A DNA stretch of 64,000 bases from an uncultured Bacteroidales bacterium (GTDB taxonomy: Bacteria > Bacteroidota > Bacteroidia > Bacteroidales > UBA12077). Under the pieces are notes generated by a model. That model was not told where the DNA came from. It saw only the letters and a program-made list of their open reading frames with translations, and ran no database searches. The DNA is taken from assembly GCA_964461045.1 (NCBI GenBank), contig CAYWSJ010000004.1, positions 1,361 to 65,360 on the forward strand. Direction: 5' to 3'. Made by a program: the position numbers and the translations under genes. Below, in pieces: positions 1-64,000 of the stretch (positions are counted from its first letter, which is position 1; each line of letters begins with the position of its first letter).

Positions 1-1
1 A

Positions 2-604
2 GAAGGAGATACCGGCCTTAATACAGGAGGGATGGGAGCTGTTTCTCCTGTAAGTTATGCCGATGACGATTTGATGACGAAGATCAGGGAGAAAATTATA
101 GAACCTACATTGAAAGGACTGAGAAAGGAGAACATAGAATATACAGGATTTCTTTATTTCGGGTTAATGAAGGTTGGAAATGAACCTTATGTCATCGAAT
201 ACAATGTCCGTCTCGGTGATCCCGAAACCCAGGCTGTACTGCCCCGTGTGGAATGCGATTTTATTGACCTTTTTAAAGCAATAGAAGAGAAGAAATTAAA
301 TGAAATTGAGGTGTCAATAAATCCTTATCCTTCAGCAACAGTGATATTAGCCTCTGAAGGTTACCCCGGGAAATATGAAAAAGGCAAGAAAATCAGCATT
401 TACGATAAATTTTCCGATGTGATGGTGTTTCATGCCGGGACAAAAAAAGAAAAAGGAGAATTGTTTTCTAATGGAGGAAGGGTGATGGGGGTCACTTCCA
501 TGAAAAACAATTTCAAATCTGTTTTTGCTTCGATCTATGAACAAATCAACCATATAGAATTTGAAGGGATGTATTACAGACGCGATATTGGAATGAACCT
601 TTAA
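2..604 (+). CDS. purD: phosphoribosylamine--glycine ligase, C-terminal part (5' end outside window)
   Basis: Frame is open from base 2 (EGDTGLNTGGMGAVSP matches the PurD GDxGPNTGGMG motif). Also GDPETQAVLPR, FHAGT and NGGRVMGVTS. Stop at 602-604. Confidence 0.9.
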   Translation, partial: EGDTGLNTGGMGAVSPVSYADDDLMTKIREKIIEPTLKGLRKENIEYTGFLYFGLMKVGNEPYVIEYNVRLGDPETQAVLPRVECDFIDLFKAIEEKKLNEIEVSINPYPSATVILASEGYPGKYEKGKKISIYDKFSDVMVFHAGTKKEKGELFSNGGRVMGVTSMKNNFKSVFASIYEQINHIEFEGMYYRRDIGMNL

Positions 605-614
605 GACTGAAATT

Positions 615-1613
615 ATGTTTTTATCTCTTGCAAGAAGTAAATCACCGGCCATGTTGTTGCTGCTTCTTTTATTAAGCATATTGCTTTGGTGGTATTCTTT
701 TTCAGAACAGCCCATGTTTCCTGTGGACAGGTATGAAGATGCATTATTTTTTAATTTTCTTAGCGACTTTTTAGATCTAAATAGTTTATCATCAAGGATT
801 ATAGCCTTTGTAATTATTATTATTGAGGCAATTGTACTTCTTGCTTACAACAAAAAATATATCCTTATTGAATCGCAGACCTTTTTCCCTGCTTTTATTT
901 TTGTCCTTTTTGCAAGTAGTTTTATTCATCTGCAGAAGCTAAATGCAGCTCTTATTGGAAGTCTGTTCATTTTTATCATGATAGGACAGATCTTTTCTTT
1001 GTACCGGAAAAGATATGTGTTGAATAATTTGTTTGCTGCCGGATTACTCGTTTCGCTGGCAAGTCTCTTTTACGTTTATGCGGCAATTTTTATTTTACTT
1101 ATTTGGATATCTCTTTCTATTCTTAGAAGTTTCAGTTTAAGAGAGTGGTTTGTAACTGTTCTTGGTTTCATTTTTCCCTATTTGTTTGTCCTTGCTTCTT
1201 TTTATCTAAGCGAAGGATTGACAATTAATGATTTTTGGGTAAAGGTTAATTCCCTGGTATTTTCTACTGTAGAAATTACTTTTTATAGCATTTCTCATTA
1301 TGTTTTGTATGGATTTATAGGCTTTTTAGTGATTATTGCCAGCTTTTTTCTTTTACGGACTTTTCCGGCCCGAAAAATTTATATAAGAATGTATTATGAA
1401 ATATTTTGGTGGATGTTTGTTTTAAGTTTGGCTATGTTTTTTGTGCCTAAATATATATCTTCTGCTGGTATTATATATTTTATTGGGTTGCCGGTTTCAT
1501 TTTTGCTGGGGAATTATTTTACAAATATTCGCTCAAAATCTACTGGGAATATATTTATAGGTTTGCTTTTCTTATTGGTGCTTTTCGTTCATGTGAATCA
1601 TTATATACTTTAA
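615..1613 (+). CDS. polytopic integral membrane protein, function unknown
   Basis: 332-aa ORF made almost entirely of hydrophobic segments. ATG lies 10 nt after the purD stop. No catalytic motif recognised. Confidence 0.6.
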   Translation: MFLSLARSKSPAMLLLLLLLSILLWWYSFSEQPMFPVDRYEDALFFNFLSDFLDLNSLSSRIIAFVIIIIEAIVLLAYNKKYILIESQTFFPAFIFVLFASSFIHLQKLNAALIGSLFIFIMIGQIFSLYRKRYVLNNLFAAGLLVSLASLFYVYAAIFILLIWISLSILRSFSLREWFVTVLGFIFPYLFVLASFYLSEGLTINDFWVKVNSLVFSTVEITFYSISHYVLYGFIGFLVIIASFFLLRTFPARKIYIRMYYEIFWWMFVLSLAMFFVPKYISSAGIIYFIGLPVSFLLGNYFTNIRSKSTGNIFIGLLFLLVLFVHVNHYIL

Positions 1614-1667
1614 ATGGTTATTAAAAGAGCAAGATATAATTGGTATTATTTGTTGAATTCTATTACA

Positions 1668-1697
1668 AAAAAACCCGGCATACCAGCCGGGGTTTTA
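1668..1697. terminator. bidirectional hairpin terminator between convergent genes
   Basis: CCCGGC (1674-1679) pairs with GCCGGG (1686-1691). An A-run lies on the left and GTTTT on the right. It sits between the + gene ending at 1613 and the - gene ending at 1740. Confidence 0.6.
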
Positions 1698-1739
1698 AAT
1701 TGTTTCAAAGCGAATATCTTTTAATGAATCAGGTTTTCT

Positions 1740-2189
1740 TTAGATTTTTTTCACAAACGAGAGAATAACCACTGCAAGCCCTTCCTTTCCATCTTCGAAT
1801 TCTACAAAAATATGATAAGCTCCTGTTTTTTGGCATGTAAACTCGAAGGAGGGATAAATTTTACCTGTGGCAACCATATAATTGGAGGCTTCTAATTTAC
1901 TACTACTAAATAATTTTAAGATGGCTCTTCCGGCATAATCTTTTGAACTGCAAATAGAAAATTTATAAACAGTATTTTTTCTTAAGACCAATGATTGCTT
2001 ATCCTGCAATGGTTCTTGACCTGGAGGTGTGCTTCCTAACTTAACAGTAAAATCCTTTAGGTAAGTTGCATCTCCTGCTACTCTTGAGCAGATATTAACC
2101 AATTCTTCACCACTCTGAGCAGAGGATTGATTGATTCCTGCAAATGTTATTAAAGAGATTATAATAATAAAAAAATACGTATTCTTCAT
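1740..2189 (-). CDS. small secreted protein, unknown function
   Basis: 149-aa ORF with an N-terminal signal-like segment (FFIIIISLITFAGINQSSAQ). Starts 4 nt downstream of the preceding lipoprotein gene. Last gene of the minus-strand operon. Confidence 0.55.
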   Translation of the reverse strand: MKNTYFFIIIISLITFAGINQSSAQSGEELVNICSRVAGDATYLKDFTVKLGSTPPGQEPLQDKQSLVLRKNTVYKFSICSSKDYAGRAILKLFSSSKLEASNYMVATGKIYPSFEFTCQKTGAYHIFVEFEDGKEGLAVVILSFVKKI

Positions 2190-2193
2190 AATA

Positions 2194-3102
2194 TTATAGA
2201 CTGATTAAGTTATTTCGGATTTTGTTTGTTTCCTCAATAATTTTATATAATTGTTCATCTGTTATTTTTACGATACTTTTTTCATTTTGTTTGAAAGTAA
2301 GCTGACCATTTTCATCAATTATTTGTTCTGTTTCCCCTTGCTCAATGGTTATTTTAACTTCTTTAAATATTTTATGAATTCTTTTATAATCCTTAATCAG
2401 GTCCTGGAAATCCGGATTGTTCCTGTAGTTTTCCAGAAGAATCATCAGATTTGACATCATTACTTTTTGTTCACCAATTGCTTCTCTTAATTGTGGGTCA
2501 GGATCTGATTTATATACTTCACTTGTAAGATATAATCCTTCAAGCCATGCACCTGCAATCATAAGGGCGCTTAAATTACTCCTGCTATTTTCTCTCAAAT
2601 ACTCATCCATTTGTTTGAAATTTCTTTGAGAAATGTAAATCAAAGAATCAATATTTTCACTACTGGATGCCAGTCTTTTTAATGTACTAAAATCAAAAAA
2701 CTGGCCAATTTTTAATTTGTCGGCAATTTTTTTTATGGATTTTAGATAATCTATAGATACGGTTGTTTTGCTGTACATATTAAGATAACCGAGGTCAGCC
2801 GCGTAAATACCAAGGAGGATTGATTGCCTGAAGCTGGTACTGTAACTATCCACATTATCTGTAGATGCCAGGTATTCTTTTGAAAACGGGACATTCAGGC
2901 TTTTGATTAACGCTGCTGTTTCAATGGGTGATGAGATGTTCTCTGTAATTTTTTCCATTGCCTGATCTGAAACTTCGTAAACACCTTTGTTTGCAACAGA
3001 GTCAGGAACCTCTAAAGAATTATCTTCATTCCCTTCATTCGAGCATTTACATCCTGAAATTAAAGCGATTATGAGTACTCCTAGAATAAACTTTATCTTC
3101 AT
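2194..3102 (-). CDS. lipoprotein, unknown function (mostly helical)
   Basis: 302-aa ORF with signal peptide plus lipobox (LIIALISGC). No recognisable enzymatic motif. Confidence 0.6.
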   Translation of the reverse strand: MKIKFILGVLIIALISGCKCSNEGNEDNSLEVPDSVANKGVYEVSDQAMEKITENISSPIETAALIKSLNVPFSKEYLASTDNVDSYSTSFRQSILLGIYAADLGYLNMYSKTTVSIDYLKSIKKIADKLKIGQFFDFSTLKRLASSSENIDSLIYISQRNFKQMDEYLRENSRSNLSALMIAGAWLEGLYLTSEVYKSDPDPQLREAIGEQKVMMSNLMILLENYRNNPDFQDLIKDYKRIHKIFKEVKITIEQGETEQIIDENGQLTFKQNEKSIVKITDEQLYKIIEETNKIRNNLISL

Positions 3103-3165
3103 ATTTATTCTGCTATGTGGATTAATACAAAAATAATATTATATCGTGTAAATTTAAAAAAATAT

Positions 3166-6100
3166 TTAGGATTTCCGAAAGATTAATTTTTTTAAATTGA
3201 CTTTCTGTGGTAAATTAAGCAATTTATATAATGCATTGTAGTATAATGCTATATAGAATATAATAGTCATTATAGCAATAATCGCTAAATTAAACCAGTA
3301 AGTGCCAAAATAATTTCCCATAAAATATTTTCTGGGCGCAAAAAAGTGAGCCCTGAAATTAAAAAATCCTTCCTCTTCGGGATCCTGATAAATCGGGTCA
3401 ATATGTTGTATTAACTTATCTTCGTATTGAATGATTTTATTTTTTTCCAGAACTTTTTTTACCTGGTCAGAAATACTCTCGTTATAGTACTGATCCTTAA
3501 TTTTTCTATAAAAAGAAGGTCTTGTTTCAAGCAAATAACTTCTGATATTATCTAATTTTCTGTTTGCTAAATGAAATTTCTTTGAATAATATTGATCTAA
3601 TCGTTCCAGGTAATCAGTAATTTCACTCAAAATCAATTTGTTTATTTTATCCACCTTGAGTTTATCCAGGTATTTGAAAGTTAGATCTGTTTTGTTCATT
3701 TCTTTTCCCAGTTCATTTCTGAGTAGCGCAAGATCAGATTTTAGCTTTTCCTTTATGTCCTCTTTATGACTAAATTTAAGATTTTTCTTAATTTTTTTGA
3801 CCTTTTTTTCTAATTCGGGGATATAATAGACCTGTTTATAATTGGCCTTGCTTTCCTTTTTTTCAAGATCGTAAAAATGTTGTTCGTATTTATTGTTTTT
3901 GAATTGGTTTACCATAAGTGCCTCATAAGACCATTTTGTGGGCATTATTTCAGCAATAAGGGGTACTTTATCCACACTGGTAATATTCCTGTTTAATTTA
4001 TCGAAGGGGAACATAGCCCCGCTGAGTATCATCATTGGGATCATTAATAACGGAATGATGATGTATATTGTAACAGCAGAGTTGAAGGTGGCTGAAATAT
4101 TTAATCCAATCATGTTAGCACATACGGCTGTTATAAATAATGCAAGCCAGTATTCGAAAAACATTCCGCGTATTTCGAGGATGCTGTTGGCAATCAGTAC
4201 AAACAGAACGGATTGTATGGCTGATATAACAGTCAAAATAAGCACTTTAGAGGTTAGGTAACTGGATTTACTTAAATTCAGAAATTGTTCTCTTTTAAGT
4301 ATTTTCCGGTCTCTGAATATTTCTTCTGCACTTACTGTTAACCCCAAAAACAGTGAAACAATAAGTGCCATAAAGATGTAAATAGGGATGTTTTCATTTA
4401 TGCGGAATATATACTCATCTGAGGTAGGGTTCGGTACATAGCGAATAATATATGATAGGATAAAGCCCAGAACAGGCGCTTCGAGTAAATTCAGGGCAAC
4501 GTATTGTTTGTTGCTTATTTTTGAGAGAAAATCCCTGATTGTATATATTTTAAATTGGGTTAACCAGGAGGGTATCTTGGTTGAAGAAGGGGGTTCTTCA
4601 TCTACTTCTTTGACATGTTCTATATTTATGTTTTCGTGTAGCCTTTCTTCCCATTTTTTAGGTGATACTTTTCTTTTGTCTGTGTATCTTCCATATTCAT
4701 CAACTACCCGGGCTTCCATAATGTTAAATATAAGTTCGGGATTTACGTTACCGCAGGTAGGGCACTCCCCCACATCGCTATTAATCTGTGCGTCAAGGCG
4801 TTTGAAATACATGACACTTTCCACGGGGTTTCCATAGTATACCATGTATCCTCCTTCATCAAGGATGATCATATTGTCAAACATTTTGTAGATCTCTGAT
4901 GAAGGTTGATGAATAACGACAAATATAAGCTTTCCTTTCAGAGTTAATTCCCGGAGGAGGTCCATTACATTTTCAGAGTCTCTTGAGGATAATCCTGAGG
5001 TTGGTTCATCTACAAAAAGAATGGCAGGCTCCCTGATTAATTCGAGGGAAATGTTCAGTCTTTTTCTTTGACCTCCGCTAATAAGTTTATTCATAGGAGA
5101 ACCGACCTTAAGGTCTTTGATTTCTCCCAGTCCGAGATTATATAAAGTTTTATCTACTAGCTCCTTGAGTTCTTCTTCTTCTTTGTCTCTAAAAACCAGT
5201 TTTGCATTATAGTATAAATTCTGAAAAACTGTAAGTTCCTCAATAAGAAGGTCATCCTGGGGAATGTATCCTATTGAACCTTTAAGATTTTCTTCTCCTT
5301 CATGGAGATTTGTGCCATTAATTCTTATTTCTCCTGTGGTTGGTTTGTTAATGCCGGACAGGATATTCAGCAGTGTTGTTTTACCAGCACCACTGGCTCC
5401 CATGATTCCAATTAATTTTCCCTGTGTTTCTGAAAAATTAATATTTCTGAGTCCTATGGCACCGTTCGGGAATTGATAGCCGATATTATCTGCTACATAG
5501 GAAATTTTCAGGGAGGTTGAGTCAGCCAGGTAATGTGCAACAACATCGCTGTAGTATATTGGTTTTCCTTTAGGGAGCTTGATTGAACCACCCTGAGCAA
5601 AGAGATAAATTCTTTTGTTGTTAAGAGGCAGGCCATTAAGGTTTATTTCTTCACTTCCCGTATAGCGTAAGAAATACAGGTCTACACTTTTTATATGCAG
5701 TATAAATATGTTGCCGTCTAGTGCAGTTGACTGGATATGCTTACAGTTCTCACAGGGGTTTTCTTTGTCGTTTATTATGAGTATGTTATGGTTGTCCAGT
5801 TTGGAAATATCATTGTTAATAACGAAGGTTTCAATACTTCTGTATTCTTCCCTGGTAACTTTAAAGACTTCGGCAACAGTGTTAATGATGGCCATTCTTT
5901 GTTCTGAGAATTTTCGGTCGGCATTGATCAACTCGAAAAGTCTTACCAGAACAATTATTTTCTGTTTTTGGGTAAGTGTTTTGTTAATTTTTTTACAAAG
6001 CCCTAGTATTCTTACGGAGTCTTTAACGGAGGTAAGTTTTCTTTTTTTCTCTTTTTCTCCGTTTTGGTTATTTTTTTTGTATCCTGCTTTTTTATCAAAA

Positions 6101-6249
6101 AGCTCTATATACTCCTGAATAGCCTCATCGTTGAGTTGTTGAGTGAGGAAATTTAAAACATAATCTCTTTCGTTGGTTTCAACACCATCATCTTGTTTTG
6201 CAATAATCGCAAACAACTGCATCAACGCCTTCAGAATCTCTTCACTCAT
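3166..6249 (-). CDS. ABCG/White-type ABC exporter (NBD-TMD fusion) with N-terminal TerB-like helical region and FHA-like beta region
   Basis: Walker A GASGAGKTT, signature LSGGQRKRL, Walker B ILFVDEPTSGLS and the ABCG hallmark VIHQPSSEIYKMFD. About 6 TM helices follow the NBD. A long charged C-terminal extension ends in one more TM. N-terminus has LFAIIAKQDDGVETNERDYV (TerB-like pattern). Confidence 0.85.
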   Translation of the reverse strand: MSEEILKALMQLFAIIAKQDDGVETNERDYVLNFLTQQLNDEAIQEYIELFDKKAGYKKNNQNGEKEKKRKLTSVKDSVRILGLCKKINKTLTQKQKIIVLVRLFELINADRKFSEQRMAIINTVAEVFKVTREEYRSIETFVINNDISKLDNHNILIINDKENPCENCKHIQSTALDGNIFILHIKSVDLYFLRYTGSEEINLNGLPLNNKRIYLFAQGGSIKLPKGKPIYYSDVVAHYLADSTSLKISYVADNIGYQFPNGAIGLRNINFSETQGKLIGIMGASGAGKTTLLNILSGINKPTTGEIRINGTNLHEGEENLKGSIGYIPQDDLLIEELTVFQNLYYNAKLVFRDKEEEELKELVDKTLYNLGLGEIKDLKVGSPMNKLISGGQRKRLNISLELIREPAILFVDEPTSGLSSRDSENVMDLLRELTLKGKLIFVVIHQPSSEIYKMFDNMIILDEGGYMVYYGNPVESVMYFKRLDAQINSDVGECPTCGNVNPELIFNIMEARVVDEYGRYTDKRKVSPKKWEERLHENINIEHVKEVDEEPPSSTKIPSWLTQFKIYTIRDFLSKISNKQYVALNLLEAPVLGFILSYIIRYVPNPTSDEYIFRINENIPIYIFMALIVSLFLGLTVSAEEIFRDRKILKREQFLNLSKSSYLTSKVLILTVISAIQSVLFVLIANSILEIRGMFFEYWLALFITAVCANMIGLNISATFNSAVTIYIIIPLLMIPMMILSGAMFPFDKLNRNITSVDKVPLIAEIMPTKWSYEALMVNQFKNNKYEQHFYDLEKKESKANYKQVYYIPELEKKVKKIKKNLKFSHKEDIKEKLKSDLALLRNELGKEMNKTDLTFKYLDKLKVDKINKLILSEITDYLERLDQYYSKKFHLANRKLDNIRSYLLETRPSFYRKIKDQYYNESISDQVKKVLEKNKIIQYEDKLIQHIDPIYQDPEEEGFFNFRAHFFAPRKYFMGNYFGTYWFNLAIIAIMTIIFYIALYYNALYKLLNLPQKVNLKKLIFRKS

Positions 6250-6271
6250 TTTCTAATATTTTCTCGACAAT

Positions 6272-6652
6272 TTACAATACGTAACTAACCTGTTCAAAAG
6301 GGATATCTACTATATCTGCATATTCTTCTCCGGCTTCTTCCATATCTTCGTCATCTTCCGGATAATACCATTTAATAAGAACATCGTTCCCGTTTTCATA
6401 CATTTCTTCCAGTTTCATTAAAATATCAAGAAGAAGTTTTGAAGATGCTGTATTGAAATAAACTAATTTAAATGAAAATATGGTTTTTGCATTTGGATTT
6501 TCTGCATATTCTTCAAGCCAGTTCAGGATAGGTTCATAAAAAGTTGTCACATCTTCAGGTAAAGACCTTCCTGATATTTCAAAGATCTCATTATCTTTGT
6601 CAAGAATAACACTAGGCGTATCGTCTGTTCCTTTTATTTTTATTACTTCCAT
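6272..6652 (-). CDS. DUF1987 / SiaC-like partner-switch phosphoprotein
   Basis: 126 aa. N-terminal KIKGTDDTPSVILDKDNEIFEISGRSLPED, then FYEPILNWL and the YFNT68ASSK motif, with an acidic C-terminus. This is the typical DUF1987 layout. Confidence 0.75.
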   Translation of the reverse strand: MEVIKIKGTDDTPSVILDKDNEIFEISGRSLPEDVTTFYEPILNWLEEYAENPNAKTIFSFKLVYFNTASSKLLLDILMKLEEMYENGNDVLIKWYYPEDDEDMEEAGEEYADIVDIPFEQVSYVL

Positions 6653-6666
6653 AATTCAAACATTTA

Positions 6667-7242
6667 TTAATTATTTCTAGAAATTGATGATGAAAGAAGG
6701 AAAAACGAACTTGTTTCATCAATTGGTAAAAAGTGGTATTCTAATTTGTTCCCGGTTTTTCTTGCAATATCAATAAAACCAAGGCCAGCACCACCTTTAT
6801 CGGATAATCTTCCTTCTCGCATTTGTTTTTTGTAAAGTTGTTTTAATCCTTCTTTATCCAAACTGTTAATTTCCTCGAGCATGTCGGTTAGTTCTTCTAT
6901 CTTCCTGTTTTCTATCACATTCCCGGTTGTTACATGGTAATCTCTTTTTCCTTTGCTTACCATGAAGATTCCACGTCCGGCAAACAGGTAATCGTCAGAG
7001 CCAAATGTGTCGGCATGTTTGCTTATGTTTTGCAAACACTCAACCATTACATGGAAGACTTTCTTTTGCACTGTATTTGATTCTTCTTCTTTGGCCATGT
7101 TTGATTCGGTCAATGAGGTAAAAGCTTTTGTGATCTGGTGTGTAATTTCACCCTCATAGACCAGTGTAATTTCATGAGCTTTCATTGACCTATAAAAATC
7201 GTATACAAATTCAAGAAAGCCTTTCACATTATGTTTATCCAT
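6667..7242 (-). CDS. SiaB-like protein kinase (RsbW/SpoIIAB-type GHKL fold)
   Basis: 191 aa. N-box-like VECLQNISKH and G-box-like DKGGAGLGFIDIARKTG. Sits immediately upstream of the DUF1987 gene (14-nt gap). Confidence 0.7.
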   Translation of the reverse strand: MDKHNVKGFLEFVYDFYRSMKAHEITLVYEGEITHQITKAFTSLTESNMAKEEESNTVQKKVFHVMVECLQNISKHADTFGSDDYLFAGRGIFMVSKGKRDYHVTTGNVIENRKIEELTDMLEEINSLDKEGLKQLYKKQMREGRLSDKGGAGLGFIDIARKTGNKLEYHFLPIDETSSFFLLSSSISRNN

Positions 7243-7279
7243 AACATAGGTATTAATTTAGTTAAACAAAGTAAATATA

Positions 7280-9880
7280 TTAAAATTCTATTCCAATTAA
7301 TAACACGTCATCTATTTGTTTATTGTTTTTTTTCCATTTCCTGTAGTCACTTGCAAAGAAACTTGAAAATTGCTGCATCGTTAAATCCTTATTTTCCAGT
7401 ATATTTTCTCTGATTTTTTTCGGTGTATATTTCCTTTTATCGGGCCCACCAATTTGATCGGGCAAACCGTCAGTGAAGAAGAAAATTTTATCTCCTTCTT
7501 TATATTTAATGATATGGTTTACAAAATCTTTTTCAGCCTTTTTCCTGTGGGGAATCCCGCCAATGGCTTTTCGGTTTCCTTTGTACTGTGTTAATTCACC
7601 ATCCCTCAGTAGGTATAAAGGTCTGTGTGCTCCGGCGTATTGCAGTTCTTTTTTCTTTTTGTCAATCCGGCACAGTGCAATGTCCATTCCATCTCTTGCT
7701 TCGGCATCAAACCTGTCTTGTTTCAGGGTAGATCTGACACCAAAATGAAGCTTGTCAAGAACCTGGGCAGCGGTATAGTTTTTATTGTGGTCCACAATAT
7801 TGTTTAACTGGAAATACCCAATAAATGACAGCAATGCTCCGGGCACTCCATGCCCTGTACAATCGACAGCTGCAATGAAAATAATATCTTCTTTTTTAAA
7901 GAACCAGGGGAAGTCACCGCTTACGACGTCTCTGGGTTCGTAGAACATAAATGATTTTGGCAGGTATTCCTGTACAATAGTATTGCTTGGGAGTATTGAT
8001 GTTTGAATTCTTTGTGCATAGTTTATACTGTCTGTAATCTGCTTATTTTTTTTCTGGATTTCCATTTCTATTCGTTTTGCCTCTGTAATGTCGTGTCCGA
8101 CGAAAAGAATGGTTTCCAGTTCACTTTCATTGAATTCCGGGATCGCTTTAAAATTCATTATGCGTTCGCCTAATTTAGCGGTAGGAATTGTGATTTCTTT
8201 GTTGAGTGTTTCATTTTTCTTTTTAATTTCTTCAATGGAATCAACAAAGAAGTGGGCAAGTGTTTCTTCTATTTCAAGGTCTTTTATGCGTGTATTGATT
8301 AATTTTTGTGGGTCAATCCCTACATATGATTTTGATACAGGATTAGAGTAAAAGAACTGACCCCTGGTATTAAGTCGCATAATTAAGTCGGGACTGTTTT
8401 CTGAAAGGGACTGCATCTTACTCTTCATTCTTTCTTCTTTCTCTGCTCGTTTTCTTTCAGTAATATCCCTTGAATTGAGTATGATACCATTTATGGCAGG
8501 ATCTTCGAGAAGGTTTCTTCCTGTAGTCTCGAGGAAGATTTTTTTGCCGTCCTTTTTGATATAGGTATATTGTAGAGTTTGTGGCTCCTTTGGATTTTCC
8601 TTGAGTTTCTTAAACATGTCTTTCAGAGCAGCTTCCCCTTTCGCTGTAAGTCTTTCCATGTCTTTTCCACGCATCATTTCAGCCTGTGTGTATCCAAGGA
8701 TATTTTTAACGTTTGGACTTTGGTATTTGAGTTTCAGGTTTTCGTCGTATATCGAGATTACCTCGGATGCATTTTCAAGGAGTGCTTTAAGGCGTTTCTG
8801 GGCATTTTCAACCTCCTTTATCTGTGCTTCAAGTTTTTTGTTTGATTTTTCAAGCTCCTCGTGGGTAGCCCTCATTTCCTCTGCGTTCTGTCTTAGCTCC
8901 TCCTCATTTTCTTTCAGTTCCTGGGTCATTTGTTGTGATTCCTGAAGCAATTTTTCTGTCTTTTGGTTCATCTTCAGGTTGTAGATTGTTCTGGCGATAA
9001 TTTCGGCCAGCTCACGAAGGAAATTTATGGTAAGTTCGGGTATTTCTTCTTTTATATCTGCAAATTCAATAACACCCTGAAGTTTTTCGTCTGCTATAAG
9101 AGGCACTATTAAAAGGCTTTTGGGTTTTTTGTCACCCAGAATACCAGATGTAATAGTTGCGTAGTCATCAGGAATTTCTGTTCGATAGATGTAGTCCATC
9201 TCATAGGCACATTCACCGATTAGTCCTTCTCCAACTTTGAATTCCTGGTTAATATATCTTTTTCGGTTATAGGCGTACGTCGCAACGTTTACCAGTTTTT
9301 CTTCTTCTTCATTATAGATGTAGAGAGCGCCCTGTATTATATTGATGTAATCGATTAATTTTACAATCACGTCAAATGCAAGGCCATCTATATCATTATG
9401 TAATCTTAAAATTTCCGAAACAATATCTTTCCCTTCTGCAATCCAGTTTCTTTCTTTTTCTTTCTGGTTACTTTCCAGCAGGTTATTTCTCATCCTGAGG
9501 AGTGATTTCCCAAGAACGTCGTTTTCATTTTTTATTTCTAATTTGGCATCGTAATGTCCTTCGCCAATTTTTTTTGCAAAAGTTGCATTTCTGTCTATAT
9601 CAAGATCTCTCTGGTTAATGATGTCTTCGAAAACAAGTTTTTCTTTTTCTCTTTTGCGGTAGTAAATATAAATTACAACCCCAATTACAACAGGGATAGA
9701 GTCAATAACCCATAACGTAGGATTGGTTTTGTGAATTTGGGCAATGGAAGAGAATGAAAAGGCAAGGTTGCCGGAAATAATATTAATAACCCATGCTATT
9801 ATGGGTATTAAGATAGAAACAGCAACTCCTGTAAGAATATCATTTTTGGTTATTGTAATTGAATTTTTTTCTCGACTCAT
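7280..9880 (-). CDS. membrane sensor PP2C (SpoIIE/RsbU-type) phosphatase: 2 TM, HAMP-like, GAF, Q/E-rich coiled coil, 2 PAS, PP2C (SiaA-like)
   Basis: PP2C motifs SGDFPWFF, AAVDCTGHGVPGALLS and FFFTDGLPDQ. GAF ending LIVPLIADEKLQGVIEF. Two PAS-like blocks. ATG at 9880 preferred; the ORF track uses an upstream TTG at 9913, which would overlap the preceding gene by 17 nt. Confidence 0.85.
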   Translation of the reverse strand: MSREKNSITITKNDILTGVAVSILIPIIAWVINIISGNLAFSFSSIAQIHKTNPTLWVIDSIPVVIGVVIYIYYRKREKEKLVFEDIINQRDLDIDRNATFAKKIGEGHYDAKLEIKNENDVLGKSLLRMRNNLLESNQKEKERNWIAEGKDIVSEILRLHNDIDGLAFDVIVKLIDYINIIQGALYIYNEEEEKLVNVATYAYNRKRYINQEFKVGEGLIGECAYEMDYIYRTEIPDDYATITSGILGDKKPKSLLIVPLIADEKLQGVIEFADIKEEIPELTINFLRELAEIIARTIYNLKMNQKTEKLLQESQQMTQELKENEEELRQNAEEMRATHEELEKSNKKLEAQIKEVENAQKRLKALLENASEVISIYDENLKLKYQSPNVKNILGYTQAEMMRGKDMERLTAKGEAALKDMFKKLKENPKEPQTLQYTYIKKDGKKIFLETTGRNLLEDPAINGIILNSRDITERKRAEKEERMKSKMQSLSENSPDLIMRLNTRGQFFYSNPVSKSYVGIDPQKLINTRIKDLEIEETLAHFFVDSIEEIKKKNETLNKEITIPTAKLGERIMNFKAIPEFNESELETILFVGHDITEAKRIEMEIQKKNKQITDSINYAQRIQTSILPSNTIVQEYLPKSFMFYEPRDVVSGDFPWFFKKEDIIFIAAVDCTGHGVPGALLSFIGYFQLNNIVDHNKNYTAAQVLDKLHFGVRSTLKQDRFDAEARDGMDIALCRIDKKKKELQYAGAHRPLYLLRDGELTQYKGNRKAIGGIPHRKKAEKDFVNHIIKYKEGDKIFFFTDGLPDQIGGPDKRKYTPKKIRENILENKDLTMQQFSSFFASDYRKWKKNNKQIDDVLLIGIEF

Positions 9881-9896
9881 ATCAATAAGCTGTATA

Positions 9897-10676
9897 TTAT
9901 ATTTTATTAGCAAGTTGCTCGCCTAATTTTTCTTTCAAAGATGCAAGCAGTTTTTCAGTTTTTTTCCCATACACTTTAAATGAAGCCAGTTCTATTAGTC
10001 CTATTGTTTTTTCCTGGTTAATTACAGGGATGTAAAGTATGCTTTTAGGTGAACTGCTTCCCAGTCCGGAAAGTATTGTAATGTAATTTTCCGGTATTTT
10101 AGTCAGATTTAATATTTTCTGATTTTGAGCTGTCTGGCCTGAGAGTGTTGACCCAAGATCAAAATCTTTTGGTTCTTCTTCTCCAAAATATGCAAATTTT
10201 CCAGCTATTGTAAATGTATCAGAATCTTTTTTTCTTGTATAATACAGGCCCTGGACAATATCAAATTCTTTAGCAAGATTACTGAGTACCTGTTCTGTAT
10301 GTTTTTGTAAAGAAGCTTTGCCTTTTGTGTCTTTAGGAATGATTTTTTTATGCAGAGATTCTATTTCTTTTTGGTCTATTTCCTGTTCTTCCTCTTCATC
10401 TTCTTCTTTTTTGGCTGTATCTCCCTCAATATCGGTAAGGTATGTTTTTTTGATATATTCTTCTTTACTTATTTTTTCTTTGGTGAGTGTAATAATTTGA
10501 ATATAGAGCCCCAATCCGGTTAAGGTTGCTATTCCAAGCAGGAAATAAATAATGGTAGCCTGGAAATCCTGATCTAATGAAATATTTCTGATTCTGGCCA
10601 GTACGAGAACAAGGATAATTAAGAATATGAAGAAAAAAGCAGTGCTTAATATTTTATGTGATTTTTTATAACTCAT
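9897..10676 (-). CDS. membrane-anchored GAF-domain protein with acidic linker
   Basis: 259 aa with two N-terminal TM segments. Linker KKEEDEEEEQEIDQKEIE. C-terminal GAF-like block ending YIPVINQEKTIGLIELASF. Confidence 0.6.
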   Translation of the reverse strand: MSYKKSHKILSTAFFFIFLIILVLVLARIRNISLDQDFQATIIYFLLGIATLTGLGLYIQIITLTKEKISKEEYIKKTYLTDIEGDTAKKEEDEEEEQEIDQKEIESLHKKIIPKDTKGKASLQKHTEQVLSNLAKEFDIVQGLYYTRKKDSDTFTIAGKFAYFGEEEPKDFDLGSTLSGQTAQNQKILNLTKIPENYITILSGLGSSSPKSILYIPVINQEKTIGLIELASFKVYGKKTEKLLASLKEKLGEQLANKI

Positions 10677-10683
10677 TAAATTG

Positions 10684-11241
10684 TTATTTTAAGTTTTGTA
10701 AATAATCAATTATCTGATCTGTTGTATAAACATAATCTACATCCGTTACTCTTAAAGATGCTTCTGTCATTGTTGCCACTTCACATTCTTTAGGATCTTG
10801 CACAATAGCTGTTCCTCCCAGTTCTTTCACTTTTTTAAGTCCTTGTGCGCCGTCTCTGTTAGCTCCTGAAAGGATTATTCCAAGCAGGTTTTTATTGTAT
10901 GTTTGAGCTGCTGTTTCAAAAGAAAGATCAATTGATGGCCTGGAATGATTTACAGGTTCTTCAGTGGACAAAGCAATTTTTTTGTTTAATTCTATATACA
11001 TATGATAGTTTGACGGGGCCAGATATGCATTCCCTGGTTTGATGGAATCTTTATCATGGGGTTCAATTACCGGGATGTTTGATTTAATAGACAGTGCCTC
11101 CACAAACCCTGACCTTACATGCTTAAGGCGATGCAGGTTGAGCAAAATGGGCAATGGGTAACCTTTTGGCAATGATTGTAAAATTTTTGTAATCACCCTG
11201 AAGCTACCGGCAGAACCTCCTATGATAACAGCTTTAAACAT
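10684..11241 (-). CDS. cheB: protein-glutamate methylesterase, catalytic domain only (no receiver domain)
   Basis: 185 aa. VIIGGSAGSFRV (Ser motif), LHRLKH region and GANRDGAQGLKKVKELGGTAIVQDP (Asp motif), as in CheB_methylest. The start codon directly abuts the stop of the upstream CheR-like gene. Confidence 0.8.
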   Translation of the reverse strand: MFKAVIIGGSAGSFRVITKILQSLPKGYPLPILLNLHRLKHVRSGFVEALSIKSNIPVIEPHDKDSIKPGNAYLAPSNYHMYIELNKKIALSTEEPVNHSRPSIDLSFETAAQTYNKNLLGIILSGANRDGAQGLKKVKELGGTAIVQDPKECEVATMTEASLRVTDVDYVYTTDQIIDYLQNLK

Positions 11242-12072
11242 TTAAGCTAATTTTTTCTTATAGATTTTTTCGTTTTCGTTTACTAATATATAATCTTTCT
11301 CTGAATTCCAATAATCAATTTTTTCATTCATTCCAATTATAAGGTGCCCGCCAGGAACCAAACAGTTGTATAGTGATTTAAGAAGTCTTTCTTCAAGGAT
11401 CTGGTTAAAATACAACAAATGGTTTCTGTAAAAAATTAGTTTTATCCCTTTAGGATATTGCTCAAAGATAGTATTTTGTTTGATAAATTTAATATTTTTA
11501 AGTAATGAAATATCGATATAGGCACTTTCGTCTTTTATTGTGTAATAATCACTTAGTGGTTTTTCGTCAATTATCCTTTTGAAGTTGGATTCATTCACAT
11601 CAATTTTGGTATAGTCAAAGTATCCTTCCTGAATCTTGTTAAGGTGGATCTGACTAATACTGCTTACTAAAAACTGAACCTTATCAAGTACGCCTAAATA
11701 ATCAAGAAGAATGGCTACTGAATACAATTCTTCTCCTGAGCTTACCTCGGGGAACCAAATTTTGTACTGGGAGCTTTTTTGTAAAATTTGAGGAAAAAAG
11801 TCGTCTTTTAAGTATCTCCATAAGGATGGATCCCGGAACATTTCAGTTATTTCAATGCATAATTCTTTCAGGAATATTTCAAAGAAATCTTTATCATTTT
11901 CAATCCTTCTGATAAAGTTATCTGCATTTTTAAGGTTATATTTATCAATAATCAATTCTACTCTTCTTTTAAAGAAAGTGAGGGCATAATTTTTAAAATT
12001 AAAGTCATACTTTTCTTTAATCGCCTTTATAATATTTCTAGTATCTACAATTCCTAATTCGTATCTTGCCAT
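11242..12072 (-). CDS. CheR-like methyltransferase paralogue with diverged SAM-binding loop
   Basis: 276 aa with CheR N-terminal helical region plus MTase fold (EMFRDPSLW, LIFYRNHLLYF). The canonical AGCSTGEE loop reads PEVSSGEE. Confidence 0.7.
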   Translation of the reverse strand: MARYELGIVDTRNIIKAIKEKYDFNFKNYALTFFKRRVELIIDKYNLKNADNFIRRIENDKDFFEIFLKELCIEITEMFRDPSLWRYLKDDFFPQILQKSSQYKIWFPEVSSGEELYSVAILLDYLGVLDKVQFLVSSISQIHLNKIQEGYFDYTKIDVNESNFKRIIDEKPLSDYYTIKDESAYIDISLLKNIKFIKQNTIFEQYPKGIKLIFYRNHLLYFNQILEERLLKSLYNCLVPGGHLIIGMNEKIDYWNSEKDYILVNENEKIYKKKLA

Positions 12073-12094
12073 TTTAGAATTGATTTAAGTCTGT

Positions 12095-12937
12095 TTAATA
12101 TTTTTTTCTGTAAAAATTTCCTCTTTTATCAAATTTATTGGCTATTTCTCCCAGCATACTTTCGTGCATGCCAAAAAGCAAATAGCCATTGGTATAGAGG
12201 TGTTCATAAAATCTTTGAAAAACCTGGCTTTGCAATTCATATTTAAAATAAATAATTACATTTCTGCAAATTATCAAATCAAATTTTGCAAAATATAGAT
12301 CTTCTCCCTTAACCAGGTCATGTTTTCTGAAGATTGGTTTTTCCCTTAGGAAATCATTCATTTCCAGGGAGTCTGATATTTTGTTTATTTTAAAATACTT
12401 TGAGTATGGAACATCATTGTATTCTTCGTAATTAAAAGGATTTTCCTTTACTACTTTATCAAAATTATCAAGGTATCCAATATTAAACCGGTATTTAAAA
12501 ACACCCTTTTTGGCTGCTTCCAGAGCATCTATATTAATATCAGTTGCAAATATTTTAGCCTTATCAAACAAGTCAAGTTCATTTAGCAGGATCATCATTG
12601 AATAAACCTCTTGTCCGGTAGAGCAACCAGCGTGCCAAATATTTATGTTTTTGTTATTTTTGAATTTGGGAAGAATTCGGAAACGTAGGTCTTGCCATAC
12701 TTGTGGGTCTCTGAAAAGTTCGGTTGTGTTTACAGTAATGTCTTTTACTACTTTTTCAAGGAAAGCCCGGTCATTCTTTAATTTGTTAATAATGGTGGAA
12801 ATATCCATTTTGTTGTCATCCAAGACTTTTTGAATTCGTCTTTTAAGGGATTTTTCAGAATACTCCGTGAAGTTGTACTCCGAATGATTTTTTATAGTTG
12901 TAACAAAATAAAGGACTTCCTTATCAGTTAGACCCAT
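12095..12937 (-). CDS. cheR: protein-glutamate O-methyltransferase
   Basis: 280 aa. ELFRDPQVW, IWHAGCSTGQEVYSM and DLIICRNVIIYF are canonical CheR motifs. Confidence 0.85.
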   Translation of the reverse strand: MGLTDKEVLYFVTTIKNHSEYNFTEYSEKSLKRRIQKVLDDNKMDISTIINKLKNDRAFLEKVVKDITVNTTELFRDPQVWQDLRFRILPKFKNNKNINIWHAGCSTGQEVYSMMILLNELDLFDKAKIFATDINIDALEAAKKGVFKYRFNIGYLDNFDKVVKENPFNYEEYNDVPYSKYFKINKISDSLEMNDFLREKPIFRKHDLVKGEDLYFAKFDLIICRNVIIYFKYELQSQVFQRFYEHLYTNGYLLFGMHESMLGEIANKFDKRGNFYRKKY

Positions 12938-12961
12938 GTAATAATTATGGTTAAAATTTCA

Positions 12962-12969
12962 CAAATATA
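12962..12969 (-). promoter_or_regulatory. Bacteroidota-type -7 box (TATATTTG) for the cheR operon
   Basis: Minus-strand TATATTTG matches TAnnTTTG, 24 nt upstream of the ATG at 12937. Confidence 0.4.
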
Positions 12970-13102
12970 TTACCTTAATACGGTATTTTTTTTTTTTAGT
13001 TTTAATCTTTGGTAATTATTAATATTTACATTATAAAATTAGGGTTTTAAAAATAAGAAAATTCTGGCAAACGTGCATTTATTTATTTGATTTATTAGAA
13101 GT

Positions 13103-14767
13103 ATGAATAAGAAGAATTTAACTTTAGCTGTTTATGGAATACAGGATATTGATGATAAAGTATATCCTGTTATGGTTCATGATCACAACATTTGTTTATT
13201 TAATGACGGACAAATTAAAAAATATCTCCAACTGGAAAGGTTTTCCCGAAAAAAATATGACAACCAGATGCCGGTTTTCCTCGAGAAGTTGTTAAAGAAA
13301 GAAAAGCTTGCCGGAATTGAAAATATTGATTTGGTTTTTGTGGATAATGTAATTGGCTCTTCCTTTATCAATAAAAGAGGAAATATAAGGTTTGAAGCCC
13401 CATTATGTGATTCATTAGCTGAGGGATTAAAAGAAGGAAGAGGGTACTGGTTTGGAAAAGAGGTGAATGCGTATTTATGCAATCACGAATTGGCACATAT
13501 TTATAGCAGCATTCCTTTCTTCGGCATGTTTAAAAACAATAGTTTGTTAGTTCATTTTGACGGAGGTGCCAGTCTTTCAAATTTTTCTGCCTGGCATTAT
13601 GCAAATGGAGTTTTAAAGAGACTTGAGTATCACTGGAAACTGAATTATTTGTCTTCTTTTTTTAATTCTAATGCACTAACATTCTCGATTATTGGTACAA
13701 GTTTAAAGGATCAAAACAGTTTGCCCGGGAAATTAATGGGTTTTTCATCTTACGGTAGATACAGGGAAGAGCTGGAAAAATGGCTGAAAGAAAATGAATA
13801 TTTTGAAAATATCTGGAAACAAAAGCAGGCTTTTTTTGATAAAGTCAAAGAAGATCATGGAATAGAACTCAAACATTTTAACCAGAAACATCCTTTTGTT
13901 CAGGATATCGCTGCCACAATTCAGTACATATTTGAAAGAGACTTTATTAACTATATTAAGGAAATTAATAATGATGTTCAGGCAAATTATTTGTATTATA
14001 CAGGAGGTTCTGCATTAAATATTAAATGTAACGCCACCCTTGTTAATGAAAATCTGTTCCGGGAAGTTTTTATTCCACCCTGTACAAACGATTCTGGTTT
14101 GTCCATAGGAGCCGGTGCAATGCTCGAAAGGAGAAAGCACAGGGAGATTAAGATTCATTCTCCCTATCTTAATAATTGGGGTTTAAAAGAAAGTTATAAT
14201 GAGAATTTTGAAAATTCCGTCCGGTTGTCTGCCAGTGAAATTATGAAAGGCAAGGTAGGAGCTATTTATAATGGATTTGGAGAGGTTGGTCCAAGAGCTT
14301 TAGGGAACAGAAGTATTATAGCAAGGGCAGACAGCAAAAGTCTGGCCCAACATATAAGCTGTGAGCTAAAAGGAAGAGAGTGGTATCGTCCCCTTGCTCC
14401 TGTGATGCTCGCAGAAAACCTTTCTTCTTTTACTGGCAGAAAAGAGGAGGGGAGCCTATCTCATTATATGTTGACCGAATTTGAAATATTACCTCAAAAA
14501 CAAAAAGAAATAGATGGTGTGGTTCATGTGGATGGAACTTCAAGAATACAGACAATCATAAAGAAGGAACAGAATCCTTTTCTTTATGAGTTGCTGAAGT
14601 TTCTCGACCAGGAATATGGTTTAAAAGCGCTTATAAATACTTCATTTAATGCAAAAGGAAAACCTATCGTGCATTCGCCTGAAGATGCAACAAACGAGGC
14701 GAGTCAAATGGGACTGGATTTCTTAGTGTTGAATGGAGATTTTAGTTTCCCAAAGGAATGCTCTTAA
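13103..14767 (+). CDS. NodU/CmcH-family carbamoyltransferase
   Basis: 554 aa. N-terminal ASKHA-like half. C-terminal GEVGPRALGNRSI, WYRPLAPV, DGTSRIQT and NTSFN motifs. Confidence 0.8.
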   Translation: MNKKNLTLAVYGIQDIDDKVYPVMVHDHNICLFNDGQIKKYLQLERFSRKKYDNQMPVFLEKLLKKEKLAGIENIDLVFVDNVIGSSFINKRGNIRFEAPLCDSLAEGLKEGRGYWFGKEVNAYLCNHELAHIYSSIPFFGMFKNNSLLVHFDGGASLSNFSAWHYANGVLKRLEYHWKLNYLSSFFNSNALTFSIIGTSLKDQNSLPGKLMGFSSYGRYREELEKWLKENEYFENIWKQKQAFFDKVKEDHGIELKHFNQKHPFVQDIAATIQYIFERDFINYIKEINNDVQANYLYYTGGSALNIKCNATLVNENLFREVFIPPCTNDSGLSIGAGAMLERRKHREIKIHSPYLNNWGLKESYNENFENSVRLSASEIMKGKVGAIYNGFGEVGPRALGNRSIIARADSKSLAQHISCELKGREWYRPLAPVMLAENLSSFTGRKEEGSLSHYMLTEFEILPQKQKEIDGVVHVDGTSRIQTIIKKEQNPFLYELLKFLDQEYGLKALINTSFNAKGKPIVHSPEDATNEASQMGLDFLVLNGDFSFPKECS

Positions 14768-14867
14768 AAGACATAAAAAAACCTTAATTCTACATTTCTG
14801 TTTTATTAATCTGAGAGTGTAGTTAAACAAAAGTTTTATCTTTTTGTTTTAATAAGAAAACAAGATT

Positions 14868-15254
14868 ATGAATTATTACACAAATAAAATCATTGACGGA
14901 AATTTTGATGAGGTAATTGAAAAGGTAAAAGGCAAACTAAAGGAAGCCGGTTTTGGGGTTTTAAGTGATATTGATGTTCGGGAAACACTTAAGAATAAAC
15001 TGGATGTTAATTTCAGAAACTACAGAATTTTGGGTGCATGCAATCCGCCGAATGCACACAAGGCACTTTCTGCTGAACCGCATATAGGCCTTATGTTACC
15101 ATGCAATGTTGTTGTTCAGGAGAAAGAAGAGGGTAAAATCGATGTTGCTGCCATTGATCCAATAGCTTCAATGACAGCAGTGGAAAATTCAGAACTGGAC
15201 GAAATTGCTGAACATATTAAGAATCAATTGGAAGGAGTAATAAGTAGTTTATAG
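14868..15254 (+). CDS. DUF302 domain protein
   Basis: 128 aa. GFGVLSDIDVRETLKNKL and YRILGACNPPNAHKAL are typical DUF302 patterns. Confidence 0.75.
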   Translation: MNYYTNKIIDGNFDEVIEKVKGKLKEAGFGVLSDIDVRETLKNKLDVNFRNYRILGACNPPNAHKALSAEPHIGLMLPCNVVVQEKEEGKIDVAAIDPIASMTAVENSELDEIAEHIKNQLEGVISSL

Positions 15255-15256
15255 TT

Positions 15257-15463
15257 ATGCCACTTTTTGTTAAATTAATTGTCATTGCGATTGTATTGGT
15301 AGCCATTGTGATGGGCGTTTTCGGACTAAAACTTCTTTCCGACAAAAGCTCTAAGTTTAATGTGGAAACCGATAATGAGAAATATAAAAAAATGAAGGAA
15401 GAAGGGATATACAGTGTCTATAAAAAAGAAAACGAACAATCCGAAGACAAAAAAGATTCGTAA
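15257..15463 (+). CDS. small single-pass membrane protein
   Basis: 68-aa ORF starting 2 nt after the DUF302 stop. One TM (LIVIAIVLVAIVMGVFGL) followed by a K/E-rich tail. Confidence 0.4.
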   Translation: MPLFVKLIVIAIVLVAIVMGVFGLKLLSDKSSKFNVETDNEKYKKMKEEGIYSVYKKENEQSEDKKDS

Positions 15464-15475
15464 AATAATTATTTT

Positions 15476-16054
15476 TTGGTGAGCCAGGAGTATAAATTAC
15501 ATATAAAAAACATGGTCTGTCCAAGATGCATTATGGCTGTAAAGGATATTTTGGACAGACTTTCTATTTCTTATATTGAAGTCAGATTGGGTGAGGTTAT
15601 ACTTAAGCAACCACAGAAAGAGATTGATATTCCAGTATTAAAGAAAGAGTTGGAGAATATTGGTTTTGAATTAATCGAAGATCAAAATGTTAAATACGTG
15701 GAAAAGATAAAGAGTTTGATTATTAATCATATAAGATATCCTGAGAATTATAAAACTCCCTATAATTTTTCATACTTTATCGCAGAAAAAACCGGGAAAG
15801 ATTATCACTATCTGAGCAAATTATTTTCTCAAAAAGAAGGAATAACGATAGAGAAATTTATTATTCTTCAAAGAGTAGAATATGTCAAAGAATTATTAAT
15901 TTATGATGAATATAACCTTAGTGAGATAGCTGATAAGTTGAATTACAGCAGTATCTCTCACCTTTCCAACCAATTCAAACAGGTAACAGGCTTTTCTCCA
16001 AGCGCTTTTAAAAAATTACAGAAAAGCGAGCGAAAGCCGCTGGATGAATTATAA
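15476..16054 (+). CDS. AraC-family transcriptional regulator with N-terminal HMA-like CxxC metal-binding domain
   Basis: N-terminus HIKNMVCPRCIMAVKDIL (HMA fold pattern). C-terminal AraC HTH LSEIADKLNYSSISHLSNQFKQVTGFSPSAFKK. TTG start at 15476; GTG at 15479 is also possible. Confidence 0.8.
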   Translation: MVSQEYKLHIKNMVCPRCIMAVKDILDRLSISYIEVRLGEVILKQPQKEIDIPVLKKELENIGFELIEDQNVKYVEKIKSLIINHIRYPENYKTPYNFSYFIAEKTGKDYHYLSKLFSQKEGITIEKFIILQRVEYVKELLIYDEYNLSEIADKLNYSSISHLSNQFKQVTGFSPSAFKKLQKSERKPLDEL

Positions 16055-16156
16055 GTTTCATAGTTAGCATAATTTCACAAATCTTTTTCAATATTCTGTA
16101 AAACAAAGAGTAACATCCACAGGTTATCTTGAGTAAAGATATGGAGGTGTTAAATT

Positions 16157-16357
16157 ATGTATCACGGACATGGATTTTTAGGTTTTGGATGGGTAATAGG
16201 AATAATCCTAGTCGTAGCTTTAATACTTATTTTTGCCAGTATATACAACAGTTCAAAATCAGAGGAGTCGACCCTGGAAATTTTAAAACGAAAATATGCC
16301 AGCGGAGAGATCAGCCGGGAAGAATTTATTAGAAGGAAGGAAGATATTGAGGAATAG
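16157..16357 (+). CDS. SHOCT-domain small membrane protein
   Basis: 66 aa. N-terminal TM, then LEILKRKYASGEISREEFIRRKEDI (SHOCT pattern). GGAGGTG lies 7 nt upstream of the ATG. Confidence 0.65.
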   Translation: MYHGHGFLGFGWVIGIILVVALILIFASIYNSSKSEESTLEILKRKYASGEISREEFIRRKEDIEE

Positions 16358-16533
16358 ACTTAATTTAATTCCAGAATATTCAAAAAGGCAGAAACTTTTT
16401 CTTGTTCTGTTTCTTTTATGGATTAGGGTGTTTTCCAAATTTTATAAATCTTTCTACAAATTTTGAAAAACACAAAGGCCTGTTTTTGGGTTCTTAGCAG
16501 TAACAAAATTGGATAAAATAAAAAAACAAAAGT

Positions 16534-16761
16534 ATGAACACGCTTAAATTTAAAACAAACCTGAAATGTGCAGGATGCATGTATGCTATTAAACCATACA
16601 TGGATGCCCTTGAAGGAGTAAATTCATGGGATGTTGATTTAGACAGCCCGGAAAAAGTTGTAGAAGTGAAGACAGATTCGGCTACGCCTGAGGAAATAAA
16701 AGAGGCTATTGAGAAAGCCATAGGAGAAGCCGGGTACACTGCAGAATTGATTAATAACTAG
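16534..16761 (+). CDS. heavy-metal-associated (CopZ-like) metallochaperone
   Basis: 75 aa. [19 protein letters not shown] has a CxxC in an HMA-fold context. Lies directly upstream of copA. Confidence 0.7.
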
Positions 16762-16781
16762 AATTGAAGAGGTGTTTTTTT

Positions 16782-18995
16782 ATGATTAAAAGAACTTTTA
16801 AGGTTGAAGGAATGCACTGTGCTTCTTGTGCCAAGAGTGTTGAAACCATGCTTGGTTCAATAGAGGGGATCGGTTCAGCGAATGTAAATTTTGCCGACGA
16901 ATCGGTTCTTGTGGAATATGATGATTCAAAGGTAGAGGAAGAAAAGATGAAAGACCATGTTCAGCAAATTGGATATGATCTTATTCTTGATCAGAAGACT
17001 GATGTACAAGAAGAACAAAACAAGGAAAAAGTTAAGTTACGAACTGCCAGGAACAGAGCTTTGTATGCTATTGCTTTTTCCTTGCCTGTCTTCGTAATTT
17101 CAATGTTCCTTAAAGAATTACCCTATCGAAACTGGATTTTGTTGGTTCTGGTATTGCCTGTGATAGGGTGGTTCGGACGAGAGTTTTTTGAAATTGCCTG
17201 GAAACAAGCCAGGAATTTTAAAGCCAATATGGACACCCTTGTTGCGCTTGGAACTGGAGCAGCTTTTATTTTTAGCCTGTTTAACACCTTGTTTCCGGAA
17301 TATCTTCAGTCAAAAGGTATTACTCCGCATGTTTATTATGAGGCAGCGGCTGTAATTATTTCTTTAATACTGCTGGGCAGGTATTTTGAAGCCCGGGCGA
17401 AGAGCCGAACATCCGATTCTATTAAGAAATTGATGGGCATGCAGGTTAAAACAGCCCGGGTAATTCGTGATCAGAAAGAAATGGAAATACCCATTGATCA
17501 GGTTAAAACAGGAGATTTTATTCAGATTCGTCCTGGTGAAAAAATACCCGTTGACGGGCAAATTATCGAGGGCTACTCCACAGTAGATGAGAGCATGATC
17601 ACCGGAGAGCCAATACCTGTAGAGAAAAGTGATGGAGAGCAAGTAATTGGGGCAACCCTGAATAAAACCGGTAGCTTTCGCATGAAGGCTGAAAAGGTAG
17701 GTTCAGATACCATGTTGTCTCAGATAATTGATATGGTAAGACAGGCTCAGGGGAGTAAAGCTCCGGTACAAAAACTGGCTGATAAAATTGCAGGAATATT
17801 CGTGCCTGTGGTTATTATTATTGCTATTGTAAGTGCGGTAATATGGTTTGTTGCGGGGCCTTCACCTCAGTTAACTTATGCTTTTGTTACCCTGGTAACG
17901 GTGCTTATTGTAGCCTGTCCTTGTGCCCTGGGGCTGGCAACACCAACAGCAATTATGGTTGGTATTGGAAAAGGAGCTGAAAATGGAATTTTGATTAAAG
18001 ATGCCAGCATTCTTGAAAAAGTGAATGAAATTGATTCAATTGTAGTTGACAAAACAGGTACCATAACCACCGGTCAGCCTATAGTTACCAATATGAAATG
18101 GGCTGGAGGGAAAAAAGATACAGAGTTGTTGGATTTGGTTTATACTTTAGAATCTAAATCAGAGCACCCCCTTGCTGATGCGATAACAGAGTATCTTTCA
18201 AAACATGCGCAAAATGGATTTTCTTTTGATGAGTTTGAATCTGTTACGGGGAAAGGACTAGAGGCAAGATATAAGGATGATCAACTCCTGATAGGTAACC
18301 AGGCTTTGATGGAGCAATATGAAATTGAAATACCTGATTCGCTGCAGGAAGAATCTGCAGATCAAGGAAAAGCAATTGCCTCAATTGTATATGTTGCTAA
18401 GAATAAACAGGTCGGACTTCTGTTTCATATTGAAGATGAAATTAAACCTACTTCAGTTAAAGCTATTAATGATTTGAAATCCTCCGGAATTGAGGTGCAT
18501 ATGCTTACCGGAGACAACAAGCCTGCGGCGCAGTCAATTGCCCAAAAGACCGGGATCGATCATTTTGAGGCAGAAGTAATGCCACAGGATAAATTAGATT
18601 ATGTAAAAAAATTGCAGAATGAAGGTCATAAAGTGGCTATGGTTGGAGATGGAATTAATGATTCTCCTGCGTTAGCCCAGGCTGATATTGGTATTGCGAT
18701 GGGCAAAGGGACCGATGTGGCCATTGAAAGTGCAGAAATAACCTTGGTAAAAGGAGATCTTCAGAAGATTAAATCTTCCATTGAATTGTCTAAAGATACT
18801 TTGAAAACCATAAAACAAAACCTGTTCTGGGCATTTATTTATAATATAATTGCATTACCCATAGCAGCCGGTGTGCTTTATCCTGTTAATGGATTTATGT
18901 TGAATCCTATGATTGCAGGTGGAGCTATGTCCTTTAGTTCAGTATCGGTTGTTATGAACAGCTTGCGCCTGAAATCAAAAAAGATGAAAAAATAA
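16782..18995 (+). CDS. copA: copper-translocating P1B-type ATPase
   Basis: N-terminal HMA GMHCASC, TM CPC motif ([11 protein letters not shown]), DKTGTIT, SEHPLA and [13 protein letters not shown] at 16782 preferred over the track's TTG at 16764. Confidence 0.92.
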
Positions 18996-19019
18996 TTTTT
19001 AACCAAAAATCAAATAGCT

Positions 19020-19412
19020 ATGAAAACAATTGTATTTAGTTTAAGTTTATTTTTAGGGTTCTTCTTGTTTAATCCTTTACAGATGAACGCCCAATGTGAA
19101 AAAGAAAGTAAGGATAAATCAGTTAAAGTTGCTGAAGCAAAAGACTGTGATCTTGAAAAGAAATCATTTGCAGTTCAGGGTAACTGTGGAATGTGTGAAA
19201 CCCGAATCGAAAAAGCGGCAAAAAGTGTTGATGGAGTTAAGAAAGCTAAGTGGGATAAGTCTTCAGATAAGCTGACTGTTTATTATCCAAAAGGAAAGGT
19301 GAATATGATGGACGTGCATAAAGCTATAGCAAATGCCGGTCATGATACATCTGAGAAAAAAGCTTCTGATAATACTTATGCAAGCCTTCCGGGCTGTTGT
19401 AAGTATAGATAA
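19020..19412 (+). CDS. secreted HMA-domain metal-binding protein
   Basis: 130 aa. Signal peptide, GNCGMCETRIEKAAKSV (CxxC HMA) and a C-terminal PGCC. Confidence 0.7.
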   Translation: MKTIVFSLSLFLGFFLFNPLQMNAQCEKESKDKSVKVAEAKDCDLEKKSFAVQGNCGMCETRIEKAAKSVDGVKKAKWDKSSDKLTVYYPKGKVNMMDVHKAIANAGHDTSEKKASDNTYASLPGCCKYR

Positions 19413-19437
19413 AAACTAAAGGAAAACTTTACTCAAT

Positions 19438-19490
19438 AAAAAGAGAATGTTTATCACAATCAGTGATTTTCGTTCTCTTTTTTTTTTATT
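19438..19490 (+). terminator. rho-independent-type terminator after the copper cluster
   Basis: AAAAAGAGAA (19438-19447) pairs with TTCTCTTTTT (19473-19482). There is an inner ATCAC/GTGAT hairpin and a 10-nt T-run. Confidence 0.55.
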
Positions 19491-19523
19491 TTTGAAATAA
19501 TAATAACAAGCTATTTATTGTTT

Positions 19524-19531
19524 TATATTTG
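19524..19531 (+). promoter_or_regulatory. -7 box TATATTTG
   Basis: Matches TAnnTTTG, 15 nt upstream of the ATG at 19547. Confidence 0.35.
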
Positions 19532-19546
19532 CGAAAAATTTAAGAT

Positions 19547-20242
19547 ATGAATAACACAGGAGTTTTAAGTGCCTCGGGAGTTATTAAAAAGAAAGAACTG
19601 GTAAAAAATCATATCTGCAGATACTTGTCAGATTATTTAGTACTTGAATCTCTTAATCCTTTTCCCGCAATAAAGTTTAAATCAAAGAAGAAGTTACCCC
19701 ACTATTATTATATTGCACTCAGTGAAAATTATCTTGAACATGACCTGAAGATAGCCATTCGTAAAATAGAAAGGAAATATAAAGAAGAAATAACCTCGGC
19801 AATAGGGTATTTAGAAGTAAATGGAACCAGTTATACTGTAGTTAGATTAAAAAATATTAATCGATCTGTTTTAAAATCTGTTTTTCAGCATTACCTTGAT
19901 GAAGGGATGAAAATTGCAACTACCAGAGAGAATATTCAGGATAAAGCAGTAGTTGAGATCAGAAAGTTTTTTTATCTCGAAAAAATTTCAGATACCATAT
20001 ATTCAGATTTAGACGATGATGCGATAGGTTATTTTGAAATTCCCAAAGAAATTTCCTGGGAAACATTTGTGCAATTAACACATGAGATAAAGGGCAAGGA
20101 TGATGCACTTATTTTTGATGCTGCTTTGGGTACCATTCAGAAAAATACTGTAACTCATCACATGATCCGCATTTATTATCCCGAGATGAACGAGGAGGTA
20201 CTGAAAAATATCAGCAATGAATACTTAAAACGCTTAAAATAA
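19547..20242 (+). CDS. hypothetical protein
   Basis: 231-aa ORF with no recognisable motif. Its stop overlaps the next start (TAATG). Confidence 0.5.
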   Translation: MNNTGVLSASGVIKKKELVKNHICRYLSDYLVLESLNPFPAIKFKSKKKLPHYYYIALSENYLEHDLKIAIRKIERKYKEEITSAIGYLEVNGTSYTVVRLKNINRSVLKSVFQHYLDEGMKIATTRENIQDKAVVEIRKFFYLEKISDTIYSDLDDDAIGYFEIPKEISWETFVQLTHEIKGKDDALIFDAALGTIQKNTVTHHMIRIYYPEMNEEVLKNISNEYLKRLK

Positions 20243-21252
20243 TGAAAGCGGGGGATGCAAAGCAGCCTCATTTGTTAGAAAAAATGATTTTCAGAATTGA
20301 AGATAAACGCAATTTTGAAGATTTAACTTTCCAGGTTTTTAATTTTCAGTTTGAAAACAATCCGGTATATGCTGAATATTGTCAATTATTAGAAAAGAAT
20401 CCTGGAAATATCAACAGCCTGAGCGATATTCCCTTTTTACCTGTTGAATTTTTTAAAAGCCATATAGTAACTACATTCTCTGAATCCTATGAGAAGCTTT
20501 TTTTAAGCAGCGGAACTACAAATATGGAAAGGAGCAAGCATTATGTAAAAAAAATGGCGTTGTATAAAAAAAGCTTTCTTGATACTTTCATACAATTTTA
20601 TGGAGAACCTTCTAATTATTGCTTACTTGCCCTTCTGCCGGGATATTATGAAAACGAAAATTCTTCCCTTATATTCATGGTTCGTGAACTGATAGATAAA
20701 TCAAACCACCCGGAAAGCGGTTTTTATCTAAATGACATGGAAAATATATTTCAAAAGATGATGGAACTGGATAAAAAAGGACAGCCCATTATCTTATTTG
20801 GTGTAAGCTTTGCTTTAATTGATATGGCTGAAAGGTATTCTTATTCTTTTAATCATTTAATTGTTATTGAAACAGGGGGAATGAAGGGGAGAAGAAAAGA
20901 AATTACACGTGAAGAGTTGCATAGTAAATTAAAAAAATCTTTTGGCTTACCCAACATCCATTCTGAATACGGGATGGCTGAATTGCTTTCACAGGCTTAC
21001 TCGAAGGGAGAAGGCAAATTTTATACTCCTCCGTGGGTGAAAATCCTTATACGGGAATATTATGATCCTTTTTCTGTAGGAAAAATTAACAAAAGCGGTG
21101 GAATAAATATTATCGACCTGGCAAATCTTTATTCATGTTCGTTTATTGAAACCAAGGATATTGGGAGGAAAAACGAAGATGGTTCGGTTGAAGTGCTGGG
21201 GCGGTTTGATTCAAGCGAGATAAGAGGGTGTAATTTAATGGTATTGGAATAA
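20242..21252 (+). CDS. LuxE/PaaK-type acyl-protein synthetase-like adenylating enzyme
   Basis: 336 aa. FLSSGTT, ETGGMKGRRKE and SEYGMAELLSQAY fit the LuxE-like family pattern. Confidence 0.65.
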   Translation: MKAGDAKQPHLLEKMIFRIEDKRNFEDLTFQVFNFQFENNPVYAEYCQLLEKNPGNINSLSDIPFLPVEFFKSHIVTTFSESYEKLFLSSGTTNMERSKHYVKKMALYKKSFLDTFIQFYGEPSNYCLLALLPGYYENENSSLIFMVRELIDKSNHPESGFYLNDMENIFQKMMELDKKGQPIILFGVSFALIDMAERYSYSFNHLIVIETGGMKGRRKEITREELHSKLKKSFGLPNIHSEYGMAELLSQAYSKGEGKFYTPPWVKILIREYYDPFSVGKINKSGGINIIDLANLYSCSFIETKDIGRKNEDGSVEVLGRFDSSEIRGCNLMVLE

Positions 21253-21285
21253 AAGGGCCTGCTTAATAAGTAAGCAAACCCTTTT
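21251..21285. terminator. bidirectional hairpin terminator
   Basis: AAAAGGG-cc-TGCTTA / loop ATAAG / TAAGCA-aa-CCCTTTT, between convergent genes. Confidence 0.6.
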
Positions 21286-21300
21286 CTAACCTCCAGGGAA

Positions 21301-22422
21301 TTATTGAATTCCTAATTTTTTGGCAATTTCTTCAGGGATAGCGTCTTTATGAACCATGATGGCAACAGTATTTAGTTTCATAAAAGGATCACTCATAAAG
21401 AGGAATCCGTCGTAATCATTGCTATCTGCCGACCATGAATTTTTTGTTTTATAATAACGTGTTCCGTTTTGATCTACACTAATACCCGTAAGATGCATCA
21501 GGTGGTCGTCTGTGGTAGTGAAATTGTTAAATAAATTTTGTCGCATTTCGGGGGTTATGGTTTTTTCTTCAACAGGATGAGTTTTAAAATCCGTATCCAA
21601 ATCTTCAGGAACTACAGCTACTCCATCACCATGTGAAAATCCTTTGCTGCTCACATCTCCATCCCAGATAATGGAATACCCTTCTTTTATTGAATTTTCC
21701 ATTACATCCATCAGGTCTTCCAGGGGTAAATTGTAATAGGGATCATGCGACCAGTTATCCGGAATTTCCAGGATAAAGGATTTATAATAATCATGATGGG
21801 TATAAGAGGTTAGTTCAATATAATTATCCATGTTAATTCCTAACATATTTTGAAATTCTTTAGGAGTATAATTTTTGCCTTCATATTCAAATTTTTCCGG
21901 CAGTTCTCCCAGGTATGCCTCTAAAATTGCACTATAAGCTTTGTGCCATACCGGGCTTAGCTTTCTGTTGTCTGCCAGGTCATCAACAAAAGCTTTAAGT
22001 ACAGAAGCCATTTCATAGTGGTTGTGGACTTCACTCCCATATTGTAACCCACTGTAGGCACTTTCGGGTACTATCCCGTGTTGTTTTATTTCCCGTGTTG
22101 CATCGTGAGCTTGTCCGCCCTGGCCAAAATTATTATTCCCATGATAGCGTATATAGTCTTTTCCCTTTTTGAGGTAAGCATTGTGAACCACAAACATCTC
22201 GGATAAATCGTATTCCTGTTTCCCCATACGGATAAGTTCAGTTTCCAGAAATGATGTAGTGGCATAACACCAGCAAGTTCCCGACCTGCCCTGGCTTTTT
22301 ACTGTTGATGTTTCCAGATCAACAACTGTGTTAAATTCATATTTATCCTGACTGTGCAGGGAAAAACTAAAAAAAGTAGTTAAAAACAGACTGATTAATA
22401 ATGTGTTCTTTAATTGTTTCAT
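21301..22422 (-). CDS. C1-family cysteine peptidase (aminopeptidase C / bleomycin hydrolase-like), secreted
   Basis: 373 aa with signal peptide. QGRSGTCWCYATTSFLE contains the catalytic Gln/Cys context. Confidence 0.75.
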   Translation of the reverse strand: MKQLKNTLLISLFLTTFFSFSLHSQDKYEFNTVVDLETSTVKSQGRSGTCWCYATTSFLETELIRMGKQEYDLSEMFVVHNAYLKKGKDYIRYHGNNNFGQGGQAHDATREIKQHGIVPESAYSGLQYGSEVHNHYEMASVLKAFVDDLADNRKLSPVWHKAYSAILEAYLGELPEKFEYEGKNYTPKEFQNMLGINMDNYIELTSYTHHDYYKSFILEIPDNWSHDPYYNLPLEDLMDVMENSIKEGYSIIWDGDVSSKGFSHGDGVAVVPEDLDTDFKTHPVEEKTITPEMRQNLFNNFTTTDDHLMHLTGISVDQNGTRYYKTKNSWSADSNDYDGFLFMSDPFMKLNTVAIMVHKDAIPEEIAKKLGIQ

Positions 22423-23015
22423 GATATTTCCTTTTTTTGATTTACAGTAAAAGTTGTAACACCTCCGGAAACAATGAATTTCATGACTTCCGTTGGAGAT
22501 CCATTAATTTTTTTGATATTCTCACAGGGAACAATAAAAAGCTCTCCTGAAAAATTGTATGAATGTGGAAAATATACCGCTGCCTTTTTCCCTTCAACGC
22601 CAATATTGCTAAGATCTTTCTGTGTAAGAAAACCCATTTTTTCCAGTTCTGAAACCGCGTTTACTTTAACAAGTACCGGTTGGTTGAATTTCCTGTCTTT
22701 TCCTACAAATCCTGAAAAGAGATCTTTAAGTGAGGAGTAAATAACTTTCAGGATTGGAGCACGCTCTAATATTTTACCCACTGTGCTTTTTACAGGTTTA
22801 GCAATGATGGTTTGTCCCATATACCCCAGAAGAGTTACCAGGATAAGAATAGCTACCAGTCCAATGCCCGGTATGTGGTAACCAATTATATCAATGACGT
22901 AGGGCTTTAGAAGCCCATCAAGAAATTTTAAAAGATTGTATAGTATTACTACTGTAATGCCCAGCGGTGCAATGTACAGTAAACCCTGCAAGAAATAGGT
23001 TCCCAGCTTCTTCAT
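22419..23015 (-). CDS. DUF502 family membrane protein
   Basis: 198 aa with two N-terminal TMs. PGIGLVAILILVTLLG and FPHSYNFSGELFIVP patterns. 4-nt ATGA overlap with the downstream gene. Confidence 0.6.
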   Translation of the reverse strand: MKKLGTYFLQGLLYIAPLGITVVILYNLLKFLDGLLKPYVIDIIGYHIPGIGLVAILILVTLLGYMGQTIIAKPVKSTVGKILERAPILKVIYSSLKDLFSGFVGKDRKFNQPVLVKVNAVSELEKMGFLTQKDLSNIGVEGKKAAVYFPHSYNFSGELFIVPCENIKKINGSPTEVMKFIVSGGVTTFTVNQKKEIS

Positions 23016-23076
23016 AACATTATTAGATTAAAAGATTTGACTATAATTTGATAAACAAGATTAAAAGTTGAGTGAA

Positions 23077-23433
23077 TTATTTTAACTTCTCTAGTTCATT
23101 TTTTTGTTTTTTTGTGAGCTTATCTGCTACAAGATTGTAAGAATGATCAATCCATTCATAAATAATATTATCCGCAATTGTCCCATCTATAAAAATGGTA
23201 TTCCAGTGTTTCTTGTTCATATGATAACCCGGCTTAATATTTGTATATTGTTCTCTTAAATCAATTGCCTTTTCAGGGTCACATTTTAAATTAATATGTA
23301 ACTCATCTTCAAGATCTGTCAATGCAAACATTTTTTCCATGACCTTAAAAACCAGCGTGGTCTCATCAAAAGGGAAGTCTTCTGTAGCACCTGGTTTTTT
23401 AATGCAGTATTCTCTTAATTCTTCTATATTCAT
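23077..23433 (-). CDS. MmcQ/YjbR-family protein
   Basis: 118 aa. LREYCIKKPGATEDFPFDETTLVFKV and GYHMNKKHWNT are typical of YjbR. Confidence 0.7.
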   Translation of the reverse strand: MNIEELREYCIKKPGATEDFPFDETTLVFKVMEKMFALTDLEDELHINLKCDPEKAIDLREQYTNIKPGYHMNKKHWNTIFIDGTIADNIIYEWIDHSYNLVADKLTKKQKNELEKLK

Positions 23434-23529
23434 ATCTTTTTTTTAGAAATCATAGACCAGATAATTAGGATTCACCATTAATAACAAAAAAATTAAATTG
23501 TTATAGCAAGACAAACGCAAAACATTTTC

Positions 23530-23892
23530 TTATAAAAGACTTGGTTGAAAAGCATCTTCAATATGTTCTAGTTTTGGTTCTCCATTTTCAAAATAAACAA
23601 AAATTACATCAAAACGAGCTTCCTTTTCAATATCTTTTTCATGGATATAAGCCTCTGTTGCATCAATAAGGAATCGTTGTTTTTTCCTTGAAACCAGCTC
23701 GTTCGGAGTTTCAATACCCTCGGAGCTTCTTGTTTTTACTTCAATAATTACAAGAAATTCTTCTATTGCTGCAATAATATCAATTTCTTTGTGTTTATAA
23801 TACCAGTTTTGCTCAAGAATTTCATAATGTCTTTCTTTTAAAAAATGAACTGCAAGAGATTCACCTTTTAAACCAAATTCCTTTTTTTTCAT
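23530..23892 (-). CDS. YraN-family (UPF0102) endonuclease-like protein
   Basis: 120 aa. GESLAVHFLKERHYEILEQNW, EIDIIA and IIEVKTR. Confidence 0.75.
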   Translation of the reverse strand: MKKKEFGLKGESLAVHFLKERHYEILEQNWYYKHKEIDIIAAIEEFLVIIEVKTRSSEGIETPNELVSRKKQRFLIDATEAYIHEKDIEKEARFDVIFVYFENGEPKLEHIEDAFQPSLL

Positions 23893-23956
23893 TCTAATTG
23901 TAACTTTTAATTTTATTTTTCGAAAAATATAGAAAGATTCAATCTTTTATAAAGAT

Positions 23957-24595
23957 ATGTATTTTCTCAAGAAAAAACTATGGTGTCTCCTGCTTCTGCT
24001 TGTATATCCTTTTGTTACAGCAGGTTTTGAGGGAAAAATTATGATGGTAAAGAAAACCTATTATGACACAAGTTATATACAATTCTTTGTAAAAGGCAAC
24101 CAGGTTAGGATAGATAATTATACCAGCAATGAGGAGTTGGGTAATACCCTGATTATAAACACTAAGTCAGAAAAGGCTTATTTGCTTGATTTTGAAAGAA
24201 TGAAATATACAGAGCTTCATATCCCACCGGCTTCCTCAGAAAAAACAGATAACTATAAGATATTAAAAACCAAAAATTTCAAGAAAATAAATGGGATAAA
24301 ATGTTATCAATGGCGCGTGAGAAACCGTAAAAAAAATAGTGAAGTGGCTTTTTGGGTAGCACGAAAAGATCTTGATTTCTTCAATAAATTAATCCCTATT
24401 CTTTCTCATATTAGCGGGACATACGAGTTTTATGAACGAATTCATGGAAAGACAAATTATTTTCCATTTATGATTGTTGAAAGGAGTTTGTTGAGAAAAG
24501 AACGTCAGAGGCTTGCAGTTGTTGATATTCAGAGTACTTCCGTAAACAATGGTATGTTTAATATTCCTGACAGTTTTATAGAGGTCAAGCGTTGA
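23957..24595 (+). CDS. secreted hypothetical protein
   Basis: 212-aa ORF with an N-terminal hydrophobic signal-like segment. No catalytic motif. Confidence 0.5.
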   Translation: MYFLKKKLWCLLLLLVYPFVTAGFEGKIMMVKKTYYDTSYIQFFVKGNQVRIDNYTSNEELGNTLIINTKSEKAYLLDFERMKYTELHIPPASSEKTDNYKILKTKNFKKINGIKCYQWRVRNRKKNSEVAFWVARKDLDFFNKLIPILSHISGTYEFYERIHGKTNYFPFMIVERSLLRKERQRLAVVDIQSTSVNNGMFNIPDSFIEVKR

Positions 24596-25496
24596 AGGTG
24601 ATCTTAATTTTATTGTTTTCTCTTCCCAGCTTTATCTCTTCTCCCAAAACCAGTGGGAGATTGGTTTTTAGATGACCCACCGGGCAGTTGTAAAATACAG
24701 GTATTTTAAGATCATTTGTTACATCCTCAATAATTTCATTGGCTGTTTTACCAAAGGAAGTGCTGTTATCATTCATATCTGTCATCCCACCAACTACTAT
24801 TGCCCTGCACTTATCAAGCTTTCCTGAAAGTTTAAGGTTCATCATCATACGGTCGATATGATATAGGTATTCATCCAGATCTTCGAGAAATAATATCTTA
24901 TCCTTTGTTTCAATATCATAAGGAGTTCCTATCAGACTGTATAACACAGAGAGATTTCCACCGGTCAGGATTCCTTCTGCCTTTTCTTTTGGCGGTTCTT
25001 TAAATTCAGGTTTCCATTTTATTTGAATTTTTTCCCCGAATAATATTTTTTTCAGATAAAGAAGTGAATCATCTTCTTTCCCGTCAGAAGGAAAATTTAA
25101 AGGCATTGTACCATGTATGGTTTTTATCTGCAGCTTTTGGTTTACAAAAGAATGTAAGGTGGTAATATCGCTGTAGCCAATAATCCATTTAGGGTTTTCA
25201 GTTAACTTATTCCATTTTATATTTTGCAGGGTTCTAATAGTGCCGTAGCCCCCTCTTGCACAAAAAACAGCTTTTATCTTTGGGTTGTCAATCATTTCCT
25301 GAAGATCAGCTCGCCTTTCTTCATCCTTACCTGCAAATTGATTGTATTTCTTAAATATATTTTTTCCTGTAACTACATTAAGTCCCCATTTTTCAAATAT
25401 ATTAAAAGCAGGAACAAGTTCACTTTTGCTAATGCTCCTTGCCGGGGCAATAATTCCAATTGAATCGCCTTTATTTAATGGAGGAGGAGTTATCAT
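24585..25496 (-). CDS. LD-carboxypeptidase (peptidase S66)
   Basis: 303 aa. IGIIAPA, CARGGYG and [10 protein letters not shown] (Ser nucleophile context). Confidence 0.8.
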
Positions 25497-25527
25497 GTTT
25501 CAATTATTATTTGAAAATTTTCTTAAC

Positions 25528-25535
25528 TATATTTG
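25528..25535 (+). promoter_or_regulatory. -7 box TATATTTG upstream of metG
   Basis: Matches TAnnTTTG, 44 nt upstream of the ATG at 25580. It lies inside the track's N-terminal extension, which supports the shorter start. Confidence 0.4.
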
Positions 25536-25579
25536 CCGGAATAAAGTTAAGCAAAACAAACCATTTCAAAAATTTTGAT

Positions 25580-27628
25580 ATGAAAGACCCCAAAAGATAT
25601 TTAATCACAGCCGCCTTACCGTATGCAAACGGGCCATTACACATCGGACACATTGCCGGAGCTTATCTTCCGGCCGATATTTATGTTCGTTATCTGCGTC
25701 TTAAAGGAAAAGATGTTGCCTTTATTTGTGGATCCGATGAACATGGAGTCCCAATTACCCTGAGGGCAAGGAAGGAGGGGATTTCTCCCCAGAAAATTGT
25801 TGATCGGTACCATGAGATTAATAAAAAAGGTTTTAAAGACCTGGGTATTGAGTTTGATATTTACCACCGTACCTCTGATCCACTGCATCATGAAACGGCT
25901 TCAGCTTTTTTCAGAAGATTATATGAACAGGGAGAATTTGTTGAGAAAGAAGACGAACAGTTTTATGACGAAAAAGAGCAGCAATATTTGGCAGACAGGT
26001 ATATTGTCGGAACCTGTCCTAAATGTAATTATGAAAATGCCTATGGAGATCAGTGCGAACAGTGCGGAGCGAGTCTTAGTCCAAAAGAACTGATTAATCC
26101 CAAATCAGCTCTTTCCGGGAACAAGCCGGTAATGAAAAAAACAAAACACTGGTACTTACCATTAGATAAATACCAGGAAGAATGGCTGGAGAAATGGATT
26201 GACACGCATAAAGATGATTGGAAAGCAAATGTATATGGTCAATGTAAATCGTGGCTAACACAGGGGCTTCACCCAAGGGCTGTTACACGCGACCTGGAAT
26301 GGGGTGTGCCGGTTCCGGTAGAAGGAACAGAAGGGAAAGTTCTTTATGTATGGTTTGATGCGCCTATTGGGTATATTTCTGCAACGAAAGCATGGGCTGA
26401 TGAAAAAAATAAAGACTGGGAAAAATATTGGAAAGATGAGGATACGCGTTTAATTCATTTTATCGGAAAAGACAATATAGTTTTTCATTGTTTGATTTTT
26501 CCCTCCATGCTGAAAGCACACGGCGAATATATTTTACCCGATAATGTGCCGGCAAATGAATTTCTTAACCTGGAAGGAAACAAATTATCAACCTCCCGTA
26601 ACTGGGCAGTATGGGTAAATGAATTTGTAGAGGATTTCCCGGGTAAAATGGATGTGTTAAGATATACACTCTGTGCGAATTTCCCGGAACAGAAAGATAA
26701 TGATTTTACCTGGAAGGATTTTCAAGCGAGAAATAACAACGAATTGGTTGCAGTTATGGGAAATTTCGTTAACAGGGCATTGGTGCTAACAAAAAAATTC
26801 TTCGATAAGAAAGTGCCTGAATGTAAAGAACTGACTGATTATGATCAGGATATAATGAAGAAAGCAGCTCAGATTAAGGAAGATCTTGAAAACAGGATTG
26901 AAAACTTTAAATTTCGTGAAGCAGTTAAAATAGCTATGGATATGGGTAGGCTGGGTAACAAATACCTTGCCGATACAGAGCCCTGGAGCCTTTATGAAAA
27001 AGATCCTGAACGTGTTCAGACCATTTTAAATTTATCATTGCAGATTGCGGCTAGCATATCAATCATAATTGAACCCTTTTTACCTTTTACAGCAGAGAAG
27101 TTAAGAGGATTTCTAAACATTGAAAAGCTTAACTGGGAACTGGCAGGAAGAAGTGATATTTTATCCGTGGGGCATGAAATAAGAAAACCCAAACATCTGT
27201 TCCAGAAAATAGAAGATAAAGAAGTTGACTTACAGGTTAAAAAACTGAAAGAAGCAAGGCGCAGAAAAGAGCAGGAGGAGAAAGGAGTAGAGCCCGCAAA
27301 AGAGGATATTAGTTTTGATGATTTCACGAAAATGGACCTGCGCGTTGCAAAAGTGCTGGAAGCTGAAAAAGTCCCTAAAACTAAAAAATTGTTAAAACTA
27401 AAAGTGGATACAGGTATAGATCAGCGCACAGTTGTATCTGGCATAGCTGAGTTTTTTAAACCAGAAGAAATCGTAGGTAAAAATGTTAGTATGATAGTCA
27501 ATCTGGCACCCAAAAAAATACGGGGAATAGAATCCCACGGAATGATTTTGATGGCAGAGAATAACGAAGGAAAACTTGTCTTTGTTTCACCACAGGAAGA
27601 GATACAACAGGGTTCAATAATTAAATGA
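25580..27628 (+). CDS. metG: methionine--tRNA ligase
   Basis: [13 protein letters not shown] (HIGH), zinc knuckle [24 protein letters not shown] (KMSKS-like) and a C-terminal tRNA-binding domain. Start reset to [10 protein letters not shown]. Confidence 0.93.
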
Positions 27629-27710
27629 TTATTTTTGATTTGGTTTTATTCCTAAAGCGACTTGTTAAAAAGCTTTGGATTCAATAAATTTATCCATAAA
27701 AACAATTTAA

Positions 27711-28511
27711 ATGAAACTCATTCCATCGATTTTTAAAAAGAAAAAATCTTACAAAATTGGTCTTGTCTTAAGTGGGGGTGCTGCAAGAGGTTTTGCACAT
27801 GTAGGCGTGATACAAGCTCTCCTTGAAAAAGGGATAAAACCGGATATAGTTTCCGGTGTTAGTGCGGGAGCTATTGCCGGGGCATTGTTTTGTGATGGAT
27901 ACGGACCTGAAGAGATGCTTACCATTATTAAAGATAAAAGCCTTTTTAAATATGCAAGTTTTACAGTCCCCAAAAACGGACTGCTGAGTATACAGAATAT
28001 GCAAAATGTGCTGGAAGAGTCACTCAGGGCTAAAAAATTCGAAGACCTTAAGATTCCTTTTTACTGTAATGCCACCAATCTTAATACGGGGAAAGCTGAA
28101 TATTTTCACGAAGGGGACCTCCCAATCCGAATTCGTGCCTCTGCCAGTATTCCTGTCCTTTTTAAACCAGTAATTATGAATGACTATACTTATGTGGATG
28201 GAGGAGTGGTTGATAATTTTCCAGTTAAACCTTTACAAAATAAAGTGGATAAGATTATTGGTGTTCATGTGAATCCTACAGGATTTGAGAAAGAAGTGAA
28301 GGGGCTTATTAAAATTGCAGAACGAAGTTTCCACCTTTCGGTGAACAGCAACGTTGAAGCAATGGCTAAAAATTGCGATCTTTTTATACAACCTGAGAAA
28401 GTAAGAGAATTTGGATTGATGAGTGTCTCTGAAGGACGTAAGATCTATGAGGCAGGATACGAAGGGGCAATTAAGGCTTTGAAGAAAGCCAGCCTTGGAA
28501 AGTTTAAATAA
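27711..28511 (+). CDS. patatin-like phospholipase
   Basis: GLVLSGGAARG (oxyanion), GVSAGAI (GxSxG) and VDGGV (catalytic Asp). Confidence 0.8.
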   Translation: MKLIPSIFKKKKSYKIGLVLSGGAARGFAHVGVIQALLEKGIKPDIVSGVSAGAIAGALFCDGYGPEEMLTIIKDKSLFKYASFTVPKNGLLSIQNMQNVLEESLRAKKFEDLKIPFYCNATNLNTGKAEYFHEGDLPIRIRASASIPVLFKPVIMNDYTYVDGGVVDNFPVKPLQNKVDKIIGVHVNPTGFEKEVKGLIKIAERSFHLSVNSNVEAMAKNCDLFIQPEKVREFGLMSVSEGRKIYEAGYEGAIKALKKASLGKFK

Positions 28512-28574
28512 ATTTTGCTAAACTGATTTTTATTACTCTATTGCGCGATTCTCTCGTGTATTGAAAATCTTTTT

Positions 28575-28582
28575 TAACTTTG
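28575..28582 (+). promoter_or_regulatory. -7 box TAACTTTG upstream of cysS
   Basis: Matches TAnnTTTG, 20 nt upstream of the ATG at 28603. Confidence 0.4.
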
Positions 28583-28602
28583 CTTTTTAAATCAATTGAG
28601 TT

Positions 28603-30075
28603 ATGGCTGATAGTAAATTACACATCTACAATACCCTTACGAGAAAAAAGGAGTTATTTAAACCTCTTAAACCACCTCATGTAGGACTTTATGTGTGTGG
28701 TCCTACTGTTTATGGTGATGCACATCTTGGGCATGCAAGACCTGCCCTGACTTTTGATCTTTTATACAGGTATCTTGATCATTTAGGGTATAAAGTAAGA
28801 TATGTCCGGAATATAACAGATGTAGGTCACCTTGAGAGTGATGCAGATGAGGGAGAAGACAAAATTGCAAAAAAAGCCAGGCTGGAAAAGGTTGAGCCCA
28901 TGGAGATTGTGGAGCATTATACAAGAAATTATCACAAGAATATGAATCAGATGAATATCCGGCGTCCCAACATAGAACCAAGAGCTACTGGCCATATTAT
29001 TGAACAACAAGAGCTTGTTAAAAAAATTATAGAGAATGGGTTTGCTTATGAAAAAAACGGCTCTGTTTATTTTGATGTGGAGAAATATAACGATAAACAT
29101 AATTATGGAAAATTATCCGGCAGAAACATAGAAGAGTTAAAGGCAAACACACGTACTCTTGAAGGACAAAGCGAAAAGAAAAATCCCTTCGATTTTGCAC
29201 TCTGGAAGAAAGCCAACCCTGAGCATATTATGCAATGGCCTTCGGAGTGGAGTCGCGGTTTTCCGGGATGGCATCTCGAATGTTCCGCTATGAGCACAAA
29301 ATATTTAGGTGAACAGTTTGACATTCACGGTGGTGGAATGGACCTGGTTTTTCCACACCATGAATGTGAAATTGCCCAGTCTGCAGCAGCTACCGGTAAA
29401 GAATCCGTGCATTACTGGATGCACAATAACATGATCACAATCAAAGGGCAAAAAATGGGAAAATCACTGGGGAATTTTATTACCCTTAATGAATTCTTTT
29501 CCGGTGAGCATGAAATACTTGAAAGGCCTTTTTCTCCAATGACCATTAGGTTTTTTATTCTTCAGGCTCACTACAGAAGTCCTGTGGATTTTTCAAATGA
29601 AGCCCTGGAAGCAGCAGAAAAAGGACTGGAGAAACTTTTAAAAGCCGGAGAAACAATCTCTGAAATTAATGCTGCCGAAAAAACAGATGTGAATATTAAA
29701 GAATATGAAGATAAGTTTTACGATGCACTAAACGATGATCTTAATACACCGATACTTTTTGCTCATATTTTTGAAATGGTAAAAACCATTAATTCCGCTT
29801 ATAACCAGGACATCAGCCTTGATCAAAAAAGTATTGATCATCTCAAAAAGCTCTATAATGATTTTGTTTATGATATTCTTGGAATTGAGCGGGAAAAGAA
29901 AGAAACAGGAAATAATCAGTTAACCGAACAATTGATAGACATGATCCTGGATATCCGTCTGGAAGCAAAGAAGAACAAAGATTTTAAAACTGCTGATACA
30001 ATAAGAGATAAGCTAACAGAGCTTGGAGTAGTAGTGAAAGATACAAAAGACGGATTTAACTGGGAATTGAAGTAA
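28603..30075 (+). CDS. cysS: cysteine--tRNA ligase
   Basis: [15 protein letters not shown] (HIGH), [14 protein letters not shown] and KMGKSLGN (KMSKS). Confidence 0.93.
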
Positions 30076-30077
30076 AA

Positions 30078-30503
30078 ATGAAATCAAAAAATAATTTAAA
30101 AACCTGCCGGCGATGCCAGTTGTTTTTTTTGCTTTTCTGGATTTGGGTTATTATGATCATTTGGAATTCTACATCCCCCGGAAATCCTGATATTGTTTCA
30201 AGCGAAAAAAAGCTCTTTTTCATCAGGGCTGATTATATGGCTCATTTTATTGTATATTTTATCTTGTCTGTTTTTTTCTATTTCTGGCGGGCTAATGAGA
30301 ATTACCAGATCAAGCAGAAGCAAATAGTAATATTTTTGACCGGTGGTTTGTTTTTAGCCATAGGAAGTGAGTTTATACAATATTTAACCCCTGGCAGAAA
30401 TTTCAATTTAATTGATTTTGCAGCCAATGGAGTAGGGATCATAGCCGGGTTGGTTTTTCCGGTGATCATTTTTCGTAATAACCATAATAAAAAGAAAGAT
30501 TAA
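30078..30503 (+). CDS. VanZ-family membrane protein
   Basis: 141 aa with 4 hydrophobic segments. EFIQYLTPGRNFNLIDFAANGVG pattern. Confidence 0.6.
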   Translation: MKSKNNLKTCRRCQLFFLLFWIWVIMIIWNSTSPGNPDIVSSEKKLFFIRADYMAHFIVYFILSVFFYFWRANENYQIKQKQIVIFLTGGLFLAIGSEFIQYLTPGRNFNLIDFAANGVGIIAGLVFPVIIFRNNHNKKKD

Positions 30504-30644
30504 AAGCGCCTGAGAAATGATTTATTATTAGTATGTTTTCTTTTTTATTCCCACAAACTATATTGATTTTAATTCATCTATAACTAAGTTGTATTTATTA
30601 AAATTCCGTAAAAAATTGAATTATATTTTTCCATAAAAAACCAT

Positions 30645-30652
30645 TAACTTTG
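30645..30652 (+). promoter_or_regulatory. -7 box TAACTTTG upstream of rbfA
   Basis: Matches TAnnTTTG, 31 nt upstream of the ATG at 30684. Confidence 0.35.
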
Positions 30653-30683
30653 GCAATCTGTTGAATGAATTGAGGAGAATGCT

Positions 30684-31025
30684 ATGGCAACTACAAAACA
30701 AAAAAAAGTGGAAAGATTGGTTCAGAAAGAACTGGGAACCATATTTCAGCGAAAAGATCCAAAATCTTTCCGCGGAAGGATGATTACCGTAACAGTAGTA
30801 CGAATATCTCCCGACCTGCAGATTGTAAAAGCCTATCTTAGTATATTTCCCAGCAAAGATAAAGAGGAAGTCCTTCAGCTTATTCGGGAAAGTACGAGTG
30901 AGATAAGATATGAACTGGGGAACAAAATTAGAAATCAGGTAAAAAAAATACCTGAGTTGAATTTTTTCATAGATGATTCTCTGGATTATATCGATAATAT
31001 AGACAGGTTGCTCAATGAAGATTAA
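30684..31025 (+). CDS. rbfA: ribosome-binding factor A
   Basis: 113 aa. RVERLVQKELGTIF-type N-terminus, VTVVRISPDLQIVKAYLS and IPELNFFIDDS. Confidence 0.85.
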   Translation: MATTKQKKVERLVQKELGTIFQRKDPKSFRGRMITVTVVRISPDLQIVKAYLSIFPSKDKEEVLQLIRESTSEIRYELGNKIRNQVKKIPELNFFIDDSLDYIDNIDRLLNED

Positions 31026-31037
31026 TGATATTCAAAT

Positions 31038-32273
31038 ATGAATTTTCCATTTTATATAGCCAAACGTTATTTTCTTACCCGGAAACTTAGAAACATTATT
31101 AACATCATTTCATTAATTTCGGTGATTGGAGTTATGATTGGAACAATGGCCCTGGTGGTTGTACTTTCTGTTTTTAATGGATTTGATAGTTTAATGCGTG
31201 ACACGTATAAAAATTTTGATCCTGACCTTGAAATAACTGTTAAAAAAGGGAAAACATTTCTTCCAAAAGGCGAAATATTTAATGAAATAGAAACAATGCC
31301 TGAGGTAGAGGTTTATTCTGAATCTCTCGAAGAAAATGCTTTGGTACGCTACGAGGATAAACAATATATAGGCCGGATAAAAGGAGTTGAGGATAATTAT
31401 GACCAGCTTTCTGGTATTAAAAAGGTAATGTTTGTCGGAGATTTTAAACTAAAAGATGCAGACCAGAATTTTGCTGTAATTGGTAGTGGAGTTGCAAGAT
31501 TTCTTACCGTGAATATTAACTACCCGGCGCCACTAACGCTTTATGTGCCGGAAAGGGGACAGAATGCCATGCTGAATCCCCAGAGTGCCTTTAATAAGAA
31601 GATGATATACCCTTCCGGAATTTTCAGGATGAAACAAAATTATGATTTGAAATATATCCTTGTTCCTATAGATTTTGCAAGAGATATCCTTGAATATGAA
31701 GATAAAGTAACGGAAATAGAAATTAAGATAGCTGAAGGTGCCAAAGTAGAAAAAGTAAAAGAAAAAATAAAAAACAAACTAGGACCTGACTTTGAGGTAA
31801 AAGATATTTTTGAACAGCACGAATTGTTTTTTAAAGTCATGAAGTCTGAAAAATGGTACGTATTTTTGATTCTGACCTTTATTCTCATTGTAGCCTCATT
31901 TAATATTATTGGGTCCATCTCTATGCTTATTATTGATAAGAAAAATGATATTGCTTTGTTGCGAAGCCTGGGAGCTAAAATGAAGACAATCAGGCGAATA
32001 TTTTTTCTTGAAGGATCTTTGATATCTTTTATCGGTGCCTTGATGGGGGTATTAATGGGTATATTGATTTGTTGGATACAGACAACATTTGAAATCATAA
32101 GCCTGGGAAGCCAGGGGGCATTTATAATTGATTATTATCCGGTAGAAGTGCATTTTCTTGATGTGATCGGTATATTTTTTACAGTTGTATTAATCGGATT
32201 TTTGGCTGCATATTATCCCGTTAGATATATAACCAGAAGATATGCACAAGAAGATTACCATGTTAATGACTGA
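31038..32273 (+). CDS. FtsX/LolC-E-like ABC transporter permease
   Basis: 411 aa. FYIAKRYFLTRK N-terminus, large periplasmic loop and a C-terminal FtsX 3-TM block (LRSLGAKMKTIRRIFFLEG). Confidence 0.8.
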   Translation: MNFPFYIAKRYFLTRKLRNIINIISLISVIGVMIGTMALVVVLSVFNGFDSLMRDTYKNFDPDLEITVKKGKTFLPKGEIFNEIETMPEVEVYSESLEENALVRYEDKQYIGRIKGVEDNYDQLSGIKKVMFVGDFKLKDADQNFAVIGSGVARFLTVNINYPAPLTLYVPERGQNAMLNPQSAFNKKMIYPSGIFRMKQNYDLKYILVPIDFARDILEYEDKVTEIEIKIAEGAKVEKVKEKIKNKLGPDFEVKDIFEQHELFFKVMKSEKWYVFLILTFILIVASFNIIGSISMLIIDKKNDIALLRSLGAKMKTIRRIFFLEGSLISFIGALMGVLMGILICWIQTTFEIISLGSQGAFIIDYYPVEVHFLDVIGIFFTVVLIGFLAAYYPVRYITRRYAQEDYHVND

Positions 32274-32508
32274 TAAACAGACTGTTGTTAATCTCCGTGT
32301 ATTAATTGTTCATCAATGCATTTAGAACAGTCATAAAAAAGTTATTAACAATTTTCTGAATCTTAGAAAAAATAACGATCTTGTATTGTTGAAAAAAAGT
32401 GCCCATAAATCTTGCTGTTCCCTGATTTTTTGTAACAAAAACAATGAGGGAACGTAAAATTTTATTAACATTGCAATTTAAATTACTAACAATCAAAATA
32501 TTCTTGTT

Positions 32509-35500
32509 ATGTCCGGACTAGCGAGAAGTTATAAAGTTCTACTTTTATTTTTTATTACGGCTGTATTTTGTTCACAGCCAGGTTTTTCTCAAGACTTATA
32601 TTGGGTTAATGGCCAGGGTAACTGGAATGATCCTGAACATTGGTCTACCCAAAGTGGTGGCACGGGAGGTGCTGCTGTTCCAACATCAGATAATAATGTA
32701 ATAATTGACGGAAATTCTTTTACAGGTTCCGAAGAGTACATTATTATTAAAGGTGAAGCGACCTGTCATGATTTCATTTGGAAAGAAAAGTCAGGGAACA
32801 ATGGATTAAAGAGTCGGTCTTTTTTGTTCAAAAACTGGACAAATACTACCCTTGAAGTTCATGGGTCCGTTGAAATTCCTTCAAACATAAAAAACAGGTT
32901 TTATGGAGATTTTGTACTCAAATCCGGGCATCAGAAAAATACAATCGATATAAATTCCCCATTAAATGCTGATTTAATTATTGATGGAAAAGAAGGAGAA
33001 TGGGTTCTTGAAAATGAATTACAAACAGAAGGAAATATCTACTTTAAACAGGGAAGTTTTACTACCAATGATCATAATATTTCCTGTAATGTATTTGATG
33101 GATCTGGAAACAAACCAAGAGAAATAAATTTTGAAAATTCTAAAGTAGTTGTTAATCAGTGGAATATTACGAATAACAAGAATTCAGATATTCAGTCAGA
33201 AAACCTCAGACTATTCTTCAGAGAAGGTTTTCAGGATGGCAACTTTGCTTCAGCAAAAGATATTAATTACAAACAAATTTCCTCATCAGCAAAGGCTTCT
33301 TTTACGCTTTCAACCTCCACTGATTCAGCTACTTGCTGGACAACCGAGGATGGAAGTTTTTCTGTAACAGTATCAGGGGGCACCATGCCTTTTGATTATG
33401 AACTGTACGATGATATTTTTGGAGGAAATCTTGTTGATGATGTTCAGAATAAGAACAGCAGAACTCATACATTTAATAATATCTATGCTGGTAAGTATAT
33501 GGTGGTTGTAACTGATGGTGATGATGACGACCAGGCACAAACAAATAATGTTCCGCCGGATACTTTACAAATTGATACTGTTGAATGTACAAAAGCATTA
33601 ACATGTTTTGACGGAAATGATGCATGGCTTGAAGCATTTGTTTCCGGCGGCACCCCTCCTTTTACTTTTACCTGGGAATTAGATAAAGATCTGGATAATA
33701 ATTTTGAAGATACCCTGTCTTCCGATTCTTCTGTTGTCACTAATATGTCACAGGGTGTATTTCGTTTGACTGTGGAAGACGCCAATGGTTGCCCCACACG
33801 TAGTGTAACCAAACCATTCTTATCTTTTGCCGGAGATTATCAGGATAGTATTCCTGACCAGCTTGTGATTGACAATATTGAAACCACACCCTCATGCGTG
33901 GGCGAGGATAATGGAACAATTACTGCCTATGCCTCAGGCGGTACCGGAGAAATTGATTTCTTTATAGTGTATACTCCAACAACCGATACTACCTACGATG
34001 CTGATGGTACTTTTAATAATCTTGCTCCCGGGAATTATACTGTTGTAGCTTATGATGCAAATAATTGTGAGACAAGCCAGGGTATTTCTGTAGGAACTTA
34101 TCCGAAACCAACAGCAGATGCCGGAAGCGATGAGGTTACCTGTGAAGATGTGAATTTTGATTTGTCCAATTCTGCAAGTGTCCCCGATACTACCGATGCT
34201 AGTTCAGTTACATGGAATGATGATGGGGCAGCAGGTGATTTTATTGATCCAAATGTATTAGTCCCTGAATATGATCCGGCACCCGGACAAATTGGTGACG
34301 TGAATCTAGTGATGGTTGTCCAGGGGAACGGACCTTGCGGAAGCATAACTGAAACCGATACCATGGTGCTGACAATTAATGAAGCTCCTTCTGCAGACGC
34401 TGGTAGTGATGAAGAAATCTGCGAGGGAAGTGCCTTTGATTTTGGTACATCAACGGTTGAACCTACAGCTTCAGAATATAGCTCACTTTCCTGGGATGAT
34501 AACGGGGCTGGTGGTAATTTTAATGATAATTCAATACTTAAACCACAATATACACCTCCTGCAGGCTTTTCCGGTACAATTACACTTACTTTAACAGCAA
34601 ATGGAACTGGTACCTGCTCGGCAGTGTCAGATGATATGGAGCTTACTGTTACCGCCGCTCCTCAGGCAGATGCCGGAAGCGATGAGGAAATCTGTGAAGG
34701 TGATATTTTTGATTTCCTAAATTCGGGAACTGAACCAAGTGCTTCAGATTATAATACTCTGCTGTGGGACGATGGTGGAATTGGTGGTTCTTTTAGTGAT
34801 AATACCGCCTTGAAACCAACATACACACCACCTGCCGGTTTTACAGGAACAGTAACACTTACTCTTACTGCAACCGGAAATGGTTCTTGTGCACAGGTTT
34901 CAGATGATATGCAATTGACTGTTACTGCTGCACCTACAGCAGATGCAGGTAGTGATGAGGAAATTTGTGAAGGAACTATTTTTGATTTCAAAAATTCAAC
35001 AGTGGAGCCATTTGCTTCGGATTATAGTTCACTGTCATGGAGCGACGGTGGAGTTGGAGGATCTTTTAGCGATCCGACAGCTTTAAAACCCACCTATACC
35101 CCTCCTGCAGATTTTTCAGGAACAATTTTCCTAACACTCACAGCCGATGGTAACGGATCATGTGCTCCGGTATCAGATGATATGGAGCTGACAGTAACTG
35201 CTGCTCCAACAGCAGATGCCGGTAGTGATGAAGAGATTTGTGAAAGTACCGCATTTGATTTTAATTCTTCCACAGTTGAACCAACCGCATCTGATTATAA
35301 TACTTTAAGCTGGGATGACGGGGGTATTGGTGGCATATTTAGTGATAATACTGCCCTGAAACCTACTTATACTCCACCGGCTGGTTATACAGGGCTTATT
35401 ACATTAACACTGACTGCTACAGGTAATGGTTCCTGTGCACAGACAACAGATGATATGGAACTCACTGTTGTTGCCTCACCAACAGTTGATGCCGGTAGTG

Positions 35501-38500
35501 ATGAAGAGATATGCGAGGGAGATGTTTTTGATTTTAATTCTTCTACAGTTGAACCAACCGCCTCTGATTATAGTTCTCTTAGCTGGGATGATGGTGGTGT
35601 TGGAGGATCTTTTAGTGATCCGTCGGCCTTAAAACCTACGTATACACCTCCTGCCGGATATACCGGTACTGTTACTCTTACGCTTACGGCAGACGGAAAT
35701 GCCAACTGTGCAGCTGCTTCTGATGATATGGAACTGACAATAACTCCTGCACCTACAGCAGACGCCGGTAGTGACGAAGAAATTTGTGAGGATAATACAT
35801 TTGATTTTAATTCCTCTTCTGTCCAGCCAACCGCCTCTGATTATAATACACTTTCCTGGGACGATGGTGGAGTTGGAGGAACTTTTGATGATAACTCGAT
35901 TTTGAAACCTCAATATACTCCTCCTGTAGGTTATACCGGTACTGTGACATTAACTTTAACTGCTACAGGCAATGGTTCTTGTTCATCTGTTTCTGATAAC
36001 ATGGAACTTACTGTTACACCGGAACCTTCAGTAGATGCAGGAAGTGATGAGGAAGTTTGTGAAGATAATACCTTTGATTTTAATTCTTCTACTGTAGAAC
36101 CAACAGCATCAGAATATAGTTCCCTTTCCTGGGACGACGGTGGAGTTGGAGGAACTTTTAGTGACAATAGTGTCCTGAAACCTCAATATACCCCTCCTGC
36201 CGGGTATAGCGGAACCATAACGCTTACTTTAACTGCCAATGGAAATGGCTCCTGTTCACCTGTTTCAGACAATATGGACCTGACTGTTACTCCGGCACCT
36301 ACAGCAGATGCAGGAAGTGATGAAGAGATATGTGAGGGAGATGCTTTTGATTTTAATACCTCCACAGTACAACCAAGCGCTTCAAATTATAGTTCTCTTA
36401 GCTGGGACGATGGCGGCATTGGTGGATCTTTTGACAATAGTACTATTTTAAAACCTCAATATACCCCGCCCGCAGGATACACTGGTACGGTTATCCTTAC
36501 TTTAACTGTAAATGGTAATGGCTCTTGTTCTTCTGTCTCGGATGACATGGAGCTAACTGTAACACCTGCGCCTAGCGTGGATGCAGGAAGTGATGAGGCA
36601 ATATGTGAAGACAATACTTTTGACTTTAACAGCTCAAGCATACAACCAACAGCATCAGAATACAGCTCACTTTCCTGGGACGATGGTGGAGTTGGAGGAA
36701 GCTTTAGTGATAACAGTGTGTTGAAACCACAGTATACACCTCCACTTGACTATACAGGAACAATCACACTAACACTGACTGCCAACGGAAATGGACCTTG
36801 TTCATCTGTATCTGATGATATGGAACTTACTGTAACCCCTGAGCCTACAGTGGACGCAGGTAGTGATGAAGAAATTTGTGAAGGAAATAATTTTGACTTC
36901 AATACTTCTGCTGTAGAACCAACTGCCTCAGAATACAGCTCACTCTCCTGGGATGATGGCGGTGTAGGAGGTTCTTTTAGTGATAATACTGTTTTGAAAC
37001 CTGTTTATACACCTCCGGCTGGCTATAGTGGCACAATCACATTAACTCTTACTGCTAATGGTAATGGAAATTGTGCACCTGCCTCGGATGATATGGAACT
37101 GACTGTTACAGCTGCGCCTGCCGTAGATGCCGGTAGTGATGAGGAAATTTGTGAAGGCAGCATATTTGATTTTAACAACTCAACAACTGAACCAAGTGCT
37201 TCGGATTATAATACCTTAACATGGGATGATGGCGGTGCCGGAGGTTCATTTAGTGATCCTTCTGTATTAAAGCCACAATATACCCCTCCTGTAGGTTATT
37301 CAGGTACAATTACACTGACATTAACAGCTACAGGCAATGGTTCTTGTGCCCAGGTTGCTGATAATATGGATTTAACAGTTACTGCTGCACCTACAGCTGA
37401 TGCCGGTAGTGATGAAGAGGTTTGTGAAAATACTGTTTTTGACTTTGGTAGTTCAGCAGTACAACCAAGCGCTTCAAATTATAATTCCCTTTCATGGGAT
37501 GATGGAGGTGTAGGAGGAAGTTTTAATGACAATACAATCTTACTTCCAGAATATACGCCACCTGTAGATTTCTCAGGAACCATAACATTGACATTGACAG
37601 CTACAGGCAATGGTTCTTGTACCCCTGCCACAGATGCCATGGAATTAACAGTAACAGCTGCTCCTTTTGCGGATGCTGGACCTGATTCTGTTTCTATTTG
37701 TTATGGAGATTCAGTATATCTTGACCAGGCTGATACTTCAAATGCATCTTCCATAACATGGACTACCGGTGGAGACGGATCTTTTGATAATGCTTCGATA
37801 ATTGATCCTTCATACGAACCGGGACCTAATGATTTGGCTACCGGTGAAGTTTATCTTTATCTGGAAGCGGATGGCAATGGTTCTTGTAATACTGCTGTTG
37901 ATTCAATTAAGATAATTATCCCACCAGAATTAATAGCTACGATTGGTTCACCAAGACCTTACCTGATTGATGAAACAACAACTGATGTGATTGTTTCTAT
38001 TAAGGTTGAAAACCATGAGTATATTGAAGATTTAAGCTATTATCTTGTTTCTCCTAACGGAAATAAGATGAGATTGGCTTCTTATAATACATGTTTTACA
38101 TTTCAGCAGGGAACTGATCTGACATTCAGCACCCTTGCTGCAGATACTTTTGATGTATGTAGTGACCCGTTAACAGGGACTTACAAGCTATCGGGAGATC
38201 TTTCGGTTATCGATGGAGAAGATCCATCAAATGGTGCATGGAGAATCAGAGTAGAGGATCATACACCATGGACAACCAATACATTTGAAGGTATTATTGC
38301 AGAAGCAAGCATACAGTTTATAGATAACCATGATGTTACAGGAGACCCAGTAACAGTGCTTTATGAGGATGATGATGTGAACAAACCAATAAGGGAAAAT
38401 ACAGGAATAGCAGGTGATCCGCCTACTTATACTGAATATACAATTCCTTATGGTTTGGAAACCAATTGTTATGGAACCTGTGATGCTACCGCAGTAGTCT

Positions 38501-41385
38501 TTAAATCAGGAGGAACTCCTCCTTATTCAAGTGTTGTATGGACAGATACCACAGGAGCTGTTATTTCAACAGAGGATACGGTGAACTTGTGTGCCGGAAA
38601 ATATTATGTAGAAGTAACAGATGCATTAGGCTGTAAAACTGTTGATTCTGTAATAGTTACAGAACCACCGGAAATTGTATTTGACTCATTAAATGTCAAT
38701 ACCATAGATGATTTAGGCGGATGTTATGGCGACAGCATAGGTGAAGCTGAAGCAGGCGCTCATGGTGGAACCGGGGTATTGGAATATTCTCTTATAGATA
38801 CAGTAGCCATGCCTTATGATACACTTGAAACGAATCTTACAGGTAACTTTTATAATTTACCTGCCGGAGGATATGTGATAGAAGTTATTGATGAACGCGG
38901 TTGTATTAAAGATACTTCATTTACTATTACGCAACCAGACAGCATAGAAATTACCTATGAATCGTTCACCTCTCTATCGGCTCCGGGAGCAAGCGATGGA
39001 ACAGTCGATGTGTATGCAGAAGGAGGGACACCGCCATTAACTTATGAGCTTTATGATTCGATACCGGAACCTGATGTGTTGGAAGCTACCATTACTACTG
39101 CAGACACTGCAAACTTCACGAATTTACCTGAAGGTGATTACTATGCTGTAGTAACAGATGTGAATGGTTGTGGACCAGACACAAGCAGTATTTTCCACGT
39201 AGCTCCTATGGAAATAGTATTTACAGTAGATTCTGTCCTTTGTTCAGGAGACTCAACAGGAATGATAGCTGCAGAGGTTGTTGGAGGTATTCCGCCTTAT
39301 ACATATCAATGGACAAGTCTGCCGACTAATGACACTTTAAGAGAGGTTGAGGGAACGCCTCTTACAACTGACACCCTGAGAAATGTTTGGGCCGGAGAAT
39401 TTGTTCTGAACGTTATTGAGGGAACAGGTATTAATGTTCGTGATACTGTAACGGTTTATGAACCAATGCCTTTGACTATTGATGCTATCTTACCCGATAG
39501 TACCGTTTCCTGTTTTAATACAGTTGATACATTTGTAGTTAACACTGTAGGAGGAACTCCTCCTTATAACGTTACATGGTATGAAAAATCAACTATGAAT
39601 GTTGTTTCTTCTGAAGATACAGCAATAATAGGAGCCGGCGAATATGTTATCAATGTCTTTGATGGTAATAATTGTTTCTATGAGGATGAAGTAACTCTTA
39701 CAGAACCTGATCCAATAAGTATTGATTCGCTTATGCCTTACTCTACTGATTCACTACAAGTATGGGCCAGCGGGGGCAATGGTCTTCTTGATATGACACT
39801 TCATTATCTGGATAGTGATGGGAATACAGATACAATTTATTATCCCGATGAAACCTACATGAATGCCAATCAGGCAACTTTTGCACAGTTTGATACCCTT
39901 CAGTCGGGTACGTATAAGATTATTGCCAATGACAGCCTGGGTTGTGAGCCTGATACACTTACGGTTTCTATTCCTCTTGATCTGCACATTTCAATAGTAG
40001 AAGAGATCTCATGTCCGGGATATGCCGATGGTTCAATTATGGTAGAAGTGGAAAGAGGTTTTGCACCTTATACTTATGAATGGTTTTATGAAGGCAATCC
40101 ATATGTAACTCATAATTCTTATAATAAACAAGATACAATCTATAATCTTGCTGCAGGAAATTATTCCGTAAGAGTAACAGATTCGTTAGGTATCTCAGCA
40201 ACTATTTCAATAGAATTGCCTGAAGGGGATGAAATAGTTTTTAATCCGGTTGTAATTGACTCTGCCAGATGTAATCAATATTTAATTTCAGATATCGGAG
40301 AGGGTCAAAACGTTAAAGATATTGGCCGGATAAAACTTGATCCTTATGGAGGTAAACCCTATGTTGATAATTCAGTGACTCCTCCGGATAGTTTCTATTT
40401 CTATACATGGAGTCAGTATGGAGAGGGAATCAGTGTGGATTCAGTTCCAAAACATGATAGCCTGGTAGATCTTACAGCTGGAGAATATATGATAACCATA
40501 TATGATAGCCAGGGTTGTAGAAATGACACATCTATTAGTATTTATGGAGATTCAGACTATGACATAGACGTAGTAATTGATCAGCCCGCCTCCAACCCAA
40601 TTTGTCTTGGTGATTCTGTATACCTGGAAGCTGATTATATCTCTTCTAATGCTGATTCAGCCATGTGGGATCCTCTTGATGACGGATTATATCCTGTAGA
40701 TGAGCTGGAAACAATAGGATTACAACCAGAGTATTCTGAAGAATACTTGTTGATTGCGACAAAGGGATATTGTGCAAATATTGATACATTAGACCTTCAG
40801 ATTCATCCGCCATTGAGATTCAGTATTGATGAAAATGATGATGAACAGGACGGAAAGATCAATATTCTTGAAACAGAAGATTCCTATGATATTCCGCTTA
40901 TTTTGGATACAGATACTGTTCAGGCTCAGTTTAGCTGGAATCCTGCAGACTATTTTGTCTATGATCTGACAACCAATATGTCACCTGATAACAGACTGTT
41001 GGTAGATAAATTAAAGACAAACGAAATAGCTGAGCAGGAGATTAAAGTACAGGCCAGTACTTTATATGGTTGTATTGAAAAAGATTCTGCAACTGTTGTG
41101 ATTGTTCCGAATGTTGAGCCTTTGGATGCGTTCACACCTAATGGTGACGGCTACAATGACAAATGGTTGATTAGATATGCCGAGCAATATCCTGAACTGG
41201 AAGTTGCTGTCTTTAACCGATGGGGAGTGGAGATTTTCCGAAGAAAACCATATACAAACGAAAATGGTTGGAATGGGAAGAATTCCAATGGAAAAGACTT
41301 GCCATCCGGAACTTATTATTACTTGATTGATACGCACGAAACAGGAGTTAGTGCATTAACCGGAACAGTAACAATTGTTCGATAA
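32509..41385 (+). CDS. giant T9SS-secreted cell-surface repeat protein (SprB-like adhesin) with type-B C-terminal sorting domain
   Basis: 2958-aa uninterrupted ORF. Signal peptide; SprB-type repeats (C..DG.I...SGGTPPY); fourteen 91-aa tandem units; P-domain-like insert. C-terminus has FTPNGDGYNDKW...NRWG...GTYYY...GTVTIVR. Confidence 0.9.
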   Translation: MSGLARSYKVLLLFFITAVFCSQPGFSQDLYWVNGQGNWNDPEHWSTQSGGTGGAAVPTSDNNVIIDGNSFTGSEEYIIIKGEATCHDFIWKEKSGNNGLKSRSFLFKNWTNTTLEVHGSVEIPSNIKNRFYGDFVLKSGHQKNTIDINSPLNADLIIDGKEGEWVLENELQTEGNIYFKQGSFTTNDHNISCNVFDGSGNKPREINFENSKVVVNQWNITNNKNSDIQSENLRLFFREGFQDGNFASAKDINYKQISSSAKASFTLSTSTDSATCWTTEDGSFSVTVSGGTMPFDYELYDDIFGGNLVDDVQNKNSRTHTFNNIYAGKYMVVVTDGDDDDQAQTNNVPPDTLQIDTVECTKALTCFDGNDAWLEAFVSGGTPPFTFTWELDKDLDNNFEDTLSSDSSVVTNMSQGVFRLTVEDANGCPTRSVTKPFLSFAGDYQDSIPDQLVIDNIETTPSCVGEDNGTITAYASGGTGEIDFFIVYTPTTDTTYDADGTFNNLAPGNYTVVAYDANNCETSQGISVGTYPKPTADAGSDEVTCEDVNFDLSNSASVPDTTDASSVTWNDDGAAGDFIDPNVLVPEYDPAPGQIGDVNLVMVVQGNGPCGSITETDTMVLTINEAPSADAGSDEEICEGSAFDFGTSTVEPTASEYSSLSWDDNGAGGNFNDNSILKPQYTPPAGFSGTITLTLTANGTGTCSAVSDDMELTVTAAPQADAGSDEEICEGDIFDFLNSGTEPSASDYNTLLWDDGGIGGSFSDNTALKPTYTPPAGFTGTVTLTLTATGNGSCAQVSDDMQLTVTAAPTADAGSDEEICEGTIFDFKNSTVEPFASDYSSLSWSDGGVGGSFSDPTALKPTYTPPADFSGTIFLTLTADGNGSCAPVSDDMELTVTAAPTADAGSDEEICESTAFDFNSSTVEPTASDYNTLSWDDGGIGGIFSDNTALKPTYTPPAGYTGLITLTLTATGNGSCAQTTDDMELTVVASPTVDAGSDEEICEGDVFDFNSSTVEPTASDYSSLSWDDGGVGGSFSDPSALKPTYTPPAGYTGTVTLTLTADGNANCAAASDDMELTITPAPTADAGSDEEICEDNTFDFNSSSVQPTASDYNTLSWDDGGVGGTFDDNSILKPQYTPPVGYTGTVTLTLTATGNGSCSSVSDNMELTVTPEPSVDAGSDEEVCEDNTFDFNSSTVEPTASEYSSLSWDDGGVGGTFSDNSVLKPQYTPPAGYSGTITLTLTANGNGSCSPVSDNMDLTVTPAPTADAGSDEEICEGDAFDFNTSTVQPSASNYSSLSWDDGGIGGSFDNSTILKPQYTPPAGYTGTVILTLTVNGNGSCSSVSDDMELTVTPAPSVDAGSDEAICEDNTFDFNSSSIQPTASEYSSLSWDDGGVGGSFSDNSVLKPQYTPPLDYTGTITLTLTANGNGPCSSVSDDMELTVTPEPTVDAGSDEEICEGNNFDFNTSAVEPTASEYSSLSWDDGGVGGSFSDNTVLKPVYTPPAGYSGTITLTLTANGNGNCAPASDDMELTVTAAPAVDAGSDEEICEGSIFDFNNSTTEPSASDYNTLTWDDGGAGGSFSDPSVLKPQYTPPVGYSGTITLTLTATGNGSCAQVADNMDLTVTAAPTADAGSDEEVCENTVFDFGSSAVQPSASNYNSLSWDDGGVGGSFNDNTILLPEYTPPVDFSGTITLTLTATGNGSCTPATDAMELTVTAAPFADAGPDSVSICYGDSVYLDQADTSNASSITWTTGGDGSFDNASIIDPSYEPGPNDLATGEVYLYLEADGNGSCNTAVDSIKIIIPPELIATIGSPRPYLIDETTTDVIVSIKVENHEYIEDLSYYLVSPNGNKMRLASYNTCFTFQQGTDLTFSTLAADTFDVCSDPLTGTYKLSGDLSVIDGEDPSNGAWRIRVEDHTPWTTNTFEGIIAEASIQFIDNHDVTGDPVTVLYEDDDVNKPIRENTGIAGDPPTYTEYTIPYGLETNCYGTCDATAVVFKSGGTPPYSSVVWTDTTGAVISTEDTVNLCAGKYYVEVTDALGCKTVDSVIVTEPPEIVFDSLNVNTIDDLGGCYGDSIGEAEAGAHGGTGVLEYSLIDTVAMPYDTLETNLTGNFYNLPAGGYVIEVIDERGCIKDTSFTITQPDSIEITYESFTSLSAPGASDGTVDVYAEGGTPPLTYELYDSIPEPDVLEATITTADTANFTNLPEGDYYAVVTDVNGCGPDTSSIFHVAPMEIVFTVDSVLCSGDSTGMIAAEVVGGIPPYTYQWTSLPTNDTLREVEGTPLTTDTLRNVWAGEFVLNVIEGTGINVRDTVTVYEPMPLTIDAILPDSTVSCFNTVDTFVVNTVGGTPPYNVTWYEKSTMNVVSSEDTAIIGAGEYVINVFDGNNCFYEDEVTLTEPDPISIDSLMPYSTDSLQVWASGGNGLLDMTLHYLDSDGNTDTIYYPDETYMNANQATFAQFDTLQSGTYKIIANDSLGCEPDTLTVSIPLDLHISIVEEISCPGYADGSIMVEVERGFAPYTYEWFYEGNPYVTHNSYNKQDTIYNLAAGNYSVRVTDSLGISATISIELPEGDEIVFNPVVIDSARCNQYLISDIGEGQNVKDIGRIKLDPYGGKPYVDNSVTPPDSFYFYTWSQYGEGISVDSVPKHDSLVDLTAGEYMITIYDSQGCRNDTSISIYGDSDYDIDVVIDQPASNPICLGDSVYLEADYISSNADSAMWDPLDDGLYPVDELETIGLQPEYSEEYLLIATKGYCANIDTLDLQIHPPLRFSIDENDDEQDGKINILETEDSYDIPLILDTDTVQAQFSWNPADYFVYDLTTNMSPDNRLLVDKLKTNEIAEQEIKVQASTLYGCIEKDSATVVIVPNVEPLDAFTPNGDGYNDKWLIRYAEQYPELEVAVFNRWGVEIFRRKPYTNENGWNGKNSNGKDLPSGTYYYLIDTHETGVSALTGTVTIVR
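34117..37944 (+). repeat. in-frame tandem array: 14 units of about 273 nt (91 aa)
   Basis: DAGSDE codon blocks start at 34117, 34396, 34669, 34942, 35215, 35488, 35761, 36034, 36307, 36580, 36853, 37126, 37399 and 37672. First spacing is 279 nt; the next twelve are exactly 273 nt. The last unit is degenerate. Confidence 0.95.
37930..38320 (+). other. proprotein-convertase P-domain-like segment inside the giant protein (approximate bounds)
   Basis: IEDLSYYLVSPNGNKMRL and NGAWRIRVEDH...GIIAEASIQF match the P-domain pattern (DL...L.SP.G....L / G.W.L.v.D). Confidence 0.55.
41128..41382 (+). other. T9SS type-B (gliding-motility-associated) C-terminal sorting domain
   Basis: AFTPNGDGYNDKWLIRY...VFNRWGVEIF...GWNGKNSNGKDLPSGTYYYLI...GTVTIVR. 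Confidence 0.85.
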
Positions 41386-41462
41386 TTTTAAACTAATAAA
41401 TCAGGATTCTCTCTGAGGAGAGATAAACCATGAGACTCAATGAATAATAAAAACTTTTGCTC

Positions 41463-42368
41463 ATGAAAACAAAAATAATTTTAACTATAGCAGGATTGTT
41501 GATTGGCTTTCAAATGATGAAAGCTCAACAAATGCCGCAGTATACACAGTATATTTTTAATGATTATATCATCAACCCGGCAGTTGCGGGTACTTCAAAC
41601 TCTCTTCAGATTCGTGGTTTTTCAAGGCAACAGTGGTTGGGTATAGAAGGTTCACCACAAACTTATAGCATTAGTGTTTATGGCCCTACAAAGGAAGAAC
41701 CTATGGGTTACGGAGGATATATTTATAATGATTATACAGGCCCGACAAGCAGACTGGTATTTAAAGGTTCTTATGCATACAATATCTTTGTGAATGAAAC
41801 AATGCGTTTGTCCGGAGGTTTGTCACTTGGGGGAATGCAGTATAAGTTTGATGGAACTGCCATTAATATGACCCCGGAATTAGAAGAAGACCCTGCCATT
41901 GATGGAACGGTAAGATCTATGTTTATCCCTGACGCAAGTGCAGGACTATATTTATATTCCACACGTTTCTTTGTTGGAATTTCTGCACACCAGTTAATAG
42001 GAAATAAATTGAATGATCTTGCCTCTGAACAAATTGGAATAAATAGATTGAAACAGCACTTTTACCTGGCAGGAGGATATAATTTGCCTCTCGAAAGAGA
42101 TTTTCTGTTGCAGCCAACTGTTTTGATTCGTCAGATGTTTCCTTCTCCACCTCAGGCTGAAATTACTGCGAAAGTCTGGTATAAGCGAATGGTATGGGGT
42201 GGATTGTCTTTCCGTACGAGCGATGCATTATCAATTATCGCAGGATATAAACATGAGAACAGGTGGTATTTTGGAGCGGCTTATGATATTACTTATTCTG
42301 ACCTGAGGCAATACTCCAGAGGTACAGTAGAAGTAATGTTTGGATTTAAATTCAGCGATATTAAATAG
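41463..42368 (+). CDS. PorP/SprF-family type IX secretion system membrane protein
   Basis: QQMPQYTQYIFNDYIINPAVAG N-terminal signature, beta-barrel-like alternation and a C-terminal F. ATG at 41463 preferred to the TTG at 41457. Confidence 0.85.
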   Translation: MKTKIILTIAGLLIGFQMMKAQQMPQYTQYIFNDYIINPAVAGTSNSLQIRGFSRQQWLGIEGSPQTYSISVYGPTKEEPMGYGGYIYNDYTGPTSRLVFKGSYAYNIFVNETMRLSGGLSLGGMQYKFDGTAINMTPELEEDPAIDGTVRSMFIPDASAGLYLYSTRFFVGISAHQLIGNKLNDLASEQIGINRLKQHFYLAGGYNLPLERDFLLQPTVLIRQMFPSPPQAEITAKVWYKRMVWGGLSFRTSDALSIIAGYKHENRWYFGAAYDITYSDLRQYSRGTVEVMFGFKFSDIK

Positions 42369-42418
42369 TTTTATTGATATTATTTCTTTTTTTAATAGCT
42401 GTCTCAGTTAAGATTCTG

Positions 42419-42426
42419 TAAATTTG
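42419..42426 (+). promoter_or_regulatory. -7 box TAAATTTG
   Basis: Matches TAnnTTTG, 40 nt upstream of the ATG at 42467. It lies in the loop of the ATTCTGT/ACAGAAT inverted repeat (42413-42434). Confidence 0.35.
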
Positions 42427-42466
42427 CACAGAATATAGAGATGGCTATTTACGTTTTAATTTAATT

Positions 42467-42850
42467 ATGAGAAAGATTATAGTATTTGTTATTATGTCTT
42501 TATTCTTTTTAGGGTGTCAGGATAAAGAGGAAAAGATCATCCCCAAAAAAGATATGGAGGATATTCTGGTTGAAATGCATATTTTTGATGGAATGATAGC
42601 CCATTCTGCCTATAGAGGACAACTTGACAGTATTGATACTTTAAGTTATGAAGAAGCTATTCTGCATAGGTATGATTATACAAGGGCCCAGTTTGATTCT
42701 TCTCTTAATTACTATTCTGCTAACCTGAGAGATTTTGATAAAATATACCAGGCTGTTTTAAACAGGTTGAACCGCATGCAAACAGAAGCAAAAGAGAAAG
42801 ATGATAAGAGTACTTTAAAGAGAAAGTCAAGAACCCCTCCCAAAAAATAA
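42467..42850 (+). CDS. small lipoprotein (DUF4296-like)
   Basis: 127 aa. Lipobox LFFLGC, then IPKKDMEDILVEMHIFDG pattern. Confidence 0.55.
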   Translation: MRKIIVFVIMSLFFLGCQDKEEKIIPKKDMEDILVEMHIFDGMIAHSAYRGQLDSIDTLSYEEAILHRYDYTRAQFDSSLNYYSANLRDFDKIYQAVLNRLNRMQTEAKEKDDKSTLKRKSRTPPKK

Positions 42851-43960
42851 ATGAGAAGAATTTCTGCAAATTATATATTACCTGTTAATTCGCCTCCAAT
42901 AAGGAATGGAATTATAGAACTTGATGAAAAAGGTTTTATTATTGATATAATTGATCCCGGTAAAACATTTAAAGAAATCAGAAACCTGGAATTTTATAAT
43001 GGTGTCTTAATTCCGGGTTTTATTGATTCTTACAGCAGACTTGAATTTTCCTGCCTAGAAGAAGAACCTGCATCAAACATGAGTCCTGTTGAATTTTATA
43101 GTAGAATTAAAGAAAAGAGTGCATCAATTTCCTTTGAAAAAAAACAGAAAATCCTGAAAAATGCAGATTTTTTTAAGAATGCATCAGGAATAGCTGCTGC
43201 CCTGGATCATTGTTTTTTTAATGATACCTTTCCTGTGAAAAAAAACAGCCAGGTTTACTATTATACTTTAATCGAAGCAATCTCAAAGTTAGAATCCGCA
43301 GATGATTATATTAAGAATGCCGGAGAAATATTAAAACAAATGATTGAATTATACTCAATCCAAGGTAATCTTACTCCTGCAGCGTTATTTTCTGTAAACA
43401 GTAAGTTCCATGGTGATCTTATTCGTAAAAATCCAGTTCCTTCAATTTATTCTGTCTCCCTCTTTAAAGCCAATGAAAAGTATTCCAGGGAAAACCTTAA
43501 CGAGAATGTAGACTATTTTTTTAAGGATTGGTTGCGATGCGATAATAATGTATTGTTCATTAGAGATTTTTATGATAAATTTTCAGGTAACGTAATTAGC
43601 ATGCCCGGGGATTATAAAAATATTTATTATACTTTGAATTATCCTTTCGGACAAAGTTTGCCATCCTTAAGTTTTTTGAGTGAAAAATCCGGGTTTATAA
43701 CTTTGGGAACAGGTTGCCGGCCTGCTGGTAATACCTCATCAATCTTAGATGTAATCAAAGAATTGCAGCGATTATCTTCCTCTGTTAACTTCAATGAGTT
43801 GTTATCCTGGAGTACGATTAACGGTGCCAGGGCACTGGGTATGGAAGATTCATACGGCACACTTGAGAAAAATAAAAAACCCGGTATTAACCTGTTAGAG
43901 CCTTTTGACTTTTCTAAATGGAGGTTAAAAGAAGAAAGCACTGTTAAAAAACTTGCCTGA
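42851..43960 (+). CDS. amidohydrolase-fold protein lacking the HxH metal motif
   Basis: 369 aa. N-terminal beta-sandwich lead-in (NGIIELDEKGFIIDI...PGFIDSYSRLEFS) and a C-terminal GTLEKNKKPGINLL pattern. Starts directly after the preceding stop. Confidence 0.6.
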   Translation: MRRISANYILPVNSPPIRNGIIELDEKGFIIDIIDPGKTFKEIRNLEFYNGVLIPGFIDSYSRLEFSCLEEEPASNMSPVEFYSRIKEKSASISFEKKQKILKNADFFKNASGIAAALDHCFFNDTFPVKKNSQVYYYTLIEAISKLESADDYIKNAGEILKQMIELYSIQGNLTPAALFSVNSKFHGDLIRKNPVPSIYSVSLFKANEKYSRENLNENVDYFFKDWLRCDNNVLFIRDFYDKFSGNVISMPGDYKNIYYTLNYPFGQSLPSLSFLSEKSGFITLGTGCRPAGNTSSILDVIKELQRLSSSVNFNELLSWSTINGARALGMEDSYGTLEKNKKPGINLLEPFDFSKWRLKEESTVKKLA

Positions 43961-44033
43961 TTTTTATTACTTCCTGATTTTTCATGTAGAATTTTTCTTT
44001 TAATGTATCTTTGTTCAGCAAAATTTGAAATCT

Positions 44034-44810
44034 ATGGCTACTTTTTTGTTCGATGAGATTATTTTTGGCCCTGTAAGCAGCAGACGCCTTGGAGCTTCTT
44101 TAGGTATAAACCTGCTTCCCAATGACAGGAAAATCTGCACTTTTAATTGTATTTACTGTGAATGTGGCTGGACTGATAAGAATGTTAATAAAAAGAGCTT
44201 TCACCCGAGGAAGGAAGTGAGTTCTAACCTGGAAAGCAAACTAAAAAAAATGATCCAAAATAAGGAGCCATTAGACACCATCACGTTTGCCGGAAATGGT
44301 GAACCTACCATGCATCCGGAGTTTGATTTGATTATTCAGGATACCATTGGAATAAGAAACCGCTTGTTTCCCAAAGCAAAAATTGCTGTTCTGTCTAATG
44401 CCAGTTTACTGCACAAGCCAAAAGTTTTTAATGCATTGACTCAAATCGATCAAAGCATTTTAAAGCTTGATTCGGTTTTTGAAGATACTGTTCAACTGAT
44501 AAATCAACCCTATAAAGGATTCGATCTAAAGAGAACGATTAACAACCTTATTCGTTTCAACAGGGGATCAATTATTCAGACAATGTTCATAAAAGGTTCT
44601 TATGAAGGACAGACTTTTGACAATACAAAAGAAGAAGAGTTGGAGCCCTGGTTACAAACGATAAAAAAAATTAATCCGGTGCAGGTAATGATTTATACAA
44701 TAGCAAGAGATACTCCTGCAGAAGGAATAAAAAAAATACCCTATGAGAAACTGAAAGAGATAGGAGAAAGGGTAGAAAATTTAGGTATTTCTGTTCAAAT
44801 TAGTGATTAA
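44034..44810 (+). CDS. radical SAM protein
   Basis: CTFNCIYC (CxxxCxxC) and FAGNGEPTMHP. ATG at 44034 preferred to the TTG at 44025. Confidence 0.7.
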   Translation: MATFLFDEIIFGPVSSRRLGASLGINLLPNDRKICTFNCIYCECGWTDKNVNKKSFHPRKEVSSNLESKLKKMIQNKEPLDTITFAGNGEPTMHPEFDLIIQDTIGIRNRLFPKAKIAVLSNASLLHKPKVFNALTQIDQSILKLDSVFEDTVQLINQPYKGFDLKRTINNLIRFNRGSIIQTMFIKGSYEGQTFDNTKEEELEPWLQTIKKINPVQVMIYTIARDTPAEGIKKIPYEKLKEIGERVENLGISVQISD

Positions 44811-44812
44811 TT

Positions 44813-45910
44813 TTGAATTCTGGCCAAAAAAAACGGGTTTTAGTTGCCCCCTTAAACTGGGGGCTAGGGCATGCAGCAAGAATAATTCCAATTATTAAAC
44901 TGCTTATAGAACAAGAATTTGATGTTATTATAGGTGCATATGGAAGATCTGGAGAGCTTTTAAAAAGAGAATTCCCGAATCTTAAATATATTGAATTTCC
45001 TTCCTATAGCATAGAATATTCAACATGTAATAAACAGACGATAAAAATATTGTTTCAGATTCCGGCAATACTATTCTGGACATTAAAGGAGCACTTCAGG
45101 TTAAAAAAAATTGTCAGGAAGCATTACATATCGATTGTTATCTCTGACCACAGGTACGGTCTCTGGAACAAAAAAACCTATAACATTTTTCTTATTCATC
45201 AGCTTAATATGCGATTTCCTAAAGGAGTCCGAATATTTGAGAATTTATTTAATAAGCTTCAGCATTATGTGATCAGGAAATATAATGAATGCTGGGTCCC
45301 TGATTTTGAATTTCCTGATAATCTTGGTGGAGAGTTGACCCGTCAACCCCGGGGTATTATGAATTTAAAATATACCGGACCTTTGTCCAGGTTTAAGGAT
45401 TTGAGTATATACAATAAAAATGAAAGAACTTATGAGATTTTGGTGGTACTTTCAGGCCCTGAGCCACAAAGGACAATTCTGGAAGATAAGCTGGTGAAAG
45501 AACTTCAGGAAATAAAAAAAACGGTTTTGTTTGTGCGAGGAGTTGTAGGACAAGATGAGATTTACGCAAAGGAGGGTATTCATTATGTAGATATGCTCAC
45601 TTCTGATAAGCTTGGAAAATATTTAGCTTTAGCAGAATGTGTAATATGCAGGTCTGGTTATACTTCTGTAATGGATTTATATCTATTACAGAAAAAAGCT
45701 ATACTAATACCAACGCCCGGGCAGCCGGAGCAAGAATATCTTGCATGGTGGCTGGATTCAAAGGGTTATTTTATAAAGACAGAACAGGATAAACTTTTAT
45801 TTGAGAATGCCATTAAAAGACTTCAATCAGTAAAATTTCCAGAATTAAATTATAACGATGCTCTTCTCTGTCTGGTAAACAAGATTAGTTCTAAAACAGC
45901 ATATATGTAG
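44813..45910 (+). CDS. GT-B fold glycosyltransferase (MurG/UGT-like)
   Basis: 365 aa. N-terminal VAPLNWGLGHAAR and C-terminal CRSGYTSVMD...PGQPEQEY. TTG start, with no nearby ATG. Confidence 0.65.
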   Translation: MNSGQKKRVLVAPLNWGLGHAARIIPIIKLLIEQEFDVIIGAYGRSGELLKREFPNLKYIEFPSYSIEYSTCNKQTIKILFQIPAILFWTLKEHFRLKKIVRKHYISIVISDHRYGLWNKKTYNIFLIHQLNMRFPKGVRIFENLFNKLQHYVIRKYNECWVPDFEFPDNLGGELTRQPRGIMNLKYTGPLSRFKDLSIYNKNERTYEILVVLSGPEPQRTILEDKLVKELQEIKKTVLFVRGVVGQDEIYAKEGIHYVDMLTSDKLGKYLALAECVICRSGYTSVMDLYLLQKKAILIPTPGQPEQEYLAWWLDSKGYFIKTEQDKLLFENAIKRLQSVKFPELNYNDALLCLVNKISSKTAYM

Positions 45911-46499
45911 CGATTAGAACCACTACCCCCGTCCCGAAACCGGTATATATTTGCCCGGGATTATGGAGTTTGAGTATCATTCTGGATGATCCCAAAAGAC
46001 CTGCAACAAAAATGGTCGCTATTATGTAAGGTATAAAGTCGGTATTCATATTAAAAGTGAAGACAATAAGCGCACCAAACAGTCCTCCGATTCCTGCCAT
46101 ATGTGCACTGATTTTCCATTTAATACTAATCAGCAGTATCACTACAATTATAAAGGCGGCTGCCAGAATGAGGTTGTTAATTGTGTCTGGAACACCCATT
46201 CTCCCAAGCATCATATAAGCGATAAAATATAATATTCCAATTACTGCAAAAGGTAAATAACGTTCCCTGGTGGTTTTCATCTCAAAATTATTGATTACCT
46301 TTTGAAAGTAGAAAAGAGGGATAAAAGCCAGTGGTATGATGCATGTGCTCAAAAATATTGACAGAAAAATAAGTTTCTTTGCTTCATAGGGCAGCAAAGA
46401 ATAAAAAGTTTCAGAATTAAAAAGAATAAGCAATCCGTAAGTAGGAATTAGTAAGGGGTTAAATATTCCGGATATTGTTTTGGCTATTATTCTTTTCAT
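45891..46499 (-). CDS. PAP2-like membrane protein
   Basis: 202 aa with 6 hydrophobic segments. ISAHMAG and SSRMILKLHNPGQ resemble PAP2 motifs 2 and 3. Motif-level call only. Confidence 0.45.
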   Translation of the reverse strand: MKRIIAKTISGIFNPLLIPTYGLLILFNSETFYSLLPYEAKKLIFLSIFLSTCIIPLAFIPLFYFQKVINNFEMKTTRERYLPFAVIGILYFIAYMMLGRMGVPDTINNLILAAAFIIVVILLISIKWKISAHMAGIGGLFGALIVFTFNMNTDFIPYIIATIFVAGLLGSSRMILKLHNPGQIYTGFGTGVVVLIATYMLF

Positions 46500-46504
46500 T
46501 GGTT

Positions 46505-47959
46505 TTATTTTATTTCCTTTCTGAGTCTGGCAACAGGCAGGCCTAATTGTTCTCTGTATTTTGCCACGGTTCTTCTTGCAATTTTATATCCCTTTTCTTT
46601 CAGGATAGAGGCCAGTTTTTCATCAGTCAGGGGCTTTTTCTTTTCTTCATTATCAATACATTCCTTCAGGATAGATTTAATTTGGCGGGTTGATACCTCT
46701 TCTCCGTCTTCTTTCTGCATTCCTTCAGAAAAGAAATATTTCAGCGGATAAATTCCAAAATAGGTTTGTATATATTTGCTGTTTGCAACCCTGGATATTG
46801 TTGAAATGTCGAGTCCTGTTTTTTCTGCAATGTCTTTCAGAATCATAGGCTTGAGCTTTGATTCATCCCCGGTCTGAAAAAAATCATATTGATATTCAAT
46901 AATGGCATTCATTGTTAGCAGAAGCGTATTCTGTCTTTGTTTTATGGCATCAATAAACCATTTTGCTGAATCCAGTTTTTGTTTGACAAAACTTACAGCT
47001 TCTTTCTGCTCTTTGGTTTGGTTTTTTTTGTTTTTCTGATAATCTTCAAGCATTTCGCTGTAATTCCTGTTAATTCTTAGATCAGGTACGTTTTTGCTGT
47101 TCAGGCTTAGTTCTAGTTTGCCATCGTTATTTTCCAGTATAAAGTCAGGAATTATGGTTTGAAACGAGCGTGATTCTTTATCGGATAAAGCAGCTCCTGG
47201 TTTAGGGTTTAGTTTCAGAATTTCATCAATGGCTTCCTGTAGTTCATCATCCGATATTTTCAGGCGGGTTTTAATTTTTTCGTAGTGCTTCTTGGTAAAT
47301 TCGTGAAAAAATTGCTGAAGAATTTGTTTTGCAAGAGAGATATAACGGTCATTGTCATCTTTATGTTGTATTTGAAGAAGCAGGCATTCCCGTAAATTTC
47401 TTGCACCAACTCCTGCAGGTTCCAAATTTTGTATAATTTTCAGGATATCTTCAAGTTCTTCTTCAGAGGTTTTAATGTTCTGAGTAAAGGCAAGATCATT
47501 AACAATAGATTCGATTTTACGCCGCAAATAACCGTCTTCATCAATATTGCCAATAATGTAAAGCGCAAGCATGTACTCACGTTCTGTTAATGACTTAAGT
47601 CCTATCTGGTTTTCAAGGTATTCATGGAATGAAACACTTACAGAGAAAGGGATCTCCTCCTTTTTGTCTTCCTGTGATGAATTTTTAGAGTAGAGTTTAT
47701 AATTTGGTATATCTTCATCATTGATATAATCCTCAAAAGAAAATTCCTCCTCATTGTTGTAGTTTTCCTCTTCTTCCTCTACAGGTGATTCCAGGTCATC
47801 ACCCTGATCACCTTCTTCCAGCACCGGATTTTCTTCCAGTTCATTTTTAATTCTTTGTTCAAGCTGCAATGTAGGAATTTCCAGCAGCTTAATCATTTGG
47901 ATCTGCTGTGGAGAGAGTTTTTGTAGTAATTTTTGATCTAAACTTTGCTTTAACATCAC
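46505..47959 (-). CDS. rpoN: RNA polymerase sigma-54 factor
   Basis: N-terminal Q/L-rich region I, acidic region II, HTH and RpoN box ARRTVAKYREQLGLP. Confidence 0.92.
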   Translation of the reverse strand: MMLKQSLDQKLLQKLSPQQIQMIKLLEIPTLQLEQRIKNELEENPVLEEGDQGDDLESPVEEEEENYNNEEEFSFEDYINDEDIPNYKLYSKNSSQEDKKEEIPFSVSVSFHEYLENQIGLKSLTEREYMLALYIIGNIDEDGYLRRKIESIVNDLAFTQNIKTSEEELEDILKIIQNLEPAGVGARNLRECLLLQIQHKDDNDRYISLAKQILQQFFHEFTKKHYEKIKTRLKISDDELQEAIDEILKLNPKPGAALSDKESRSFQTIIPDFILENNDGKLELSLNSKNVPDLRINRNYSEMLEDYQKNKKNQTKEQKEAVSFVKQKLDSAKWFIDAIKQRQNTLLLTMNAIIEYQYDFFQTGDESKLKPMILKDIAEKTGLDISTISRVANSKYIQTYFGIYPLKYFFSEGMQKEDGEEVSTRQIKSILKECIDNEEKKKPLTDEKLASILKEKGYKIARRTVAKYREQLGLPVARLRKEIK

Positions 47960-47967
47960 ATATTTTC

Positions 47968-49362
47968 TTAAAATTCAGCATTTTTTGGCACTCTTGGGAA
48001 AGGAATTACATCCCTGATATTACCCAGGCCTGTAATGAATAGCATGAGCCTTTCAAAACCTAAGCCAAATCCACTATGTGGAGCAGTGCCAAATTTTCTT
48101 GTTTCCAGATACCACCACAGATCTTTTTTGGGTATCTTTAATTCTTTAATTCTTTTATTTAGTTTTTCATAGTTCTCTTCTCTTTGTGATCCCCCTATAA
48201 CTTCACCTATCTTTGGGAACAGAACATCCAGAGCACGTACTGTTTTGTCATCATCATTTTGCTTCATGTAGAAAGCTTTGATAGATTTAGGGTAATCCAC
48301 AACAATAACTGGTCTTTTAAAGTGTTTTTCAACCAGGTATTTCTCATGTTCTGCTTGTAAATCTACACCCCATTTTACGGGGAATTCCCATTTTTGTTCT
48401 GTTTTTTCCAGGATTTCGATTGCTTCTGTGTATGTAATTCTTTTGTAGGTATTTTTAGTTACAAATTTTAATCTGTCGATAAGTTCTTCGTCGTACATTT
48501 TTGCCATAAACTCCAGGTCATCCATGCAATTTTCCAGGGCATACCTGATCAGGGATTTCGTGAAATCTTCGGCAAGGTCCATGTTGTCTTCATTATCGTA
48601 GAAAGCCATTTCCGGTTCAATCATCCAGAATTCTGCCAGGTGCCTCGGGGTATTAGAGTTTTCTGCCCTGAATGTTGGGCCAAAGGTGTAAACTTTTGAA
48701 AGCGCCAGAGCACCAAGTTCAGCCTCTAGCTGGCCTGAAACAGTAAGGTTTGTTTCTTTCCCAAAAAAGTCCTGCGAAAAGTCTGTTTTTCCTTTTTCAT
48801 TTTGTGGTGTATTTTGCAGGTCCAAAGTGGTAACCCTGAACATTTCTCCGGCTCCTTCAGCGTCTGATCCGGTTATTATTGGTGTATGCAGGTAGTAAAA
48901 ATTATTGTCATTAAAATATTTATGTATGGCAAAAGACATGGCATGCCTCAAACGGGTTACAGCTCCAAAGGTATTGGTTCTGAACCGTAAGTGTGCAATT
49001 TCCCTTAAAAACTCCATGGAATGTCCTTTCTTTTGAAGCGGGTATTTGTTAGGATCAGCGGTTCCGTATATGGAAATTTCTTTGGCCTGTATCTCAAATT
49101 TCTGGCCTTTCCCCATGGATTCTACTAATTTTCCTGTAACAGCTATGCTTGCTCCTGTAGAAATATCTCTTAGTGTTTTTTCATTTTCTTCATTTACTTC
49201 TACAACAACCTGGATGTTGTGTATGGTGGATCCATCATTTAAGGCTATAAATTTTACGTTTTTATTACCTCTTTTAGTTCGAACCCATCCTTTTGCTATG
49301 ATTTCTTCATTCAGATTTTTTCCTTTCAGTAGTTCTTTTATTGCTGTGTTTGTTCTTTCCAT
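47968..49362 (-). CDS. asnS: asparagine--tRNA ligase
   Basis: Class II motifs [21 protein letters not shown] and [10 protein letters not shown]-terminus [16 protein letters not shown]. Confidence 0.92.
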
Positions 49363-49393
49363 GAGTTGTAATTTATTCTGTTAATGTTCGCTA

Positions 49394-49401
49394 CAAAAAT
49401 A
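49394..49401 (-). promoter_or_regulatory. -7 box TATTTTTG upstream of asnS-rpoN
   Basis: Minus-strand match to TAnnTTTG, 31 nt upstream of the ATG at 49362. Confidence 0.35.
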
Positions 49402-49562
49402 CAATAAAATATCCCACAATATAACAAAATATAGAACTAAAGTCCAAGTGAAATAGGCTTATAAAATTTGCATTTGTCATTATTTTTTTTTATATTAAAC
49501 TGGATTGCCTTTTTTAGGATTGATCCCTAACACGTTAATAATTAAACAAAAATATAATAATT

Positions 49563-50348
49563 ATGAAATGGATTGTTGAATACGAGTTAAATGACATTGA
49601 AAATGCGCAAGAGAGAGCTTCATTGGTTATAAATGATATTCTTCAGGAATTTGAAAGATTAATTCCTGATGGACCTCCATTAGGATATAAACCCATTAAA
49701 CTTATTAATGATAAAACGGCTGGTCCAACCTTATACTGGCCGCTGGGGAAAGATTTTTACAAGATTGGGTTGAATATTTCTAATGTATTTTATAACCAGG
49801 TGGCTTTTCAATTTAGCCAGGAGATTTGTCGTATCTATTGTGATCCAAGAATTAATAATTGGTTTATAGAACTTGTTGATCATGTCACAGCCTTATATAT
49901 GCTGGAGTTTTTGGGGTATAAATGGGAAATTGATCCGCCTTTAGATGATCTGAAAGAGTATCACGAAAATTTCACAAATTATAGAAGCAATTTGTTGGGT
50001 ACAGCTTTCAGTAAAATTGATATGGTAAAATATCAGATATCTAATGAATGGGTTAAATACCAGGTAAATAAATTAATTGGTCAGGAATCAAGGAATAAAG
50101 GAAAAATGTTGCTGATAGCATATGAACTTTTATCACTGTTTAAGGAAGCAGATGAGAATTGGTTAATGTTACCTTATATTGGACAATGCTCGGACCCGGC
50201 TCCCCCTGAAGATTCTACTAATTTGGTTACAAACAGAAAAGCTATACCTGATTTTAAGAAACTACTGGAGGCAGTTCCTAACGAGACAAAGCCATTTGTG
50301 CAAAAATTGATTGATAAATTTGGAGTTTTCGAAGAAGAACCAACATAA
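49563..50348 (+). CDS. hypothetical protein
   Basis: 261-aa ORF with no signal peptide and no recognisable motif. Confidence 0.5.
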   Translation: MKWIVEYELNDIENAQERASLVINDILQEFERLIPDGPPLGYKPIKLINDKTAGPTLYWPLGKDFYKIGLNISNVFYNQVAFQFSQEICRIYCDPRINNWFIELVDHVTALYMLEFLGYKWEIDPPLDDLKEYHENFTNYRSNLLGTAFSKIDMVKYQISNEWVKYQVNKLIGQESRNKGKMLLIAYELLSLFKEADENWLMLPYIGQCSDPAPPEDSTNLVTNRKAIPDFKKLLEAVPNETKPFVQKLIDKFGVFEEEPT

Positions 50349-50359
50349 AAACAGGGATT

Positions 50360-51481
50360 ATGGAAGATAAATTATTTACAGTAGCCATACATAATTATAG
50401 CAGGGCTCAACTTTTAAAAGGGAGGCTTAATGCTGAGGGAATAGAGTGTTATTTAAAAAATGTTAATTTGGTTCATTCGGCTGTTCCGGGTGGTGTAAAA
50501 GTAAAAGTAAATGGGAAAGACCTTGAGAAAGCTTTACGCATAATCGAAAAGGTAAGTGAGGAATACAGAGAAGAAGACAGTGAACAATCAGATATTCCCA
50601 AAAGAGTGCAAAGGATTTTGGTTCCTGTGGATTTTTCTCATTATTCGAAGAATGCATGTAAATATGCCATAGGGCTGGCCAGTAAGCTTGAAGCTGAAAT
50701 AAAACTGTTGCATGTTTATTATAACCCTGTGGTAAATTCAATGCCGATGACTGATACTTACTATTACCAGGTAAATCTTGACGAGATAATCAGGGATATT
50801 GAACTCAGAGCTAAGAAGCAGATGGAAGAATTTTACCAGGAAATTAAAAGTCAGATTGACAATGAAAAACCGGAGAATGTTAAACTGGATTATACCCTGA
50901 TCAGGGGGATAACTCATGAAGAAATAATTATAAAAAGTGAGGATTACCAACCAGATGTCATAATAGTAGGAACAAGAGGGCATGGAGAAAAACAAGGTGA
51001 TCTTATCGGCGGAGTAACGCGAAAAATTATTAATAAATCTCAGTTCCCTGTATTGGCAATCCCTGAAAACTCAGAATATAAAGGTATTAGTAATGTAAAT
51101 ATTATGTATACGACGGATTTTGATGATTCTGATTTTGAGGCTATCAAAAAACTGATGAATCTTGTGAGTCAGTTTAATGTGCGTCTCCATTGTGTGCATA
51201 TAAGTTCAAGTGATACAAATGAAATCGATCAGGTTAAGATGAACCTTTTAAAGGAACACATTAAAAGAGATTTCAGCCAGCAGATGTTTGAATGTGACAT
51301 AATAGAGAAAGATGATGTACTTGAAGGAATTCAGGAATTTGTAGAGGAAAAGAGCATTGATATTATTTCATTGGTAACTCACAAGAGAAATATTATTACA
51401 AAACTCCTTAATCCGAGCATTGCAAAAAGACTATTATTCCACTCCAACGTCCCTTTGTTGGTTTTTCATGCACAGGAATAA
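50360..51481 (+). CDS. tandem universal stress protein with small N-terminal ferredoxin-like domain
   Basis: Two Usp halves: ILVPVDFSHYSKNA...VGTRGHGE...GGVTRKII, then a second half ending LLVFH. Confidence 0.7.
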   Translation: MEDKLFTVAIHNYSRAQLLKGRLNAEGIECYLKNVNLVHSAVPGGVKVKVNGKDLEKALRIIEKVSEEYREEDSEQSDIPKRVQRILVPVDFSHYSKNACKYAIGLASKLEAEIKLLHVYYNPVVNSMPMTDTYYYQVNLDEIIRDIELRAKKQMEEFYQEIKSQIDNEKPENVKLDYTLIRGITHEEIIIKSEDYQPDVIIVGTRGHGEKQGDLIGGVTRKIINKSQFPVLAIPENSEYKGISNVNIMYTTDFDDSDFEAIKKLMNLVSQFNVRLHCVHISSSDTNEIDQVKMNLLKEHIKRDFSQQMFECDIIEKDDVLEGIQEFVEEKSIDIISLVTHKRNIITKLLNPSIAKRLLFHSNVPLLVFHAQE

Positions 51482-51486
51482 ATAAA

Positions 51487-52158
51487 CTATTCGAATGAAT
51501 TTAAAAGAGCCTCTGCAATGCGGAGGTCTTTTTTTGTGGTAATTTTAATATTTTCCGGATTCCCTTCTACCAGGTTTATGTCAACCCCTGTATTCTCAAC
51601 TACACTGGCGTCATCGGTGAAACTATCCTGGAAGTCTTGTTGATAAGCCTTTTTTAGTAGGTTACTTTGAAACACCTGGGGCGTTTGAATGATTCTGTAT
51701 TGATTGCGATCTACCGCTTTGTTCTTTTCGTTGGTAATAAAACGAATAGAAGGTTCAATTTTTATGGCAGGTACTGCATTTCCTTTTTCAGAGGCAATTT
51801 TAAAAGCATTTTTTATAGTCCGGGTGGAAACCAGGGGTCTTACACCATCATGAACAGCCACTAAGCAAGATTCATTAATATTTCTTAGTCCGTTTTCAAC
51901 CGATTGGAAACGTGTGCGCCCGCCATATGCTAACTTATGCGGAATGTCAAACTTGTATTCCTTACAGATCTTTTTCCATTGCGTAATTTCATTTTCAGGA
52001 AGGACTAAAATTATTTCAATTTCTTTGCTTAACGAATAAAAGCGTTTTAACGTGTGTATTAAGACAGGTTCATTTCCTATTTTTAAAAATTGTTTGGGAG
52101 TTTCAGACAACATTCTTGTACCTTTACCCCCTGCAACAATTATTACTTTGCGTTTCAT
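51487..52158 (-). CDS. ispD: 2-C-methyl-D-erythritol 4-phosphate cytidylyltransferase
   Basis: VIIVAGGKGTRM, VHDGVRP, IQTPQVF and IKITTKKDL. Confidence 0.88.
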   Translation of the reverse strand: MKRKVIIVAGGKGTRMLSETPKQFLKIGNEPVLIHTLKRFYSLSKEIEIILVLPENEITQWKKICKEYKFDIPHKLAYGGRTRFQSVENGLRNINESCLVAVHDGVRPLVSTRTIKNAFKIASEKGNAVPAIKIEPSIRFITNEKNKAVDRNQYRIIQTPQVFQSNLLKKAYQQDFQDSFTDDASVVENTGVDINLVEGNPENIKITTKKDLRIAEALLNSFE

Positions 52159-52277
52159 CGGTTATTTATTTTGGCATTCAGTAATGAAAATTACCTTCTT
52201 TAATTAGGTTTTGCAAATAATAAATACATGTATGGTGTTCATTATAAGTTTGTTTTGTGTTTTTCAGCAAACCCTAA

Positions 52278-53939
52278 TTAATCATCAACTGTATATAGAT
52301 ACCTTTTAATACTTTTTTTAGGAGTTTTTTCAAATTCTGAGGGATACAGCCGTATTTCAGAAACCTGTTTAAATTTTGGCAGATCTTGATTTAGTAACTT
52401 TTTGTTTTCCTTCATGATTTCTTCCAGACCATTTTCGTTTATCTCTTCCTGGTCAGCCATTTCATAATCGGGATAGACTAATGCAATGAGCTTATTTTTT
52501 TTGTCTAAAATAATGGATTCCTGCACATAAGGTAGATTATTAAGCTTTGATTCTATTTCTTCCGGATAAATGTTTTCACCCGAAGGTCCGAGGATGAGAC
52601 TTTTGCTTCGGCCCTTGATAAAAACAAAATTTTCATCATCAATTACACCCAAATCCCCTGTGTGTAACCATCCGTCTTTATTCAGTGCTTTTTCTGTATC
52701 TTTTTTGTTTTTATAATATCCGTACATTACATTTTCGCCACGTACCATAATTTCACCCACCTCATTGTATTGATCTTCAGAATCAATTTTTATTTCCAGT
52801 GTATCAACCAGTTTGCCGGAAGATCCATATTTGGTTTTATCCCAGTTAGCATAACTAATTAAAGGTCCGCATTCTGTCATGCCATAACCAACTGTATAAT
52901 TAAAGTTAATTTTCCGGAGGAATTTTTCAACTTCAGCACTTAGCGGGGCTCCTCCAATTACTATTTCCTGGAAATTTCCTCCAAAAGCATCTGTTAGCTT
53001 TTTATTTACTTTCTGATAGATTTTTTTGTCTAACAGGGGAATATTCATAAGTACTTTCATGTGCCTCTTATTCAGCACTGGTAAAAGCTGTTTTTTATAA
53101 ATTTTTTCCAGTATCAGTGGTACTGCAATAACTACCGTGGGTTTTACTTCTTTAAAAGCATTTATAATAATTTTAGGTGAAGGCGTTTTGGTTAGAAAAT
53201 GGATATGACATCCTTTTGAGAAAGGCCATAAAAACTCAAATGCACAACCATAGGTATGTGCCAGCGGCAGAAAAGATACAATGTTATCAGCTTCTTTTAA
53301 AGGCAGATTGTGACGAGCAAAGCGTACATTGGCAGCCAGGCTGTTCAGGGGGATCATGACACCTTTTGAAAAGCCGGTTGTGCCAGAAGTATAGTTTATG
53401 ACCCCTAACTTATCATTGGGTATGTGTTCAACCTGAAATTGTTCTCTGGTAATGCCTCCATTATATTTCTTATTATAAATTTCATCCAGTTTGTGAAGAT
53501 TTTCCTGAACCTTTTCTTTATTTGCTTCATTGAGTATTTCAAAATTTGTAATTGAGATGATTGCCCTTAAGTCAGGCATTGCATTCTCATCTATGTTTTC
53601 CCAGATATGGTCATCTACAAACAGAATCACAGAATCAGAATGGTTGACAATATGATGCATATCATTCGAATGAAAATCCGGAAGAATAGGAACTACAACA
53701 GCACCATAACTTACTATTGAAAGGTAAGTCATTGCCCAGTTAGCAGAATTTTTCCCGAGCAAAGCAATTTTATCTCCCTTTTTCACATCGCACTGCTCAA
53801 ACATTATATGAATTCTCGATATTTTTCGGGCAACATCTTTATAATAAAAACTATTGCCTTTGTAATCAGTTAAAGCAGGAAGGTCCCAGTTACCTTTTAT
53901 GCTATTCTCGATGTATTCAATAAAATTTTCTTTAATCAT
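52278..53939 (-). CDS. long-chain fatty acid--CoA ligase (AMP-binding family)
   Basis: YTSGTTGFSKGVM, GYGMTECGP and LHTGDLG. Start reset to the ATG at 53939 (MIKENFIEY); the track's 51-codon extension has no family-like sequence. Confidence 0.85.
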   Translation of the reverse strand: MIKENFIEYIENSIKGNWDLPALTDYKGNSFYYKDVARKISRIHIMFEQCDVKKGDKIALLGKNSANWAMTYLSIVSYGAVVVPILPDFHSNDMHHIVNHSDSVILFVDDHIWENIDENAMPDLRAIISITNFEILNEANKEKVQENLHKLDEIYNKKYNGGITREQFQVEHIPNDKLGVINYTSGTTGFSKGVMIPLNSLAANVRFARHNLPLKEADNIVSFLPLAHTYGCAFEFLWPFSKGCHIHFLTKTPSPKIIINAFKEVKPTVVIAVPLILEKIYKKQLLPVLNKRHMKVLMNIPLLDKKIYQKVNKKLTDAFGGNFQEIVIGGAPLSAEVEKFLRKINFNYTVGYGMTECGPLISYANWDKTKYGSSGKLVDTLEIKIDSEDQYNEVGEIMVRGENVMYGYYKNKKDTEKALNKDGWLHTGDLGVIDDENFVFIKGRSKSLILGPSGENIYPEEIESKLNNLPYVQESIILDKKNKLIALVYPDYEMADQEEINENGLEEIMKENKKLLNQDLPKFKQVSEIRLYPSEFEKTPKKSIKRYLYTVDD

Positions 53940-54122
53940 AACAATAAAATTTGGAGGAGATAAATTTATGAAATTATTTTCATTTTCTCTTCTTTGTTCT
54001 TTATCAGTAAATAAGAACAAATTTTTATTAATAGGGTTTAATGAAACAGGTGATTTTTTAGAAAAAAAAGCTGTTCTCAATAATGAATCCATGAGAACAG
54101 CTTCAATTAGAAAAAAATATTA

Positions 54123-55058
54123 TCAGAAGAAAAGCCAGCCAGATTCTTCTAAGGTAAAACTGGATTCTCCTATCTGTGCTCCATCAGCAAAAATGTATAC
54201 TTCATATTCCCCTGGTTTTAATTCACCCTGGGTATCGAAATAAATTGTTGCTTTGGTTTCATTTCCATCGTAATTAATTTTTCTTCTGGCAGAATATACA
54301 ATTTTCTTATTATTGAACTCAAAAAGATTGTCTTCTGAATTTGTTAGAATAAAATCGTCAGGCGGGGCTGCGATTCTGATATAAAAATAACGTTCTCCCT
54401 TTTCTGCCAGTGCATTCTCATCAACTGTGAAATTTACTTTTATTTTATTCACCTTATCAACTTTGGCTTTTTCTTTTCCTCTTTTATTAATTGGGATAGG
54501 CTGAATATTTTCTGCTCTCAATACTTTTGCTTTTGTAACTTGCTTAGAAAGATCTTCTTTTTCTTTTTCAAGTTTTTCTTTTGATTCTTTGGTCTTTACA
54601 AGATCTTCTTTTACTTCTTTATTCTCTCGTTCAAGTTGTTTGTTTAATGTATTTAATGAGTCTATTTGTCTTACATAACTTTTCGCTATTTTTCGCAGAG
54701 TACTCAGTTCATTTTTGAGTTCTTTAATTTTCGAATAGTTTGTTGCTTTAACATTTTTAAGCTCTGTAAGTATGTTGTCTATTCTTTCTTTTTCGCTGTC
54801 TAATTGCGTGTTAAGCGAGTCATTGTCGGTTTTTAAAGAATCGTATTCGGTTTTTAATTCTATAAATTCCGTTCTCAGTGAATCCTTTTCTTCAGATAAC
54901 TCTTCAGTAATTACCATGGTGGTTTTTTTCTGGTCGATATACAACCAGGTAATAAAACCTATTAAACCTATAAGAATAATAATAACGACGATGAACCCTG
55001 TGAGGGATCTGTTTTTTGGTTTATTCTCCTGTTCTTTAGGTTGATAGTTGTCAGCCAT
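54123..55058 (-). CDS. membrane-anchored coiled-coil protein, unknown function
   Basis: 311 aa. One N-terminal TM, about 150 aa of heptad-rich E/K/L sequence and a C-terminal beta-rich domain. Confidence 0.55.
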   Translation of the reverse strand: MADNYQPKEQENKPKNRSLTGFIVVIIILIGLIGFITWLYIDQKKTTMVITEELSEEKDSLRTEFIELKTEYDSLKTDNDSLNTQLDSEKERIDNILTELKNVKATNYSKIKELKNELSTLRKIAKSYVRQIDSLNTLNKQLERENKEVKEDLVKTKESKEKLEKEKEDLSKQVTKAKVLRAENIQPIPINKRGKEKAKVDKVNKIKVNFTVDENALAEKGERYFYIRIAAPPDDFILTNSEDNLFEFNNKKIVYSARRKINYDGNETKATIYFDTQGELKPGEYEVYIFADGAQIGESSFTLEESGWLFF

Positions 55059-55083
55059 TGTTTTAGGTTTTGAGTTTGAGACA

Positions 55084-55091
55084 CAAAAATA
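55084..55091 (-). promoter_or_regulatory. -7 box TATTTTTG
   Basis: Minus-strand match to TAnnTTTG, 25 nt upstream of the ATG at 55058. Confidence 0.35.
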
Positions 55092-55169
55092 GCTATTAAT
55101 TTCCTTTTACAAAATAAATTGGTCAATGAATTAATATAGCCTAAAACGAATTTTCTGATAATTCTATTG

Positions 55170-56315
55170 TTAATCAAGGCTAAGTTCCCCGCTTAAAAAG
55201 TATGCCCCGTTAATAACTATTTCTTTATTAATCAGTTCTTTGTAGTTGAGAATTTCTGTGTAGTTATCTCCTTGATTTCCTGTGGTAATTTTTACGGGCA
55301 AATAACCTTTATCTTTAACAAAGAAAACATAAGTTTCTCCGTCTATGCGCGTTATAGCTTCGTTCGGGAGCACATATTTTGATTGCGAGGAAAGCAAAAT
55401 ATCTGCATTTACGTAAAGCCCGTGTTTGAACTGGTTTTTAAGGTTATTTAGTTCTGCAATTACCGGGAAAGTCCTTTTTTCTTTATCTATTTTATTTCCT
55501 ATATATTTAATTTTTGCATTGTATCTCTGCTCAGGGTTTTTTACAATTGAAAATTCTACATTTTGACCTTTGGAAAGGTCAGAAATATCTTTTTCATACA
55601 CGTTTATTTTCAAATGTAAATTATCCATGTTCATAATTTCATAAACGGGATTGTTCTCATTGGAAATTTTTCCCACATTAAGGAACAAATCAGTTATGTA
55701 TCCATTTATGGGTGAATACAAATATACATCTGTTGAGAGATTTCCTTTTTCGACCTCTTTGGGATTGATGTTCAGTTTTTTTAACAATATTTTTAAAGAC
55801 TGGTACCTGGCATTAAAATCCTCATAATTGGCTTTGGCCTTTTGCATTTTTTTCATAGAAGCCGCTTTTTCTACTGCAAGTTCACCTTGCCGCTGATATT
55901 CTTTCTTGTAATATTCTGTCTGGCTTTTTACGGAGATATATTCTTCCTGAATTTTCAGATATTCCGGATGAGATAATCTGGCTAATTTTTCTCCTTTGTT
56001 TACATAATCTCCGGTTTTGTGATAAAGTTCCCGGATATAACCTTTTAGAGGAGGAATTACAGTTACGATATGGGTGGGAGATACCTCAATTTCTCCACTA
56101 CAGGAAATTTTTTCTGAAATATTCTTTTCCAGAAGAGTTCCGGTTTGAATATTCGCTTCTTTTTCCTGGTCTTCAGTCAGCTGTACGAATTGCTCAGGCT
56201 GTTCAATCCTTATATTTTTTTCTTCCAGTGCTTCCTTTGTTTCTTCGTTGCTTTTATTATTGCATGAGAACAAAGAAATGATCAATATGGCAGGTAAAAA
56301 CTTCAATGTTTTCAT
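55170..56315 (-). CDS. efflux RND periplasmic adaptor subunit (CzcB/CusB-like)
   Basis: 381 aa. Lipoprotein-like N-terminus (LFSC), barrel-sandwich/hairpin pattern and ADILLSS...VLPNEAI. Confidence 0.8.
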   Translation of the reverse strand: MKTLKFLPAILIISLFSCNNKSNEETKEALEEKNIRIEQPEQFVQLTEDQEKEANIQTGTLLEKNISEKISCSGEIEVSPTHIVTVIPPLKGYIRELYHKTGDYVNKGEKLARLSHPEYLKIQEEYISVKSQTEYYKKEYQRQGELAVEKAASMKKMQKAKANYEDFNARYQSLKILLKKLNINPKEVEKGNLSTDVYLYSPINGYITDLFLNVGKISNENNPVYEIMNMDNLHLKINVYEKDISDLSKGQNVEFSIVKNPEQRYNAKIKYIGNKIDKEKRTFPVIAELNNLKNQFKHGLYVNADILLSSQSKYVLPNEAITRIDGETYVFFVKDKGYLPVKITTGNQGDNYTEILNYKELINKEIVINGAYFLSGELSLD

Positions 56316-56328
56316 TATTAATATGTTT

Positions 56329-59300
56329 TTAGTTTATATAGAATTCTAGTTTTGAAGCTGTCTGATTATATTCTTTTATGGTTTTCAGATAGTTTAGTTT
56401 AATATTGTATGCTGCTTTAATGCTTTGCATATATTCATAATACTCTATATCTTCATTATTGTACTTTTGCTGAGCGGTTTTGATCAGAATGTCAGCCTGT
56501 TCGAGACCTTTGTTGTGAAAATACAATATTTGTTGGTGCAGGCTATTGAGTCGATGCGCTGTGTTTTTTATTTCTCTGTCTTGTTTTTTTATTTGGTAAT
56601 CAAGATTGTTTTCAATGATTTTTGTTTTGATTTTAGCTTTCTGAATTTCTGCTTTTTTTGGAAAAAACCATAATGGAATAGAAATCCCTACCATCCAACC
56701 TTCAAACCCTGATTCATGATCTATTTGCTGGTTAAAATATCCTGCACTTATTTCCGGGAATAATTCTGCCCTGTTCATATTCAGTTCCTGTCTGGAAACT
56801 TTCAAACGTTGTTTATATAATTTTTTAATAAGCGGGGAAATGTACTTACCGGAATCTGTTAGATGATATTTCATTTTATGGACAGTGAGAGTATCTGTAG
56901 CCGGTTTAATGATATAATCTATATTCAGAAGGGTTTTAAGATTGTTTTTTGCAATGGCAAGTTCATTATAAGTCTGCTTTAATTTATTTTCTGCTTCCAG
57001 ATATTTGGCTTCAGCAGTAGTTTTTTCCAGGAGTGGGGTTTCTCCCAGTTCATTTTTTAAACCTGCTACCCGGCTGAATTCTTTATAAAGTTTCAGCTCC
57101 TCCTTCAGTATCTTTTTTTTGTTTAACAGAAAAATCCACTCAAAATAAGCGAGCTTCACATCTTTGGTGATTTGCTTCTTTGTAATATTTAATTCGGTCT
57201 TTTTGAGCTTATTTTCTTCTTTTATCTTTTTTCCACGGTAAATAGATTTTATTGGAGAGCCAATGCTTTGATTTATCTCAAAATACTGATCGATAAGAGA
57301 TGAATTAATTTGTCCTTTCTGATAATTAATTTCTGTCGGTTTAAGATCCAGTATTTTTTGTTTTTCAGCTTTGGTCTGCTGAATACGGAGCATTGCATTC
57401 CGGACTTGATAATTCCTTTTTTTAGCAATTTCAATTGATTTCTCCAATGTCAGGGTTTTTACAGTGTCGGTTTTTGTTTCCTGTTGTTGTCCGAAAGACA
57501 GTGTTGGCACAATGAATAGTCCCATGACCAGAAGAGCCATTCCTGTATTGTTTGCTTTGACTTTAGGTTTCCATTTGCCTGAGTTAAAGACTTTATATAA
57601 AATTGGTAGCATAATCATAGTTAGCATCGTAGCCGTAATAATTCCTCCTATTACCACAGTTGCCAGTGGTCTTTGGACTTCTGCCCCGGCCGATGTAGAA
57701 ATAGCCATGGGCAGAAAACCCAGAATATCGGTTGAGGCTGTCATGAGTACAGGGCGAAGGCGATTACAGGCTCCTTTTTCCACAATTTCATCTATTGTGT
57801 ATTTGCCTTCTTCTTTTAATTGATTATAATATGAAATCAGTACAATTCCGTTAAGTACAGCAACACCAAAAAGAGCAATAAAACCAACACCAGCAGAAAT
57901 ACTAAACGGCATACCCCTGATCCACAGTGCTGCTATTCCTCCAACCGCAGATAAAGGAACAGCGCTGAAGATTAGTAGTGCATATTTAAAAGAATTAAAA
58001 GTGAAAAATAATAAAATAAGTATCAGCAGCAATGCGATAGGGACTGCATAGGAAAGCCTTTTTTTGGCAGCCTGCAGATTTTCAAAATCTCCAGTATACT
58101 CAATATAGTATCCGGGTTTAAGATCCAGTTTCCTGGTAAGTTTGGAATCGATTTCTTCAACCAGGCTTTGTATGTCTCTGTTCCTCACATTCACACCCAC
58201 AGTAACTCTTCTTTTTGTATCATCTCTCGAAATTTGTATAGGACCTTCCTCATAATTTACTTCAGCTACTTCACTTACAGGGATTGTTCTGCCTGATGAG
58301 GTCCTTACATTTAATTTGTTCAGGTCTACAGTTCTTCTGTGGGCTGAATCCAGCCTTATTACAAGATCAAATTTTCGTTCTCCCTCAAAAATAACACCCG
58401 ATTCAATCCCGGCAAAAGCCGATTGAATGGTTTGGTTTACCGAAGCAATATCAATTCCGTATTGGGCAAGCCTTTCTCTTTTATATTTTATTGAATATTG
58501 TGGCAATCCGGTTATTTTCTCAACCTGAATATCGGCTGCCCCTTTAATTCCTGAGACTATATCTGCAGCTAAATTTGCCTGTTTGTATAATTCATCAATA
58601 TCTTCCCCAAAAATTTTGAGAGCAATGTCGGTTTTTGCACCGGTCATTAATTCATTAAACCGAAGTTGGATGGGCTGTGTAAAATCAAAAGAAGCCGCGG
58701 GGATTACACTTAATTTTTCTTTCATAAGATTGGACAGCTCTTCCCTGTCATCAGCGCTAACCCATTCATCTTTATCTTTCAGGATGATCATTATATCTGC
58801 ATCTTCTATGGGCATTGGGTCTGTAGGAACTTCTGCCGTTCCGATTTTTGAGATTACCTTTTCGACCTCAGGAAAGTTGTTAAGAAGGATTTTCTCTGCG
58901 CGGGTTGTGTTTTTAATACTCTGATCTAAAGAGCTGCCTGCCGGGATAGTCATCTGCATTGCAAGATCCCCCTCCTCCAGGGTTGGAATAAACTCTCCTC
59001 CAAGTCTGTTGAATGACCAGATGCTTACTCCAAAAGCCACAATAGCAGCGATAATAATTAGTTTCTTGTTTTTAAGTGAAAAACGGAGTACCGGGTAGTA
59101 AGTCCATTTTAAGAATTTAATAAAGCGGTCGGATATATTTTTCTTTTTTTGTACTTTTTTCTTAAGGAATAGCGATGAGATCATCGGAACATAAGTCATT
59201 GAAAGCAGGAAAGCTCCGAGGATTGCAAAGCTGAAGGTTTGCGCCATGGGGCGGAACATCCGTCCTTCAACCCCGGTTAATGTAAGGATTGGAATGAAGA

Positions 59301-60672
59301 CAATAAGGATAATGATGACTCCGAAAGCAGCTGATTTGTATATTGAAACAGTTGATTTTTTTACTACTTCATCCATTTTGCCCTGGCTAAGATGCTTGTC
59401 CCGGTAGTCTTTTTGAAGGTGATAAACAATACTTTCCACAATAATAACAGCTCCGTCGATGACAATTCCAAAGTCAATAGCGCCAAGCGACATAAGGTTT
59501 GCAGAGACACCAAATATCTGCATCATTACTATGGCAAATAAAAGTGAAAGCGGAATTACAGAGGCTACGATTATTCCCGATCGATAACTACCCAAAAGCA
59601 GGATCAGGATAAAAATAACAATCAGGCCTCCTTCAATCAGGTTAGTTTTTAAGGTTCCTGTTGTTTTTTTCACTAAAGCTGCCCTGTCAAGGTACGGTTC
59701 AATTTTAACACCTTCTGGCAGTCGTTCCTGAACTTCTTCAACTCTTTTTTTTACATTTTTTACCACTTCTGATGAATTCGCTCCTCTCAGCATCAGGGTG
59801 ATGCCTCCTACAGCTTCTCCATTTCCGTTTTTCGTCATGGCTCCAAAACGGGGGGTTTTTCCGAATTTTACCTCAGCAACATGTTCAATTAGCACCGGGT
59901 TTCCATTCTTATGGGCAACCACAACATTTTGAATTTCATCAAGATTATTGAGTAGTCCTTCTGCCCGGATATAGTAAGCATTCGACCCCTTCATTATATA
60001 ACCGCTGCCTGTATTCTCGTTGTTTTTCTGCAGGGCTTCTTTTACATCATTTATCGTGAGGTTCAGGTTTTTAAGGGCGTCAGGGTTTATGGAAATTTCA
60101 TATTGCTTAATAAAACCTCCAAAACTGCTTATTTCAACTATTCCGGATATTCCTGCCAATTGCCTTTTTACAATCCAGTCGTGAATGGTGCGAAGTTTTG
60201 TGGGATTGTATTTATCTTGATATGCAGAATCTACTTCAAGTGTATATTGATAAACTTCACCCAGTCCGGTAGTAATTGGGAGCATTTCAGGTTTACCCAG
60301 CCCTTCGGGAATTTCTCCTGATGCCATTTGAATTTGCTCATTAATCCTTTGCCTGGCATTTAATATTGGAACTTGTTCTTTGAAAACGATTGTTATTACC
60401 GAAAGTCCATAACGGGAAATTGAACGAATCTCCTCTACATCTTTAATGTTTGCAAAGGAAGTTTCCAGCGGGAAGGTTATAAATTTCTCCACTTCCTGCG
60501 GGGAAAGAGAAGGAGAGCTGGTTACTACCTGAACCTGGTTGTTTGTTATGTCCGGAACTGCATCAACAGGAATGTTCTGGATAGAATAAATCCCAAAACC
60601 GATTAACACAAAAACAAGAAAACCAATAATGGCTTTGTTTTTTATAGAGAACTCAATTATTCTGTGAAACAT
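56329..60672 (-). CDS. heavy-metal-efflux RND pump (CzcA/CusA family) fused in frame to a TolC-like outer-membrane factor
   Basis: 1447-aa ORF. The first ~1040 aa are a 12-TM RND protein with AIDFGIVIDGAVIIVES in TM4. The junction has MALLVMGLFIVPTLSFGQQQ. About 390 aa of OMF-like sequence follow (LTLEKSIEIAKKRNYQVRNA...). Confidence 0.85.
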   Translation of the reverse strand: MFHRIIEFSIKNKAIIGFLVFVLIGFGIYSIQNIPVDAVPDITNNQVQVVTSSPSLSPQEVEKFITFPLETSFANIKDVEEIRSISRYGLSVITIVFKEQVPILNARQRINEQIQMASGEIPEGLGKPEMLPITTGLGEVYQYTLEVDSAYQDKYNPTKLRTIHDWIVKRQLAGISGIVEISSFGGFIKQYEISINPDALKNLNLTINDVKEALQKNNENTGSGYIMKGSNAYYIRAEGLLNNLDEIQNVVVAHKNGNPVLIEHVAEVKFGKTPRFGAMTKNGNGEAVGGITLMLRGANSSEVVKNVKKRVEEVQERLPEGVKIEPYLDRAALVKKTTGTLKTNLIEGGLIVIFILILLLGSYRSGIIVASVIPLSLLFAIVMMQIFGVSANLMSLGAIDFGIVIDGAVIIVESIVYHLQKDYRDKHLSQGKMDEVVKKSTVSIYKSAAFGVIIILIVFIPILTLTGVEGRMFRPMAQTFSFAILGAFLLSMTYVPMISSLFLKKKVQKKKNISDRFIKFLKWTYYPVLRFSLKNKKLIIIAAIVAFGVSIWSFNRLGGEFIPTLEEGDLAMQMTIPAGSSLDQSIKNTTRAEKILLNNFPEVEKVISKIGTAEVPTDPMPIEDADIMIILKDKDEWVSADDREELSNLMKEKLSVIPAASFDFTQPIQLRFNELMTGAKTDIALKIFGEDIDELYKQANLAADIVSGIKGAADIQVEKITGLPQYSIKYKRERLAQYGIDIASVNQTIQSAFAGIESGVIFEGERKFDLVIRLDSAHRRTVDLNKLNVRTSSGRTIPVSEVAEVNYEEGPIQISRDDTKRRVTVGVNVRNRDIQSLVEEIDSKLTRKLDLKPGYYIEYTGDFENLQAAKKRLSYAVPIALLLILILLFFTFNSFKYALLIFSAVPLSAVGGIAALWIRGMPFSISAGVGFIALFGVAVLNGIVLISYYNQLKEEGKYTIDEIVEKGACNRLRPVLMTASTDILGFLPMAISTSAGAEVQRPLATVVIGGIITATMLTMIMLPILYKVFNSGKWKPKVKANNTGMALLVMGLFIVPTLSFGQQQETKTDTVKTLTLEKSIEIAKKRNYQVRNAMLRIQQTKAEKQKILDLKPTEINYQKGQINSSLIDQYFEINQSIGSPIKSIYRGKKIKEENKLKKTELNITKKQITKDVKLAYFEWIFLLNKKKILKEELKLYKEFSRVAGLKNELGETPLLEKTTAEAKYLEAENKLKQTYNELAIAKNNLKTLLNIDYIIKPATDTLTVHKMKYHLTDSGKYISPLIKKLYKQRLKVSRQELNMNRAELFPEISAGYFNQQIDHESGFEGWMVGISIPLWFFPKKAEIQKAKIKTKIIENNLDYQIKKQDREIKNTAHRLNSLHQQILYFHNKGLEQADILIKTAQQKYNNEDIEYYEYMQSIKAAYNIKLNYLKTIKEYNQTASKLEFYIN

Positions 60673-60698
60673 GTTAACAAATCTTTAAAACCTATAAC

Positions 60699-60706
60699 CA
60701 AATATA
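60699..60706 (-). promoter_or_regulatory. -7 box TATATTTG upstream of the RND operon
   Basis: Minus-strand match to TAnnTTTG, 26 nt upstream of the ATG at 60672. Confidence 0.4.
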
Positions 60707-60747
60707 AGGAAATTAATAGATTAGTTACAGAATTTAAAGAAAATTGT

Positions 60748-61551
60748 TTACCGGGGCTTTTTCTGAAGCTTTCCTTTCGTGCTGTAATAAAATAGCACAA
60801 GACCCAGTATGACGAATGGAATACTTAGGTATTGTCCCATGTTTAATGGTAAATTTTCTTCGAAACCAACCTGGTTCTCTTTAATAAACTCTATAAAAAA
60901 CCTGGCGGCAAATACTAATATTAAGAACAACGAAAACAGGAGACCTGGTTTGAAATTCCCTTTGTTTTTGAAGTAAATTCGATATAAAAGAAAGAATATA
61001 GCCAGGTAAGCCAGCGCTTCGTATATTTGAGTCGGATGTTTGGGAACTATTTCTCCCTGGTTTTTAAAGACAAAGCCCCATGGAAGATTTGTTTGTATCC
61101 CATATATTTCCGAATTCATCAGATTTCCCATACGGATAAAAAAACCAGCAAGTGCTACGACAATAACAATCCGGTCAAGGATCCAGATGTAAGGTTTATT
61201 CTCTTTTCTGACAAACAGATAAAGAACAACAAGGATTCCAATAGCAGCTCCATGACTGGCGAGACCGCCTTTCCATATCTTAAGGATTTCAATAGGATTG
61301 CTTAAGTAAAAATCAGGCTGATAAAAAAGGCAGTGTCCTAATCGTGCCCCAATAACAGTACCAATAATCATATAAATAGTAAGCCTGTCTAAAACTTCAA
61401 CTGAAATTCCTTCGTTTTTAAATATTTTCTGAAAAATATAATAACCCAGCACAAAAGCCAGGGCAAAAAGAATTCCATAATAACGAATTGAAAAAGGGCC
61501 TATTTCAACTATTTCAGGATCAAGATTCCATATAATGGCTTGAAAAATCAT
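60748..61551 (-). CDS. lgt: prolipoprotein diacylglyceryl transferase
   Basis: IRYYGILFALAF, GARLGHCLFY, GGLASHGAAIG and HPTQIYEAL. Confidence 0.9.
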   Translation of the reverse strand: MIFQAIIWNLDPEIVEIGPFSIRYYGILFALAFVLGYYIFQKIFKNEGISVEVLDRLTIYMIIGTVIGARLGHCLFYQPDFYLSNPIEILKIWKGGLASHGAAIGILVVLYLFVRKENKPYIWILDRIVIVVALAGFFIRMGNLMNSEIYGIQTNLPWGFVFKNQGEIVPKHPTQIYEALAYLAIFFLLYRIYFKNKGNFKPGLLFSLFLILVFAARFFIEFIKENQVGFEENLPLNMGQYLSIPFVILGLVLFYYSTKGKLQKKPR

Positions 61552-61573
61552 ATTATATTAGTTTTAATTGCAA

Positions 61574-61581
61574 CAAATGTA
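61574..61581 (-). promoter_or_regulatory. -7 box TACATTTG upstream of lgt
   Basis: Minus-strand match to TAnnTTTG, 22 nt upstream of the ATG at 61551. Confidence 0.35.
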
Positions 61582-61690
61582 GAAAAAAAATTGATTCGGT
61601 AATTACACATTTGATTATTGAATAAAAGAGAAAAAAATGAATTTATTCAACGAATCAGTTTATTTATTTTTAAAAACATTTAAGTTTGTA

Positions 61691-63514
61691 ATGAATAAAA
61701 GTTTACTTATGGGCAGAAGAAAATTTGATATTGGTTTAATCCTGTTAATAGCATTCTTAACTATATTAACATTTCAACGATGTGCAAAGGTTGTTGCTCC
61801 TACCGGAGGAGCAAGAGATACGATTCCACCTGTTCCTCTTGAATCTGAACCTCCAAACTATTCCACTAATTTTGATTCAAAAGAAATTGAAATTGAGTTT
61901 AATGAATTTCTTCAGTTCGATAAAATGCAACAACAGTTTATTGCTTCTCCTCCTTTCGAAGAAGATCCGGAAATCAATTTAAAGGGCAAGGAAGTTGAAA
62001 TTAAGCTTTGGGGAGCATTAGACGGGAATACTACTTACACACTCAATTTTGGAAATGCAATTCAGGATTTTACAGAAGGCAACCCTATAAAGAATTACAG
62101 GTATGTGTTTTCGACTGGTGATTTTATTGATTCTATGGCTATTGCCGGAGTGGTTAAAGAGGCTTTAACCCATAAACCTGTTGAAGATGCTTTGGTAATG
62201 TTGTATGATAATCTTTCGGATTCTATTCCATACAGGGAAATTCCAAATTACGTTTCAAGAACAGATGAAGAAGGCCAATTTTTAATAACAAATATCAGGA
62301 AGGATACTTTTAAACTTTTTGCAATCCAGGAAAAGAATAATAATTATTTGTATGATAGTTATTCAGAAAAGATTGCATTTACAGATACATTGATAACTTT
62401 TGAAGAAAAATTATTTGAGGAATACGATACTCTCTATGTTCAAAACGATTCAATACAGTTAAAGGATAGCATTATAGATACAGTTAAGTTCAGATCTTAT
62501 TATGATTATCCTGTAAAACAATATGCATTGAGGTTGTTTGAGGAAGATAAAGGGGAACAGTACCTCAAATCTTCGAGCCGGCCTGAGGCTTTTAAAGTGG
62601 ACATTTATTTTAACAGGCCGGTCAGAGATAGTTTAAAAGTGAACATTCCGGATAGTATTTCTCACGAAAACAAATGGTATTATAAAGAAATTAACAGCAG
62701 GCGTGACACATTTATCTACTGGCTGACAGACTCTTCTCTATACCTGAAGGAATATTTACCTCTGCATGTAACTTATAAAAAGAAAGACTCGCTTAACAGA
62801 GATATTTGGGTAACCGATAGTCTTGAATTAAGGTATGTAAGTCAGGACGAAAAATGGATGCCAGATTCTATTTCATTATCACCTAATATTAAAAACAATA
62901 CAACAATCGATCTAAACCAACGGATTAAGTTGTATTCTAAAATTCCTGTTTTAGACTATAATTCAGGAGGATTTAAGTTATCAGAGCAGGTAGATTCAGT
63001 TTACAAAAAAGTGTCCTTTACGGATCATTTAGATTCATCATCTTTCCATAATATTTTTATAAAGAAGAAATGGAAGTCAAAAAAGAAATACCAGTTAATA
63101 ATTGAACCAGAAACAGTTAATTATCTTTACAATATGTATCAGAAAGGTCTTGATACAATCCAATTTACAACGCGCAAAATCCAGGAATATGGTGATATGA
63201 TTCTTAATATAACGAATATAGATACTACTTGTTTGGTACATTTACTACATAAGAAGGAGAATAAAATTATAAGAAGTGCTATCTGTACGGGAGAAGATAA
63301 GGCTGTTAAATTTGATTACTTAAATCCCGGGGAGTATCGAATACGCTTGATTATAGATGCCAATGAAAATGGTAAGTGGGATACAGGAGACTATTTAAAA
63401 AATAAACAGCCTGAAAGGGTTATTTATTTTGATGAAAAGATTGAGATTCGTGCCAATTGGGACCATGAATTTCAATGGAACTTAAATATGTCGAACAAAA
63501 AAAATAAACCATAA
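61691..63514 (+). CDS. Ig-like (SbsA-type) domain lipoprotein
   Basis: LTFQRC lipobox-like cysteine, then APTGGARDTIPPVPLESEPPNYSTNF and a carboxypeptidase-regulatory-like GVVKEALTHKPVEDALVML. The start is uncertain (ATGs at 61637, 61691, 61709). Confidence 0.65.
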   Translation: MNKSLLMGRRKFDIGLILLIAFLTILTFQRCAKVVAPTGGARDTIPPVPLESEPPNYSTNFDSKEIEIEFNEFLQFDKMQQQFIASPPFEEDPEINLKGKEVEIKLWGALDGNTTYTLNFGNAIQDFTEGNPIKNYRYVFSTGDFIDSMAIAGVVKEALTHKPVEDALVMLYDNLSDSIPYREIPNYVSRTDEEGQFLITNIRKDTFKLFAIQEKNNNYLYDSYSEKIAFTDTLITFEEKLFEEYDTLYVQNDSIQLKDSIIDTVKFRSYYDYPVKQYALRLFEEDKGEQYLKSSSRPEAFKVDIYFNRPVRDSLKVNIPDSISHENKWYYKEINSRRDTFIYWLTDSSLYLKEYLPLHVTYKKKDSLNRDIWVTDSLELRYVSQDEKWMPDSISLSPNIKNNTTIDLNQRIKLYSKIPVLDYNSGGFKLSEQVDSVYKKVSFTDHLDSSSFHNIFIKKKWKSKKKYQLIIEPETVNYLYNMYQKGLDTIQFTTRKIQEYGDMILNITNIDTTCLVHLLHKKENKIIRSAICTGEDKAVKFDYLNPGEYRIRLIIDANENGKWDTGDYLKNKQPERVIYFDEKIEIRANWDHEFQWNLNMSNKKNKP

Positions 63515-63516
63515 TT

Positions 63517-63828
63517 ATGTCAGTATTACTAGAATTTTCTATGTTTCCTACAGATAAAGGCGAAAGTGTCAGCGATCAGGTCAGTAAAGTGATTCGTTTG
63601 ATAAAAGAAAGCGGGGTTTCTTATAAATTAACTTCCATGGGGACTGTTATCGAGACAGAAACCATGGAGGAAGCTCTTGATATTATAAAAAAATCACATG
63701 AAATCCTCTCAGCTACTTCAAATAGAATCTATTCGAATTTTAAAATTGACTACAGAAGGAATACTTCAAACAGGCTGTCAGGTAAAATAGAATCTATTGA
63801 AAGAAAAATTGGTGATGTAAATCAGTGA
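63517..63828 (+). CDS. MTH1187/YkoF-family (DUF77) thiamine-binding-like protein
   Basis: 103 aa. LEFSMFPTDKGESVSDQVSKVIRLIKESGVSYKLTSMGTVIE is the family pattern. Confidence 0.7.
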   Translation: MSVLLEFSMFPTDKGESVSDQVSKVIRLIKESGVSYKLTSMGTVIETETMEEALDIIKKSHEILSATSNRIYSNFKIDYRRNTSNRLSGKIESIERKIGDVNQ

Positions 63829-63973
63829 TTATTTATATTCTTTTTAAATAGGGAGTATGCAATCTTGCACATGTCCATTCTGTATTTATTGTGATGTTTA
63901 ATTAATAATTTTTTTTTTAACGTTTTATTAATTTTATTATCTTGCATATCCTTTTTAACAAAAAACTGATAAA

Positions 63974-64000
63974 ATGAAACACCTTTACACCCTATTGTTT
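63974..64000 (+). CDS. possible 5' end of a CDS running off the window
   Basis: ATG at 63974 followed by MKHLYTLLF. Too short to judge. Confidence 0.2.

Follow-up and report, generated by a model that had tools for sequence, protein, structure and literature searches.

A conserved Bacteroidota operon joins CheR/CheB genes to a SiaA/B/C-type partner switch and an ABCG-type exporter and encodes a candidate methyl-accepting helix

Background

What do the chemotaxis-type methylation enzymes CheR and CheB act on in an operon that encodes no chemoreceptor, and why do they lie beside a SiaA/B/C-type partner switch and an ABC exporter? CheR/CheB adaptation is textbook molecular memory, and to our knowledge it is experimentally known on MCP chemoreceptors only. 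The operon lies in a 64-kb window (the whole stretch of DNA analysed, 64,000 nucleotides from an uncultured Bacteroidales bacterium), and an original prediction made from these letters read it as a composite device in which reversible methylation tunes a sensor phosphatase whose partner switch gates the exporter. That prediction also held that no MCP, CheA, CheW, CheY, or GGDEF gene occurs in the operon or anywhere in the 64 kb, and Pfam scans agree, as MCPsignal, CheW, CheA, Response_reg, and GGDEF were all absent from the 39 other ORFs scanned in the window (37 that lie beyond 13 kb and are 110 aa or longer, and two left-flank ORFs). Here, we examine the ten proteins, their gene neighbourhoods across Bacteroidota, and a wider family of sensors that share one conserved helix with the phosphatase.

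Results and discussion

Organization and conservation of the operon

The ORF coordinates confirm ten same-strand genes (Table 1), and the junctions of 22, 0, 7, 16, 37, 14, 22, 63, and 4 nt, recomputed from these coordinates, are exactly those originally given; the fourth becomes a 17-nt overlap if the alternative TTG at 9913 is used as the start of gene 5 in place of the ATG at 9880, which public gene calls use and which yields 866 aa. The TAnnTTTG box upstream of gene 1 and the bidirectional hairpin after gene 10 are likewise present. Across the window, TAnnTTTG turns up 87 times against 91 expected by chance, so that the TATATTTG box by itself proves nothing, and its position is only suggestive of a promoter.

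Table 1 Features of the operon (positions within the 64-kb window)
Feature	Position	Strand	Remarks
Candidate -7 promoter box TATATTTG, Bacteroidota-type	12962..12969	-	25 nt upstream of first ATG
Gene 1, CheR	12095..12937	-	280 aa
Gene 2, degenerate CheR paralogue	11242..12072	-	276 aa
Gene 3, receiver-less CheB methylesterase/deamidase	10684..11241	-	185 aa
Gene 4, membrane hairpin + GAF protein	9897..10676	-	259 aa
Gene 5, membrane-anchored GAF/Glu-pair helix/PAS/PAS/PP2C sensor phosphatase	7280..9880	-	866 aa
Candidate methyl-accepting helix QESQQMTQELKENEEELRQNAEEMRATHEE in gene 5	8855..8944	-	residues 313-342
Gene 6, SiaB-family protein kinase (DUF6272)	6667..7242	-	191 aa
Gene 7, SiaC/DUF1987 phospho-target	6272..6652	-	126 aa
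Gene 8, TerB/FHA-like/ABC ATPase/ABC-2 membrane protein, ABCG-type exporter	3166..6249	-	1027 aa
FHA-like beta domain of gene 8	5554..5784	-	residues 156-232; structure model + Foldseek
Helical insert of gene 8, predicted periplasmic	3301..4023	-	~240 aa; PTKWSYEALMVNQF re-entrant motif to last TM helix (984-1002)
Possible internal promoter box TATTTTTG	3128..3135	-	inside 63-nt gap before gene 9
Gene 9, lipoprotein, fold family not recognised	2194..3102	-	302 aa
Gene 10, small secreted protein	1740..2189	-	149 aa
Two-way intrinsic terminator hairpin	1674..1691	both	CCCGGC...GCCGGG then T run

Two other kinds of function were considered for parts of this region and rejected. Between genes 8 and 9, the 63-nt gap shows no significant structure at the RNA level (z = 0.79), which dismisses a regulatory RNA there, and no non-coding RNA or tRNA features were found within the window; for anti-phage defence, PADLOC matches were limited to generic methyltransferase and ABC-ATPase hits.

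The original prediction had proposed comparing gene neighbourhoods in related genomes, and synteny holds. The sample matched 200 species, and in the 80 species-level Bacteroidales loci examined the ten genes stand in order wherever the locus is long enough. Fulvivirga maritima (Cytophagales) and three other distant contigs retain the core CheR-CheB-GAF-phosphatase-SiaB-SiaC-ABC, and gene order is conserved across two orders of Bacteroidota. Both F. maritima and Perlabentimonas gracilis, in which the system occurs, are cultured strains.

The CheR, CheR-like, and CheB proteins

HMM and PDB comparisons support the CheR and CheB assignments. Gene 1 matches Pfam CheR (1.9e-39) and Bacillus subtilis CheR (5ftw, 1.3e-30), and its AdoMet motifs (WHAGCSTGQEVYS, ATD, and CRNV) are invariant in 64/64 orthologues; judged by these motifs, it is a catalytic-type CheR with an intact AdoMet-binding site. 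Gene 2 (Pfam CheR, 7e-23), which had been called a diverged CheR-like protein, can now be described more exactly: VSSIS stands in place of ATDID and YRNH in place of CRNV, and the Asp at the AdoMet ribose-binding position is missing in 67/67 orthologues, which suggests a protein that is probably non-catalytic. Cytophagales versions of the operon lack gene 2 and have a single catalytic CheR only.

The sole Pfam domain of gene 3 is CheB_methylest (4.8e-48 for the 185-aa protein), and in the alignment with 3sft (1.4e-27) its Ser10, His37, and Asp130 fall on the catalytic triad (3sft/1chd). Its closest relatives are stand-alone CheBs of ~190 aa, while longer relatives are CheB-REC-kinase or tandem CheB proteins. 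Receiver-less CheB is also part of F3 chemosensory systems (PMC9239204).

The sensor phosphatase and its Glu-pair helix

Gene 4 combines two TM helices (9-27 and 41-59) with a GAF domain (GAF_2, 1e-6) that is, on sequence similarity, a paralogue of the GAF domain of the phosphatase (34% identity over 107 aa, E = 1e-13); the gene is found in all related loci yet is the least conserved of the operon (0.37). In gene 5, Pfam recognises GAF, two PAS, and SpoIIE domains, and the PP2C domain aligns with SiaA (6k4e, 3.1e-32), its only PDB match, over the metal-binding motifs. With the NCBIfam SiaA model the score is 161 bits against an equivalog cut-off of 700, a shortfall caused by the different N-terminal sensor region. 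The HAMP-like segment originally proposed for gene 5 is not recognised by Pfam in the window protein, but Pfam HAMP is found in orthologues and in the paralogous sensor.

Between GAF and PAS, gene 5 carries the helix QESQQMTQELKENEEELRQNAEEMRATHEE, with five Glu/Gln pairs at 7-residue spacing and some E/Q interchange. This linker is among the two most conserved blocks of the protein (0.93 for residues 321-340 vs a protein mean of 0.71), and Cytophagales phosphatases keep the helix core. The pair E334-E335, within EEMRAT, is invariant save in one lineage, L092, with Asp-Asp at this central pair. EEMRAT fits EExxA[ST], the classical chemoreceptor methylation consensus, and is the sole match to [EQ][EQ]xx[AGST][AGST] among the signalling proteins of the operon; compared with the 10-residue MCP consensus, the C-terminal half of the site matches and the N-terminal half does not. 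The gene 5 helix is a candidate methyl-accepting substrate, which may also be purely structural. CheB-CheR fusion kinases may carry similar 'NEEL' helices, but the longer relatives of this CheB are of other types, and the possible resemblance plays no part in our reading.

Helix-bearing sensors beyond the phosphatase

In some loci, an output-less sensor whose gene is inserted between those for CheR1 and CheR2, or lies upstream of the one for CheR, carries the helix too, and in a 735,137-aa set of ORFs drawn from 93 loci the motif was confined to the phosphatases and these sensors. That the helix might be private to the operon was rejected by a metagenome scan, in favour of a reading as scattered receptors. 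Of 48 other helix-bearing sensors, 47 lack an output domain and have inputs of the chemoreceptor type, and many terminate at the helix. An upstream EEE is invariant in the 48, with no Gln, although this was partly forced by the selection pattern used. CheR or CheB is on the contig of 9/72 helix-sensor loci, the majority having neither; in seven of eight such loci examined a che gene is the direct neighbour, three different arrangements occur among them, and one lies inside a complete MCP/CheA/CheW cluster. By this count, che genes beside helix sensors are enriched far above chance. Like MCP genes, some helix sensors cluster with che genes and others are scattered.

The original proposal that methylation tunes the sensor phosphatase, whose mechanism we infer from sequence, gains independent support here, because the phosphatase has a near-invariant Glu-pair helix with an EExxAT site and because paralogous sensors sharing this helix are enriched beside CheR/CheB in other arrangements. 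An alternative that we consider unlikely is that CheR and CheB serve chemoreceptors encoded elsewhere, that the helix is a structural GAF-PAS coiled coil, and that two unrelated modules are merely co-located. Chemoreceptors do exist in some Bacteroidetes (PMC7390727), and the lineage of L090 and L092 has REC-CheB, CheD, and CheR, probably a full Che cluster, directly upstream. The Asp-Asp at the key site in L092 and the many helix sensors that do not adjoin che genes point the same way, as does L181, the single member with a true MCP domain, where the helix connects PAS domains at a long distance from the canonical adaptation region and in this placement is like a generic connector. Such co-location is difficult to reconcile with the order and strand of CheR-CheB by the phosphatase, which are invariant in all loci examined from two orders, with junctions of 0-22 nt here, or with the lack of MCP, CheA, and CheW in the 64 kb; moreover, a sensor that stops at the helix and has no output domain requires a partner, and che genes lie beside helix sensors far more often than expected by chance.

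The SiaB/SiaC-type partner switch

The SiaB-like and SiaC/DUF1987 assignments are also backed by HMM and PDB comparisons. Gene 6, which has the highest conservation in the operon (0.89), matches the NCBIfam SiaB_fam_kinase model NF038262 (179 bits vs a cut-off of 85), Pfam DUF6272 (1.2e-45), and SiaB itself (6kko_A, 3.8e-14), and gene 7 matches Pfam SiaC (3.8e-43, 146 bits vs a cut-off of 24.5) and 6kko_C (3.2e-15). The SiaA, SiaB, and SiaC equivalog models all score under their cut-offs for the operon proteins. In gene 7, YFNT68ASSK aligns to LLYLNT68SSIK of Pseudomonas aeruginosa, in which T68 is the phosphorylated residue of SiaC (PMC7647112); this predicted acceptor Thr68 (codon 6449-6451) would, by alignment, lie at the N-terminus of helix 2.

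The exporter and its two companions

The earlier call of an IHQPS-type ABC exporter holds for gene 8, with Pfam ABC_tran at 267-418, ABC2_membrane at 564-783, a visible IHQPS motif, and ABCG-like PDB matches (Cdr1, Pdr5, and ABCG1/2/5 being the best relatives, and ABCG1 aligning over 267-753 at 1e-39). TIGR00955 scores 272 bits, under its subfamily cut-off of 736. By domain content, gene 8 is an ABCG/White-type (type V) exporter with the ATPase N-terminal to the ABC-2 domain. A suspected split of the ABC gene in Cytophagales was dropped, as the tblastn alignment is continuous in L091.

Three features of gene 8 go beyond the original prediction, namely an N-terminal TerB domain, an FHA-like domain, and an insert of ~240 aa, predicted to be periplasmic by analogy to extracellular loop 3 of ABCG proteins. 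The structure model of the N-terminus has a pLDDT of 85.6 overall and >90 in the FHA-like region, and its best Foldseek matches are mostly FHA domains, albeit weak ones (E ~1e-2, target TM 0.43-0.52); Pfam found no FHA domain in gene 8. Ser188 and Asn205-Gly206 are conserved, a conserved Gly-Arg is missing, and Leu191 replaces His, which leaves the canonical phospho-Thr-binding set (Gly-Arg, Ser-x-x-His, and Asn-Gly) incomplete. The searchable literature yielded no description of TerB-ABC fusions.

That gene 9 encodes a lipoprotein and gene 10 a secreted protein is borne out by a lipobox (LISGC18) and a signal peptide, respectively, and neither belongs to a recognised family (Pfam/NCBIfam). 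All 1,447 homologues of gene 9 are annotated 'hypothetical', and its confident model (pLDDT 80) has no structural neighbours in the PDB (Foldseek best E = 0.2). Gene 9 homologues follow the ABC gene in L087, L088, L089, and L091, while gene 10 has homologues in 71 loci as well as in L088 and L089.

The reading that the switch gates the exporter, again an inferred mechanism, rests on SiaC-ABC adjacency and on the TerB/FHA-like N-terminus of the modelled ABC protein. In all the Che/Sia-bearing loci examined, distant ones included, the TerB-ABC gene comes directly after the SiaC-like gene (22 nt apart in this operon). It is improbable, in our estimate, that methylation and partner switch work as proposed while the SiaC-like protein has its target elsewhere (a cyclase, a sigma-factor pathway, or an enzyme) and the exporter trio is a separately regulated neighbour. 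In L088 and L089 the trio, genes 8-10, does stand beside purD with no Che/Sia genes next to it; genes 9 and 10 are missing from L090 and L092, a promoter-like box occupies the 63-nt gap before gene 9, and the FHA-like domain departs from canonical phospho-Thr binding. Against this alternative stand the constant SiaC-ABC adjacency and the dedicated regulatory N-terminus of the ABC protein. In addition, DUF1987 proteins have been proposed to regulate adjacent proteins, and SiaC regulates the product of the neighbouring gene (PMC8457831).

A proposed pathway

We regard as evenly balanced, on sequence evidence, the proposal that CheR and CheB modify the sensor helix, that this tunes the SiaA/B/C-type switch, and that the switch regulates the ABCG-type exporter. 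The whole looks like a chemotaxis-like pathway in which a Ser/Thr partner switch takes the place of the CheA/CheW/CheY core and the output is an envelope exporter. CheR would methylate, and CheB demethylate, Glu residues in the GAF-PAS coiled coil of the phosphatase, with E334/E335 as the core and the heptad pairs as flanking sites, and the identical helix of output-less receptor-like sensors, whether in or near the operon or scattered, would undergo the same modification. Methylation would reset how signals pass to the PP2C domain and in this way provide adaptation or memory, and because CheB has no receiver domain, feedback would come through conformation-dependent substrate choice. The degenerate CheR of gene 2 would probably bind the helix, or act as an adaptor for it, without catalytic activity. 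Phosphorylation of Thr68 on the SiaC-like protein would be set by the phosphatase together with the SiaB-like kinase, and one state of this protein would bind the TerB/FHA-like N-terminus of the ABC protein and switch export on or off. Through its large periplasmic loop, the exporter would partner the lipoprotein and the small periplasmic protein, and its cargo would be an envelope component, possibly a lipid or lipid-linked molecule.

A broader version, which we put forward tentatively and think rather doubtful, is that non-flagellated Bacteroidota possess an unrecognised chemosensory class whose receptors have chemoreceptor-type inputs and end in a HAMP-GAF-Glu-pair-helix module where an MCP signalling domain would be expected. 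These receptors would be methylated by CheR, demethylated by a receiver-less CheB, and would signal via a paralogous sensor phosphatase and a SiaB/SiaC switch, which replace CheA/CheW/CheY, to the ABCG-type envelope exporter. Modification of another operon protein (the acidic linker of gene 4, the acidic C-terminus of the SiaC-like protein, or the ABC protein) is very unlikely, for although gene 4 has a Glu-rich stretch (KKEEDEEEEQEIDQKE) and always adjoins cheB, it is poorly conserved, none of the three has a [EQ][EQ]xx[AGST][AGST] site in a conserved helix, and the helix is what che-adjacent sensors elsewhere have in common.

Comparison with known systems

The modules of this proposed pathway are known already, and their combination is undescribed in the searchable literature, where we found no account of CheR and CheB with PP2C and partner switching or of the DUF6272/SiaB family. 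The closest relative of the switch is SiaABCD of P. aeruginosa, with which the operon shares a SiaA-type PP2C, a SiaB-family kinase, a SiaC/DUF1987 protein with Thr68, and the gene order; in contrast, there is an ABC exporter in place of SiaD/GGDEF, which is found in neither operon nor 64 kb, the phosphatase has GAF, Glu-pair helix, and PAS-PAS, and CheR/CheB genes precede it. In HsbA-HsbD and BgrV-BgrR, the phosphorylation state of a STAS-like protein likewise controls a bound enzyme (PMC8457831), whereas there a diguanylate cyclase forms the output. In the literature searched, we found no partner switch whose output is an ABC transporter.

With chemosensory CheR/CheB systems (F3 and the Wsp-type 'alternative cellular function' class), the operon has in common a cheR-cheB block with catalytic CheR and an intact CheB triad, a candidate helix with heptad Glu pairs and EExxAT, and sensors with chemoreceptor-type inputs. 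It differs in having no MCP signalling domain, CheA, CheW, or CheY in operon or window, in its presumed transducer, a PP2C phosphatase, and in the extra degenerate CheR. The exporter resembles Mycobacterium tuberculosis Rv1747, an FHA-ABC exporter regulated by Thr phosphorylation (PMC3138270), in that both are ABCG-like with the ATPase before the membrane domain, have an N-terminal FHA-type domain (FHA-like and model-based here), and adjoin a Ser/Thr phospho-module. Unlike Rv1747/PknF, gene 8 has one FHA-like domain without the canonical Arg/His and with TerB before it, and where a Hanks kinase acts on the transporter in that system, the kinase here is a GHKL SiaB-type whose predicted target is a separate STAS-like protein.

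Conclusions

The operon offers a tractable system, as cultured strains carry it and the candidate methylation site lies on a single short peptide. If the proposed pathway is true, glutamate-methylation adaptation would reach beyond MCPs into Ser/Thr phospho-signalling, and DUF1987/SiaC and DUF6272/SiaB, both widespread families, would gain a second, non-c-di-GMP output. It would also give a large family of 'output-less' receptor-like sensors a testable role and explain why cheR and cheB are retained in gliding, non-flagellated Bacteroidota.

Operon architecture, domains, and conservation

Recomputed in the window, the ten minus-strand ORFs have the coordinates of the original prediction, and its junctions of 22, 0, 7, 16 (or a 17-nt overlap), 37, 14, 22, 63, and 4 nt were reproduced. 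In the public annotation of metagenome contigs identical to this one, the phosphatase starts at the ATG at 9880 (866 aa). The two-way hairpin terminator is real, and the promoter-like TATATTTG box claimed upstream of the first gene is present 25 nt before the first ATG; TAnnTTTG occurs 87 times in the window versus 91 in shuffles, i.e., without enrichment, so this box is weak evidence.

Features of the operon and the surrounding window. Assignments of genes 1–3 and 5–8 are from Pfam/NCBIfam; mean identities are relative to the window's proteins.
Feature	Window position	Strand	Assignment	Mean identity
TATATTTG box	12969-12962		upstream of gene 1	
Gene 1		minus	CheR	0.72
Gene 2		minus	CheR, weaker match (CheR-like)	0.54
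Gene 3		minus	CheB methylesterase without receiver	0.78
Gene 4		minus	GAF protein with two-helix membrane hairpin	0.37
Gene 5		minus	GAF, two PAS, SpoIIE/PP2C phosphatase	0.71
Gene 6		minus	DUF6272; exceeds curated cut-off of SiaB-family kinase model	0.89
Gene 7		minus	SiaC/DUF1987 protein	0.85
Gene 8		minus	ABC_tran and ABC2_membrane	0.70
Second promoter-like box	3135-3128	minus	inside 63-nt gap before gene 9	
Gene 9		minus	lipoprotein	0.49
Gene 10		minus	small secreted protein	0.50
Terminator	1674-1691		two-way hairpin	
332-aa ORF	615-1613	plus	between purD and operon terminator; no Pfam match	
Copper/heavy-metal cluster	14868-19412	plus	DUF302, AraC-type regulator, HMA-domain P-type ATPase, small HMA protein; just past divergent carbamoyltransferase	
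2958-aa ORF	32509-42368	plus	SprB/PKD/CHU_C type IX secretion cargo protein, PorP/SprF gene directly after	
HlyD-type adaptor gene	55170-56315		after the RND-OEP ORF	
Single 1447-aa ORF	56329-60672	minus	AcrB-type RND pump (ACR_tran, residues 5-1029) fused to C-terminal outer-membrane-factor (OEP/TolC-like) domain (residues 1285-1447)	

Profile-HMM searches (Pfam and NCBIfam) backed every domain assignment listed for genes 1–8, with genes 9 and 10 matching no family in either collection. In comparisons with solved structures, the CheB Ser-His-Asp triad is intact, SiaA is the sole match to the gene-5 PP2C domain (metal-binding motifs aligned), the gene-6 kinase matches SiaB, and Thr68 of the SiaC-like protein (YFNT68ASSK) aligns with the phosphorylated T68 of Pseudomonas aeruginosa SiaC (LLYLNT68SSIK). 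We propose that the phosphatase and the SiaB-like kinase would set the phosphorylation state of this Thr68.

Database relatives of the SiaB-like kinase number 3,172; the top 120 are at least 85% identical and, where named, belong to Bacteroidales or Bacteroidota MAGs. A scan with one genome per species matched 200 species, and the best 80 loci, among them the cultured Perlabentimonas gracilis, were kept for comparison. All ten genes had the same order and strand in every kept locus with enough flank, as expected of the predicted operon. L023 and L032 carry the full operon under the labels Thiohalospira sp. and Kosmotogales bacterium, respectively; their proteins are ~90% identical to the Bacteroidales versions, and they are probably mis-binned contigs in MAGs.

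More distant contexts were found via the ABC N-terminus. Fulvivirga maritima (Cytophagales) and three metagenome contigs share a core of CheR, CheB, GAF protein, GAF/PAS/PP2C phosphatase, SiaB-like, SiaC-like, and TerB-ABC genes, with one CheR only, of the catalytic type. Two distant loci, L090 and L092, are without genes 9 and 10, have a tandem SiaB duplication, and carry a receiver-containing CheB upstream (L092 also CheD and another CheR). In this lineage the Che/Sia/ABC cluster lies directly downstream of a CheR-HATPase-CheD-REC-CheB run (L090 1-4250; L092 1-4551), and such a run sits in a complete MCP-CheY-Hpt-CheA-CheW-CheW cluster at L202 537-9388.

The two CheR genes differ in their motifs. 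Gene 1 keeps every AdoMet-site motif in 64 of 64 orthologues; in gene 2, ATDID has become [AV]S[SV]IS and CRNV has become [FY]RN[QH], and the ribose-binding Asp is absent from all 67 orthologues. Gene 2, which is confined to Bacteroidales versions of the operon, is a conserved CheR paralogue and, judged by these substitutions, probably lacks catalytic activity.

Surrounding window

The predicted absence of MCP, CheA, CheW, receiver, or GGDEF genes held in the 39 other ORFs scanned (37 of ≥110 aa beyond 13 kb plus two left-flank ORFs). SprB, PorP/SprF, and CHU_C among the window ORFs mark the genome as Bacteroidota; SprB-type cargo with a PorP/SprF gene is the classic gliding-adhesin pair. The RND-OEP fusion is unusual. 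A PADLOC scan gave nothing specific. The positional counterpart of the 332-aa ORF in two other loci, L088 and L089, is annotated DUF6427, and the purD-DUF6427-exporter neighbourhood is kept even without Che/Sia genes.

Exporter as candidate output

The gene-8 exporter is closest, among solved structures, to the ABCG/PDR transporters Cdr1, Pdr5, and ABCG1/2/5, and the ABCG1 alignment spans ATPase and membrane domains. A confident AlphaFold model of residues 1-260 (pLDDT 85.6, pTM 0.81) divides into a helical TerB domain at 1-150 and, after it, a beta domain at 156-232, whose best Foldseek matches are mostly FHA domains (MEK1, Rad53 FHA1, CEP170, EssC), albeit weak ones (E ~1e-2, target-normalised TM 0.43-0.52). 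Ser188 and Asn205-Gly206 are conserved, but neither the Gly-Arg nor the His of canonical FHA domains is present, so phospho-Thr binding by the FHA-like domain cannot be asserted. Rv1747 of Mycobacterium tuberculosis offers a precedent: Thr phosphorylation has a positive regulatory effect on this ABC exporter, which carries an FHA domain (PMC3138270). We suggest that the SiaC-like protein may regulate the adjacent ABCG-type exporter via this TerB/FHA-like N-terminus.

It is also conceivable, if improbable, that the switch acts on something else and the exporter just happens to lie next to it. In L088 and L089 the ABC/gene-9/gene-10 trio lies beside purD with no adjacent Che/Sia genes, and thus the exporter trio is a separable module; on the other side, the distant core has the TerB-ABC gene together with the switch. 
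The exporter also has ~240 helical residues between its ABCG-type re-entrant motif PTKWSYEALMVNQF and last TM helix (984-1002), which by analogy form a large periplasmic loop. This loop could contact the gene-9 lipoprotein and the secreted gene-10 product. The lipoprotein could be modelled with confidence, but no structural neighbour was found for it.

A candidate methyl-accepting helix

One Bacteroidales subgroup has an extra gene between the two CheR genes, encoding a TM/HAMP/GAF/PAS/PAS sensor without output domain, whose GAF-PAS linker resembles that of the window phosphatase, KENEEELRQNAEEMRATHEELEKS. Across 73 aligned phosphatases, residues 321-340 of this linker are the joint most conserved block (0.93 versus a mean of 0.71), above any catalytic-domain block. 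Five acidic/amide pairs in the linker are spaced exactly 7 residues apart, namely Q-E 313/314, [QE]-E 320/321, E-[EQ] 327/328, the invariant E-E 334/335 inside AEEMRAT, and [ED]-E 341/342. EEMRAT conforms to the classical consensus for methylation, Glu-Glu-x-x-Ala-Ser/Thr, as in the Escherichia coli Tar sites EQQAAS, EETAAS, and EQLTAT. Across 735,137 residues of ORFs from 93 loci the helix motif is confined to phosphatases and output-less sensors. Its core, LRQNAEEMxATxEEL, is kept in Cytophagales phosphatases; the central pair is Q-E in L090 and D-D in L092, the latter arguing against methylation in that lineage.

Scanning metagenomes for DNA encoding QNxEEMxAT gave at least 120 loci. Among the matches listed, about 100 have the helix, with the extended consensus LLE.SQ.Q.EE[LM].[AS]QEEE[LM]RQN[LMA]EEMQATQEE[LM]; the QNA class consists of phosphatases of this operon family, neighboured by CheR, CheB, SiaB, SiaC, and ABC as far as the contig permits, and the QN[LM] class of different proteins in which the helix is combined with a conserved HAMP-like segment and a GAF of the ITSGLG type found in genes 4 and 5. 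The 48 complete QN[LM] members among these matches bear inputs typical of chemoreceptors (dCache_1, MCP-like_PDC_1, Cache_3-Cache_2, sCache_3, 4HB_MCP_1, CHASE3, PilJ, Reg_prop/Y_Y_Y), PAS domains in 28, and no output domain in 47, and many end just past the helix. Some sensors, in L105, L119, L142, and L187, contain two or more tandem copies of the helix, and two helix-bearing sensors are encoded side by side in L120, L164, L166, and L136/L141. In L187 (4941-6233 and 8720-9850) a porin gene (OprB family; BBP2 family) precedes each of two such sensors, a hint that particular porins may be linked to helix-bearing receptors.

On these observations we propose that receptor-type sensors and the sensor phosphatase would share a common methyl-accepting helix, serviced by CheR and the receiver-less CheB. 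Against a methylation role counts L181, a true MCP whose helix is flanked by PAS domains ahead of its HAMP and MCP region and looks like a generic connector. Among the matches listed, most QN[LM] sensors have no CheR/CheB on the same contig, and CheR or CheB is present in 9 of 72 helix-sensor loci; MCP genes behave likewise, few lying in che clusters and most being scattered. Seven of the eight che-bearing loci examined have the che gene right next to the sensor, in three arrangements: the sensor downstream of REC-CheB in a complete MCP-CheY-Hpt-CheA-CheW-CheW-CheR-HATPase-CheD-CheB cluster (L097, L148, L202), a receiver-less CheB ~70% identical to gene 3 (directly in L165; ~3.7 kb away in L207), or one or two CheR genes after the sensor (L167, L208, L187). 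With ~354 kb of flanking sequence covered and an assumed one to three che loci per genome, chance would yield an estimated 0.1-0.2 such che-bearing loci, roughly. We regard as unlikely a helix with a structural role alone, CheR and CheB acting on ordinary MCPs encoded elsewhere. Methylation of some other protein of the operon instead seems less likely still, EEMRAT being the sole such consensus match among the operon's signalling proteins.

Proposed pathway and its novelty

We observe the domain identities, the catalytic residues, and the synteny, and infer every functional link of the full chain, from methylated sensor to exporter; this chemotaxis-like pathway is the best-supported reading, with about an even chance of being right throughout. 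In the full-text literature searched, no paper joined SiaC with CheR/CheB in this sense, dealt with DUF6272 or SiaB-family proteins outside Pseudomonas, or combined CheR, CheB, PP2C, and partner-switching, and the paper on the SiaC structure goes no further than to propose that DUF1987 proteins control their neighbours (PMC8457831). The modules are all of known kinds and the wiring appears new: non-MCP helices are probable CheR/CheB substrates and, in contrast to SiaABCD of P. aeruginosa, a SiaABC-type switch would operate without a cyclase and have an exporter instead as output. More broadly, the operon and its relatives possibly represent a new class of chemosensory pathway.

Follow-up and report, generated by a model that had tools for sequence, protein, structure and literature searches.

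In Pseudomonas, a switch built from Sia proteins turns on a biofilm signalling enzyme. The SiaABCD system of P. aeruginosa comprises the PP2C phosphatase SiaA, the kinase SiaB, the phosphoprotein SiaC and the diguanylate cyclase SiaD (PMC8457831; PDB 6k4e, 6kko, 7e6g). The phosphosite of SiaC is T68 which, in the SiaC-SiaD structure, lies at the N-terminal end of helix alpha2 (PMC8457831), and not in a strand, where a sequence-only reading of the DNA studied here had placed the corresponding residue. Three homologous switch proteins are encoded in the order phosphatase, kinase, phosphoprotein on the minus strand of the stretch of 64,000 nucleotides from an uncultured Bacteroidales bacterium that was analysed in full (the window), and entries for the SiaABCD proteins are their best or only sequence matches in the PDB. 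This gene order, read earlier as PP2C phosphatase, small GHKL kinase and DUF1987 protein, is confirmed by our analysis. We propose that the locus specifies a partner switch of the SiaA/SiaB/SiaC type with an output other than a diguanylate cyclase, most likely the adjacent ABCG exporter with its TerB/FHA-like module, a reading to which, from the sequences, we assign a probability of about 0.55.

The SiaA-like sensor phosphatase (7280..9913, minus strand; 877 aa) is predicted to consist of a transmembrane (TM) segment, a GAF domain, an E/Q-rich coiled coil, two PAS domains and a PP2C domain, with Pfam matches to GAF_2, PAS, PAS_9 and SpoIIE. The reading frame at 7280-9913 opens at a TTG codon and its first ATG, at 9880, is likely the true start. 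The only PDB sequence match of the PP2C domain is that of SiaA (6k4e; E 5.6e-32), with which the GDF, DCxGHG, TDG and DD metal motifs align, and the score against the NCBIfam SiaA equivalog is 161 bits, under the cut-off of 700. The kinase (6667..7242, minus strand; 191 aa) belongs to the SiaB family of GHKL-type protein kinases, as shown by its matches to DUF6272 (E 1e-45), to NCBIfam SiaB_fam_kinase NF038262 (179 bits; cut-off 85) and to SiaB itself (6kko_A; E 4e-14), and this upholds the earlier assignment of a small GHKL kinase. Its VECLQNISKH and GGAGLGFIDIARK boxes align with those of SiaB, and the N-box and G-box are invariant among 78 orthologues; the SiaB equivalog model of NCBIfam gives 89.7 bits, under its cut-off of 225. 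After a gap of 14 nt follows the gene for the SiaC-family phosphoprotein (6272..6652, minus strand; 126 aa), which matches Pfam PF09345 (DUF1987) with an E-value of 3.8e-43 and 146 bits (cut-off 24.5) and the NCBIfam SiaC equivalog with 88.9 bits, under the cut-off of 150. The alignment with SiaC (6kko_C; E 3e-15) is gapless and sets YFNTAS over YLNTSS, so that Thr68 (codon 6449-6451), already singled out as the candidate phosphosite, is positionally equivalent to SiaC T68. Thr68 is invariant in 81/81 orthologues, and the same column holds T or S in all 20 SiaC paralogues of the source genome. The Y-x-N-T phospho-loop with Thr68 at the identical position, the N- and G-boxes of the kinase and the metal motifs of the PP2C domain are thus all shared with SiaABCD; with the catalytic motifs and the acceptor residue intact in the switch proteins, Thr68 is the predicted phospho-acceptor.

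Downstream of siaC, 22 nt away, lies a gene for a 1027-aa ABC/ABC-2 protein and not for a GGDEF protein, as had been noticed from the sequence. The source genome has 20 SiaC-family genes and a single GGDEF protein, encoded on a separate contig. This protein is only 190 aa long, with 35 residues ahead of the domain, and so has no SiaD-like stalk; a stalk motif search found no SiaD-type docking stalk in the source genome. Moreover, a GGDEF domain is absent from 20 of 41 genomes of the same family, and 15 of the 16 GGDEF-less relatives tested keep the SiaC orthologue, at 82-95% identity. That the switch acts through c-di-GMP, by activating in trans the one GGDEF protein that the genome does have, is very improbable in the face of a stalk-less candidate and of relatives that retain SiaC and no GGDEF domain. 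The same observations strongly support an output other than a diguanylate cyclase, in line with the sequence-only reading, and in this lineage it is usual for SiaC to occur without SiaD. Hundreds of related Bacteroidales, like the one studied here, encode the switch without the cyclase.

Elsewhere in the Bacteroidota, a SiaD-type docking stalk is fused to GGDEF or histidine kinase domains encoded after SiaC, and the outputs of SiaC are diverse, including GGDEF, histidine kinase and TM proteins. In the known cases, and in those newly seen here, the target of SiaC is the product of the gene immediately 3' of siaC. The SiaCs linked to exporters carry R29, L/I31 and A107, whereas those linked to stalks carry Q/E/S29, Y31 and T/S/M107 and agree with P. 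aeruginosa SiaC only at position 31; Y65, N67 and T68 are retained in exporter-linked SiaCs. The replacement of residues at the SiaD-contact positions 29, 31 and 107 suggests an altered target face in the exporter-linked proteins.

The SiaABC triad occupies the middle of a cluster of ten tightly spaced, co-oriented genes, a context, including a CheR/CheR/CheB module upstream of the triad, on which the sequence-only reading was silent. The cluster encodes two CheR proteins, CheB, a TM-GAF protein, the SiaA-like phosphatase, SiaB, SiaC, the TerB/FHA-like ABCG exporter and two secreted proteins, and is conserved over many Bacteroidales species and found also in another family. The order CheR(-CheR)-CheB-GAF-SiaA-SiaB-SiaC-ABC-p302-p149 recurs in 80/80 fetched loci, over whatever part of it their contigs cover, with 22-52 nt between siaC and the exporter gene and median intergenic gaps of 2-60 nt inside the cluster. 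A GC-rich hairpin, CCCGGCTGGTATGCCGGG, followed by TTTTTTT (1674..1691, minus strand) likely terminates the ten-gene unit, and the terminator scan returned nothing comparable within the cluster.

Across the class, the association of SiaB-SiaC with this exporter family takes two independent forms, co-directional, as above, and convergent. In a second locus of the source genome a SiaB-SiaC pair is convergent with a paralogous exporter among otherwise unrelated neighbours, and the convergent arrangement is also present in three genomes of another family; the convergent loci have only SiaB-SiaC and the exporter unit in common, with neither the GAF protein nor a phosphatase nearby. SiaC lies within 3 kb of the exporter in 14 of 37 loci sampled evenly across the Bacteroidia, a count that is uncorrected for shared ancestry, as is the co-occurrence of the two in 401 Bacteroidia genomes (both in 190, one alone in 18 and 20, neither in 173). 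Every SiaBC-linked exporter belongs to a single clade of the exporter tree, within which the co-directional and convergent subclades are mirrored in the SiaC tree, the two trees being congruent. That the exporter is the new output finds its support in comparative genomics, in the invariant order of the 80 loci, in the second locus, in the 14 of 37 sampled loci and in the congruence of the trees. One alternative, which we regard as unlikely but would rank first among the rivals, is that the target of SiaC is unlinked, for example a kinase, a transcription factor or a PP2C/GAF sensor, and that the exporter is merely co-expressed, whether as a co-transcribed response or as the origin of the signal that the phosphatase detects. 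Most exporter loci (23 of the 37 sampled) have no adjacent SiaBC, SiaC has diverse outputs elsewhere, and the source genome encodes 20 SiaC paralogues and 25 PP2C phosphatases but just 5 SiaB kinases, which makes cross-talk in trans plausible. However, the placement of SiaC targets directly after siaC, the convergent loci that share solely SiaB-SiaC and the exporter unit, and the congruent trees all speak against an unlinked target, and so do two genomes (G107 and G111) in which the single SiaC adjoins the exporter. Feedback of SiaC onto the TM-GAF protein or the phosphatase, in a self-contained oscillator or phospho-sink with no output, appears improbable. In its favour, the 259-aa TM-GAF protein (9897..10676, minus strand) is strictly conserved beside the phosphatase, the N-terminal half of which it resembles; it comprises a pair of TM helices, an acidic linker and a GAF domain (GAF_2, E 1e-6), and its place in the order is the same in every locus (29-76% identity). 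In the convergent loci, however, SiaB-SiaC and the exporter have neither the GAF protein nor a phosphatase nearby.

The exporter that we favour as the target (3166..6249, minus strand; 1027 aa; Pfam TerB, ABC_tran and ABC2_membrane) has the predicted layout of an ABCG/White-type half-transporter, with the nucleotide-binding domain (NBD, aa 267-470; Pfam ABC_tran at 267-418) ahead of an ABC-2 membrane domain (aa 564-783), followed by a helical insert of about 200 aa and a final TM helix. VIHQPSS, an IHQPS-type H-loop region, is present, and the score against the White/ABCG-type model TIGR00955 is 272 bits, under the subfamily cut-off. Preceding the NBD are a TerB-like helical domain (aa 1-151; nt 5797-6249) and an FHA-like beta domain (aa ~152-235; nt 5545-5796). 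An AF2 model of residues 1-270 reaches a pLDDT of 82.7, and above 90 in the beta domain, and its top Foldseek matches are FHA domains and the TerB-like PG1108; the FHA matches have a probability of about 1.0, but E-values of only 4.5e-3 or weaker, and Pfam FHA does not match the beta domain. When the canonical phosphothreonine-binding FHA residues (Arg of GR, Ser of SxxH and Asn of NG) are compared, the positions of Arg, Ser and Asn in Rad53 FHA1 are taken in the exporter by D161, D178 and E200, in a register set by eye only. Seemingly without these residues, the FHA-like domain offers no direct mechanism for reading a phosphorylated threonine.

SiaC might instead dock on the NBD of the exporter, as MlaB does on MlaF, rather than on the TerB/FHA-like module, a variant that we consider rather doubtful. 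R423, N427, D430, E434, F443 and V445 are invariant in the SiaBC-linked exporters and differ in the unlinked clade, and these linked-specific positions group together on the helix that follows the D-loop and on the next strand; in addition, the fold of SiaC is STAS-related (PMC8457831) and MlaB-MlaF is a solved precedent (PMC7367683). Against this, one genome (G171), devoid of both SiaB and SiaC, still has the exporter and its N-terminal module, and there the NBD residues are retained but three of four linked-specific TerB positions have changed (Q11R, I16V and Q117L), a pattern that points to the TerB domain, although from one genome and a small sample. The same exporter implies that the N-terminal module is not exclusively a receptor for SiaC.

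Downstream of the exporter are genes for a predicted lipoprotein of 302 aa with a signal peptide and Cys18 (2194..3102, minus strand) and, last in the cluster, for a secreted protein of 149 aa (1740..2189, minus strand; 72 loci, 43-68% identity), neither of which matches a family in Pfam or NCBIfam. The lipoprotein gene adjoins that of the exporter in all fetched loci, even those without SiaBC, and the AF2 model of its product (pLDDT 84.8), a helical bundle with a small sheet, has no fold match in the PDB. At the other end, the first gene codes for the protein-glutamate methyltransferase CheR-1 (12095..12937, minus strand; Pfam CheR, E 1.9e-39), with a canonical SAM loop, WHAGCSTGQEVYS; it is found in 64 of 80 related loci, the remaining lineages having a single CheR. 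Its paralogue CheR-2 (11242..12072, minus strand; Pfam CheR, E 7e-23) has a non-canonical SAM loop, WFPEVSSGEELYS, as judged by alignment with CheR-1 and with the CheR of the chemotaxis cluster on contig C11. The methylesterase CheB (10684..11241, minus strand) consists of the catalytic domain only (CheB_methylest, E 4.8e-48, over residues 5-180 of 185); the NCBIfam match spans only positions 168-349 of full-length CheB, with no receiver domain. Pfam detects no MCP signalling domain, CheA or CheW among the ten genes, and the four MCPs of the genome, a full-length CheB and a CheR are encoded on other contigs.

A candidate methyl-acceptor for these enzymes is the heptad E/Q-rich helix of the phosphatase, EKLLQESQQMTQELKENEEELRQNAEEMRATHEELEKSNKKLEAQI (8819..8956, minus strand), which includes an EExxAT segment and heptad EEL repeats and resembles the NEELQS[ST] repeats of the CheB-CheR fusion protein of the genome. 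The helix hardly varies across about 70 orthologues, in which E/Q alternation is seen at NEE[E/Q]L and T[H/Q]EEL, and is absent from the other 24 PP2C paralogues of the genome. It is also found in nine GAF-PAS sensor proteins not adjoining CheR/CheB, and the SAM loop is often non-canonical in the single-CheR lineages, which makes the proposed methylation of the phosphatase the least secure step of the scheme.

In the mechanism that we propose, SiaB would phosphorylate SiaC at Thr68 and the membrane sensor phosphatase would dephosphorylate it upon stimulation of the GAF/PAS domains. One phospho-state of SiaC, presumably the unphosphorylated form by analogy with Pseudomonas, would then dock on the cytoplasmic N-terminal module or on the NBD of the exporter, toggling transport on or off; it is from the sequences that we infer a physical interaction of SiaC with the exporter. 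The exporter may act with the co-encoded lipoprotein and the small secreted protein on some envelope substrate, while the CheR pair and the receiver-less CheB probably add and remove methyl groups on the E/Q-rich helix of the phosphatase, which would endow the switch with an adaptive set-point. Taken to its full extent, which we do only tentatively, the proposal is that the ten genes form an undescribed adaptive pathway, in which a chemotaxis-style CheR/CheB memory without MCP, CheA or CheW acts on a methylated membrane PP2C phosphatase, which, by way of the SiaB/SiaC Thr68 switch, gates an ABCG exporter post-translationally through docking on its TerB/FHA-like module. SiaC would then serve in the Bacteroidota as a portable plug that recognises its targets in two or more modes, one relying on an [IV][SG]DxxQ stalk to which GGDEF, histidine-kinase or membrane outputs are fused, and another, stalk-less, for ABC exporters.

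Set against SiaABCD, the cluster is without SiaD and the genome without the docking stalk, SiaC residues 29, 31 and 107 are replaced, and all three switch proteins score under the NCBIfam SiaA, SiaB and SiaC equivalog cut-offs. In place of the sensor region of SiaA, the phosphatase has a TM-GAF-coiled coil-PAS-PAS sensor, and the triad is flanked by CheR/CheR/CheB upstream and by an ABCG-type exporter and secreted accessory proteins downstream. Control of an ABC transporter by a small protein has a parallel in the STAS protein MlaB, which regulates the ABC ATPase MlaF of the MlaFEDB transporter (PMC7367683). As described, the two cases share a small STAS-related protein co-encoded with an ABC transporter, and direct post-translational regulation, here proposed. 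Mla, however, is of a different ABC type, an MCE-associated importer-like complex. To our knowledge, no dedicated kinase/phosphatase pair cycles MlaB. In M. tuberculosis, the ABC exporter Rv1747 has N-terminal FHA domains and is regulated by the Ser/Thr kinase PknF (PMC3138270). Common to both loci are an exporter with the NBD ahead of the membrane domain and an adjacent kinase gene; the further resemblances, an N-terminal FHA-type regulatory module and control by Thr phosphorylation, are predictions for the present exporter. In contrast with Rv1747, the kinase is a GHKL-type enzyme of the SiaB family instead of a Hanks kinase, phosphorylation is predicted to fall on a small separate protein, and the FHA-like domain, preceded by a TerB-like domain, is recognisable by fold only and seems to lack the phosphothreonine-binding residues. 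Finally, the Wsp system uses chemotaxis-type methylation with an alternative output, WspC and WspF acting on the receptor WspA. Systems of this type resemble the present cluster in that CheR/CheB-family enzymes are co-encoded with a membrane sensor bearing a heptad Glu/Gln-rich helix and an EExxAT segment. The present cluster differs in having no MCP signalling domain, CheA, CheW or CheB receiver domain, and the presumed substrate of methylation would be a PP2C phosphatase.

The SiaA-like phosphatase, the SiaB-family kinase and the SiaC-family protein of the window have the Pseudomonas Sia proteins as their best or only matches among solved structures, which bears out the three-gene triad proposed in the sequence-only reading. 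The 126-aa protein aligns with SiaC (6kko_C; E 3e-15) without gaps over residues 4-120, the 191-aa kinase with SiaB (6kko_A; E 4e-14), including both ATP-binding boxes, and the 877-aa phosphatase with the PP2C of SiaA (6k4e; E 5.6e-32), including the four acidic metal motifs. Thr68, proposed in the same reading as the phosphosite, is encoded at 6449-6451 (minus strand). Since YFNTAS falls on YLNTSS of SiaC without gaps, this residue is the positional equivalent of SiaC T68, which is phosphorylated by SiaB, sits at the N terminus of helix alpha2 and enters between the helices of the SiaD stalk, the N-terminal SiaC-docking region of that GGDEF protein (PMC8457831). Thr68 and the FKLvYFNTASSKL segment are invariant in 81 orthologues, as are the N- and G-boxes of the kinase in 78, and the kinase scores 179 bits against the NCBIfam SiaB family (cut-off 85). 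The cut-offs of the three NCBIfam equivalog models (SiaA, SiaB and SiaC) are missed by the triad proteins, which are thus homologues, and not functional equivalents, by the yardstick of NCBIfam. We consider it highly probable that the triad is a functional Thr68 switch. The genome codes for 25 SpoIIE-type PP2C proteins, 5 SiaB kinases, all five adjoining a SiaC, and an expanded family of 20 SiaC paralogues, with tandem arrays of four and two; all 20 have T or S in the Thr68 column. Paralogous sites outside the window are found on other contigs of the genome (C45:4040-6009, C62:62-930, C44:9061-9903 and C6:20476-21351); other sampled Bacteroidota have 1-5 SiaC genes each.

The triad lies within ten minus-strand genes spanning 12937 to 1740 of the window, in a genome of 3.7 Mb and roughly 34% GC whose relatives include Tenuifilaceae and Perlabentimonas. 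In order, these code for CheR (12095-12937), a second CheR (11242-12072), a CheB with no receiver domain (10684-11241), a 259-aa TM-GAF protein (9897-10676), the TM-GAF-coiled coil-PAS-PAS-PP2C phosphatase (7280-9913), the DUF6272/SiaB-family kinase (6667-7242), the SiaC-family protein (6272-6652), a 1027-aa TerB/ABC/ABC-2 exporter (3166-6249), the 302-aa lipoprotein p302 (2194-3102) and the 149-aa secreted protein p149 (1740-2189). A GC-rich hairpin followed by a T-run (1674-1691) comes after the last gene, and a terminator scan found nothing comparable within the cluster. A scan covering a single genome per species gave 280 relatives of the 126-aa protein, the best 80 of which, at 81-98% identity, were taken for comparison of their loci: the order CheR(-CheR)-CheB-GAF-SiaA-SiaB-SiaC-ABC-p302-p149 is kept on one strand in 80 of 80, up to contig ends. 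In these 80 loci SiaB (76-99% identity) and SiaC (80-98%) are the best-kept members, and the accessory proteins fall to about 30-45%. The intergenic gaps have medians of 2-60 nt, with 22-52 nt between SiaC and the exporter, and this spacing suggests that the ten genes may be co-transcribed. The same cluster, with a single CheR, occurs in a genome of a different family (G111), and the whole cluster is present in the cultured Perlabentimonas gracilis; Tenuifilum thalassicum, likewise cultured, is represented here by its exporter orthologue alone. The Bacteroidales cluster also turns up, at 73-89% protein identity, on a 7-kb contig binned as Kosmotogales (JASGMR010000110.1, locus L031), most likely through mis-binning of the contig rather than a transfer.

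The switch could in principle still act through c-di-GMP, by way of the only GGDEF protein of the genome. That protein, coded on a different contig, is 190 aa long with just 35 residues ahead of its domain and has no stalk; moreover, among 41 genomes of the same family, 20 are without a GGDEF domain and each of the others has a single short protein of this kind, and in 15 of 16 genomes devoid of GGDEF, several of which are 99-100% complete, the orthologous SiaC is present at 82-95% identity. We therefore reject this route. A SiaD-type stalk hidden in the exporter or in another protein of the genome is rejected as well, because neither a regular expression nor an HMM derived from six such stalks in other Bacteroidota gave a match in the genome. 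Thus, the output of the switch is almost certainly not a cyclase, and the earlier proposal that the switch has been rewired to an output other than SiaD is supported by the lone, stalk-less GGDEF protein and by the retention of SiaC in relatives that lack GGDEF domains altogether.

Stalks are found in other lineages. In six genomes, five from other classes and one of Bacteroidia (G199), the gene after siaC begins with a helical stalk bearing [IV][SG]DxxQ, a spacing that matches S82/Q86 (and S50/Q54) of SiaD, the residues that bind SiaC T68 (PMC8457831). The stalk is fused to GGDEF in two of the six, which are canonical SiaD proteins (one matches PDB 7e6g from the stalk onward), to HisKA-HATPase in two, to a TM segment in one and to nothing in one. 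The loci with HisKA-HATPase are L102:9091-10155 and L103:8908-9897 (genomes G130 and G045), that with a TM segment is L106:9105-9626, and the stalk stands alone at L104:8447-8731, which hints that other Bacteroidota have histidine kinases gated by SiaC and that the docking stalk is portable. The exporter-linked and stalk-linked SiaC proteins differ consistently at three SiaD-contact positions. Position 29 is R in 15 of 16 exporter-linked proteins (K in the other), Q or E in four of six stalk-linked ones (S and R in one each) and D in P. aeruginosa; position 31 is L or I in 16 of 16 but Y in five of six and in P. aeruginosa; position 107 is A in 15 of 16, T or S in four of six (M and A in one each) and L in P. 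aeruginosa. Positions 65, 67 and 68, in contrast, are Y, N and T in all exporter-linked proteins and in P. aeruginosa, and Y and N in all stalk-linked proteins, with T in five of six and S in one. Thus, the core of the phospho-switch has been retained while its target face has changed.

Several lines of evidence tie the switch to the exporter. A second locus of the genome, on contig C1, places a SiaB-SiaC pair in convergent orientation to an exporter paralogue (49% identity) with its lipoprotein, an arrangement also found in three genomes of another family. The remaining neighbours there look unrelated; they were rejected as further parts of the system, being housekeeping-like by eye (a methyltransferase-like protein, a His-rich membrane protein) and variable between genomes. 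In two genomes with a single SiaC gene, that gene adjoins the exporter. Among 401 evenly drawn Bacteroidia genomes, the N-terminal module of the exporter occurs in 208 and close SiaC relatives in 210, with both in 190, only one in 18 and 20, and neither in 173 (odds ratio 91, uncorrected for phylogeny). SiaC lies beside the exporter, usually with SiaB, in 14 of 37 exporter loci taken in even steps along the match list with 2.5-3 kb flanks (six co-directional, eight convergent; likewise uncorrected for phylogeny). As a genome of 3-5 Mb has one to five SiaC genes, adjacency by chance is expected in far fewer than 1% of loci. In the exporter tree every SiaBC-linked exporter falls in one clade (support 100/99), whose two subclades are the co-directional and convergent architectures, and the same two groups are clades in the SiaC tree; from one member of this clade (G171) both SiaB and SiaC have been lost altogether. 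At some exporter-linked loci (L109:6225-7915, L114:5872-8508 and L127:342-2971) two or three SiaB genes stand in tandem, and a SiaC domain lies within a protein of roughly 365 aa besides a normal SiaC.

The core of the exporter is ABCG-like, with the NBD before the ABC-2 domain, a VIHQPSS motif and 272 bits against TIGR00955. Residues 1-151 match Pfam TerB. Residues 1-270 were modelled with AF2 (pLDDT 82.7, rising beyond 90 in the beta domain), and the model has as its top structural matches FHA domains (MEK1, CEP170, Rad53 FHA1, EssC and DgcB; probability about 1.0, but modest E values, from 4.5e-3), with the TerB-like PG1108 also among the matches. A canonical FHA function was set aside, since Pfam FHA has no match to the exporter even at E 10 and the phosphate-binding Arg, Ser and Asn appear to be acidic (D161, D178 and E200, in a register read by eye). 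The domain is thus unlikely to be a classical phosphothreonine reader; an acidic pocket in it would fit release of SiaC upon phosphorylation. Linked exporters all share Q11, I16, F34 and Q117 of the TerB domain, N205 and an NBD patch (R423, N427, D430, E434, F443 and V445), and unlinked exporters differ at these positions. The G171 exporter has Q11, I16 and Q117 changed and the NBD patch kept. The TerB positions, N205 and the NBD patch are weak candidates for docking sites. Past the ABC-2 domain and ahead of the last TM helix, within residues ~790-1027 (3166-3900), comes a Lys/Glu-rich helical insert of roughly 200 residues, which, if the topology is like that of ABCG transporters, would be extracytoplasmic and could there meet the co-encoded lipoprotein. 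That lipoprotein, p302, is present beside the exporter at every locus seen, linked or unlinked; its AF2 model (pLDDT 84.8) is confident and shows a helical bundle with a four-stranded sheet; Foldseek against the PDB gave no matching fold (best E 0.22, probability 0.21), and neither p302 nor p149 matches Pfam or NCBIfam.

On the input side, the second CheR has a non-canonical SAM loop (WFPEVSSGEELYS); the first CheR and the chemotaxis CheR have W[HS]AGCS[ST]G[QE]EVY[ST] there, and where a lineage has a single CheR, its loop is divergent (WVAAFDSGEE) in some cases and canonical in others (G111). The four MCPs of the genome, a full-length CheB and a CheR sit on other contigs. A heptad helix, TQELKEN-EEELRQN-AEEMRAT-HEELEKS, lies between the GAF and first PAS domains of the phosphatase; about 70 orthologues keep it nearly unchanged, with E/Q alternation at two positions. 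It is similar to the NEELQS[ST] repeats in the CheB-CheR fusion protein of the genome and is missing from the other 24 PP2C paralogues. Its EExxAT agrees with the C-terminal half of the consensus for receptor methylation. The helix is not exclusive to the CheR/CheB-linked phosphatase, being also present in nine Cache-HAMP-GAF-PAS proteins that are not beside CheR/CheB; this weakens the argument for specificity, so that methylation of the phosphatase by CheR and CheB can be proposed only tentatively, at somewhat under even odds. A Cache-like/TM/HAMP/GAF family (domains named by eye) ends in the same E/Q-rich helix, QQQAEEMxxQEEEMRQNMEELxATQEE, with at most a PAS domain after it and no enzymatic output domain, at C6:27033-38998 (five in tandem), C21:39066-41378, C9:11432-13114 and C25:6264-7556; the member on C9 adjoins a SiaC paralogue. 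A literature search gave no report joining CheR/CheB with a PP2C and a partner switch.

We propose that SiaB would phosphorylate SiaC on Thr68, that the sensor PP2C would remove the phosphate, depending on its GAF/PAS inputs and perhaps with tuning by methylation, and that one phospho-state of SiaC would dock on the cytoplasmic module of the exporter and gate transport. This mechanism builds on the homology, intact sites, conserved clustering and co-diversification seen here and on the absence of the known output, and as a whole we judge it slightly better than an even bet (about 0.55). Control of ABC transporters by a small STAS-type protein (MlaB-MlaF; PMC7367683) and by an FHA-type domain (Rv1747-PknF; PMC3138270) offers precedents. 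The one paper in the searched library that names DUF1987 (PMC8457831) goes no further than suggesting that these proteins may modulate adjacent ones. If the link is true, an ABC exporter would here be gated post-translationally by a phospho-switch protein, a concrete and testable example; the DUF1987, DUF6272 and PP2C families that have expanded in environmental Bacteroidales would gain a function, and CheR/CheB might have a role outside chemoreceptor arrays. The cultured P. gracilis and T. thalassicum put the cluster within experimental reach. The only known role of SiaABC is to regulate c-di-GMP and biofilm formation in Pseudomonas; here its core is found in about half of the sampled Bacteroidia genomes, often without any diguanylate cyclase, and tied to a widespread exporter family and to orphan CheR/CheB enzymes. 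The system of the window probably works like SiaABC, yet the SiaD/stalk feature that defines a SiaABCD system was looked for and is absent, so it does not belong to that type.
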